A stretch of DNA of 64,000 nucleotides from Ascidiella aspersa (GCA_963924565.1 OZ004613.1:10788001-10852000); one strand, 5' to 3'; numbered from the stretch's first letter, positions 1 to 64,000 are shown. Numbers and translations are program-made. Notes: a model not told the origin generated them from the sequence alone.

Positions 1-829
1 CGGCAAAGATTTGTAGACCCGTGTATACACTTGGGTTTTGCTTGGTAAGGCGTGCGTCAGCAAGATACCGATTAGCTTACGGGGCTACTTGAAAGTTGCC
101 GCCAACAAAGTAAACAGCAGCGACCGTAAAAACAATTAAGAACCCAACATCCCCGGCCTTTTGGGCCCGAAACTGTTTGCCGATAATCACGTTCGAGTAA
201 ATAGTTTTTTGACCCGTAGAAAGCCCCCCTTGTTAAAATGTGACGCTAGCTGCATTTGGAGAATTTTAGTGCACCCTGGCTTTCTTCTGAATACGCTGAT
301 GAACCAGCCAGACATCTTTTGTGCATCAAACCACGAGATGTTTTGCAGAAAACTCACAACCTTCAAAATTTACTCGGACACAACTGAAACGAGAAACTTT
401 GGATTACTTTGTCTTGGACTTCACTTAAAAAAAACTTGTTGTTAACATGATGCCCCATTAAACTTTCTTTGCTACGTGGTTATGCAATTTTATTTTTACC
501 TAAAATATTTACGAAAGTCACATTTCGAACAACAGGGTTTGTGTCAAATGCCATTTAAAAGAAACAATCTAACTTAGTTGTAGATTGTATCAAATGCTTA
601 AATCTCGACTTGTATTTTATCATTGACGCGAACGATTTTTTGTTACAGTTGTCTATAGTTATTTCTTTTTTTAAACATATTCAAGTTTTATTTTTTTTAT
701 ATCAAATAACTTTATACTATACCCAGATTTTCGCGTTTCTGAATTCAACCTCGTACCTTCACTTAGTGATCCCAGATTCCCTGTATACCAAAACCTATGG
801 CAATATCCATGATGTTCTTTTCTGTGCAG

Positions 830-3800
830 AACGATGAGTCCATATCCCGTGGCGCTCTCCCTATCCGTCTCCTTCATGTCAGCTGTGCTTATATTGGGAA
901 CACCTGCTGAGGTCTACCGGTTCGGGGTAGCCTACGCTTGGTGAGAATTTTTCCTTGCAAATATCGCTCAAAACAGTGGTTCTTAAACTGGGTAAGGGGT
1001 ATGTTTGACATTTTTAGATGTATTTAATTACAAATTTTCAGGGCAATTAAGTGTATTGTAAGTTTTAACAGTTTTAACAGTAAGGCGTAATTATAGTCAA
1101 TTGAATTTTCCACAGGGGTGACACTATAAAAGGTCAAAAACCACTGGCTTGTAGAGCATCCAAATGTGAACAATGTCTACGTACTCACTTTCAGCCAGGG
1201 CTTAAGCGCCTTACTTTAAAGCAGTGTTTCTCACCTTTTATGGCTAGCGGCACCCCTCAGAATTAACAAATAGATTGCGGCACCCCTACAAGATTTTTGT
1301 AGGTAATTTAAAGTCACAATAATAAGCGTAACTGGAACAAAATACATTAACTCTACACAACATAGGAAGTTGCAATTGGATTTATTCCTCTCTAATCTTG
1401 ACAAAAAAGTTTTAAGAGTTGAGCAAAAATCAGACTCTTAAAGATTCTCAAATATCTCTCCGCACCCTTGAGCATTAGAAATGGCACCCTAGCGTGCCGC
1501 TGCACCCCGTTGAGAACCACTGCTTTAAAGGATGTTTTACTAAATGGCTAACCGTTTAAATAAACGGAAATACAAACAATTTTGTTATCAGGGCGCCATT
1601 ATTTTAAGAGATTACGTCAAAAATTGTGTCATATTACGTCAAAGATTACGTCAAAAATTATGTCATAGCGAGACGTCTGAAACAAGTACCCTCGGGAAAT
1701 ATAAGGTTGTCTTACGATGTTGTGCACAATAATGCAACTGGAATCTTCTTTTAAATACATCAAAAAAATATGTGGGATAGCCCGGTTGAATAGGGACATG
1801 ACCTTGGAAACAATATAACAATTTTTCCTGTACGGCGTATTTATAAATATTAATTTACCTGAACGCCGTTCCAGACCGTTTCAGCTGACTTTCACCACTT
1901 AGCCTAACCATGTGCTATACATACGGTATCAACGCAGTCTGAAGTCCGCATACACAAATCTAAGCTGGTTAATACTGTTAAAATTTGAACCGGTTTGCTT
2001 TGCAGGTATATTCTCGCATTTCTAACCGTCACCATCATAACTGCAGAAGTGTTCATTCCAACGTTTTACAACATGGGCTTGTCCAGCGTATACGAGGTGA
2101 GTCTTTATAATCCGAAAATTATTTTTTGTCATTTGGTAAGTTACTCCAACGCGGTGTTGTGCTTTAATTATAAATCGCAGTTATGTTTGACAAAAGGTTT
2201 TGTTATATTTGAATGCTAATTAACAGGGGCATGTCATACTGAAATCCCACCCTTATGAAGTATGGCCGACATGAGCGTAATTCAAGCGGTGACAATAAAA
2301 CCTATTTAAATTATTAAATTGCTAAAATACTCTTAAACGGCTCTATATTGCAAAAAACGTTTACCAATTTAGATGTCTGAAATAGGGCCTAAAAAACCTT
2401 ACTCTCAGTGTAGTTTTCACTTTTGCGGTGTCCCCGAAAATAGATGACATTCTCCAAAAATTAAAACTAATAATGCTCTGTTTTCACTGAACGTACAAAA
2501 CCATTTTAAATCCCAGAAAACGTCAACCATTTTTTGTCACACAGTATCTGGAATACCGCTTCAACCGAGCGGTTCGTTTAGCGGCAACCCTCATCTACAT
2601 GATTCAAACCATTCTTTACATCGGCATCGTCGTTTACGCCCCTGCTTTAGCTTTGAATCAAGGCAAGGTGTAACCATTTCTTTTCGTACTAAAGTGTTTT
2701 ACTGATTTTCTATTTTTGCTGCAGTGACCGGTTTGAACCTGTGGGGTTCAGTAATCGCAACGGGACTGATCTGCATCTTGTACAGCACTTTGGTAAGTAT
2801 TTGTCTCTTGAGAGCGGTCTAGCAATGACTTAGGTTAATGACTTGACTTAAGTGCACTTATATTTACTATTTTCAAATGGATTTACTTGACTTAATTTAT
2901 TTGGGTAAAATGACTTAACTTTACTTATTGTAATTCAGACATTAACACAAGACTGAGGTGTTTTAATTGAATGCTTTTCTGTAAAATTGTTTTTTTTATA
3001 CAATATTAAATGTAATGAGTGTTCACGTTCTATTTATTTCGGTTTTTGTGTTTGCTCTGCGAAATATTGATCAGAATGGAAGATGCTCAACATCTTAAAA
3101 GTTTTGTGTTATGTTTAAAGAAAATGATGCGACTTAAAATTGACTTGCGTAACTAATGAGTTGGACTGGGATTCTTGCTATTGAGTAAAATTGACTTGAC
3201 TGTGGCTTAAATTATTTTGCAAATAACTTAAATGAAGTGACTTGTTTAAAATACATTTTGAAAGTACTTGTTTAAAATACTGGTTGGAAGTAAGTTATTG
3301 GAACTTAGATGTAACTACGGATTTACAACATACAATGACGAGCTCATACTAGGGTTTGCCTGGACAAATTATGCCGCTTTTCATTAAGAAAAAGTGAATC
3401 GAAAATAACACTCAAACATCTCAAATTTTGTTTTTACGACAAGGTGCATAACAACCGCTATGTGTTGTTTCTTTCTGATCGTCAGAAACCTCTCCTCAAC
3501 TACTTCTTTTGTGACCACTCGCAATTTGTCACCTGAGCGAACTGAGCGCGCCGAGATGTTTATAGAGTAATATCTCCGAATTTTTACACACTCCTTTTAC
3601 TGGCTATACCTTTCCGGCAAACAAACTTTGTCCTAACTAGTCAAATCCTTGTCTAAATCGAGTTTAGAGTTACGCTTAAAAACTTGATTTCCTTTTACCG
3701 GCCGTTTGTTTCTATGACATCCTTCAACCGACATGGTAAAAAATTGTTTTCCGTTAAAGGGAGGACTTAAGGCTGTAGTTTGGACGGATGCGATTCAGTG

Positions 3801-6800
3801 CATCTTCATGGTGATGGGCTTCCTCTCGATTTTAATCAAAGGATGCAGTCTCCTTGGAGGATTCGGAAACGTTTGGCAAAAGAGCGCCGAAGGAGGAAGA
3901 CTCGCTTTTTGGATGTAAGGAGAAAAGTAGCAGTTTAAGCGTGTCATTGACTCTTATTTAAAGGCTGTAGAAAACTGATTAGAATTTTGGGTTGAGCAGA
4001 AGTTTAGAATGAGCAGGTTTAAAAGAATGATCCACTTGTAGCGTTTTTTTATCATTTAATTTCATGATTTTGCTCTCAACAAAAGATAAAGGTAATATTA
4101 CGGGCCCATAGAAATAAGAAGCCATTTTATAAAGGCTATACTTAATCAAGCTGTGTATATGTATTAAGAGCCAGTGAAAGATTCAATAGCAGGTCAAATT
4201 GTAGAAAGGGTTAATGCCCTGTTAAATATGGCGTTTATAAAATGGCTTCTTATTTCTATGGGCCCGTAATGTAACTTTTATCTTCTGTTGAAAGCAAAAT
4301 CGTAATGTTTGTGTATGAGTTATTGTATTCCTAACTTATTATTAATCATCACTCCAGTTGAACCAAAGTAAACAATTTCACTTGTCAAAAAATACGCCAG
4401 GAATTATAAAAAAATGGAGAAAGTCAACTGCAGTTGACATTACCTAAAAGGTAAAATATATTGCAGCCCGTTGTGAGTAAAACCGTTCCGTTTTCAATCT
4501 TTGAAGATTCGAAACCGACCCTAGGATTCGACATTCTTTTTGGACAATCAACGTTGGGGCAGTGTTCATTTCCCTCTACCTTTGGGCTGTCAATCAAGCC
4601 CAGGTGCAAAGATACCTTTCGTGTAGAACATTGAGGGACGCCAAACTGTAAGTAAATTAACCTTATATTGAATCCGTGTTTGGTTTAGTATGTTATACCA
4701 ATGCCAACATTGCTTTTTTATGAACTAATTTAAAGAGATCTAAACTCTTTGCTGAAGGGCTAGATCGCAGTTGTTATGTACACTTATGTGTATAACATTT
4801 TAGTGACTTGGTACAGTTCTATAGATTCTTGTCAATATAAAGTTCAGTGTATTAAAAAACTTACAAAAAATGGTGTCATGGTTGCTTATTAACTTGCTCC
4901 TCTCTGTGCCTGTGGAGCTAATTTTGTAAAGCAACTGTCCCGCTAGTGCCGAGGGTAAAAGTTCGAGACTCTCCGCAGGCTATAGTTCTCTCCCATGAAA
5001 ATCCTTAGTTAATCAAATGATTCACTTCGCCCCTTAAAGCTTCTGTAACATGAAGAAATTCACTCATTTTTGAAGAAATTCACTAATATCTGTTTTTAAT
5101 AATTTTTTTCGACAGGTCCATATACTTGAATTGGGTTGGTCTGCTTATCCTTAATGGGCTTGCAGTTCTGTGCGGACTAACCATGTACGCCTACTACACA
5201 GGGTGCGACCCGGTATCGATAAAACTGGTCAAGAACTACGATCAAGTAAGTTTACTTTGCAGTAATCCCCGGTCTTTTGTACCAGTGTTTTTCGAAACTA
5301 CAAAAAAGCAGGGACGTGTTTGTTCGCATAGCTCTATGTCTATAGTATTTTCCGTTATTCAAGCCAATGTGTTTGTTGTGCAGTGAAATTCTTGTCATAT
5401 CAGTATAGTTGACCTGATATTTATTCTTTTAGCTAATAGCCTACATGACGCTGGACATCTTTAGAAACAACCCAGGAGTCCCTGGTCTATTCCTATCAAG
5501 CGTCTATTCAGGAAGCCTAAGGTGCAAATTATACAGAAATTTTAGAAATATAAATGTGTGTCTGAGGTATTTCATAGCTGTCGATACCAGATGCAAACTG
5601 GTGGTATCGGGTCTGGTGCGATACAAAATTAATTTAGGCATATTATCCATGCCTTGTGATCTAACTGAGCGTTTTCCCTTAACAGGGTAATTTTTTTAAT
5701 ATTTTTATTTGATTTAATCTGCGTTTATTTATTTACAGAAATGACATTATTTGTATCGGAATCGGAAATCCTTATTTGCAACAATATCGGGCTATCAAAA
5801 TAAAATACGAGTTTCGGAATGTCATAAATAGATAACTAGCAATCTACTGGAAAACAAAGCTTCAATCGTCATCAGATTTGGCCTAAGGGCTAAGGCGAAA
5901 AGGCACTATATGTTGAAATGATCTCTTCGGGAGTATGTCTGCGCAAAACAAACGCAGCTATATGAGTAGAACACGCACCATTAACTATAGGACTCAAACG
6001 GGTACGGGTAAATGCGGCACAAACTACAATAAGAACGAAAAACCCCAAGTAACCGTTAGGAACTACAATGATGTTGCAATGTGGTTTTGGGTCAGCGCAG
6101 ACAAAGTTATCTGTTTTTCTTGCATGTTACGAGTGTTTTTTTGGTAAATATACTCTCAGTCGATCACGCTTATCACCTTGCTGCCGGAACTACAAAGCAC
6201 ACGTTTAATTTGAATTTTGAAAAAAAAATGCAAAAAATTTGACGTCAGTTCGACCATGAAATTAAGAAACCTTTTTTATTCTGTCAAGTGATTTTTTCCT
6301 GGAATCTGTCAGTCCTCAATCACGATTTAATCCTGGCCGCCATTAGGCCGACATAAAAGACAATGCTCTGCGTTGTTTTCCATTTTCCCCGACCGTTTTG
6401 AACGAGCTTACCGACATTTTGCCAGGAAATTAAAAGTGACGTCATTTGAATTTTGCGCAGTTCTGTGTCGACGGGAATCACTGCCCTTTCAAGCGTGACC
6501 GTCCAGGATTTCCTGCGACCCTGTTTCGATTGGGACGAAGAAAAGTACTTCTGGCTTTCAAGGGGTAATGCTGCAAACTTTCTGCATTTGATTCTTGTTT
6601 AAACAAGATATTCAGGTGGCACTGTACAGGGCATTTCTACTTTGACCTGATGAAACAAGGTTGTGCGAAAGCTTGTAGAGAATTCAATACAATTTATCTT
6701 TACAAAGTGCCACCTGATTGATTACCCTGTTTAGAATTAGATAAATACGGCCATTTACAAAGATTTTTTTTTCAACAATTTTCTGTTCACCTGGCGTGTT

Positions 6801-9800
6801 TTTGTAACTGTGGGTTTAGTTATTCCAAACGATTAATAATTTTTTATGGCGTAATTCTTATACTAAATTGCATGGCGTGGTAAATTTGACCGTACGCTAG
6901 CCAAATTGTACTACCAGATTTGCAATTGTTTAGCTCTCTGATTGAGGTTAAATGCAAATTATAACGCTATATTTGCGTTTTGGTCAACCATTCATTGTAG
7001 GTTTTTTTATTGTTCAATTTTTGGGTAAAACTAAACGGGTTCTTCTTGCAGGTAAGAATTCTATAAAAAAAATTTAACAGTGTTCACGGCTATTTAGCAG
7101 CATGAAATAAGGCGTCACAAGTTTACGTCAGAGCGTGCCGTCATAAAAAAGTAAACTTAATAACACCATACAATTTTACAATACAAAGATGTTACCGATC
7201 CGCACAAGCACAAATCAATCCCTTTTCTTGAAAACTTAGGCGAAAATTTTTATTTTGGAGAGAATCACATGGTTATTTTATATAGTGACACAGAAAAAGG
7301 GCATTAAGTAAACAATTTTATCTAAATCTGCGTTTTCTTTATTCAAAATACAGAAATAATTCGCGTACAGTACAGAAAATTTCTACATACCGTTTAGATA
7401 AACTAACATTTTAGGATATATGGTACGTAGAATGCCAGTCTTTAAGGTTAAAAATGTTTTTTTAAGGCTAAGACATATCACAAGAAAGTTAATGTATTGC
7501 AAAAAATTGCGCAGTAGATAAAACTGTTCGAAAAACAGTTTTAGGGAGGCCATTACTTCGTGCCCCTATAGGCCTAGATCCGGCCCTGATGGCGATACAC
7601 GATGTTTCTTGCCAAATGTATAGCGATTCGACCAGTAAACCCGATACCTTTCACAAGCTTCAACAATAGAAATCACTAGATCTAAGACGTTTAACGAAAT
7701 GCCAGACATCCATTAAAACAGGTGTGTCCAACATAATAAAAAATGGCGCGCAAGCCCCCCAAAATACCTAATTTGTTATTCAGTGAATTGACAACAATTT
7801 GCCAAATCTGTTATACAGCCAATTGCCATCGTTTCACAATATTAAACAACTGCTACAATAACGACGACTAAAAATTACTTCTGATATCATAACATTATAC
7901 TGTAGTGGAGGCTAGCACTCCCTTAATTTTAGCCTATACAAGCTTTTGGTCAAATATGAATGGTTTGCTTTATTAAATAGAGAAATGTTTTTTCATGTAC
8001 AAAAAAATATTTTTATTACTTGTAAAAATGCGCTTTCAAAATTCGAAATTAGTTACTAAACTTTGGCGCGGGAAGAAGTTATAAGATAAAAGTGGGCACG
8101 CCGGTATGTTTGAGTTAGCCACCCCTGCATTAAAAGATCAGTTTGTATAGAACCAATTTGGAATGAGCGAAAGTGTTTGAGTTCGTTGTTTACCGAAAAA
8201 CCAAAGAAAAGTGCCTGCTAAGTCTTGCGGTTTGCGTGGGTTGAGCGAAAATCTGACGAAAGATCGTATCGTCACGTAATCTGTCCCGTTGTCGGTTGAG
8301 TGCCGTTACTAATCGTCCCTATAGTCCTATCGACTCCTGTGTGTCAAACGATTATGCGTGACTTGCTTTTTTGTGGCGACCTATAGCCACAGGAAGCATC
8401 GCCTGACAACTTTATTGGCCATGACCGTGACCGTATCTCTTTCCAGTGTTGTTTTAGGCAAAAGTTAAATACTGAATGCACTGCATAAACTCACTTACTA
8501 TTCTACGGTATTGTAATTAAAGTATCGTGTGCACGAGGTTCTCGAAAGATTTTGGCTGGACAACTAAATTTTATTTAAGGACAAAACAAAACTCTTAGGA
8601 TTTACATAAACAACCTTTATCGGCATTTGTTTGTAAATGTGAAATGCGGTTTCGAGTTGCAAAACTTTTTTGTTTTGATAGCTTGCTTTAGTATCTGTTT
8701 AATATGTTTAAGACATATACATTATTTCCTATAAAATGTTGTGTGACATAGTTTACTACTTTTTTGCTTGTTGTTTTTTTTAAGTGTTCAACGACATTTC
8801 GACACAAAGATGATGTAGCTTTAATTCCACTCGCTTATTAGAATTGTTCCATTGTCTCAACAAAACTTCTCTCCCAGCATAAATAACGTTTAATTCCAGG
8901 CTTGGTAGTGGTTTACGGTTTGCTGAGCATTTTATTTGCCTACCTCACTTCAAAGCTGGGGGCTATTCTTCAGGCAGCCATAAGCCTTATGGGGATCGTT
9001 GGTGGACCCATTGTGGGTCTTTTCACCCTTGGAATGATTTTTCCATGCGCCAATTCGGCCGTAAGTAGAATGATTGTACCTTATTTTATTCTGTTATGCT
9101 GTATATAACCTCAAAAGTAGATACCGATTATTGCTGATAACTTGTTGAAGCAGCTTTTATAAAAGATTATATACGTTTTTAATTGTGTTTGTCAATCTTG
9201 CAACAAAACTAAGCTTACACGTTACTTACACTTTATACAATAAAAAATGGAATGTTCGATTGCGTGAGACAAGTTATTGTGATAAACCTTAAAAAACACT
9301 ATATGACCAACAAAATTAAAACGTGAAGTCCCAAAAGGCTTCACAGAAAGACTAAATAAAAATATATAGAATGGAACTTCGTTTTCCAGCATTTTGTCTG
9401 TTTAGAGAACTTAAAACTCTCGTTAATTCCCAACATTAACATAAACAATACGATACCATGTTACTAGCAAAAAATATAGTGTAAAAAACATTAAAATTTT
9501 GCATACCTCCTCCAGGGCGCCCTTAGCGGCCTTCTAGTCGGTGTAGCTTCGTCCACGTGGATCTTTGTCGGTTCCAAAATCTACCCACCGCCGCCTCATT
9601 TCGCCCGACAGCTGTCCTACAGCACCGCCGCCTGCACCAATCTCACCAGCGTCGCGCCCATGACGACAGTGACGTCACCCTTCGAGGACGTGACGTCATC
9701 TCTGGTGACGTCGCCGCAGGAGGCACCGCCCGCCATCGCCCAGCTGTACGCGATGTCGTATGTTTACTACAGCGCGTTTGGCTTTCTTTTCACGATGGTG

Positions 9801-11093
9801 GTGGGGCTGACTGTCAGCTTTGCTACAGGTACAATGTTGAACCGCCAGTGAATAATATCGGAGTACTAAACATTAAACAGCAATTTACTATTTTTCTGCT
9901 GGGAACGTTTTATGCTAAAAATAAAATAAACAGAAATATTCCATTTTTGTAAACGTTCAAACAGCATTCTTAAACTTAAAAAAAATTGAAGCTTATCATT
10001 TAGAAAACATTTAACTATGTCTGCCATGTAAGAACAAATGAAGTGACATCACGCCAACGTTATATTTCAAAGCAAACCTATAGATTTATGACTAATAGTC
10101 AATATAGTTTTACCTCTATCCTTCATCGTACTTGCTAGTTGCTTGTAAAATTTTGTTTAAATCATAAAATAATTAATGAAACCACGCGTTAAAACGGTCA
10201 ACTTAAACACGCACATTTAGGTGGCTACAAAGGCCGCAAAAACGTGGATCCCCACTTGCTCTATCGCATTTGCGATCACCCGATTTTCCGCTGCTTGCCT
10301 CAAAAGGCGAAAGACTTTTGCAGATGCGGGGCTGAAGAAGCAAAAAATGTGGAAGAAGCCTCGGATTTCAACAACCCGCACAAAGAACACGCCGATCCTC
10401 TGGTAAGCAAGCGACATATGAACACAGTTTTTTATTAGTAGATTGAGTTTACGTCTTACTAAAACCTTCAGCACAGCAATTATACTCCAAAACTGAGTTT
10501 GCAGCAACGACGTACGACTGCAATTTGGCAGACATAAAAAAATGTCGACGCATTATTATTTTCAGGGCTGGATTGAAAAGCAAATTAAGCAAGTGTTTAT
10601 AGGGCACCAAGGGAGGGGGGCACCACAGAAATCTTCGTAGTCAAATTTTCAATTGTGCCTCAGTGTTTAATGAAATAATTCGAGTTGGTCAGACTACTCA
10701 GGCCTAAACAGTGGCCCGGTTAAATGAATTTTTATCACCTTAAACCTCTCTATATTTTCGATTGATTATATCTTATGTGGTTTATTATGTTTATATTTTG
10801 AATGACATACATAAGGCATCGAAGTCTTGGGGCCCCTAAAAAGCAAGATTCGACCTTTAAGATAGTCGTAATGACCCTTATCAGTTTTTCATTTAATGAA
10901 CAACAAATCCTAATGTGTAAATCCCTAAAGTAAACCTTTTTCCAGAAGCGAAATGTTTATTATTATTTGTTAAAGAAAAATGTATTCCTCGTCATTCAAA
11001 ATAAGGAGTTGATAATAATTTCATGTATATTTTGTGCAGATAAAAAACGGCGCCACTCGAACGAACCTTTCTGAAAAGTCCGAGATGTTGTGA
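830..11093 (+). CDS. Sodium-coupled monocarboxylate/multivitamin transporter (SLC5A8/SLC5A12/SLC5A6/SLC5A5 subfamily), 5'-partial, spliced
   Basis: Phase-consistent exons: 830-940 ([31 protein letters not shown]), 2006-2096 ([13 protein letters not shown]), 2545-2662 ([16 protein letters not shown]), 2725-2792, 3760-3914 ([10 protein letters not shown]), 4507-4647 ([20 protein letters not shown]), 5116-5245 (YAYYTGCDP), 5433-5521 ([17 protein letters not shown]), 6461-6564, 8900-9060 ([12 protein letters not shown]), 9516-9828, 10221-10402. Probable last exon 11040-11093 ([17 protein letters not shown]). These are hallmark SSS/SLC5 motifs; the start lies upstream of the window. Confidence 0.95.
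1222..1522. mobile_element. hAT-type MITE
   Basis: TIRs cagtgtttctc / gagaaccactg with a perfect 8-bp TSD CTTTAAAG (1214-1221, 1523-1530). Confidence 0.85.
4064..4303. repeat. Fold-back (long inverted repeat) element in an SLC5 intron
   Basis: attacgggcccatagaaataagaagccattttataaa (about 4097-4133) has an exact reverse complement at about 4234-4270; the outer arms also pair imperfectly. Confidence 0.85.
6598..6734 (+). mobile_element. Short PLE pseudo-LTR-like fragment with inverted ends and a degenerate hammerhead core
   Basis: CTGATGA (6647-6653)..acaaggttgt..cGAAAGCTT (6666-6674), followed by caatttatctttacaaagtgccacctg. The ends are inverted repeats (caggtggcact 6613-6623 / agtgccacctg 6706-6716). 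A related copy lies on the - strand at about 20686-20755. Confidence 0.55.
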
Positions 11094-11317
11094 AGGTGTT
11101 GTCTTTAATTTTATCAAACTTATCTTTGTTAAATGTGTGTATAAAATGCGACTGCGAACTAAATATCCAACAGTTTTGCCACAATTTTACGTTCTTCCCC
11201 TTCGTATTTTATATTTTATTTGTCTTGACGAAGCACATAGGCGAAATGTATCACGTTTGCATTTGTGAAACCATCAATGGTCCACTTGACCAGAGGAGTC
11301 CAACTATACATTTTAGC

Positions 11318-11753
11318 CAGTGGTGGGATTCAATTTTTTGTCAGCCAGTTCTATCACAAAAGTCATATTTTTCAGCCGGTTCTGTTACAAAAAGTCATAT
11401 TTTTCGGCAAATAATTAAAAGTAGTTGCAATAACAGGATGCAACCCCAGGTTCCAGCAAAAGGTTGGAACCGACTGAATCCCATCACTGCTAACAGCGAC
11501 ACTAAAAAGCAGTCTTCTCATGATTAGAACTTATGACGCAAAAAAGTAAAACTGTTACAATTAAAAAAATTAACGCTATGTTAACTTGACCATTGCACAG
11601 TTTCAAAAACAGCACGTGAACTACTTGGAGCTTCAAAATCGGTGTATAAGATAAGATGCAAAAATCCATTGACAATAACCAGTAATGCTAACAGGTTCGC
11701 CGATCTCATAAAGTTCTATAGAACCAGTGCGAACCGGCTGAATCTCACCACTG
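11318..11753. mobile_element. hAT-type MITE
   Basis: TIRs cagtggtgggattca / tgaatctcaccactg; TSD ATTTTAGC/ATTTTATC (7/8); an extra internal copy of the right end at about 11475-11489. Confidence 0.75.
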
Positions 11754-11989
11754 ATTTTATCATTTCATGACTTACAAATAGATATTTCTTGTTCATTTCT
11801 ACAATTCCGTTTCTTTATGTTTTGCCATTTTCTGAGTTTCTTTGGTTGCAACTAAATCTTTTTATGCCACCCTTCACCACAAATACTGGTTCCGGGGCTT
11901 TCTCCATAAAATCTACCTGTTTTTTCCAATGATGCGCTAAACCAGAGCCCCGCAACCGGTATGCCGAGGCACAGTGGTGCGCCTTGCGA

Positions 11990-12292
11990 CCAGGGCTATG
12001 AAGTCGGAGTCGCATTCGGTTTGTTTCGCTGGAATCGGACACAGGACTCGGGACTCGAGTAAGACTACGTAAAACTTACCGAGTCCCGATTCCGACGTAC
12101 CAAATTTTCAAATATGATATGGTAAATTGTAAATGCGGATGAGCATATATGCCGGATATTACCCCTATATGAACGGATTGCGGAATATCCACCGTATTTA
12201 GGTAAATTGGCGGAATACAGGCGAGTTAGTCAGAGCCGGGGTCGGGACTCGACGAAATCACACGTTTGACCAGAGTCGGACTCGGGACTCTT
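11990..12292. repeat. cagggct..gagtcgg/gactcgg MITE family member (relatives at about 19222-19540, 47605-47755)
   Basis: ccagggctatgaagtcggagtcg start and repeated gagtcgg/gggactcg motifs shared between the copies. Confidence 0.6.
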
Positions 12293-13102
12293 AAGCAGGA
12301 TAAGGTATTTTGGGAGGAATGTAATACAGCAAAATTAAAAGACAAATACATGTAATACGACAATTTTTTTGCGCCTTGTGTCGTCTTCTCTTCAATTGTC
12401 TAAGAGAGGGGCCCACACTGATGTCCGTGCTATATTCCTATATAGAAAACCTTATACTCAGGCGATATTGTATTTATTTTTTTATCTTGTCAGTCATATA
12501 ATACCACTAGGCCTGTATAATTCAGTCTTAATAATGCCTTTACGCTTAAAAAAGTGTTTTAATGGTGTGCTTCCTTTTATTTTACCCATAGACTACACGG
12601 TATTTCTACCTGTGCTATACTTTGCATATTTACCTATATGTGGTTATTCTCTACCTGTATATTATACTGCATATCTATTCTACCTATACATGGTATTTCT
12701 ACTTACATATTACCCCTTGTATTTCTATGTTAAAAATCGTTTAAAGAAAAAATAAAAAAATCTACAACCACGTATATAATACACACTTTTTTTTATTTTA
12801 AACGAGAAATGCTTCTAAAAGGTTTCTTGAAAAACGTCAATAACTTTGCATCACAAGAATTTTTCGTTTCAGACAAAACATGATTGTCGGTCACAATAAT
12901 TGCGACAATTCGTTTGCATGGTTACTTCGTAAAAAAGCGAATCGCAACAACAGATAGTTTATGCATAAACAAGTGAGTTTTTTGCGGGAGTCGTCATAAC
13001 GATAAATTCAACATCCAGGTTTGTTAAAAACGTATAGTTAAGAAATCGAAAACAAATTTCCTTTGCAAGGTTTCAAACACCAATTTAAACCATTGTTTAA
13101 AT

Positions 13103-13388
13103 CAGTGATTCCCAAACTGTGTGCCGCGAGAGATTGTCAAGTGTGCCGCGATACTGTTTGAAATTTGGAAATGAGAGTTATTTGCATTATCAAGGCATAC
13201 ACGCAAGCATTTTAAACTTCAATACGCACCACCCATTACAAATTAATCATATTGAGACATTTACAAATAATTCGTCGTGTGTTAAGGGAGATTGTAAAAT
13301 TACTCTATTGTTGTTCTGTTAAATGGGTGCCGCGAAATAGTTAAGATTTTTTAGTGTGCCGCGAGCCAAAAATGTTTGGGAACCACTG
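13103..13388. mobile_element. hAT-type MITE
   Basis: TIRs cagtgattcccaaac / gtttgggaaccactg, subterminal tgccgcga repeats, perfect TSD GTTTAAAT. Confidence 0.88.
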
Positions 13389-13597
13389 GTTTAAATCGTT
13401 ATCAGTGTCCTAACACGTTCGCATTTAGACAATTATTTTCAATACTCCTGGGAAATTTCCGGCGGCACCCATGGATGCAGATAAATAGGTCGTTAGAGTT
13501 GCGATTTAATGAAGCCGCCGAATTTTTCTTTACATACCGTTTAAAAAAACGGCCCAACTAAATAAGATCGAAATTGCTCTTTCAGTATGCAAATTTT

Positions 13598-13804
13598 GAC
13601 GCTGGTCTAGTACCACAGCGTTGAAACGATTCCTAAATCAAATCACAATATTTGGGTTAGGGTGCAGGTTAGCGTTTGGGTGTGGGTGGTTCAAGTATTA
13701 TTATTTAATAATATTGCTTAACCTCTTTAACCCAAACGCTAACCCGCACCCCAACCCACATACAGAAATATGCGTTGTGGTATAGGACACTATAGACCAG
13801 CGCC
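13598..13804. repeat. Palindromic element with telomere-like internal repeats (second copy 36377-36579)
   Basis: Termini cgctggtcta / tagaccagcg. The inner arms tgggttagggtgcaggttagcgtttggg and cccaaacgctaacccgcaccccaaccca are near-perfect reverse complements. Confidence 0.7.
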
Positions 13805-14017
13805 CGAATTTTAAAACGGTTGGCCATTAGTTTGCGCTTCTCCAGTAAGCCAGTCTGTCTTTCATACAAAATGCAACAGAATACACAAAGCAAGGTGGAA
13901 TATATCAGCTTCATATTTGACTTCAGCAAACCGACCCAGGAACTCATGCGCTCGGCTTTACACACTTCAACGAGGCAAACACACTTCAACGCAGCAACAG
14001 CTCTATCGATTATACGA

Positions 14018-14272
14018 TCAGACGAACTGCGACGACTGGTAGCCGGGCACCCTGCGCCTGCACTGCTGTACAGTAAAGGCCAGGGTAAGGTAGGCAATGA
14101 GCAGAATCAGCAGACTGGCGATCATGTCTTCCAGCAGAATGTCGTTTGGTGGCGAGCATCCCGAACTGAAGGCGCTGTGTCTACAAGGCGAAGTCCTGTT
14201 GCCTCCGCTGCTGCTGCTGGTAAACAGCGACAGGTTCAGTCCCACTATGAAGCCGCCGCCGCTGGACTCCAT
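14018..14272 (-). CDS. Candidate small single-pass membrane protein (84 aa), unknown family
   Basis: ATG in a caaaaATGG context with an in-frame TAA 7 codons upstream, inside a GC-rich island in AT-rich DNA. The Ser/Gly-rich N-terminus has N-glycosylation sequons NLS and NRT. A hydrophobic segment IASLLILLIAYLTLAFTV is followed by CRRR. ATTAAA on the - strand at 13704-13709. Confidence 0.6.
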   Translation of the reverse strand: MESSGGGFIVGLNLSLFTSSSSGGNRTSPCRHSAFSSGCSPPNDILLEDMIASLLILLIAYLTLAFTVQQCRRRVPGYQSSQFV

Positions 14273-17200
14273 TTTTGGTCCAACGAACCGTTAAAGACTT
14301 GATTGGTTGATGTGATGCGAGTTTGAACTTTTGAAACCTAGAATGAATCTTATTAAAGTTTTGGTAGGAACATATTAGGTGACGAAATATTTGTAATTTA
14401 TTTAGAAGGTTATATAAAGTCGGCTTTATCACTGTTTTACTGTTATGAAATACAGATTTCGAGTAATTCTGCGCTGTTCTTATTTATAATTTTGGGTACG
14501 ATAAAATTCGAATAAATTCAACGTGGAAAACTCAAAAAAGTCTCAACAAGTGAATGGCGATAAGTTATGGACAACAACTGAAACAAACCTTAAATTGTTT
14601 GAATGGAGAAAATGTGTCCAACGCAGTCCGATAAAAGTTGATTTGTTCGCCAATTTCTCAATTTGATAACTCAGTTGTTTGAAAAAAACAGCCTAAACAT
14701 TTTCTAAAAAGAAAGTAACATGTCAAATTTACAAAATTCGTAAAAACAACGTTGGTCCAAGCTTAAACTGCTTGGTAGTCTTGTGACGTGTATTGTGTTG
14801 TGTGTAAACGAAATACCTTTCTCATTTTATTAGAAGTAAAGTAATAAATTTCGAGTAATATGGCAATTTATTGATACCCATCGACCATCGTAAACCACCA
14901 CAATTGCTTTTTCTGTTTTGAACGAGGCATTACTTTTTTAAAATTAAATAACTCAGCCAACACTGTTAATCTTAAACACCAATCGTTTAAAAATAACGAC
15001 TGAAAATTAGATTAGCGGGACACCAGTTGAAATCCAATAGGAAAGGCACACATTGTTATTATTGGAAATAATTGCGATTTAGCATTGATTGCCGATAATG
15101 AGAATCAGCGCTATGCAAATCAAGCTACGCTGTCTAGATCAAATTGTCGTAGCATGCTATACATGAAATGTAATCCTGGTGCAAAACTTGTCTTTATTGT
15201 TTTGTGACGAATCTTTGAAGTTACACTAGATTATTTTTTTGTATAAAGTAAAGTTCGCCATGTAAGTTCTAAATTCTAAAGAAAAGTTCGAATGTGCTTC
15301 TCGGTTTGACGCTTTTAGGATTAAGTAACTTCAACTTATTTATTTCTAACATACGAGTACCCTATCACTTATATCAAACAATTTAAATACATTTTCGTTA
15401 GCAAAACACTTTTGCAAACAGAATCAAAATTTTCAATTTGCTTCTCATGACTAACTTTTTCTATTTGACGTTTATAACTAAAACTTCTCCTGTGTTCATT
15501 TTTGAACTACCATGTACCCACAAATACGGAAACCAGTTTGTTTAACATTGTTGAAAACAGATGTAAATATGTAACCAAATAAGTTTTGCGATAGACCTTG
15601 TTATACAAAAATGTAACCACGATAAGCTTTGAAGCAGGCCTTGTTATACATTCCAAAGGACTGTACTGTAGTTAGCTGCTTCGTACATCCCTGGCTGCTT
15701 TCTATATCCCTGTACACGTTTTACATAAACCTAGTTGCCCCCTATAACCATAGTTTGCTTCAAACTGCTGCCTGCAAAGTACAAAAGCACTCCGTCCCCT
15801 AAGACTGCATATGGTTAAGTGTGAGCCTTCTCGATTTAAAAGCTAACCGGTTGGCTGGCCGCGATCGACTGCTAGGAAGTCTGACACGCCTGCGATACCG
15901 ATTAAGCGACATATCTCGTACCGGTGCGAATCCCAATCGCGTGACCCAATTGGCGCAATGTAGGCCAAGCCAGCATCGTTCTTTCAGGCACGGCTTGGCG
16001 AGCGTTCGCCCAGGCTAAAGCGCAAGCACGACAGATGGACGAATTTTTGAGGAAGTGTTAATCACACTAGCGACACCGGCAAGGGCGGCTTCCATCTGCA
16101 TATCGATCATGCATCTGATCGGAGCCGGTCCCGCCGGAATTGCGGCACCGCTTTTTCCGTGTTTTTTTGCGAATCGGCGCCGTCAAGTGACACTCGGCTC
16201 GATTTATATTTTTGCATGGCGGCATATGGCCCAGTGGTCGGGCAATCGTACGCCTGGGTGTCGTGAGGTGTACAATACTTACAACGCGCCTTATGGTAGT
16301 AACCGCTCGTAAGGTGTGCAACCTGCTGAACAAATAAACTCACCTAATAGCCTTAAAATTTAGACAGAACCTTTTGCAACAAATGTTTGTTGCCTGTTGT
16401 TATTGTCCAGATATATTCTTTGGTACCGTTTTATAAACCATTGTGGTGATGAAACACCACATTACATTTCATCAAATACAGTGCCAAGTTATGTTTTTTG
16501 CATCGGCGAATAGTTAAGGGATGTACAAAACAAACACGCTAGACCTGAGCGATCGTTTTAACGTAAAAATATCATGTAAACGTAATAGTTATAACCTTTT
16601 CTTTGACAATTTGAAATTATGAACTAGTTCGACTTTTTTGTGTGAAGCAACTCCTAAATACATTTTGACGAAAGTAGCAACACATCAAATTTTAGCGGAC
16701 TGTGTCGGACACAATTTTATTCATCCAAACAATCTAAAATTAAACAATGTATTTCTGTGTGGGGTTTTGTCCGCTTTAATCCTCCATTTGTTGGCCTATG
16801 TTTAATATGGTGTTTCTATTCACCCCCTTTAAACTTAACAAACTAAGTTAAAAGTTTACCTGCACCAAAGTAAACTCCTTCTTTTAAAATCACGTTATGC
16901 TCCGTGGTCTACAAGCCCCGTATATCGTGTAAACGTTATAGTTACCACCTTTTCGTTGACAATTTACAATTATGCACTTGTAGTTCGAATTTTCCGTTTG
17001 AAACAACCCCTAAATTAGTGTTTGTGCGAGGCGACACTGTAATACTTTAAAATCTCCAAAAACTATGTTATGCCCCAAGGTCTAGAATGCCCCGTATTCT
17101 AACCAAAGCGATCCTCTGACCTCTATTTTTCGGTGATGAGTAATGTTAGCGACGTCGACGTGATCATGTTTGCATCGATTTTTTAAGTGTTGGGCCGCAG

Positions 17201-17744
17201 TTGTTAACGTAGGGTCACAACAATTGTTTAATAAAGGATATCCACAGGTACTGCGTACATGGCTATAATTAAACTATAGTTCGACTTACGTAAGCTTTGG
17301 GTTTAAATTTGTTTATAGCATTTTCACTTGAGGTTCTTGCCTGGGTAATGTTTTGTTCAGTAAATGTTTATACTCAATTTTAAACTTTAAATACCTGTAA
17401 AAATATAGGTTTGGTAAACTTTTAACTTTGGCCTATTTATTTGTTTATTTACGTCTCCCGCTTTGTTTCTGTCACTGTCCCTGATTGTGAAAACCTTTGC
17501 AATTTATTTATGACCGACGTTTACTATAACTCCATGGTTCTTCAACTGCCCAAACACCACATGGCCGCATTTTGTATGTCTAATTTTTTAACATAGGTAT
17601 GGAAATGTAAGGAGCATTATTTGTTTGTCAAAACGATAGGTTCTACAGTGTGATGTTCTATCCTAAAAATTACGTAGAAACCATTTATTTAATAAAAGCA
17701 TTTTGTGTTGGTGTTACCAGTCAAATTATAGTGGTGATCTAAAC

Positions 17745-17990
17745 CAGAGCTTCTTAAACTTTTTTAGTTTTGTTCACCCCTAGCTTCCATCTCCGGATTT
17801 CATTCACCTTTGTCTCATGATATGATAAAACTATCTCGTCTATATATAAAACCACCCGACATATCCGCCCGGCTCGCAAGCTATAATCCATTTCTAACGG
17901 TTCACCCTTATTCACCCCTTTTGGTTGGTTCACTCCCGCAAAAATTTAATTCATCTTGGGGTGAACCATTCACCTGATTAAGAAACACTG
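17745..17990. mobile_element. hAT-type MITE
   Basis: TIRs cagagcttcttaa / ttaagaaacactg, internal ttcaccc repeats, TSD ATCTAAAC/ATCTTAAC. Confidence 0.75.
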
Positions 17991-18623
17991 ATCTTAACAT
18001 TCCGCAGTGTTTTGATAGTCGTTTGCGTGAGCAAAATTTATCTTTAAATACGTCTCGCTTACAGTTATTGCTAATCATTAACCGAAGGGTTGCCCTTACC
18101 TGATTATCTACGTTGCTTGCTCGGGGGTAGTTTGTGACTTTGCTGATTGGCAGTGCGTGTTTTCAAAAAAAGTCTTGTAAGTTTCTCCAGTTGATGTTGT
18201 ACAGATACACTGCGACTTTGCAGTTTATTTACGTTTCCATAGTTTGACCTTACATTAACAACGTTGTACGTTGTTAAAATATGACTAAACTACTAAATCC
18301 ATGTAGACAGGGTGATTATGCCTAGTCGTTAAATCAGAAAATATGTTTTATGATGATTTTAACTGCAATTGCCAAAAGTATTTTCAACCAATGACGTTTA
18401 TAAATAAATTTAGAGTTTCCGCAAGTTACTAACAACTTATAAAGGGAAATGATAAGCGTGACTTAGACAGGTAGGCTACTTTAACTTTGTTTGACTCCAT
18501 AAAGTGTGCAAGGGGTAAAATTATCCAGGTGCGGCATCGGCCCAAACAGACATCTTGGTAGTTTTTGATGTATATCATGCCGCTTTGAAATTTGCGCAGG
18601 AATTTCGTCATTTATAAAAGAAT

Positions 18624-21600
18624 ATGGAGTATTATCTAAGTGCAGTCGGTGTCGGGTTAATTTCGATTTTGGTACTTCTCCGTATCTACCTAAAAAGCAC
18701 TTGGATATGCTTTGACGAAAACGTGGACTTGACTGGGAAGACTGTGATAGTCACCGGCGCTAATGGAGGTAAAGCATTAAATATTTTGAAATGATTGTAA
18801 CGATAGGAAGTAGTTTTCTTTATCCTACCACACTGCGTTGCCCAACATGACGTCACTATACACGTGACCGGTGTCCACTGAGGTGTGACCAACGCCTAAG
18901 CTAATGGGAATGGCGTTCCGCGACTTCATACTATACTTTATGATATACGACTGGATACAGCTTAATACCTACCGCGTGTTATGTTATCGTGTATGCTGAG
19001 ATTTGTAAATAACGTCAACGAGCAAAATGTCATCTGAGCGAAGTGACTCTGTCTAGATTATAACGTTCAAGAAGTTTAAAACAGGTGTTTTAGCGACCTG
19101 TTTTACTTATCCTCACCTATACCCCCAACGCTAAAGTGATAAAATGGAATTTATCTTGAAAACGTTGACAATTTGTTAGAAATTTAAATATATATTTTTA
19201 TTAATCAGACTTGGACTATGACCAGGGCTGTGGGCGTCCGTTAAAAAAGGCAGTTTCCGACTGAGTTAAGAAACAAAACCGATTTTGACCCCGGGTTAGA
19301 ACATAAAGTCGAGTCCCGAGTCCAACTCCAGCTAAATAAATCGACTCAGCTGATTACCGATTCTAGCCGATTTTTACAGTCCTTTAATTAAGTCGTGAGG
19401 TATCATATGTCTCATAAACCCACAAAACGCAGCTGAAAAATATTTCACCGTATTCTACTCTACTTATAGCCTACGATTTACCGGTTCCGAAGCTGCTACT
19501 GCGCATTTGCACATCGAACTACCCAGCGTCCCGAGCCCCATAATATATCCTTATTATCAAACGAGCAAACCTCTTTGGAAGTTTTTTAGAAATTTCGAAC
19601 ATCCTACTAAACCAATAAGCCGTACTATTTGCGACCCCCAGAAGTTAACATAAAAGGTTTTAGGGTAGTTGTGTGGCATTTGAGTATTGTGTATAATGTT
19701 CGAAAGTGCTCGTTGTGTGAGTGATTTCTGTGGTATACTCATATAAATTTTGTTCTCAGCAATATACCGTTATTATTGAATTAGCCATTTACTGTTAGAC
19801 AATATATTAAAATAGCCTATATTACTTAGTTATTTGACGTAGGCCTAATCCCAATTCGGGGTGATTTCTTTTATAACTCGGGGTACCAATAGAAGTGGTA
19901 TACAACTGCAGTATTTTCAGGTTTGGGCAAGTGCCTGGCAACAGAGTTGGCTAAGCGGAACGCTCGGGTTATTCTTGCGTGTCGCTCGGCAGCTAGGGCG
20001 GAGGCTGCCCGTCGGGATATCTTGGCGGCGTCAGGCCGCAGCGAGCAGCAAGTGCTGGTTAAACTACTGGATTTGAGCTCCCTGGACTCGGTCAGGGAGT
20101 TTGCCAACCAGGTCGTCAACACTGAAGAACGGTACGCAAAATGCAGGCCCGCTCCGTGAACCTTAATTTTATTGCTGTGTATCTGGTGTAAAGAATTTTT
20201 TTCGACGTATTTAGGGGTGTTCGATACTGATACCCAATATGTTGAACAAAAAGTAGCCAGAACCGTTCCGATACTAAATAAAGTCATAATAATGCTGCAT
20301 CAAGTAATTATATGAAAGTAAAACCTCCAAACTAACTCTTTTCTAATTTGTTAACCCCTAAATTGCCCTAACCTAGCGAACCTCCAGTTATTAGGACACT
20401 ATATTGTTCGATTAACTCACCTTTTCAGGTAGAAAATTTTCGTTGGGCGCAAATTATGACCTAGATTCCTATATTAATTTGCTATCGGACGAGTACCGTT
20501 ACTACAACTTGGCATCGGGTATCGGCTTTGATCCGATTTTATCGTGCATCCCTAAGCGTTTTTATGATTTGATGGTCGCTCATATAACATTTGTATACAT
20601 GACTCTATGTATGGACGATATAAGCTGACGACCAGCAAACAGTAATAGTTATGACACATTTTTTGAAACCATAATTTTTTAGAGGAATCAGGTGGCACTG
20701 TATAAAGACAAATTGCATAACTTTTTAGTTTTTGGTAAGAGTGCATCAAGCGCTTACATACCTAAATTTGGCCGCGAAACCCCATTTGTTGTATTTGACC
20801 TTTTTTTGAGTTTCTCATACATTGGTATGAAAGCACATAAAGGCCCAACAGCCACACTGATACTCAATCCCGGTGTAAGTTGTTTGGTAGGCAGAACATA
20901 TTTGCATCCCGAATAAACCATCTTTATTTATGAGCATTTGCCGGTCGATAACAATTGCCTTGGCGAAACGTGTTACGACAATTTTTTTTCTTCGTTATAT
21001 AGGTTGGACATTCTAGTTAACAATGCTTGCATCTCGGGTTATGACGTCACTAAGACGAAGGACAATTTAGAGATGACGTACCAGACGAATCATTTCGGAC
21101 CTTTTCTTCTCACACTGCTTTTGCTGGGTAATTTTTATGGAGATTTAGTGTCGTTGATTCTTCTCGGTACTGGCACACCTATAAATGATGGACTGCTCTC
21201 GCCTTTTTTATAATACTTTTTTAGCATAAGTTTGATTAGGAGATAAATAGTCATGTGTTGTCACTACAGTTGTCGTACCATAAACTTCCTGTGTCGATAA
21301 ATAGGCTATACAAAGTTCTTTGAGATTCAGCAATCATTACGGTAGATCGTTGAACAGCGTATCCTATATGATCAGAAAAGGTTCTATGGTCTTAAATGGA
21401 TCCTGTAGCCTTATAACGTTTGTCCACGGAAAATGAAACTAATGCGTTATTTGTATTTGGTTTATACTATAGTATTGCTTATCATCATAGACATGCCCTT
21501 GTGGTTAACTGAAACGTCTGGCTTGTAAGGTATGAGGCGAACTATATAGTCTTTTCTGGCTTTTATTAACGACCAATACATTTCAGACCTTTTAAAGCAA

Positions 21601-23195
21601 TCCGGACCGGGATCGCGCATTGTTAACGTCGGCTCTTTCTCAAACACCATGGCCTCACTGCACCTTGACTACGTCGACCCGGATTCGGTGGAATTGTTTT
21701 TCAGTAAGAAGATGCAGAAAAGCCGGATTAAGATAAAAGCAAAAGTAAAGCTCTACCACAACTCAAAGCTCATGAACATCATGTTTACGTTTGAATTGGC
21801 CAGAAGGTATATAGCTTACTTGTTTTTCTTTTCAAGTTGGAGTAGCAATTATTGTCGGGTTGACATTATATTTGTTCAATCCTAAATCATTTGTTTAAGG
21901 TAATGGATTCAAGGCAAACAAGCGCAAATTTATAAAATTTTTGATAATTTTCATATTTGTTATATAGGTTCGTTTTGTTTCTATTTTGCATTTACTAATT
22001 TAATACCTTAATTACTCATATACTGTATTAAGTGTAGGCTACCACAGTCTTGCAAAGTAAGGAATCTAATAGGGTTAATCCCGCCCTGCATATGCGTTTT
22101 GTTTTTTGATGCAAAGTTTTATAATCACGTGCAGCATCTTCCAGTTAAAACTTGTGTGCAATGAACTCATCAAACATTAAAAATACTGCGATCGTCGAGT
22201 GATATTTTAACGTTTTTCGTCCAACATTATTTCAGACTTGAAGAGAGCGGAATCACGGTAAATTGCGTTCAACCTGGGATTGTGCGCACACCTTTGATAG
22301 CGTCCGATAAAAGACCTTCAGTCCTGTTTTTCATGATGTTTATGCTCATCTTATCTAAGGTAATATACCCTTAAAACTACTATTGGGACACCAGTGTTAA
22401 GTTGACTCAAGTCAATGACTTGTTATTGCTCATAATCGGTCGTTTATCAGTTATTTTAGTTTAACGTTTTATTTTTATGACAAGGGCTTGACTTGAAGTT
22501 GACTTACTCTAATTAAAACTTGACGTTGACTTGGCTTGTTATTTATTCTAAAAGACTTGACTTGAAGTTACTTTACTGTGACTTAAGTCATTTTTGAATG
22601 ACTTGTTAACAACACTTGGGTCACACGAGGGCCAAGCATTATCATAGATATGAAAAAACTTTTCCGAAGCATCATGATATATATGAAAAAAATACCAGTT
22701 GCTTTGGTACGATTTTAATTAAACAAAACGCAATTGTTTTCGAAGGCTAGAATTTCAGTGTGACATTCGCAACTTAGTTCGATCTGAACAAGATTTTTCG
22801 GAGCTTCTTGTTTTATGACATCACGCTATGACGTAACTTCCTGACGCCATCTCACCATCTCTAAATTCCCATAGTACCCTACCTATAACTAAAATTCTAG
22901 ATTTCGCCTGTTTAGTAGGCTAATAATTACTAGGCCTACTCGAAGAAATCAAGCAGCTTTCAATTGCTTTCCTATCTTCTCTTATTAGAGCACTGACGAA
23001 GGAGTCCAACCCTTACTGCATTGTGCTCTTTCTCGATCTTTGGAAAAGGTGTCCGGCAAGTTTTTAAGCAACGGCAAGTCTGAAAAAAAATACCACGTGA
23101 TGGCGAACGACACAGAAGCCTGTCTTAAGCTTTGGCAAATCAGCGAAAAGGCAACAGGAATAAGTTTCGGATCTGTCCCAAAAATTGAAAATTAA
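18624..23195 (+). CDS. Retinol dehydrogenase 11/12/13/14-like short-chain dehydrogenase/reductase, 343 aa, 6 coding exons
   Basis: Exons 18624-18768, 19921-20131, 21003-21127, 21587-21806, 22236-22359, 22989-23195 (1032 nt, in frame, all GT-AG). Motifs: N-terminal membrane anchor, GKTVIVTGANGGLG (TGxxxGxG), ARVILACRS, LDLSSLDSVREFA, LDILVNNA, NHFGPFLLT, RIVNVGS, catalytic YHNSK, VNCVQPG, LWQISE. AATAAA near 23593 and 23630. Confidence 0.95.
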
Positions 23196-26100
23196 GTCTG
23201 TTGCACATTGTTTAACGATTTGGAAAGTTCAACATACCATGTTAAAGACTTAAAATATCCTCTGGCTGCACTATACTAGAACGATCTGAGAACTTTTGAA
23301 CAGTAGCATAATGTGTATACGATGAGTTACGTTTAATTTCAGGCTCGTGTAATTAACATTATTAGTTTTTTTTTGCCGTTAAACCTATGTTCAATCGAAT
23401 GCATGTAAATGTAAATTTCGTGTTGTCCAACTGTGAAATGCTATTCGATTTTTCAAACCATCTCTTTATGCTAACCTATATAGCGCATCTGTGTCTGACT
23501 GGTATTTTATGCACTTGTTTGTATTAGAGTCTACTGCTCCGTTAATTTTTCTTTAAGCTAAAACATGTTCAGTCGCTACTGGTTTATTGTAAAATAAATT
23601 AAAATGTTTCACCCCGCTTTTGGTATTTCAATAAAGTAGCCTACAGGTAGAGTCTTCTAAAGATTGTGTAATCAATTTGAGGGCGTCTGCAGGCGTGGAT
23701 TTCGGGCCTTTCTTTCGGGGAGCCATGTTTACGAGGTTACGTCAAAACGTGACGTCATGAACAAGGAATCTTAACATAACATAGTTCGATTATTTTGTTA
23801 ATTTTTTGCGTTGTAGAAGTTATAGGCTATTAATTTCTAAACAAAAGTTACATTACCAAGATGTTATCGGTTAGCGTAAAGCGAAAAAAATGTCTGTATA
23901 AAGTTTTTAAATGCCAAAACTTTTACTTAGAAGGTCGATGATAGATGCATGCCGCCTTTGGACTAAAACGATTTTAGAAAAAACAGGCTTAAACAGAGGC
24001 CTACTAAAACATCATTGAAATGCGCGTGGAACGCGAAAAACTTTGCATTTACCTATAGTTGCAAAACATTCAGTTTTGTGGAATGGTAAAACGACGCATG
24101 GGGCCTTTCGTCTAAAACGATTTTACGAACTTAGGCTAAGTCTTAGCCGACCAGAAGCATTATTGAGATTCTCATTGAGCAGAAATTTTATTTACATTTA
24201 CGTAGCTTAAATAGGCAAAAATTAGGCTACAGTTTGGTGGTTATGGCCAATTAACCCTACGGACCAGGCCCTGGTGCCAGAGATTATGACAAATAGTTTA
24301 TTTTATTTGTTGTACGGATGCAATTAGTTGTTTTTTAGAAAACATATGCACGGCCGCAAAAGTTATTATATAAAACACTTGAACGTTAGCCTATGTATCT
24401 TGAAGTAAACATTTTTAATAGTGTATTCGAAAATTCCCTGTCTGACATTTTATGCTTTTTAAGAGTAAATTTAAAGTTATTGACACGTTGTTGCCTTAGA
24501 AAAATTTGTTTTAAACTCTTTGACCGTTCGTTAGTCAAGATCTTGAAACTGGTAGGCTAAATCGTTTTCCGTTACGTGCCAGTAGAGAGTTTCTTAACGT
24601 TTCCAAGCTAGAGCGAAGAGAGAAAAACGCTGGCTTTTCAATTGCGTGGCCTAAACACCGACAGACGCCTGCCCAGAAGTTTACAGTTTCGAGTTCCCAT
24701 CCTTTTATATGTATGGAAGGTGAAAACGTTACCAACACAATGCCCAACCTGGCAGGTGATAGCCTAGGTAGCTAGACGTAAGACAGCCTATTCTATCTAG
24801 CGAATGTGCCTGTCTGGTGAGTGACAGTCTGTCGCGTTAGCAAAGTGTCAAAACGGTTTCCTTGCCGTTCCCAGCGACCTGTTATTGCATAAATGCGTTA
24901 ATGCAGGATTAACCGGCGATTTTCGCGAGATCAGTACTTGCTTATCCGATTTCAGCGCGTCAGTAAACGAAAACGAATTTTGTTTACAATTGCTCCACTT
25001 GGCTTAATGAAGGCCTATGTTTATGGAATTGAGTTTGGCCAGACAGAAATTACAGCGTTTAGCCTGTCTTCTTCGTAGGTTTAGCCCCAAGGCGAAATAT
25101 GGTGCAAAACATATCAATGACAACGTTATTACGATTCGTTGTGTATGGCTATCTTTGGCTGCGTTTAAGCTATATTTCTTTTTGTATGTTTATGCTTTAT
25201 ATCTATTGGACTCCTTGGCAATCATCGTTGGCAAAACATTACTTTCTGAACTCCGTTGTCTGAGGGACTAAGACTAAGGCAGTATCATCTTCTCATGTTT
25301 AAGCAACTTGGCTGGTAGAGTAAGATTAGTGTCAGTGCAGGTTTTATTGGAGATTGTTAGGTCTATAACTAAATATTGACATTATTTTAAGTAAGGTATA
25401 CCTTTTAACCAGTGATTCTCAGAATTTTAGCTTGAGGCACAGCAAAGAAATCTGAAATATTCACAGGACACTTCAAGAAAACGAACAATTTCATATTTTT
25501 GACAATTTGCCTTAGATAGATGACAGGGCAATAGTAAATCTTATTATAATATTCTCATCTGATGTATTAAGTCTTGCATGCCTAATTGTAATTAAAATAG
25601 GTGATTTTCCAAAATTTGCTTACAATTTATGATGCACAATAAAGGTTTTGTTGTTTTGAAAATCTTGTCACATGCCTTTACAATTGGTTATTGAAATCGC
25701 TTAAATCAAATATGTCAGCATTCTACCAACCTTGCAGACATGTTTGCTTTTACTTCACATATTTAAAAAAGGTACCTTTGAGGTAAAATCATGGAAAAGC
25801 TTTTCTCTGGAAATTAAGAGCACCCGCTCAAGATCTTGTCGAAATCCGCCAAACAGTCTTAATGTGCTAAAAAACGTCTTATTAATTTGCATTGTGTTTT
25901 GTTCGCGTTTCAGGTGGTTAAAAAATGACCAAAGCATTCATTTCTTTTTTTTGACTTTAGAACTTTATTGATTTTAGTCTTGCAATTGTCGAATCTCCTC
26001 GATCGTACACTGTATTTGCTAGTGTGTTGCTTATTTAAGTCCCATATACATCTGTGTTCAAGGTTTTGACATGTACCAAACTGCTCTAGTTACCAAATAT

Positions 26101-26355
26101 GTTATGCTTTGTTCCTAATTTTGACATTGTGTATTATCTGCATCTATTTGTCTAGAAATGTTTTGCTGGGTTTGAAAACATTTCTGTCTACTTTTAGGTT
26201 ATAACTCTGGATCCCATAAGACCTTCTTACAAATTGTAAATTTGTTGCAAAATGATTTTGTAAAAGATATAGATGTTTATTTGTGAGTGTGACAAAAAAA
26301 GTGATGCAAGAACCCAGCAACAATAAACTTGCCCAAAAATAACAAGCTATCTATT

Positions 26356-29300
26356 ATGGATGCAATAAATATTTCAAACTGGAATAACAAACAAGTTTTG
26401 GATTGGTTTAAAGGTAAGCTTAATCTTACAAATTACATTTTTTTATATTATAAAGTTCAGGGTTTCCTTAAATATGAAGGTCATCGAAAAAAATCAAATA
26501 TGGCTTTTTTTTTGCAGTGTATGGATGTAGGTAGTTAAAAGCTCAATTTTATGTTGAAATGGTTGCTTCACGTTGTCAGCCAATAACCTTATCTGAACTC
26601 ATTCTGGTGCACAACTGTATATCTCTTTAATTATTAAAGTCCAAAAGGGAAGCTTATTGCGCATTGGTATTAATGGGTTTTGTTGTAATTTAACTTCATT
26701 AAATTTCAATGAAGGCTTGTCTGCAGTGGGCTCTGTTGTCAAGCATTGGTTTTAATGTTGTAATTGATGTTACTTGTTTTTGTATTGTCTTTCTTGCTTA
26801 GATAGGATGGCATAAATAAACAAACAAACAAAAATTGGGATTTGACTTGAGTAATTCTCAGCTATTTGGGATTTTTAAAATTTGTATTGACAAAATTCAA
26901 GTTTAAAATTCAAGAAATAAAAAATCAATTTAGCTAATTTCTTGGTATTAACAAGCGAAACCATTTTCCCCGATAGACTTTTTAGGTACAACTTTCTAAA
27001 TAAGCGCCACAATCCTGTTGTAGGTTCTGAAATATTGGTGATAATTTTAATCCCTTTATTAAACCTAAGAGGTATATAATATAGTTAAATTTATTTTTAT
27101 CTTGGTTATTAAACTTTTTATTGACATAAACTTTGTTTAGGAAAAGTAATACATGCCTGGGATTAGTTTGTCTAATTAAGTTCATGATGACTTATGTATT
27201 GCTCTGTAAGTTACAAAAGTCCGTTGTACAAAATTGTGTTGATCACAGGGGCATTTCTTAAAAAAAACAAAAAACACAATTTTACTTCCAGAGTAAGAAA
27301 TTTAGTTTTTAGCTAAAATGCACAATGTTAGACCCCAGAGTACCCTGATCAAATATAGGCGGAACTGGCTGTGGTAGCCATTGTGAAACTGTTTATTTTG
27401 AGGTTTTACTTGAATTCATATAGGGTCCCATTTCTATCCACCTTTTCTCCCAAGTTTGTTAATTCACACCAAACAACGTTTTTAAAATCCATGCTTTTGC
27501 GAGTGGCACGTACGTTTGGCCGCAGCGAAACGTTTTGCCTCTCGCCATATGTTGTTTCGCACATGCCATTATGACGTCACATTCCAATGTGCGTCGATTT
27601 GCCGCATGAGTGCGCGCGGCTTTTCGGCTGTAGAGTCAGGCCGTTTTGGCCCTGAGAAGCCCAGCTCGGGTTACCGGTTACCCTCACGGGTTGTTGCATT
27701 TTGCCGCCTGCCTCGAAAAGCTAGCTGCGACGCTTTTGGCAGCTTTTTCAGTGGTTGGAGGAAACGTGTTTAATGCTTCAAGTTTCCATGTTTCGTGGAT
27801 ATGTTTATCTGCACCGCATGACGCTTTGAATTTGACCAGAGACTAGTATTCCGTTTCTAGTTTTTTTGCGTTGTGACGCTTGTATTAGGTCGTGCATACT
27901 TTCAGAAAAATATTGTCCGAATCAATACTGTGTAAAAACGTCGTTTTAAAATGAATATTTCCGTACCACATGGCACAGTAATATGCATAAATTAGTCAAA
28001 ATTTAGTAGAATTTATGTAACTCTTAAATTCATCTAATAGGCTAACACAGAAAATGCATTGCTGTCACCAGGACCTTACTGTAAATTCCGGTGCAGTTGA
28101 AAATTTACCACAAATTCGCTTTTCTCCTTTTTTGTACTTGTAATTGGCCCACGCAATATTCAGGTTTAGGCTTACGTCTACTACAGGGGTGGTCAACGCG
28201 GCTATTGTTTTAAGTTCATGCATAATTTATGCGGAAGACAATATTTCACCCTATAGACGCAAAATTATACGCATTTAAGCACCAAATATAGGTTCGTTCT
28301 TGCCAACCGTTAGATTTACCGTAAAGGTGCAATGGGACAGCAAAAAAACGCTTTATCAACAATGGCGCCAATATTTCTACTCGAGACCGCATTTTCTACT
28401 CGAGTTTTTCTACTCGAGACCGCAAGCCAAACAGGACAACCTGTCCCGCCGTTTGGTGCAAGAAATACGACGGAGCTGGCATAAAACAGCAGGCCTACTT
28501 CTGCGCTCCGTAATTGCTGTTTAGCGAGTGGGCGCAATATTGGGCCGCGCCTTTGGGATTGACCTACGGAGAACCTGGTGGAACTAATTATGACAGTCGA
28601 TCCTAATCTGGTCCTGCTTATGGTCACGCCGATCGCTAAAAGCCAAGCTGGTGCCTTGCCAAACTTTTAGACCCCGAATGTTTTTTTTGCATCTGACATA
28701 ATTGCGGTGTCCGTACGTGATGTTGATTCTGTCAGCATCCCCAAAACGTGTTAACACTGTAAGAAGAAGAATCTGTAGTCTTTAGCAAACGCGTTGCGTG
28801 GTTTTCTCTGTGGCATTTTGGAAGTGGCTTTAAACGACCCGAGAACTTTCGCAGCTGTACGAAAACCGCAAACGCGTTTCGGATCGCTGCCAAGTAATGC
28901 GTCGCTTTTTTTGCTGATTCGTTTCGCAAAGCTGTGGAGAGGGCAACTGCTAACTTCCTGGTGGCCAAATAGCCAAGAGGAATGTTGACAATAAGACAAG
29001 CTTTACTTTCTTTTTGTGCTAGAAATTGGTTCGAGTATTGACTTCTGAAACAGAATTTATGGGCCTTTTTTATTTTTGTAATAATTTTATTATTACTATG
29101 TAGATGTATTTTACTTTACTTTTACAAATTTATATAGAAAAATCCAACGTTTTTTTTTCAGTCGTACCATTTTTTCCTATTTTGAAGTGATAAAACTAGG
29201 ACTTGGTGCTTCTAAATAGGGATTCTTAAACTTGGGTCCGTTGACCCCTGTTGGGTACGTTGATTGGTTTTGGTGGTCCTTGAAGGGCATATGGAAATAT

Positions 29301-32300
29301 TTCTGTATAATTAAAAACTGGAATACATTTTTAACAGAAAAAATTAAAAGAAAAAAAAACACTTTAAAGCCTTTTTCTTAAAGTATTTATACTATCACTT
29401 TTAATTTGCGCATGTATTTTCTACTCTTTTAATAACGACATCTTTGCAAAATGTCATACCAACCCTGGTCCACACGAATCAACCGTTTTTAATGGTTCGA
29501 GTTAAAACAATTTTTAGTAACCCTTGTCTAAATCGACACCGAAAATAGGCGCAATTTAAAATTTAAAGTACCATCAAAGTTAGGCTGCAAGTGTAAATTA
29601 CGTCGTAGGTGGCCTGTTGCGAAGCCAATCTTGGTGATACAACAACAGCACATTAACAGCCACCGCAAAATGTGGCCTGCAGTGTCGTAATGTCATTTTG
29701 CGGTTATGTATTTTCATCACGCGTTTCGTACAACGAATTGCTATTCCCTGGTTGACAACTTTAGCGTTTTTGACGTCGTTAGATGGAAGCCTTGTATGAT
29801 AAGTACGCAGTGGTGGTGATTTGCGTTAATTTATGTTGACTTTCTGCTCGTAAATGAGGAAATTTTCCCGATAAATTATCGGCTTAACAAAAATAAATGG
29901 CATATCTCACCAGTCACCAGTAACGGAACTGACTTAGGATTACAGCCGTGTTTCTCAACACATGGGTATTTTTAGATCCCATTTTTTCGCCTGTTAAATT
30001 AGTTTGGTCGCCCACTGCAGTAGTTCACTTGGTTAGATTTGTAGAGATTTATTCTGAGCAAAATTAATCTAAAATTTAAGAAACGGCCCGAAGAAGTACG
30101 ACGAAGACGTGACTGATATAAATTAGAATCAAATCTAATTATTGCTGTGGTATTCTTATTTTTCCTTGAAATTTCAGCCTACAAAAAAGCTAGCTAAGTA
30201 AATTGGGTCGCCAAAGCGTCGCTGTTATTCTTACACTTAGTATTTGCGTCGCCGCTAAAAAAAGGTTGAGAAACACTGTTTTAATAAGGACACCGAAAAT
30301 TTAAAACCACCATCTCAAAGTTACTTGATACGTCATTTTACCCTATATTTAAAGGTTTGGCTTAACATTTTTTTTTGTGTAAATCAAAACAAATTTCGAG
30401 CTCTGCGCACCCGTCTCTTAGATAGGAAAATAGGTGACGCCTGTAAATTGTCCGCTCTTATACTGTCGTCATTTTCGCCTTGTATAAACATCGCCGACCG
30501 GCTCTGTCTCGTAGCTTCTGTTTTGATTGCGGCAACCTGCCGACGTTAAACTACTCGCTTACTATTTCCCTTCGCCGGTTTAACTGCTTCTTAAGTTCTG
30601 CGCTATATTAAGACTCGCTCGTGGTGTGTAGTTGTAAAAGCCTGGTTTTGGCGAATTCAGCGAACTGTTAAATTCCGAGATGTGTGATCTCTGGAGACTC
30701 GCAGCTTACCAAAGCCTTGCAAGCCAATTTTACCAAGAGATTCGCGTTAAAGAATTTCTTTTACAAGCAGTGATCATGATTTATGATAGTTTACACACGA
30801 ACTTTTTAAGGATGTCCACCTAATGGCTAATCGGTGATCCCAAACCAAGGTTTATCAATCTTCGACGCAATTTTTTTTGTTTGTTCCTCTACTTCCGTAT
30901 CAGTTCAAGTATATTTTACCCAAATAAGTAGCTAATTTGTTGTATATTGGTGATTCTGTAATCTCCGTGTAATGTAACGATGTCCAAAACTTAAAATTTT
31001 AATCCGATACCGTTACCCGATATTTTGGACAAAAAGTATCGCGATTCGATACTAAATGACGTCATTACTGTGCTGAAATCAGCAAAATAATGATGTTAAA
31101 ATGTTTAAAGGTATTTTTTTTCGGTTATTACGCCCAAATTTGCTTAAGCGGCAATAAATTTAGTTACCTCCTGTTGTTAACCTACTATGTAAGTCCTACT
31201 ATTAAGTCGCTGCGTTATATCATAGGATAAATTCTTGTATTATTTTGGTATCTGATCGGCACCGATACCATCATAGACCCTACGAAGGCTGAAACAAGAC
31301 TTGGTGTATCGGCTCCAATCCTAAATGATCCAACAACATTAATGCAATTTACATACAACTCGCTTTCAGAGGTCATATTTACTGGCGGCGTTCCACTCTC
31401 ATACGCGCCTCTCTATTTTCTTTATGCAAGGCACGAACGTCACGAGAAACGACCTCGAGTGATGCAAACTCATAGCTGTCGGATTGTCGTTGATCCGTCG
31501 CAAACTTGAACTTGACAACTTGCGCCGTTTGACCTCTTGCGACGTGAAGTGCGCTCGGATCGCTTGTGTCACGTGACCTGTATTGCTGTCAGTCCTTAGC
31601 TTTGACCGCGTCTGTTCCACTTGTAACTCTATACTTCAGAGTTGGGACCGCGTTACCGACGTTAAGTAAAATAAATTCTTATCGCGATTTAAGCGTTCTT
31701 GGTCGCATTTCAATCTGACTGCTTTTAGAAATGTGTACGAAACTTGCTGTTTCTGTTTTTCCCCTTTCTTTTTGCCAAATGAAATTGCCTAGTTGTTTAT
31801 TAGTTGACACCATCTAACTACTATCTAACTGTCAAGATACAAGTGTTAACCTTTATTTAGAGCACCTATGCCTTTTCATTAAATCTCTTAGGGAAGTTAT
31901 ACTTCCTGTTGCAAGGGCTGTTAAGCCCTGGCCCTTGGCATTTTAACGTATACTTATATTATGAAGAGTTACTGTATATTCCAGTAAACCTTTAGATGGG
32001 TTTCAAATGTGGTTACCGACATACTTTTGATTTGTTATTGTACCTAATTGGTTACTTTTGCCAAATATGAAAGTCACTTGGTTTGGTCACACAAGTAATT
32101 AGTAATAAAACAAAATATTTTTTGCTTTTCGAAACTACGGGGAATTTAATAAGACGGTGGAATGTTGACAAAGAGCACCGACCCGTCCCAGAATATATCC
32201 TGTTATACAAAAAAGCCCCTCACCATCGCATATTTTACACTGTAAACTGTGTCCCTCTTAAACCCACAGTTACAAGATCACGCCCCTCTCAAATGTTCGA

Positions 32301-35300
32301 CCCCGAAAATTCCCTTTAAGGCTTGTTGCCCGCCCAAGCACCCGTGACCCTGCTGTCTAAGCGGGTAACTGTCTGTGGGTGGATCGGAAGCGATAGCCGG
32401 GCCCAACGCCAGCACCCGGAGACATCATACCGATTTATCACGTCCCAATGGACACGTCGGTACCCCGGCATTCCTGGCAACGTAACGGTTTGCTTCGTCT
32501 TACAAACTGTTATAGATCAATTGTTTAGTTTGGGATGTTTTTAGTTGGTTTGTAGTGACCGCGATTTGGCACTCCGAGAATACACAGTAACGTTTTAGTG
32601 TAATTATGTCTGGGGTAAAGCTGCACATGTCAGATTACATGGAACAGGAAAACAGTTTAACTTTTTTGGAAATGCGATTTTTTTGCTGTGCGGTGCAAGT
32701 TGTTGATTTCTAAATTATTTGCGTTTTTAGTCATCCTTTAAGTTTAAATGTTGTATCAGTAATTAGGGATGTTCGACAGTTCGTAGACTATTATTCCGAA
32801 GCTTTGTATGTGTATTAACAACAGAATCTGGCCCTCCAACAGAACACATAGTGCCGACGATAAAAATTCTAAAATTTATTAATAAAAGCTTGAGAAGCGT
32901 ACCGCTTCGAACAAAAATCAGTCAGCAAAATCTAAAACTTTAATACAAATATACATTTCGCCATATAAATGGCATCATCAGTTTGTCTGTACAAATAAAT
33001 AGTAAAAAATTAAAATATTAAAATGTAAATGTAAAATAAATTAATAAAATACATCCAAGATGAACAAAGACAAAGACAAAGACAGTCTGCGTATAAACCC
33101 CAACCACTAAAAACAAAAGCAAAAGGAGCATGCGATACGTGTAGCGGCCGCAGAAAGCCACCGATAAAAACACGGCCCTGAGGGAAGCGGTATGAGAAAC
33201 CACAGTTTGACAAGAAAACCACAGTTTGACAAGAAAACGGATATGGCTCACATTCCGAAAATGGAACGGCACAACGCACAACGAAAACACAAATCCGCAA
33301 AAATATATATAAAAAAAATTATATATAAAAGTCTACCGAATTTGGGGTAATATCATTTTTTGAATGTTAATTGAGGCTTTTGTAAGTTTGAGCCATTTAG
33401 CCTCACATTCATCTAGCTTGCTGGTGTCTGGCTCTTCAACGAAAATGACCGTAAAACATTCGGCAATATGCGGATGTTTCTTTAACTTCTCGCCACGGTA
33501 GGTTGCGTAGTGGTGAAGCAGCGCTGCGTTGTCGTATGTTATTGCTGGGTTAAATGTATTCCAGGTCGCTCGGTGTGCGTTCCACCTAACAGAAAACCTG
33601 TTCTTGGTTTGACCGACGTATAGGGCAGAGCAGATGTTACACGTTGCCACGTGAATTCCGTGGTTTCTACAATTAAGGCTTTGCCGGAGCGCTATGGTCT
33701 TACCTGCAGCCCTGAGTTTACTCGATTCACCAACCATCCCTTTCCCATGGTGTCCCCCATGGTGACCGCAGAGTGCGCATTTGCCGCACGGCGTTGACAA
33801 ACCGACTGCATTGCCAAAGGTGTGCGCAAGTTGTCGGTAGTTAGTAAGAAGGTTACCGAGTGTATGAGGCCTTTTGTATACTATTTTAACTCGTGGTTGA
33901 AGCGCCTTTTCTTTGTTTGAGTGCCTGAGTAGATGAGCGAATGGAGTAGCCCATGCGACAACACGGTCTTTCGTCTTTTCTTTAGTGTGTCGGAGTCTCT
34001 CGGTCCACGATTTAGCCTCATTAAAGTTGTAATCCGTGAGGCCAGCAGGAAAACAGGACTTCCTGCATTTTATCTTCAGTTGCTCCAGACTTCGGTGGTA
34101 GTCCTTATCGGATTCATTAAGCCTCCTGAGGCGGCTTGCTTCACCCAACACAATAGATTTGTAAATATGTAATGGATGGTAAGAGGAACCATGCAAAATA
34201 TTTTTTTTTGCTGTGATCTTAACGTTGTCCCGAGTTGTGAATCCTAGTGAAGCCGTCTTAGAGTGAGCGTGAAGCACATCGAGAAATTCAACGTCGTATT
34301 TAGGGTAATCCGAACAAAAAACCCGAAATGTTACTTGCAGTCCCTCGTTGGAGAATGCTGACAAAAGCGCAGATCTAATTCTTTGCGTGGTATTGACCCC
34401 GATGGATATGAAAATGATGTCATCCATAAAACGCTAAAAGATTTGAGCCGTGCCTAACGTGTCTGCGATCGATCCAACGATGAAGTGCATGGCAATGTTG
34501 GCTATTGAGACGGAATGATTGTCGCCTGTTATAATACCCTCTTTCTGACGATAAAAACTTCCGTCATACTGGACAATAACATTGTCCATCGTGAACAGTG
34601 TAAAATCCAGGAGACATTTACAGCCCACAGATTTTTTACAAATGACGTCATTACTGTGACTAATAACTAATTATTAAATAAGTAAGAAATACTTTTTTTC
34701 ATAGCATAGAAAACCTTGTGTTAATTGGGTAAATAACTAAATCATTTTTGTAAAGGTCCGACATTAATACAGTATTGGTGGTATGATCTGTCAATAGAAA
34801 TATTTTTTCATTAGGCAAAAACCGCTATATGTCATTGTGTAACGAGTGATTTCACTAAATATTGAAACTTGAACCTTTTGCTACGAAACCGAAGTTCGTT
34901 CTGTCCGCAACTACAGCTTTGGCCCATTACCCGGTATGCAAAAAATGTTTTTTTTCGTAAGCACGAATTGAAAAGAAAGATGGAACACAGAAAACAATTA
35001 CCAAGCAATGCGTTCACGTTCTATTTAAAGCGCTTGTTTTGGAATTTCGATGGGAAAGAATGTGGTTGTTTACAGTCTATCGACATGAGGTAGTGTAGGG
35101 TTACCCAATAATTAGTTGTCCAGCCTTCCGTTGATTGACGTCCCGTCTCCACAGCCCAGGTTATATCATGCATACGACTAGACTGTGAGTTTCCATAAGG
35201 CTGAATTTACTTTGTTGTTGGAAATGAGGGTTTGGAGTTTCACAAATCTTTTTAAAGCACGTTTAAAGCGTTGAAAATCAATAAACGTTACTAGCTATAC

Positions 35301-38300
35301 TTATTTAGTATTGCAGTATGTTAGCACAAATATTCTATTTATCGGGAAACGTTTCACCTCATTGTTCTAATGTGTATCTCGTATTGCAAAAACGGATTTT
35401 TTCTTCGTTTAAGGTGGGCGGTTCTCACATTGTATGCTGGAGAGATTCTTAAGCATTTGATGATTTTTTTCATTTTAAAAACCAACGTATTACAAATAGC
35501 CAGGCATGTAATTAACCTACAATTAAATACTTATAAGGTTAAGGTATCTACCCATCCAATCAATTAAAAGTACATAGGCCAGTCATGTTATTGTAAAAAG
35601 TGTGCGTGTTTTCATTTCGTAGAAAATTCGGATTAAATTAATTGTTTTGACTCGAAAATTAAATTTTTGGTAGTAGCTGGCCAAAAACTATTGCAAAAGT
35701 AAAAAAAAAGTTTGATAAAAGTGTGCTGCAATGTAAAAAAAAATTAAGCACTTGCCATTTTTTAGGGCCGCGCTCTACAAAATTAAGCACTTGCCAAGCG
35801 AAACGAAAAATTCGGCCAATTGGGCCCGAAAAAGCTATAATTATAGTGATAGCTTCTGTCGCACACTAATGCGTTTTTTGGCCGTGAATAAATGCACTTT
35901 CGCTGTTTCGCGCCGACGTTCGACGATAGAGTGTAATTGCCACCATCGGCTGACGAAAAATGGCCAACTGAAGCCGGTCTGGCAGCTGTTAAATTATTTC
36001 GCTCAGAAATGATTTTCTTGTCAAATCGATAGATCGTAACGAAAGTTGACACCCTTTCGTTTGCGGATTTTTTTTGAAATTTGTGCGCCATAGGGGTATA
36101 GTAAATGGGTTCCTGAAACGAGTTCATTAGGCCAGGAATTTAAAACCTGAGGGTCAACAAGAAATTTATATGCGCAAAACCAGTTTTTAGGATTGTGGTA
36201 AATCGACTGTGTTTTACCAAAAAATGTTACTGTGTTTGTTTTAATTAATCATTTTTTTAAATTGTGATATCCACCCAGTAGTGGAAACGTCCCACGCATT
36301 ATATTTAACAAATAATACTGAAGCAGCCAACAAGAAATTAAACTGCTTCGCACTCTGAGACTTGTAGAAAACTCTGGGCGCTGGTCTATAATCCTACCAC
36401 ATTGATTTTAAGACTAACGAAACAAGGTGTTAATGTTGAAATTGCAAGGAAGGTATAAATATGTCAAAAATGTAAATTAATACTTGACCCACCCCAACCC
36501 GAACCCAAACTCTCACCTTAAATATTGTTAGCAATATAAACCCCCGAACAAAAATGTGATAGGATTCTAGACGAGCGCCAAACGCTGTTCGAAGTTGGGT
36601 TAGACTCGAATTTATCGGATTCGATTCCAAACTGTTTGCACAGTAATCCAAGGCTTGCCATTTGTTTGATTTATATAGTGCGCACGAAAAATTCACGGCA
36701 GTTCATTCCAGTCAATGATTAAAAGACACACTTTCTTATCGGCGAAGATCTAAAGGCAGAAAGCTTAGTTGAAAGACTGGAAAAACGTTTGTTTCAATTT
36801 ATTAAACGAAAATCACCCAAATTTCTGTTACTTACTAATTTAACCTTTTGTGACAATACTCCTGTGCAAAATAACTTTGAATCATCTCCAACTGTGCAAT
36901 TTTATTCCGTTGGTTCAGTTGTGTATTGCTTTTAAATCCACTTTAAGAGTTTTTTTTAAAAGGTGTTTTTATTAAAAGGTGTTTTGAAAGGTTGTTCTAA
37001 AGCAGGCCTGCGCAACATACGGATAAGGTTGACCTTTTCTGCCGGTAATTTTATTTTTTCCCGCTTTGTATCTTGTATTGAACGATATTACGTTGCAAAT
37101 AATGTGCTGTTGTGGCACTTGTTTGTACCACTTAAAGTTTTGCAGGCGCGTGGTAAAGATCAAACTCAAAACGCATAAACTAAAAACCCATGTCTGGAAC
37201 TTAAAAATAGGGCTAGCACAATATTCGTAATAGCATTTCGACGACGCCGATGTTGCATGTTGCGTGAGAATCACGTTCTGTCCTATCTCCCATACACTAG
37301 AAGCAAAGTCAATATTTCGCTATCACCTTCTTATGTCTTAGACCAGAGTTACATCCTTGTACCCCGGTGCGTTAACCCTTGGAATCCGGATACCAACTCC
37401 TCTCTACGAGAATGAGTGCTATTGATTTTACCGTTTAAACTCATTAAATGCGCTCAGTAATTGATGATGTCGTTGGTGTGTCCTAATTATATGCATCTTC
37501 TGAGACATTAACAAACGTTAAATTTTTTTTCTGATAATATGCAGTTATAGAATGGTATAACTGCTGTCGTAGAATGGTATAACTGCTGTCATAGAATGGT
37601 ATAACTGCTGACGCAGATAAGGTGTTTTTTGGCTACAGATCCTTTCTATCACCAAAGAGCATTTTCTCTTATTTGCATTAAGACATATTGATTTTTGTAT
37701 GTGGTTCAAGGTTTAACATATATAGGCCTACTTGTTAGTGCCTTACTGTTTGTCGGTTAGCGCCACGTAATTACGTATATTCTAGATAGAAACTAAACTC
37801 CGTCTGTTGCTTTTCTCTAATACAATATAATGTTTCCCAAAGAGATGGTATATATACCCGGGGAAGTTAGTCATGAAAAAGGATGTTTTGAAAACGTTTT
37901 TCAACTTTGGCCTAAGCGTAACACTTATTTGAGTAAACCAAATCCGGGTCGGATTTTATTCGCGTTATGCGGCTTTTTATGCACTTTTCTTCTGCTATGG
38001 CAGTACCTCAAACACTTTAAAGTTTTTAGAAGCTCGAAAAATTTAGGTCGAATAAAACTGTCCTTGTTACTTTTCGAAGCGGTACTACTAGCACACAACG
38101 GATAAATCGGGGGCAAACTGGCAGGTACTAACTCATGCAAACATGATACGGCTGGATTAATTTGGCCTGCAGTTAAAAGCAAAAAAGGGTCGCACTTGGC
38201 CAGTTCGTAAACGATTTACAAAAAAAGCTGTAGAAAATTGGGATAAATTCGAGATATGACTCACCCGGGATAATTAACACAGCGCGTTTTTCGCCACTTC

Positions 38301-41300
38301 CAGATTTTAAGCGATTTACAAAAAAAAATCTGTTAAATATTCGGATAAAATCGAGATATGACTAAGAAACGCGTTTTTCGCCCCTTGACCAGATTTTAAG
38401 CGATTTACAAAAAAAAACTGTGAAAAATTCGGATAAATTCGAGATATGACTCACCCGGGATCGTTAACACAACCAACGCGTTTTTCACTAGGTCTTGACG
38501 AGAGTCTTCAGCGCTACTACCCACACTTCGAACGTGCCGAGGTGGTCGGGGAACAACTGCTTTCTCTCACTCACGACGACCTTCTCAGCTTGCAGATCCA
38601 GCTGGTCGGGCATCAAGAACTCATCTTGGACGCCGTAGCCCTTCTGCAACAGCTGGTAAAGTTGTATATAGTTTTTCAGCTTTGGCGACGTGTTCGTCTT
38701 CGATTGTATGTCCGGACAGAATTCTCTTTTAAAGCGTAGCGGTAAACTGTTATTTATGATCATAGCCACCCGAGCAAATTAATAAAAAAAAATGATTTTT
38801 TTACAAAAAAGGCACCATTACTGCCTTCTGGTAATTTTGCTGATTAGTTAACTGTAGTATGTAACGTTACAATAAATGAGGTTGAAACAACTCATTAACT
38901 GAGCAACAAGGTTGAAAAAGTTCTTTTTAATTTTTGGAACTTTGATTACACAAAAATTGATTCAAGCAAAAAATAAATAAATTTGAATCCTAAAGAATTT
39001 TCAATATCTCTCGGCCCTTTTGAAAAAAAAAATGACGCCCAAAAGCGCCGCGGTACCCCGGTTAAGAGTCACTGGCATAATGTGTCGTATCTCATCGTAA
39101 CGCATCCGAACGTAACACATCATTTCATGTTGTATAACAATTCATCGCAATGTATCGCAACGTTCTTTTAATGCATCGAAAATTATTGCAATGCATCATG
39201 ATTTGTCGAAACACATTGTTACCTATCTGACACTTATCGTAACGCATCAAAATACATCGCAATGAATTGTATCTTATCGTTAGCCTTCGTAACCTATTGT
39301 AAAACTTCCTTGCGTAGGGTAACGCATCGTAACGTGATTTCAAGCATCGTGGTGTACTATAACGTAAACTATAATTGATTTCTTGCGCACTGTAACTTTT
39401 CGTACCTACTGTTAGTCTAAAATGCCATTCCATTGGTTAAAACCTTGTCTCTATTTGTCGAGCGAATCCTCGCAGTGCACGGTAATCGAGATTAACAGTA
39501 ACCGTTATGTATCTTAACGTATCGTAAAACTTCGTTACGTGTGGTAAGGCATCGCAACGCTATTCTTAGCACCCTAGTGTACTTTAACGTGGATAATACT
39601 GGATTTGAAACGCACTGTTGCTTATCGTAGTTACTGTGAATTACCCTAACGATTGTGAATAACCGTAACTGAACTTGTAGCAACGCACAAAGTCTAGCAA
39701 TCGGCCGTTCTCAAACATCTTTGCACAGTGCGCCATGTGTCTATACTAATAATACAGCAATACATTAGGTAGAAAAATGTGCGAGAAAAAAAATGAGGGC
39801 ATTTTCAGAATCAGCGCCCAAAACACTTCAAGAATCAATCTTTCACATTTTCGTTTAAAATTTGCTGTTGAACAGTGCAATCGGCCATTCTCAAACATCT
39901 TTGCGTCTTTCCTCCACCAGGACTATGGCCTCGACACCGAGACACTGCAGTCGCGTGCGCTTTGCCTCAAGTGCAGATGTCGCAGCCTCCGATCCAGTAT
40001 CGCCACTAGGCGGCGAGAGGCCGAGGAGTACGGCTACGAAGCGGGGATTTCCCTACAGAGCGGCGCCTCCAACCAGATGCTCCACCTAGCGGCAGATGTG
40101 CTGGTCGAGGGCAAGCAACTTGTCTTGTGGTTGGACAGGTGAGTTTGTTAATGACGACTTTGGAGCATAATGGTTGGAGGTCGTAGTAAGACGTACTTAA
40201 TAAGAATATCAAAGCCCATACAGAAGTAGGTATCATTTTGAACGTTTCGAAATGAATAAAAAGTTATTTGAAACGTTCAAACTGCAACCTACTTCTGTAT
40301 GGGCTTTGATATTCTTATTACGTATTAATGACAACTGATCAGTTGTTTGGAGACTTGGTAGCACACATATAGTCTTATGTGGCTTGCTAGTTTTCTCTAT
40401 TCGTGATTATACGTTTACATATATAAGGGCTCCCCAGTGTCTTTCGGCCTGTGGCCGGTTAAACCTTCTGGAACTTTTCGCAACTCTTCACGTTTGACAG
40501 AAATATGCAAAAACGATTTTCGTTGTATGATTTTCTGCCCGCATTTGTTGATGTAATGTGCAACTCTCAATTTAGAATTGTGTTTTATTATATTTTCACA
40601 TTTAAATGTCGGAAAGAAATTATATATGTATAGTTCGGGAACCACCTGTTTACAGTTTGGCATGCAAAGAAAGAGTTCAGTAGCGAACAGTGGGCTGTAG
40701 GCATGTATTACGGTTCGATATCTCTGTACCGTGGGTATTTGGATAAACGCAGCCTTAGCGTTACCACGTAGCTTATATTTTTGTATCGCGGGAAAACCAC
40801 GAGTATACTGCCGTAGGAATTTTAATTTTCTTCCAAGCATTTTCTTCTCCGTTGCCCGGAAAGCTTAGTTTTGATCACTTTGTAATACAGGAAGCAATAC
40901 TGAGGCTCAATGGTATTTTGTGCTTTCGTTGTTTTATAAACCCCTGCCTCGTCCGGCGATTTGTAATTGGTGTCGTGATATCTAGGGATTTAGTTTTCGA
41001 ACAGGCATATTTAAAATTGCAGTTCCCTGTTGCGAGACCACTCTGCAATGGATCTATATCAGTGATTCTCAACCGCGGCTCTCAGAGCCGCATGCGGCTC
41101 TCAACTGTACATTTTGCGGCTCTCACTAACGGAGTGAAAAATTAGTTAGCAGTAGCAGAATTGCAACAAAGGAAGTAAGAGAAACCAAAAGTGAATGAAT
41201 TTGATCTGCAAGGTTCCCGAGTACGAAGTACTAATCTTACCGGGTTACTTCCGTCCGGCTCTTTAAAATAATTTTGTGGTTTGTTACGTCACAATATATT

Positions 41301-44300
41301 TAGTCCTGATCGACAAGCTATGGCAATAGGCAAAGCTATGGCAAACATTGTTAATTAGTTAGCCTAGGCTAGCGTAATGTATATTTGTTGTTTTCTTGTT
41401 GCTATTTTAATGTTTTTCTAATTATATGCCTACTGTTGTTTTTATGCGGCTCCTTGCAAACCTTAGGTTTGAAATGCGGCTCTGGCTCTAAAAAAGGTTG
41501 AGTATCACTGATCTATATAAATGTAAAATTGTATATAATTTAAAAAATAAACCTACTGAAATCAATACACCAGACCTGCGAGCAGATAAGACCATATTTT
41601 CGTTGTATTTCTCTATTTAAATTCTCAATTTATTCAAATTGTAAGCGTATTGCAGTTTTGCCGTTTAAAATTTTATCGCGGACCGGACTACAAATTTGGT
41701 TGCCACACAAAAACAACACAACAGGCCACTATAAAATGTTCGCCATTGCTAAAAGGCTTAATCCAGTTGTCAGGAACGGCATTAAATTGCGGACGAACGC
41801 GAGGCGTCGCTCCTCAATTTAGACATCGATGTAGCCGGACGTGATCAGAGGTCATTTCTGTTCCCGCTATCGCGTAATAGCTTATCGATTGTCGTTAAAG
41901 CGCAATGATAGAGAATCGATGATGAGTCGCGGGGGAGCTCGTTGTTCTATCCTTACATGTGCTTGGCTGTTAAACAATTCGTTCGTCAGTGTGTTTTTGT
42001 GTAAAAAAATGTTCCGCTATACGTAACACGTACCCTAAGTTTTTCTTGGAGTTGACCAAAACCTTAGTAAGTAAACACCGCAATGATACAGACTTTCCTT
42101 CCGGTGCAACCTTATATCAGCTGTTTAGTAAAAAATATATAGTAACTACCCTTTTAAACACGTTAGGACAAGGTCAAACTTTTTTTTTTAACTTGTAACT
42201 TTTATAAATACTGGTTCGCGTAGACCAGTGTCGGCATGGCAAAGTTAAGAGATGACGTTTCAAAATAAGTACAAATAGGCTTAGGAAGCCTACTGCTTCA
42301 AAAAAAGTCATACCATTGTTATTATACACAAATATTTAAATTAGGTCTTTATGTAGCCAAAAGTGGCATACCTAACGAATTACAGATACTTAATATTCTT
42401 TGTGGTTATTCGCTCAATTTCTTACAAAGGATTTTTCTAATGTACTGTGGAGATTATAGTGTGTGGTAAAATTCGCCACTGTAGGGGACGTATGAACTCT
42501 ATCGCATATTTTAACCGCCTGTCTATTTCGCCAGAGCCCCTTTCAGCGCGAAGAAAGATTTCAAGGAACTGCGTCACATGATGGTCAAGCTCTGCTACGA
42601 ACTGAGTGTAACGATGCAACAGGTAGGCACACAATCACCAGGATTTATTTAAACTGCGGTCACAAACCTTTGTTTTTGTCGTTTTGGCGCCCATTCTTTT
42701 GCCTTTAAAAGCACCATTGTATTTTTCTTCACGAAGAGGTAACTTGCGTATATTTGCCGTTGTTTTGTATTCGATAGGGACAACCTCATATTGATATGTT
42801 ACCATCTGTTTTATAAATGGAAAAATTAAATTTGATATTGCAAGTTGGAAAGGGAAGCCTGTATTAACCAAATGTTGATTGAACGTAGTTATCCTTTTCA
42901 TATGCTCTTGTTTTATTCTACTGGTTTCAATGGCTTGGTCCTGCAATTACTAATTTTTTATTATAAATTGACCAGTCGAAATTTACTTGTTTTGCCACGA
43001 AATTTACTTTGTTTTGCCACCTTTTTAATTCCCTTTAAAATAACGCAAAGTAGCGAAAAACCGAGGCGGGATCCTGCATGAAATAACAGCTGTCTTTTTA
43101 AATCCGATTCCGACGACCTTTAGCTGACTTGAATGACCTGCAGTAAGCCTTGCGTTGCACATCTCGAATTACCCCATACGACTGCTCGTTTCAGCTTACT
43201 AGAAACATGCGATATATTGTGTGTTTTTCCATGCGCAAACCTCGAAAGTACCTCGTGCATTTTGCAACGTTCGTTCCTCTCAAATTACCTCAGGAATCTC
43301 ATAAAAATTTAAAAGACCATTTAAGCCAGTGGTTCTTAACCTTTTTCCTTGCTGCGCCCCTTTTAAATCACCAACCAATTCTCGCACACCCTTCTAAAAT
43401 TGCTTAAAATAACAAAAACATTGTAATTTTATTTTTATACAACTAACTGATAACACAGCATCACAATACTAAAACGAGAGGTAGTTTTACATTTCCGAGG
43501 AAATAAATAAAAACAGTAATGCATTATTTTATTCTTTTTTGGGTGGGACGAAGGGGAGAGTGGTTGAGAAATCCAGCCAAACGGTGACTATACGGGTCCC
43601 TATATGTTTGCGAATTCGCGTTGTAATCTGCTGTTTTTGTTTTTCGGCGCAGAGCGTCTTCGCCTGTGTGATTGAGGACGCCACCCTTTCAATTTGCGAC
43701 GAGATTGAAAACCTGGCCGACGGGTGAGTGCCCTTGCTGTTTTTAGTTTTTCATCTGCTTTCCCAGCGAACGCTGCCGAGCCTTTACTGTCTCGTTTTGC
43801 TCGACGGCTTTCAGCTTTAATTACACGGCCATAAAACACCGAGACCGGGCAATCGATAAAAAACCTGGCCTGTGCCTGCTTTTCCTGCTACTATTCTTCG
43901 ACGGGTGATTTCGTTGCTTGCTTCTATGCTGGCGATCGTTCAATTATGTTCTTTCACCGTTTGGTCGTTTTTTGAATCATTGTAAAAACGGAAAAGTCAT
44001 GTGTGTCGTATATTTGTTGTTCATTTTCTAATTGTTTTCCCTCAAAAAATAGAATAAGAAAAATGCCATAAGCTATATGCATGTGAAACAATTTTGCGTT
44101 AGCCAAAACGTTAGACTACCTTAACAAAAACAAACCGAAATGACACTTCCCTAAACAAAAAAGAGCCCAATTCCTCGACAAAAGGTCCTAGCTTGCTTTT
44201 TTATTGGCAATTTCGGCAAAATAGCGTTTGACAGGCTATTTTGCTTGTGCTATTACACATAGATTTGCTGTTTAAGATTTTTTCCTTTTTTGGGTGCCTT

Positions 44301-47300
44301 ATTTGACAGACTCCTTTCGACAGGTTTATTTTCCGAAATGCTTTAAACGAAAAGTTAAAATTATCGAATTTTTAAAAACTAAAATTCAATTTAAATCAAA
44401 TCAGGTGTAGTTACTTAATTGGTTATTTTCTGGAAAAAACAACAACAACAAAAATACTTCGCATAACGCAGTGTTTTTAATAAAATCGAAAATTAGTTGC
44501 AAACTAAAGTAAAATGAAACAAAAATTAGATATAAACTGAAAATCGAGCATTGGATTATTTTGAAAGAACAGATCTCAAATATGGGGAAATTGCTTTAAT
44601 TCGTCTTATTAAACAACTATAAATACCGATTTTTTAATACCCTCATTAACCCAAAATTCAAATTTGCATCCGTCATTGTTGCGTCACACAGTATCGTCCA
44701 ATCAAACGAGCCGCTCACGATACAGCCGGTCACCTTGGAGATCCTGACACTGAGAGACGTCGACCCGAAGGAAGGCCTCGGCCTCTTCATCAAGGTCACC
44801 TTCGAAGGTCACCACGTGGTCACCGGCACCCGTTCCGGTTCGGTGGCGTCCAAGGCGCGCCGTATTACGTCAGGAGACGAGGTCGTGGCCGTGAACGGCA
44901 AGGCTGTGGTAAGGTTGTGTTCAATTATTTATCTTGAGCCTTGTTTTCTTTTTTTGCTAGCGCCATGAGCAAAATGTTAAGCGGTTTTTGATTGTCACTG
45001 TGTGTCTCGAGAAACTAGCTTGACTAGCAAAAAAAAAACATTGTAAGGTAATATTATGTATCAATAGAATTGAAAATCATTGGTATCAGTGCGTTTATTC
45101 CGTCGTGAGAACCCAGTGTTGTTCTGACTCAAGTCAATTACTTTTCTTAAGTGCGCATTTTTAGTCTACAACTTAACATCAGTGACGTGAGAACCCAGTG
45201 TTGTTCTGACTCAAGTCAATTACTTTTCTTAAGTGCGCATTTTTAGTCTACAACTTAACATCAGTGAGCTTAATTCACTGTTTTTAATGACTTGACTTAA
45301 GTCTTTTGGCAATATGACTTGATTTGACTTAAGTCTTTGTGACAATGTGTTGAAATGAAAAGAAGTGTTTTCTTTAGGCCTTTTTAAATAATTGGGGAAT
45401 GTATCTCAATTTTTGAACGTAAAGCAATTTTCTTGCTGTTTATTGCGTTTATATATGTTATTTTTTACTTAGTTATTGCTCATAGTCCGACGATTTCACC
45501 AGTTTTAATTGTTTAGGATTTCAGTTTTAAAACAAGGACTTGACTTGAAGTTGACTTGCTCTTATTATGACTTGACTTGGGCAACCAATGACTTGGACTG
45601 GGACACTTTGCGCTTTTTGAAAATACTCGATTTTAACCTTTTTTTGAAAAAAGGTCGATTTTGATTATTTTGCGAATGAATAGACTGGGACTTCAAGTCA
45701 TTTAAAAAAAATGTTAGCAGCACTATATAAACCACTTCTCTATAGTTTTTGTGCGAAAAAAAAACTACGACCCTAAACGCTTGTGTGTTTCTATTCTAAT
45801 CTCTGTGTCAAGTAAAAAAAGTTCATTAGAGCGACCACGCTTGCACGCCTGCCAATCGTGACATGAGATTCTATTTCTCGTCGAAAATGTATCTCCCGTG
45901 TAGGCGTGAAACCCGTAAACCAATCACGTGTCGTAAAAACGACATTAAATATCGATTTTTTTCTCGCTTTCTTATACGCAGCATGTAAACGAAACAGCTG
46001 CCGGGTAAAGCCCGCTGAAGGTTTTTTAATATTTAAACTTCGATTATTTTGGTTTTGCTGGGATTAAGTATCTCGTTGATCTGTGCAGCGCGCGCACCCC
46101 ATATAGATTTCACCGTCGCTTTCTTATTGTGCCATTAATATTGAATGCAGCCTTGTTCGGATGATAAAGTGTATTGCTGCCAGTTGAGTCCTGTACGCCA
46201 ACTGGAAACGTGTTTTCACGAGACATAAGGCCACGCTTTATGCAGAGAACTGCCGAAGCCGATCGCTGGGTATCCCTGCAATGCAATAATCTAGTGACCT
46301 TAAATAAACGACGACTGAAGTATACTGGCGAATCTCTCATACTTCAACTTAGGAATGGAAATCAGTATAATTATATTTGTTGCATATCTCCACAAATTCC
46401 GACCAATACAGAGTAGGACCAGACTTGCACATTAATATTAAATTGTGAGACTTTTTACGTATTACGCAAATTGTTATTTTAAGAATTGCGTTTGTACGGT
46501 ACTTTTTTGTGTGGTTCACATACTATCAATCAGTGGTTCCCGACTAGCACCCTGGGGTTTATTTTCTTCTGCTCCATTTTCTTATGCTTAATTTCTTATG
46601 CTGATCTTCGTGTGCGATTTCCAAATTAAATTTTATTTGATTGTGTTCTTCCATTTCACTTGGAGTGACATTACAGCACCGAACGAAATACTAGTGGGGT
46701 GTCGCGTTCTATTCACTATTCCTATGGTATGCCGTACGCTATAAAATGTATAAGACCACTGCTTAAAGTAATTGCAAAATGCTAGCATTTCCCCGCTTAA
46801 GCACCGTTCATCCTGATCATTAAACTTCCTCCTACTTAACTCCATGTGTCCTTCCCAGATCGGCTGGTCCCTCGGCTCCCTGGTGTCCTCTCTCAAGGAG
46901 CACCCCCATCAGGTGAGCCTCCTCATGAAGAAGAGGCCGCAGAACGCGTCCAGCTCCTCCTCCAACCTCCTTGCTCTCATGCAAAGACAGGAGCAGAATG
47001 ATAGGTCAGTGCCGTGCTTTAAGTTGAAACGTATGCGAGGACAATACTGCATTTTGTGATATACTACTAGTTCATTGTTTCCTATTTTAAAGCATATAAG
47101 AAAACGTTTTCCATTGTGCTTTTGCTTTTTAGTTGTGGAAGGTGATAAAACTAAAAGTTAAGTTGTCTGATTAAGCGTTGGGATATACTTAAGTTTATCG
47201 GCTTAATTCGGGTAAAAGACTTGCATACGTTTTTAGGTATATGATAAAGTTTGGATTATTTCAAAATATTCTACACAGTCTGTTTTGTCCAAAATTACCC

Positions 47301-50300
47301 AGTGCTTTAAATGGTTTGGTGTTAGTACCAACAAAAGTTAATAGACACTAGAGTTATCGCAGTTCATTTCCGTCCGTCACGACAAACACCTCTCTAGAGA
47401 TTTTAATATTCCCTCTCCGTATGAAATTTAAAATCCAAATCAATATTCCCCGATAGAGCTATAAACTATATAAAACCTTAACCAAGACTGGCGTTTCGCC
47501 GTCGATTACCAATATCCTTGTCGCCAAACACTTTTTGGAAAAATCGTTCTAGACATGTTTTGCTTATCTAGTTCTGCTCAATACTGCGAAGGCCGCTTAA
47601 AACAACCCGAGTCCGACATGCATTATCATGCAACTCACAAACCGTAGCTTAAAAACCACAAACCGTAGCTTAAATTCAAACTATTCTACCCATATGCTAC
47701 TCCACCTTTACGATTAAGTTTTGCGAGTTACGGCTCCGACTCCGCGGTCCTGGTTTGCTCCACCGTCCACCCAAAGCTCCATGTTTGAGCACAACTGACG
47801 AAAAATCTCCCAATTGCGTCGCACTCATCAATCGTTTGCCGGCGAAAAGCCAACAAAATCAGCTGCACTTTTAAATCGTTGTAAAAAACATGAAAATCTT
47901 TGAAGAGAGTATTCCTTTATCCCACCCCGTTTACAAGGGAACACACAGTAAGACCTACAAGACAATTTTAGACGTTGTTACGGCTATTAGGCATTAGTCC
48001 TATTTTGGTCTTATATTCCGAACTGTTCGATGTTGATGTTCTTCATATTTCTGTCTTATGACTGGAGTCTGCTTACAAGCCAGCGGTGAGAATCTAACAA
48101 ATAATGTTGTCCGCCAAAGCCCTTACAAGTAGAGACTTTTCACAAACCGACTATCAAAGAGGGGTGGTTGTTTTGTCGTTTTCACATTCGGGAAGCACAC
48201 TCGTCAGCGACAACCCCCTCTCCCCCTCCCCCCAAAAAAATGTCCAAATACGCGCCAGAATCTGGGTTCTTTGCAAGGCCGACCGACCGCCTACGCATCG
48301 CCGCTGATGAATAATTGATGTTTTGAAATCTCGCGAGTCGCCCGACAGTCAATTCCGGTCCCGGTCTTATCGCGCGTCAGGCCGTAATGGCTCCTGGCCC
48401 GTTCCGACGCAGCCGCAGGTCAGACGCCCCCCCCAAAACCCCTGTTTTTCGGCAGTGATGTTTAGCTGCAGATTCATACGCTGGTTCATTTTGTTTTTGG
48501 CCTCGTTTTTAAGGACACTTGGCCTGTTTTTGCCTTTCCGGTTGTTGTTCAAAGGTGTTATAATTATGTACAAGTGTACAAAGGACAGTTTTTTTATTAA
48601 TGTCTGATTGGGGTGATAAATGCCCAGGTTGAGTTTTTGGGTGTTTTTTCCTAAATGACCAAATTGTTTTAAATCGTTCACCTTGAAAATTTAAATCAAC
48701 CCACGAAGTAACAAACTCATACGACAAACGTTTCTATACTTAAAAAAATTTCCAGGCTGAATTTCCAAGTTGCCACAAACAACTGTATACCCACCCAGGT
48801 GTGCCAATCCGGGATTATTTATAAGACTTGTGCTTATTTTGAAGTACATTGTCTCAAAAAAGACGAATGTGGTTAGTTTTAAGTTGTGTGCTTAGTTTGT
48901 CCCACTTATATATTTCTAATGATTTATTTTCGACCTATTAATTCTATTTACAAATAGGCTATTAGCCCAACTTTGACAGCTCTTAAATGTTTTAAACTAA
49001 GAATTTCGCTTCAGCTTGTAATAAATATTTACAGTTGGTTAAGCAACAACTCAATATAGAGCAGCGTGCCTATCTTTTCGCCCTGGCAGATGGTAACCCC
49101 GTGTATACCCCACAAACGCGTGGGCCGCCTTGCGCAACGCGAGTAAGCCGGCACGTAAAACAACCCGGGCCTGTCCGACCAGTGTCGTGCATATATTTTG
49201 CGTTTCGCGGTGTGTACACGGCTTGCTAATGGACTTTTTTCGCATTTGCCCCGCCTAGTCCCCTGGGCCTTCTGCTCACTCGGGAGAAAATCACGTTTTC
49301 AGTCCTGAAAAGCTCGTAGTCCCGACCAGTTCCCTACAATTCGCTGCTTATCTGCACGTAGATGCGGTCCGGGACTACGAATTAGAACGCGAAATCCACA
49401 CCAGTTGGAGCGGGGTTTGGTTGAAACAACAATGTTATTTTTTGGTCTAATTAGCAACGCTTTTTGCCTAGAGTTCGTTTTATTGGCCTTTTCGCCTTAT
49501 GTAGTAAATTACGAAATCAATTCCTCCCAAAACAATGTTTTTTACATTGAAATTAAAAAATGTGCTGTTTTTTTTTAAAGAGAACACTTTTGGCCGATAG
49601 AATGTACGTCATTGTCCTTTTTCCTTGTTTTACATTTATGGAAAATTAAGACCTTAATACGAATTGTATCGCTGAATCTGCTCCTTTGTATACCGACAAA
49701 AGTAGTGACACTTATGCCGACAACTTGTTTTTTTTCATTGCCTTATTCTTGCTTTACAAATTTTGTATTTTGTTAAATCAAGGAATGGACATTTTGTTTT
49801 ATTTGTGGATTGTAATAGGCTGCACAAATTTCGTAGTCAAAATTCTTTATTTTAAATATCGCGTTTTTCAGTTAGTGTTCGTAAAGCAATATTTAAAATT
49901 TTGCTTTACTGAAAAAACTGAAAAGGGAGAACACACAATAAGACCTATAGAAGGCACAAGTACCTAAAGCAAAAAAATATATATAAAACCATAGTATTAA
50001 GACCAACGACATAATAAAGCCAAATACACAGTAATATCCACGACGGAATAAGAACGTATCGCATGAATAAGACCTAAATTCGTGGGAATAAGGCTAAATG
50101 GCCAAAATAACCCCTGAAACTGAAGGGAGAGTATGGGGCAACTGGGGTTCATGGGTCTGGCTGGCATCGGTCGTTTTGGTGTCAACGTTTGGGCTTCCTA
50201 GTTTGAATGGCGTCGTTTGGGCGCCGCTGTTTTGCCACCGGATTATTCCGTTTTAGACGGTACTACGACCAATATAGTTATTACTTTTTTTTAGTCTTGT

Positions 50301-53300
50301 TCCGAAATGTGTTTTGTTCTGACGTTGATGTTGTTCTTGTTTTGAAATCCCTGAAAAGGTAATGTAAAACGCGGTTGAATCATTTTAATCTACGTCTCAA
50401 TGAGTCATATCCGTCGTGCCTCGCTGTTTCAGTTTATTCGGGCTGTACATTTCATTATATTCTATAGCGATATATTCTATATGAACAAGTTGTGTACGCT
50501 TAGAGTGCAATAAATCCAGAACAATTGTCCAATACATAGCATACAGTTCATGCGTGTTGTGTGAATTTCGCTTGTTTTGTGACACTACACTAAAGCACCT
50601 GTTGAAAACGCTCGTGGTGCACCACCATATCCATAAGGGTGCCGTAAGCGTGGTTGGCACCAACGTCCTTACGCTGATAAAATACAAGACACACAAAGTT
50701 CCACTCAACTTTTATTTACCAACACACATGCCCCATTGAGTGTTATTCGCCAGGTTTAGGGCTTGTTCTAAAACAGTTAGGAACAGTTTTGTCGTATATA
50801 TTTTTGCGCATTTGATTATATAATATCGTTGTTGCTAATACTATGATGTTGTTAAATAGTTAACGCCACAACAATCAAATTAGTAAATTTACCGATCAAA
50901 TGTAAGGTTTTCGGTTTGTTATGCAAAAAATTGTTTTACGGTAAAAGACAGTCTTACTTTCCTCCGTCGATCATTTAATTTGAAAAAAATTGCTTTTCGA
51001 GGCATAAAGTGTTGCGTTAGATTGTATACCGTAATAGCTTAAATGCATAAACTAATTTAAAATCGGATCGGCACCGATACAACACTATAGTATCGGATGA
51101 GTAGCCATCTTACATCTTAAAATCAGGTATCGTATCCGATCCGATATTATCGAACACCCCTAACTGACTGGGGCTACATCAGTGGTTTAAACCGAGGTGC
51201 CGCGGCACTCTTAGAGTGCCAGTTTTAACGCTCAAGGGCTTCGAGAGATATTTCAAATTCTTTAGGAGTTAAGAATTTTGCTCTATTGGTAAGCTTCTTT
51301 TATTTGTGTAAAATAAAAGTGCCAAAAGGTAAAAATTTCAACCTTGTTGCACAGTTAATGTGCTGTTTCCATCTCGATAAATGTAGCGTTACAGTTAACC
51401 ACTCAGCAAAAATACAACAGGTGTGCCGCAAACGTTTTATAATTTATGTAGGGTGCCGCAAGCCAAAAAAGATTGCGAAACACTGGGTTACATACACTTC
51501 AGATTAAGAACTTCTGCTACAATCTAACTAAACAACAACTTTTTTATCTTTCCAGATCCCGTCAGATGCGGACCTCGGCCCCGGTGAAGAGGATCAGCCT
51601 CCCTGCCTCCGCTCTTCCACCAGGACTTCGGGAGGACTCGCGGACCCCACCTCCTCCTGCCGGGAGCTGGTCACGTGATCGGCAGGCCGACACCTCATTG
51701 GACAGAATTTCAAACGCGAGTGGGAACGGCTACCCACCAAGGTGAGTGATTTATGGGAAGATGGATTTTTTTTTACAAAATATACCAGGAAAACATCATC
51801 CAAAAAAATCTCTTTCCAATTTTGTTTTTAAATATGGATTGAACTGATCTTCTTGAACTTTTATTGAGTTGTTAATAAAAAAGTGACGTTTTTAGCTAGC
51901 GTTGTTTCAAAATTACCATGCATACTCTTGACCAAACTTATGTGACCCACCGAATCATTTAGACCTGGAAAGAGTAAATCTAGTTGTAAATATACTCCTA
52001 AGAAAGAAATAACATAAAAATCCAAGCTGGCGTCGTGACACAGTTGAGTAGGTATAACCAACGCATTGTTTTCTCTGTATGACTCACCAATCCACATGAA
52101 ACGCCTGAAAAATTTGAATCTAGTTGTAAATAAAATATACTTCTAAACAAAAAGCATTAGGAAATCCAAGCTGGTGTTGTGTCATAGTTCAGTAATTATA
52201 ACCAACGCATTGTTTTCTTTGCTCAGGGGCTACAGCAAGTCAATCAACTCGATCGAGTCGAACAACTCGTCATCTAACGCTCGCTACTCGTCTTCGTCAA
52301 ACTCGAGTCGCTTCACGCCAGCGGAAAGATCACGTCAGTCGAGTCTCTTGCGAGGAGGTAAAGAAATATTCATAATTTTCTTCTAAAATCGTTGTTTACC
52401 TGTTCCTGCACTTAATGTTTTTTATACCGTACTCGATTAACTGGCAAATCGGGAAAATCCAACTTTTCGTAACTCGGTCGATTTGTTTATCTACAACTAC
52501 GTGTAGATGAATTTGCCGGAAGTGTCGTAACATACAACATACCACGGTTTAAAAAAAAGTTGTATTCACTGTCAAGTGTAGTTGTGTAGCGTAGCAATTG
52601 ATAAAAAAGTATATAAATTTGACTCAGACTTATCGCACTGTTTTGGACGGCATGCTTTTTGCTCACATAGCAACTCTTCGGATTACACTAGAAACGCTTT
52701 ACCATCTCTAATTTGACCATTGATTGTTTAGAAACCCAAAAAACGGTAACATTACTTCTGTTTACCAAAAAAGTGTTGTCTAATGTGTGTCTAATCTAAC
52801 CTTTTGTCGTGCCCCAAACTTAGCTCTACCAGCTTGCCACTGTAAACTCGGTATCATCTGAAATACTTTAAATGTTTTACCCGCAATTTAGGATTCCTTT
52901 CATTTCACAACGAAATTTTCACTTTTGTTCCAGGAGGAGCCGACTCTCCTCTCATCTCCTCTTCTCTCCACGAGGAACCTGCGAGTCCGATCAACCTCCT
53001 CAACCTTCCACCACCACCAGCCGAACCCTACCTCCCAAAGTGAGTCCTCGTCTGCTTTATTTGAATAACTGAATAACTCTATCCAGTTGTCAAATTCGAC
53101 GAATTAGGGCGATATGTTCAATTTTAGAATTGGATTTAAATTGTGAAATTTGTGTGCTTACAATTTACTTAAAACTTGTTTTACATTTTTCGGAAACCGA
53201 TCTTTTCTTAAACTGAATTAAGCACCGGGCGTTTTGTTCTAACTTTACATACGAGCCTTTGTCATTGCCGAGTTTTTCATAAGTTATTACAACTCATTTT

Positions 53301-56300
53301 TTTATTGAACTTGAATTGAGAACATGAAAAATGACACTGCATGACACTGCATGGTCTTCATACAATTTTGGATATAGAACTAAAAACCTTACTGCAAATA
53401 CAGACGACCGATGTAAATAACAGTGAACCACAGTTACACGTGTTTTTTCAGGGGCGACCCCAGCAAGTTGATGGTGGACCGGCACGACGCCACCAAGCGG
53501 TCACAGTCGCCCAACTCGATGCTGGACACCGAACACCAGAGGCGCCACACAGTCATCGGCGACTCGATGGCAGACGAGGCTTGGTGAGTGGAGATAAGCA
53601 AGTTCCTGTTATTTTAGCTTGGCGCTTTGTTCGAACGACACGTTTTAAAGGCGATTTAAAAAAACCAACCACTTTTGCTACATGTCCGCATAGTTGCTCT
53701 TGCTGGTTTTAAATAGGTGTTGAGTTTATTTTTGTTTGGTTCTCAGCTGATGTCGGTTGATTTTGTTTCATCTTTAATGCTGTCAGATTTTAGAAAAGGG
53801 TTTAAAGAGGATTGTTGGGCGCTTTGTTTAAATGACACGTTTTAAAGGTGATTTGATAAAAAAACCAAGGACCTGTGCAACATGTTCGCATATTTGTTCT
53901 TCCGGGTTTTGTGCAGATATTTTTTTTTATTTTTTTTTTTGCAGATAGGTTTGTTTTGTTTGCTTCATGCCAGCTGATAAACTAGATTTGGCAAATTAGG
54001 GATTGTTTGGTTTGCATTTCAATGCTCATAAAGCTTTGTGCAGCGAGCCCGTCGTTCTGGACATACTGTACTTTGATGTGTTTATTTAAGTTGCACAATC
54101 TTTTATACGATTGCTGAGTTAATACATTTGGTCGGCAATTTTTTTTGTTTCAGTTTAGACTTGGGGTATGACGTGTAAAGATCTATGCCTTGTTTCAAGG
54201 TTAGTCCTATTGTTACGGCAAGCGTGAGCAAACAATTTATGGTCAGGTTTTTTCTTAGAATTTTAATTATTTGAGGACAAAGTCTTTTCAAGGTGCTAGA
54301 TTGAAATCTGCCACGAAAATGCGAAAAAAAAGAAATAAATTATCAAACGATTTTTAAGTGACCGCAAAGTTTCACATGTTAAAGCTTCATAATTTTTCAG
54401 CAAAAACGCGAATTCGCTATAACCAGTGTTTAGTTATCACAACGCTTTGACCAAAACTATGACTAAATGCTGTGCATGTGCGTAAAGGCACGACGTGCAA
54501 TTTAGCCATTTTTGCTTTACAACTTTTTATTTTAGTCAATTTACCGAAATAGCACAAATTCGTGCTATGTTTAGCAGCCAATTCAATGCATTATTTGTGT
54601 ATGATAGTTCTTACAATACAGCTTTCATGTGAGTTTTATTATACGGAAAAATTTCAGCAACAAACAATATTATTGTGCACCAGAATGTGCCCATAAATAT
54701 ATGAATCCTTTTGTGGGCCACAAACTACCAGAAAAAAAAATCAGAACAAAATGACTCTATATGACAGCAACTCAAGAGTTTTAGGTAAAAGTCAAACAAG
54801 TAGATGTTCGTTTAAAGGACAATATATCTCAAGTGCTGTTATACCTCACTTATTTCGAAAAGATTCGTTTGAAACTCTAGGTTTTACTTTTTGTATTTTT
54901 TGACCTAGAGAAACGGGAATCGAAACCTAAACCCTACTAACAAGCTTACGTTATCAACAAAAGCCACGTCAAATATATCGTTTCGACAAACAAATAAATC
55001 TCTAAATTTGAAAACCGGAGTAAACTACAGAATGAGACTTATGTTAAATGAATACACTCCACACTGTTGCTACCGGGCATAATATTAATCATAAAACAGT
55101 TCCTCTTGTAATTGTAATTGTTAGTCAACGTTTCGACAACCTATTTAAAGTCGCCTTCTTCAGGTTAACGACATCGAACACTCGTAACACAAAAGGAATG
55201 TGTATTTTGCCTAAAACGGCATCTTCAGTTCCTGTAATTACAACACGGAAAAGTTATTGGCAACAGTTACTTTGCCAATGTACGCCCGCATAACCTATTC
55301 TCTACGGTCGCTTCTCGGCCTTTTGAAAATACCAACGACTTTTAGCAAGTCAGCCTCGTTGATCTTGCGGGTTTTGTTTAGATATTAGGTTTGTCTTTGG
55401 TTTGTTTTGTGTCAACTGGTAGTGGTTGTTTTGCTTTCATCTGAAAATGCTGTCAGATTTTAGTACAGGGTATGAAATGGCTTGTTGGGTGCTTACCGTG
55501 CTTTGGTAAAATGACACGTTTAAAAGGCGATTTTAAAATAACCATATGGCGATTTTAAAAAATTACCTAACGCGATCGGCGCGAATCGAGACGCCCATTG
55601 TTTCGTCATAACCGCGCTTTGCCCAGGCATTCGAGCGCAGTTGAGTAAGAGCACAGCGGAAGTCACCCGTGAGTTAGCGTTTCCCACAGGGCTGCCTGCC
55701 ACGCCGACTCCGCTTCTTTCTGTTTCTGCAGCAGGTGTGTCGAGCCGGGAGAGCCTATGCCGTTTGCCTGTCGCTCTTAAGTCTGTTAAAAGTTGTGGCT
55801 GTGATCTTTCGGAGCCTTTAAACTGAAAAAGCGACGGTGCGACTTTGGGATGTGCTCGACGCCGCACAATCAAACGAGTGCCTCTTGAAGAGTTCGTAAA
55901 CTGGGCTGTTTAGGTTCGATTGGTTTTAATCTTAGATACGAAATGTGTTGTACCAAAAATGGTTCAATACGCATTTTTATGTTAATTTTTAGATATATAT
56001 AGTTGCCTGACAGTCTTCTATCGTAGAGCAATCTTTGGAAACCTGGACAGAACTTGATAATGAATTGCAAAGCCACAAAGGTCGATTAGATGGACATCAG
56101 GTCGATTAGCTCGACCTTATTGGGTTTGCAATTCATATTCAAGCTGCATTACAGATCCGTGCATAGTATACTTAACCTAAGTATATTGGACAGAACTGTT
56201 TTCGTTAGTAACTCGTGTTATTGATACCAACTCCAGCTCTATGAGCAAACGGTCTTTTCGCTTTCCATGTGCTATTTTTCTTTCGAAATAAGTTGCTATA

Positions 56301-59300
56301 TATCAATTGAATAGTGAATCTTTACCGGGAGTTGAATTTATAACAGTTGCGCCTCCTTCGGTTGTGTCATTACTTCCAAAAACAAGGTCTACGTTATCGC
56401 AAGTATAGCAAACCCAAAGAAGGGGTCACGGAATTTGGGCTTGGAAGAGGCGCATATCCTTTTTTGTGCCCCTATGACAGTGATTCCACTATACAAATGG
56501 GCCCCGGGCAAACTGCAGCGGCGGAACTAGTTCTGCTCTGTCTCTCTCTTTGTTGTTGGCGTTTGGTGACGATGAAATCATGCGATTGTGTCCTGTACCG
56601 GTGCGCTATTGCCTGTGCTCAGTGTGCTGCCTTGATACTGCTGCGGCACTGCTAAGTCGTACACTAGGCTATTTGTTTTTTCAATTTTATCGCGTCCCGG
56701 TCGAACTCCGACGGAAATGGATTCGACAGCTGGCGTTATACAGACCGCAGGTTCATTGAGTCACTCTGGCAAAACTGATAGAAGGTTAGATCTTTGCAGC
56801 GTAGGACACTTTGAGCTGAAATACTTCAGTAGTATTTTGTTAAGGCAGGTGCAAAAGCCGTTTGTTATATATTTTGATGCTGCAGTTTGTAGGCATCATT
56901 TTATCTAGGGTTCTCAACGGTGCAAAAAACCATGCGGAATTGTGTGTTATGTAAAATGGATATCAAAGCCCATACAGAAGTAGGTAGCATGTTTTGAACG
57001 TTTTAAATAACTATATATTTTTAACAAAACATGCTACCTATTTCTTTATGGGTTTTAATGTTCATTCTACATCCAACTACAACATTCAACTACTACGCTA
57101 AAATTTGTGTTTTGTTGTCTAAATATTGTTTTGTTAAACCTCTAAGTTAAATATGTGAAATCCGTTTAGCGGACGAGAATTTTACAAAGAGCGGCCGTTT
57201 ACCCGGTCAGTATACGAACAAATAACCTTCTCATAATGCACGCCCTATAGATCAAATCGAACTTTATTGTATGTTTTGTGGTTCAGCGTTGTATTAATTA
57301 CAATTTAAATGTTCTCATTGAATGCAAATTAGATGTTTAAAGGTATGATTGCGTCACATGCATACTGGTCGTACAGTGCCTCAGGAAGTTCTCAAGTGTA
57401 CCGCGGAACTTTTCTTATTTTGGGAACTAACCTAGATGCAAGCAAAGCGTACAAAACCTGGCTGCACACTACCAATTCAAAATTTACAAAAGGATTACAT
57501 TTTACAAGTGTATTAAAGGCGATTGTCAGGTTATAAAATTGTTGATCAGTAGGATGTGTGTCGCGAACGTTTGATTTACTTTTTTGAATGTGCCGCAAGC
57601 TGGAAAAAGGTCGAAGGCATATGTAAACCATTACTCAATGTTAATTTTTTCGAAACTTATTTTCTCTATAAACACTTGATTGGAAATCATTACTCTTAAA
57701 AGAAAAATAAGGTAGTCATTGTAAATGGCAAAACTTTCCGCTAGTTTCTTCAAAGATCGTCAGTGCTTATTCGGGTTGTACGTTGTTAATATAACTTTGA
57801 GTACTTACAAGGACTGGAAATGGTTTGATCTCAGTTCTCAAGTCTTATGTGTCTCGTCCCCCGTCACAGAATTTTAACTTTTCTTTCAACAAATAATTAA
57901 ATAGTTTTTTCAATAAATAATTAAAAAAACAATACGATTATGGAGCATAATGGCTGGAGGTTGTAGTAAGACGCAAAAAGAATACCAAAGCCCATACAGA
58001 AGTAGGTATCATTTTGACCGTTTCGAATAACTCTTTATTCATTTTCAACATAGAGAGAAGGTACCGATGGTAAGTGTTTACCGGATGGGCTTTGCTATTC
58101 TTATTACGTAATACGCTTATGGGTGACTGTTGACAAACCCTGGGTGAGATCAACAACCGAACGCTTACTAACTTACCACGACCCCCCACCAGTGTGTAGA
58201 ATTATAGTTTAAATTTCTTTCTCATTCTCTCTACCGGTATACTGCTTACGCGCCCTGCGTCACGTAAAAACGTGTTTACGTTACGCAGTGACGTACGCGG
58301 AAATGTGGGCGAGTTATTTCCTCGAAACCAAGCAGAGTTTGTCTATAGCGGCACTAGAGTCTTGTTTTAGTTTTATTGTTATTATTGCAATTGGTGTGGA
58401 TGTGTTTGGGCGGTTCAATGACTGCCTTGCTTTTCATTCACCACGCGTGAGGTAAAACCGGCACGTGTTCCACGACTTATCTTATCTTGTCGCTTGATAG
58501 ACCACAGGCGCTTTCATAAGATGGTGGTTGCTGTTTGGTAATTGTCAGACCTGCATTTTGCATTTGAAATAATTTCAGTTCTGTCTGTAAATACTGTGTG
58601 TGCGAATTTCTAACGTATCTAATTGCCCTTTTAGCGATGCTGTAACCTCCTTGCTACACATTTATAATAGCAAATGTTGGTTCGTTTTTCACATTTCCTG
58701 GAAAGTGTGCGATTGTTATCTGTTTTCAATAAGATTTCAGCAAAACTAACTAACGTACTTATTCCAAGATTAATTAAAAAAAAGGTTTAAACACAAATCT
58801 ATCGGAGTTGGTGTTTACTGTTTTCACCCGGATACAGTGTTGTAAACGAGTTGTTCTGAGCTGATTTCAACCTAACTTAAGTCATTTACGACAAAATAAC
58901 ATTAGTCCGAGTCAACAAGTGTTGAATTATTAGCAAGTTCAGTTCCAGTATAATTCATTGCAATAGCAGTAGTTTTCTTGATTGATTCTACACAATGTAA
59001 TATATAACATTGAAGCATATTGGTTGGAGGTTGTAGTAAGACGTAGTAAGAACATCAAACTCCATACAGAAGATGGTAGCTTTTTTGAACGTTTTGAATA
59101 TATCTTTATTCATTTTAAAGAGTTATTCGCAACGTTCAAAATGATACTTACTTCTGTATGGCCTTTAATATTCTTACTACGTTTTAGTATAACAAATATT
59201 GCAACTTATAACATCTACCAGAACTGCTTTTCTGTGTACAAAGTAGGAGGGGGAGGAATTTTATAAATAATGCAAATTTAGCTCAATGGTGTGTCGTACT

Positions 59301-62300
59301 TTCTCCTAACAATGTTATAAATAGAAAATACTAAAATCGGAACAACTATATCAGACATAGTGTTGTATGCATACCAACTGAAGAGAAAATTAGCTACCTA
59401 AAAAAATCGTTTTTTTAAAAAAGAAAAAGAATTATCATTTTATTAAAAATGCAAGTTTGTCTCTTTTTACGTTTACCTTTCATTTTATATAACGGTGTCT
59501 ATTTCATTCAGACCTAGGAAAAAACTCCTGTACATCAATCGCTTTTAACCACTTAGGTTCGAAGACTTGCTGCATCAAGTCAATAGAAGCTCAATAGCAC
59601 CTCCCGGTGGACGTCGCTCTCACGATCCCATCTCCTCCTCGGAGGACGTATTTCTCTCATCCGCCACTCCCCACTCCTCCGCCTCATCCATTGCTAGGCG
59701 ACAGCATCCGGCGAATGAGGACGCTGCTTCTCTTGCCAAGTGAGTAAGGATTTACCTGACTGCAGACTTGGACAACTAGACAATTCTTGTTTCCTAATTC
59801 AATGAAATAGAGCAAAATGTGGGTAATTCTAATGTAATTGTAATCTTATTCCAAGTTTACCAAAAATGCTACCTTGTCCAAATGCATTTTTAGTCACTCA
59901 GTATAAACAAAGAATTTTCGTTAATACCCTTTGATCGGAACTTGGAACGACTGTTTGGAACTTGCGATTTTTACAACCTGAAAAGCAAAATAGACCATGC
60001 TAAAACATATAAAAATTACCACACAAAAATGACCATTTACATTCTTTTGATTTTTGAAGAAATCCGCAATTGTAATTCTAATCAAATTTGAATAAACAAA
60101 AATTATTTAATTCTAATCTAATTTTAGAAAGCTAAAATAAATCTAGTTGCCCAAGTCTGCCTGAAGGTGACAAATTTAAAGAACAAACGACCAAGCCCGT
60201 CACATCAGTGCTTACATCCTCGATATACCACATCAGTGAAACCTCGATATATTACGTTTTTGTGCAGTTTCCCCAAATAGGTTTACCTGAGCCAGCTGGT
60301 CTACTTAAAACCGTGTTGTTATGGTTTGCACATTACCGTGCTCCAAATGACGTCATTCACACGTGATGCGTTATTCACAGGCTAACAATTGCGCTTCCCA
60401 AAGAGAGGTCATAGCGGTCAGCAATCGGTCCCTCTTTGGCGTTTTAAGCATGACTCTTTCCGGATTTACGTTTAATAATGAGGAAATTCCAGATGATATC
60501 ATAAAACGCATGGCAACGCCTGTCAAATGGTTTTAGCGACTGCTAGCAGCCTATGCGAGCTTTGCAAATTCTGAAATCCGTTGCAAAGATAAAGCCTTTA
60601 GTAGTAATGGGCTTGGAAGTAGAAATTCAGAGTATAACAATTCCTATTGCCTATCAAACCACACAAGGCAAGCGCTAGTCAAATGTCAATTAAGAAAAAT
60701 CAAAATCTGTAGTTTAAGTAACATTATGCAAATCAACCTAAATATTTTTTCATTCCAAGTGTAGCGTATTGAGCGTTTGTTTAATTACTTTAATGTTGAA
60801 ATTGGTGTAAAGAAAAACCTTGAAAAAACGCAAGAAATTTGTTAAGATCATCTATTTCGTGGCGCACTTTCCTTTATGTCCGTTTCATTGTTTGCGGTCT
60901 TTGATGCTCCTTTACTATAAACAGGAAAACGTGAGCTGATAAAAGTGGACCAATCTGAATTTAGTCTAATAGATTAGCATTGAGGAACCAGACACACATT
61001 GGTCTAACGGAAATATCTTTCCTGACTACTTCAATCGTAATACATTGAAGAAACCGTGGCTAATTAAATTTATAAAAAAACGCAAAAACGCCAAAATATT
61101 TTAAACCAAGCAGGCCCCTTCCCCACAACACACAAGATTGCAACTTCGGTGCATGTTAAATTGCCACAAACCTTTATTTAAATCATCGGTTATATACGTA
61201 TAGCACACAGCTATATCAACCTAATTATAAACCGATAAGGTACATTGTAAAATATGAAAGTGATGATTAGCGCGATGGCTTACACTTTTTGTTAACCACG
61301 CAAAATTGAGGTAGATTTCGCAAATTATCGCGTGTTTTCAACGGTAAAAACTGAACAACCCAATATGTTTTATTAAACTTAATTAATAAAGGATTTTCAT
61401 GATCTGGCAAACTGGTGGCGCAATTTAAAAAAACCAGGAGCAGTGGGTACGAATGCCGACCCAGGTATACGTTTTTCCGCTTGTCACTCAATTGCTGGTA
61501 TCAGTTACAGAAAGATACACACACATGTGTTCAACAACTGTAATCTAGCCCTTCAGAAGCTGTTTTTTTGCCATTTGTTCCCTTTTAATGTATGTCGTCA
61601 ATAGTTTGTCCACTCTAGAATTCAAACCTTATTTAACCGGGTCAACTGAAGTAATTTTTTTTAAGTTTCCGCAAACTATCTGGCACACTTGTCAAAAAAG
61701 GGGCTCGTTGGTTCGAATCCCGACCCAAACGTACAGTTTTTCGGCTTGTCATAACTCAGTTGCTTGTATCATTTAATCAAAGATGCATACGCATGTGTTC
61801 AGAAACTGTGATCTAGCCCTTCTGAAGCTGTTTTTTAACCAACTATTATGGTTTACGTATCTTTAGTACACCGAAAGCCATCGCAGGCTTGATGCATCAC
61901 TGATTGATAGATTCGGTGGGTCTGCGATGGCTTTTGGCGTCCCCAGTTGCTTAAATTGTTTACTTTATTGTTCACTAACAAGTATTACTAATAAATTGCG
62001 TTTTATTATTTAAAAATCGTTCTTAAAACTGCCATTTATTCCCTTTTTATTTTCCGAACATCTTCTACTCTAGCATTTAAATAAGCAATAAAACGAACTA
62101 TTTGTTCAGAGTCCAACAGCGACGCCGATCGCAGCCAGCGCGCCGTCCCCTGTCCATGCCCCCCAACTACTACAACCAAGTGAAACTCGACGACGCCACC
62201 CAGCGGCCGCGCGAGCAGCTGCGACCTTTGAACTCGCAGACCGGGTCACGTGCCACGCCCGGCAGCCAATCGAAACGCTCAGCCGAGGACTTGCGCCGAT

Positions 62301-63600
62301 CTCGCTATACGTCATTTGCGAGGTGAGTCCGTGAACTGTTCAAATGCAAGTTTGCCGCTTATTTTTCGTGGTTGTGAATTTAAAAGTTTTTTTGTCGTTT
62401 GAATTCAAGTAGTGCGCTTCCGTTTTTTGCAGTTGTAATTTTTGACTACTTGGACTTCAGAGTTTGGCAAAAAATACAAAAAAATACGTATACTTTAATG
62501 TTGAAAGTTACCTATACGGCTTTGGTTTTCTACATTTTATTACAACCTCCAACCATTATGCTTCAAAGTATTTTAGTATTTTTCGGGGTGAACATAAAAG
62601 TATTAAACTTGTTGTTTTTAATAGAATCTGCAGCCCAATTTAATTTTGACAAATATAATTTGGTTCTCTCAATGGGCAGTCAAATTTTTTGTGTGTTTTA
62701 GGCTAATTACAATTCCAGTTTGGTCTTTCTTTTTTACGGTTGTAAAAGATTTAAAGTGAACAATAATAAAGACCATACTTCCATCCGTGTATATAGCTTA
62801 CGTTTTACACAAAGGATTTTTTTTTTAATTTTTCGTGGTGAACATATAAGTATTAAACTTTATGTTTTTAACAAAGTAACCTAATTTAATTTTGACACAT
62901 AAACTTTATTTCTCTCAATGTTCATTAAAATATTTTTTTGGGGGGGTTAATCGCAATCAGAGCGTATGTTACGCAAAAACATAAAAAATGAATTCGTTGC
63001 AATTCACATGTGATATAGTTGTCCATAACCTATTTGCAAGGAATATCGCTTGTTTTTAGAATTCACATATATAAATGAGTAAACTGTAATGCATATTTTT
63101 TAAGCAGCAACTTGACCCTAAAATGCGCGCTAGCAATTTCTTTCTAAAACTCCACAAAACTTATGTGATAAACTCGATACTGCGCCCGCCTATTACTCAA
63201 CAGTCAACAACGTTCCTCGTGTGACGTAGCAATATCCAACTTGTGACGTACAAATCGCCCATTGTCTCCGCAGCCACACCAGCAGCGGACAACGTCGCCA
63301 GCTGCCCGCCACTCAAAACCAGCCTCGACACTATTACTCTAACTCCAACTCGGATCGCTTCTACTCGTACAACTCGAACAACAGCAACTCGGCAGCGCTG
63401 GTCCCCGGGACTTCCCCGCCGCGCCCCATCGCCCGCCCGCGCCCCTCCACGGCCCCCAAGCCCCCGCCACGCTCCTCGTCCATCACCAAGCTGAGTCACC
63501 GCAATTCGGCTGACGTGAGCACTTTGCACCAGGTCTGCCATCCGCGTCAGGCTTCGCTTCCCACCGACTCGACCGTGACCAGAATGTCGGGCGAATTCAG
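26356..63600 (+). CDS. CNKSR2: Connector enhancer of kinase suppressor of Ras (CNK/CNKSR scaffold; SAM-CRIC-PDZ, 3'-partial), spliced
   Basis: Phase-consistent exons. SAM: 26356-26413 (MDAINISNWNNKQVLDWFKG) and 38492-38655 (LDESLQRY..GHQELILDAV). CRIC: 39921-40138 (YGLDTETL..WLDR), 42535-42622, 43653-43723. PDZ: 44692-44908 and 46859-47004 (EGLGLFIK..GDEVVAVNGKAVIGW..MKKRPQ). Further exons: 51556-51741, 52227-52357, 52934-53039 (LPPPPAEPYLP), 53452-53583 (KRSQSPNSMLD), 59557-59739, 62110-62322 (RPLSMP), 63274-63600. The PH domain is expected beyond the window. Family call is firm; the paralog number is nominal. Confidence 0.93.
29945..30278. mobile_element. hAT-type MITE (degenerate)
   Basis: Termini gtgtttctcaac ... 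ggttgagaaacactg with internal ggtcgcc repeats. Confidence 0.65.
32945..32986 (-). ncRNA. Minimal type I hammerhead ribozyme in the PLE 3' region
   Basis: - strand reads ACAAA CUGAUGA U GCCAU-UUAU-AUGGC GAA AUGUAU A UUUGU. It has a complete core, 5-bp stem I, 5-bp stem II, near-palindromic stem III and an AUA cleavage triplet. Confidence 0.8.
33333..34628 (-). pseudogene. PLE reverse transcriptase + GIY-YIG endonuclease ORF, N-terminally truncated, with one in-frame TAG
   Basis: ORFs 34434-34628 and 33333-34427 are in the same frame, joined as ..QIF*(TAG 34436-34434)RFMDD.. The N-terminal RT motifs are missing. Confidence 0.85.
37548..37610. repeat. 22-bp minisatellite, about 3 copies
   Basis: tagaatggtataactgctgtc(g/a) starting at 37548, 37570 and 37592. 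Confidence 0.9.
38212..38491 (+). repeat. Three diverged ~90-100 bp tandem units ending at the CNK exon 2 acceptor
   Basis: cgatttacaaaaaaa..ggataaa(t/a)tcgagatatgact..cgcgtttttc repeated three times. Confidence 0.85.
39085..39690. repeat. Degenerate short-period simple repeat tract (cgtaa/gcatc/aacgc)
   Basis: Recurrent atcgtaacgc-like words throughout the interval. Confidence 0.6.
40160..40325. repeat. Palindromic MITE family member (other copies at about 56958-57100, 57940-58110, 59012-59185, 62520-62570)
   Basis: aatatcaaagcccatacagaagtagg ... cctacttctgtatgggctttgatatt inverted arms, preceded by ggagcataatggttggagg. The same motifs recur at the listed positions. Confidence 0.8.
41060..41510. 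mobile_element. hAT-type MITE
   Basis: TIRs cagtgattctcaacc / ggttgagtatcactg, subterminal gcggctc repeats, perfect TSD ATCTATAT. Confidence 0.88.
45104..45725. repeat. gacttgactt-rich MITE family member with an 82-bp tandem duplication at its left end (relatives at about 2820-3300, 22392-22617)
   Basis: cagtgttg start, many (t)gactt repeats; 45104-45185 is repeated at 45186-45267. Confidence 0.75.
51180..51485. mobile_element. hAT-type MITE
   Basis: Termini cagtggttt ... aaacactg, tgccgc repeats, TSD GGCTACAT/GGTTACAT. Confidence 0.75.
56580..56830 (+). pseudogene. Degenerate THAP-domain-like relic (DNA transposon derived)
   Basis: Cys-rich start, FYRVPVELRRKWIRQL and, after a frame change, RLDLCSVGHFELKYF. 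This resembles the THAP signature C..C..F.FP..R..W..CS.HF. Confidence 0.45.
59763..60159. mobile_element. MITE with CAGACTTGG termini
   Basis: TIRs cagacttggacaactaga / tctagttgcccaagtctg with internal aattctaat repeats. Confidence 0.7.
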
Positions 63601-64000
63601 GTGAGAATCGGTTCGAAATTCTCCGCAGTGCTTGAAATTTTCCGATCTTTAATTTCATGTTTTTTTCGATGTTTTTATTTTACGGCATCTCGGGATAAAA
63701 TAATGAGTAGATTAGGGTACCCTAGAAATTTTGTTTAGTGGTTTACCGTTTTGTCACTATATACGAAACTTGAACAACACAATCCACACATATAGGAAAA
63801 CGTCATTTGATTTATTGCACTCTAATCGTACACAAAGAGCTATATATCAAGAGGCTTACCACTAAGGCAAAAATCAGATTTTTGAAGAGTCCCAAATACG
63901 GTTTGGCACCCTTGAGTGGTAAAAATGGCACTCCAGTGCGGAACCCCGGCAGGGAACCACTGTTATATGTAGAAAAAACTTTCCTATCCCTCTAATTGAG

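Follow-up and report, generated by a model that had tools for sequence, protein, structure and literature searches.

The window analysed here, a 64,000-nucleotide stretch of Ascidiella aspersa DNA, carries on its minus strand a minimal hammerhead motif of the type found in PLE pseudo-LTRs. We are largely confident that this copy is a truncated relic with a palindrome mutation predicted to weaken the dimer, and that RNA of its family is likely to be spliced leader (SL) trans-spliced at an acceptor situated before stem I and likely to be reverse-transcribed uncut. The original prediction had recognised the hammerhead and its element. It proved incomplete, as both the conserved acceptor abutting stem I and the SL-joined copies were absent from it.

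The type I motif occupies 32945..32986 (-) and was delimited by sequence, by a descriptor tested on shuffles and by comparison of sister families. Stems, core and loop are present as first described: stem I 5' strand ACAAA (32986-32982) is followed by the core CUGAUGA (32981-32975), stem II GCCAU (32973-32969) with its UUAU loop and AUGGC (32964-32960), GAA (32959-32957), palindrome AUGUAU (32956-32951), A17 at 32950 and stem I 3' strand UUUGU (32949-32945). An unpaired extra U at 32974, between CUGAUGA and stem II, has to be added to this description. The motif contains the complete minimal hammerhead core CUGANGA ... GAAA ... UH. Additional base separating positions 9 and 10.1 (U32974) and G10.1-C11.1 pair (G32973-C32960) are both present, likewise in eight families, and the accessible part of PMC4209133 names this base among the hallmarks of PLE minimal hammerheads. 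The cut is predicted between 32950 and 32949, after the triplet AUA, at the position proposed before (about 32950). Strict minimal-hammerhead descriptor gave a single match in the window, identical with 32945..32986, while shuffled windows gave 0.01 matches on average and at least one match in 1 of 100 shuffles. Rfam returned no hammerhead at E<=10 in the searched interval 30000-38000. Stability of the 42-mer as monomer is not unusual (z -1.0), and in monomer folds the predicted probability of stem I is low (0.00-0.36). By sequence, the window motif is a standard PLE minimal hammerhead; its hallmarks and location fit the dimer type suggested originally.

Two features had been regarded as less common than usual. 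U after GAAA simply belongs to the palindrome. At position 17, A or U is usual: all families compared have one of them there, never C. A17 and U17 triplets are slow according to the available part of PMC1636495, where AUA, though naturally occurring, was the slowest of four triplets tested in a viroid hammerhead.

The stem III palindrome of the window copy differs from that of its family by one private base at 32953 (-), U here and C in the family, as judged from exact-match counts, copies and RNA reads. Exact matches in the genome number 117 for AUGCAU and 1, the window itself, for AUGUAU. Among 94 de-duplicated copies spanning the motif, 88 have AUGCAU, three AUACAU, one AGGCAU and one AUGUAU, and in one the palindrome is deleted. 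The palindrome at positions 15.2-16.2 / loop 3 is therefore present in the family and degraded in the window copy. Predicted energy of the self-duplex is -4.7 kcal/mol for AUGCAU vs +0.6 kcal/mol for AUGUAU, so that the mutation likely abolishes the predicted dimer helix and weakens the ribozyme. The motif had been called intact-looking; all its parts are indeed there, but the G-U centre of its palindrome is found in this copy only. The G-U pairs noted in stem III are hence a one-copy mutation and not the family form.

RNA evidence comes from one Ascidiella aspersa run, of which 6% was read; it derives from an individual other than that of the genome and consists mostly of passively transcribed fragments. 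All 83 reads covering 32953 carry the family base and none the window base. Over the motif, 80 of 83 reads have one orientation and 67 share one foreign flank at 32879, suggesting that they likely originate from a single copy elsewhere, carried within a host transcript. At this low coverage, the run displayed neither start or end pile-ups over the window motif nor CNK splice junctions over the window. Reads with a leader join, with 5' end at the leader or with an end at the cut were not seen among the matches listed for the window and a family-C locus, where coverage was also low.

The hammerhead belongs to a PLE copy (34630 to 32799, -) that shares 92.6% identity with family copy L062. The 5'-truncated ORF remnant (33333..34630, -), determined from frame and family alignment, comprises the end of RT, thumb, CX2CxxC linker and GIY-YIG endonuclease, the last of these also found as a domain in the window frame. 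It corresponds to residues 387-816 of the L062 frame (92.8%) and contains an in-frame stop at 34436-34434. As stated originally, the motif is located downstream of the PLE ORF, ~350 nt past the stop of the GIY-YIG-ending frame. The rest of the 3' UTR / pseudo-LTR (33021..33332, -), delimited by alignment to family copies, would be lost as outron of the tandem unit that follows. DNA upstream of 34630, past the 5' end of the copy, is single-copy; hence there is no inverted arm. No convincing target-site duplication flanks the copy (best 6 nt). A tandem partner in cis is lacking, as the copy stands alone, is 5'-truncated and is interrupted by a stop.

L062 contains an 816-aa open frame with RVT_1 (E 3e-5, below the curated cut-off) and GIY-YIG (E 7e-6). 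This single ORF, RT followed by GIY-YIG, is the arrangement of PLEs with C-terminal endonuclease (EN+). At other loci the family is arranged as 3422-bp tandem units and as inverted pairs, and its copies end at two termini; this agrees with the partial tandems, the inversion of 5'-truncated copies and the optional tail of C-terminal EN+ PLEs. In tandem units the frame continues and the cut site lies 100 nt before ATG of the next unit. The linker CGKCALC corresponds to CX2-5CxxC before the endonuclease, by description a Neptune/Nematis feature. Further likenesses to Neptune/Nematis-type PLEs, as given in the accessible part of PMC8557442, are RT then GIY-YIG, DKG-type motif, CCHH-type residues, partial tandems, inverted copies and canonical hammerhead. 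Selenoprotein/Naiad and Hydra-clade readings were dropped, because the endonuclease occupies the C-terminus and is preceded by a CX2CxxC linker. Among named proteins, uncharacterised entries of Phallusia mammillata come closest (46-57% identity). Two loci of unusual structure were encountered. A long family copy is flanked by a 130-bp direct repeat, 96% identical (L062:2106-2235 and 5452-5581), far exceeding the usual target-site duplication, and L063-L064 (G000 C2 ~30.63 Mb) consist of near-identical 3422-bp tandem units with the same frameshift in each and an inverted arm at the end.

The located part of the host CNK gene extends over 26356..44968 (+), as determined by Pfam with a putative first exon. 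The SAM exon lies at ~38500-38640 (+), within the frame 38437-38736, the CRIC exon at ~39920-40140 and the PDZ exon at ~44700-44910 (+). A W..V..W motif with a strong donor at ~26356-26412 (+) is presumably the first coding exon. Judged from sequence and this putative exon, the element likely resides in the ~12-kb first coding intron of CNK; with the element on the minus and CNK on the plus strand, the antisense position noted at the outset was corroborated. CNK introns also contain very high-copy short repeats (read-depth peaks), a 22-bp minisatellite and 90-100-bp tandem repeats (window 40159-40323, 41100-41500, 31000-31110, 37540-37617, 38200-38471).

We then compared the hammerhead in the window family (family A) and in sister families, whose proteins are 44-62% identical. 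In 33 of 51 sister-family loci it is found 238-381 nt past the ORF; several of the remaining 18 carry a GUAA core variant. Stem I pairs differ by family (ACAAA/UUUGU, AGAUA/UAUCU, AGGAA/UUCCU, AGAGA/UCUCU), as do stem II (GCC/GGC vs GCU/AGC) and the palindrome (AUGCAU vs AUAUAU). Covariation, suggested as a check, is thus seen between families, where stems and palindrome change in pairs, but family A is too young to inform. The same holds for conservation: core and stems are kept between families, while in family A conservation of the motif scarcely exceeds that of its flank (differences in core 7/1029, stem I 5/939, flank 22/1880) because the family is young. Selection on the hammerhead between families indicates that it probably has some function. 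A role thus probably exists, though not at the time when leader-joined templates were copied.

GUAA replaces GAAA in family F (L069, L071, L092, L102) and family G (L057, L091). Both families keep stems, palindrome and acceptor; either the core varies naturally or the ribozyme was lost and the acceptor kept. The window itself contains at 6644-6678 (+) a degenerate copy, with broken stems, of a second, very abundant minimal-hammerhead family (1448 first-look candidates). The core of this family has an extra A, stem II is GCAC/GUGC, the palindrome AGCU and, in other copies, stem I GAC/GUC. CUGANGA...GAAA matches at 48180-48207 (-), 55131-55163 (-) and 38483-38511 (-) fail the strict descriptor; that at 55131-55163 possibly derives by decay from a hammerhead of another family.

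Directly before the window motif, a pyrimidine-rich tract ends with AG (32988-32987). This feature (32987..33020, -), identified from sequence, eight families and seven leader-joined copies, is a likely trans-splice acceptor that is unused in the window copy. The exon after AG would begin at 32986, where stem I starts. AG preceded by a pyrimidine-rich tract occurs 3-13 nt before the core in all eight families compared. Seven of 118 sampled family-A copies begin right after this AG with one of two leaders, both foreign to the UTR of the element.

Leader A, ATTCTATTTGAATAAG, is 16 nt long and identical to the spliced leader of Ciona (PMC1488885 Table 1 and the available part of PMC7986045). Leader B, ATTCATTCGAATTAAG, is a variant seen in the Ascidiella aspersa genome, where it is commoner than leader A. 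There are 673 matches of leader A, with a 584-bp tandem unit, and 2860 of leader B, 2275 of them donor-bearing, with a 429-bp tandem unit; both units have a GTAAG donor. SL gene arrays are situated at G000 C3 ~5.22-5.28 Mb (L253) and C7 ~14.77-14.83 Mb (L266). Both leaders are thus encoded elsewhere by donor-bearing SL RNA genes, as is expected of SL trans-splicing, and joins to the same PLE acceptors were observed for each. For Ciona, a single SL is described in the accessible parts of PMC1488885 and PMC7986045.

A pattern of leader end plus core was found at 496 genomic places in several sister families, the 16-nt leader or its 3' part sitting 3-5 nt before the core; reversed-pattern control gave 0. 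As the pattern itself demands the join, this count alone cannot show precision. A second check was therefore based on the first 60 loci among the leader matches listed, chosen regardless of downstream sequence. Of these, 34 match PLE-anchored loci and 26 do not; five of the 34 were removed for their non-PLE flank. At 25 of the remaining 29 PLE-mapped loci the leader is joined exactly at AG of the parent, and the four others are offset in gapped or divergent alignments. Core offset of exact joins is 3, 5 or 13 nt, depending on the family. Leaders placed at an AG acceptor after a pyrimidine tract are the arrangement expected of SL trans-splicing, here in DNA retrocopies. The trans-splice join is thus precise in DNA copies and, to judge from these sequences, likely takes place in RNA.

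At 30 joined loci examined, 15 leaders keep all 16 nt, the others are 5'-shortened to 8-15 nt, and upstream flanks differ. None of these loci contains a stop-free frame >155 aa within 1.5 kb. Direct repeats of at least 8 nt flank 8 of 37 joined loci (control 1), and 5 of the 37 have clean 11-13-nt target-site duplications. Family copy L148, for example, consists of duplication, leader A, hammerhead, tail and duplication. Leader-joined copies are short, and all retain sequence across the cut site. The template of these stubs was the sense strand. Long copies are different. In 20 long ORF-bearing regions, 24 hammerheads were detected, each with its acceptor, and no leader-joined full-length copy was found there; the detection pattern missed one leader-joined stub in L268, ~4 kb from the ORF. 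No clean cis-spliced copy occurs among the copies inspected.

Similar joins were seen in metagenome contigs: 24 of 82 leader-A matches are followed after 8-9 nt by a hammerhead that is complete and belongs to an unrelated family. The palindrome is AUCGAU in 20 of the 24, and 22 flanks are distinct. No unspliced parent of this family is present in the metagenome set, and its acceptor is thus unseen there. The contigs are presumably host DNA of another SL-bearing animal. In Ascidiella, leaders are also joined to repeats without PLE match (L208, L215, L232, L234, L245, L248, L249, L251, L252; L197, L223, L231, L235; L225-L230), including one series spaced by ~10.7 kb that has a decayed hammerhead-like stretch; such repeats may be other SL-trans-spliced mobile RNAs. 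We found no support for activation of the ribozyme by the leader through a longer stem I. The register gains 1-4 pairs in families A-C, and predicted stem I probability with leader rises clearly only in L148 (0.01 to about 0.35), not in L142, L214 and L203.

Further, we examined where copies end relative to the cut site in a sample of 118 family copies, distinct by flank and enriched for short copies. Two 3' termini are preferred. The first (32873..32883, -) is located ~67-77 nt past the cut site beside AAGCTT and is a putative reverse-transcription start. It is followed by a ~80-nt tail (32799..32872, -) that includes the start codon of the next unit (32849) and ends at the second preferred terminus, also AAGCTT, a putative second start. 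Accordingly, 46 of 118 copies end at +60 to +80 and 57 at +140 to +160 past the cut, seven run on in tandem and eight end elsewhere. The 5' ends of ordinary truncated copies are spread from -117 to +18. Copies starting at the cut site were rejected as a class: none of the 118 begins exactly there, only one does so within 5 nt (nearest -3), and in 98 of 99 matches of the downstream flank the base before it is still A17.

Tandem units place acceptor, hammerhead and 5' UTR about 100 nt before the next ATG. In the reading that we prefer, the spliceosome would replace the upstream UTR by the 16-nt leader at AG, yielding a capped monomer mRNA in the manner of SL-resolved operons. Reverse transcription would start at either internal site, about 70 or 150 nt past the cut, as suggested by copy ends and by the anole PLE. 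On trans-spliced RNA the enzyme would reach the cap after about 120-200 nt and leave a short insert composed of leader, hammerhead and tail. On unspliced read-through RNA it would continue into UTR and ORF, producing long acceptor-keeping copies such as that of the window. The hammerhead would be slow or conditional, with dimer or an element protein needed, and would not normally define the ends of inserted copies.

The original model, in which efficient dimer cleavage resolves tandem transcripts and trans-splicing is a side reaction, appears doubtful as the main account, but can be partly true beside the preferred one. Core, stems and palindrome are kept across families at 44-62% protein identity, implying selection, and dimer cleavage, though low, is reported for the Schistosoma minimal hammerhead in the accessible part of PMC4209133. 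Cut RNA might moreover escape reverse transcription, so that DNA copies would under-report cutting. Nevertheless, no sampled copy starts at the cut and all leader-joined copies span it. Position 17 is never C, two families have GUAA for GAAA, and the dimer helix is predicted to be lost in the window copy.

It is improbable that the leader is added at the level of cDNA, by a template switch of reverse transcriptase from PLE RNA to SL RNA or SL-capped mRNA. PLE copies often display switches in the form of inverted arms, leader and acceptor both end with AG, which offers 2 nt of microhomology, and the join was unseen among the RNA matches listed (one run, 6% read). However, the joins mapped above fall almost all exactly at AG, at a family-specific distance from the core, whereas ordinary truncations are scattered, and pyrimidine tract with YAG is kept in 8/8 families. 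A switch onto SL-capped mRNA should also often leave a host exon between leader and element, and none was seen.

SL genes are very abundant in this genome, and some retroelements target SL genes. It is nonetheless highly improbable that the elements inserted as DNA directly behind the leader exon of SL RNA genes or pseudogenes. Upstream flanks resemble neither one another nor the SL gene unit, leaders are 5'-shortened to varying degrees, inserts are not followed by an SL intron and target-site duplications are found outside the leader; inserts of the L148 type already contradict such insertion. Co-option of the window ribozyme to regulate CNK, to which its place within a CNK intron might point, is scarcely credible for a motif that is antisense, single and privately weakened, with its base in none of the 83 RNA reads (of a different individual).

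Trans-splicing before an uncut hammerhead, which we favour, can be compared with known systems. Minimal hammerheads in metazoan PLE pseudo-LTRs are described in PMC4209133; the Ascidiella clade differs by A/U at position 17 throughout and by a trans-spliced leader at the stem I acceptor, absent from the accessible part of that description. As in Penelope of D. virilis (available parts of PMC4209133 and PMC2377424), the acceptor is located at the 5' end of helix I, spliced and unspliced RNAs differ in hammerhead context and long genomic copies are unspliced. In D. virilis, however, the acceptor serves a 75-bp cis intron with its own donor, whereas in Ascidiella the upstream partner would be the host's SL RNA, and the record of spliced forms consists of hundreds of short DNA copies. 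In anole Poseidon PAc, according to the accessible part of PMC11167929, two internal RT starts near the ORF start define a tail, uncut RNA is the template, the hammerhead needs protein and no reads occur at the cut site. Ascidiella PLE resembles it in two putative internal RT starts, tail and a likely uncut template. The tail is ~80 nt long vs 30-40 nt in PAc, and the hammerhead lies ~100 nt before ATG, whereas it overlaps ATG in PAc.

Leader A, donor-bearing multicopy SL genes and AG acceptor are shared with ascidian SL trans-splicing and operons as covered by the available parts of PMC1488885 and PMC7986045. Unlike in Ciona operons, the target is a tandem transcript of a retrotransposon, and Ascidiella has a second, more abundant leader. 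A preprint on animal retrozymes (10.64898/2026.07.22.740005) deals with hammerhead-bearing non-autonomous PLE derivatives, and its accessible part does not mention SL. Among the titles and abstract openings searched, no report of SL trans-splicing of PLE RNA was found. The hammerhead is a further case of a known class, and the SL join may be new.

The flagged hammerhead alone is ordinary; interest lies in its link with trans-splicing and in the second SL gene family. As far as the available parts of PMC8557442, PMC3846280 and PMC11167929 tell, capping of tandem transcripts, hammerhead role, intron survival and template strand are open questions of the PLE field. Leader-joined copies represent a DNA record of their template, a processed sense-strand RNA with its full 5' end and an uncut hammerhead, and the strand recorded in stubs bears on the sense-vs-antisense question raised in the accessible part of PMC3846280. 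With somewhat better than even confidence, we propose that PLEs of SL animals have adapted their conserved 5'-UTR intron acceptor to trans-splicing. The spliceosome, not the ribozyme, would then cut the tandem transcript into capped, translatable monomers; internal reverse transcription on such mRNA would make only short stubs, and unspliced read-through RNA alone would make long copies. If true, this would explain at once the retention of acceptor and intron in PLEs, the abundant short hammerhead stubs and the dispersed "SL pseudogenes" in tunicate genomes.
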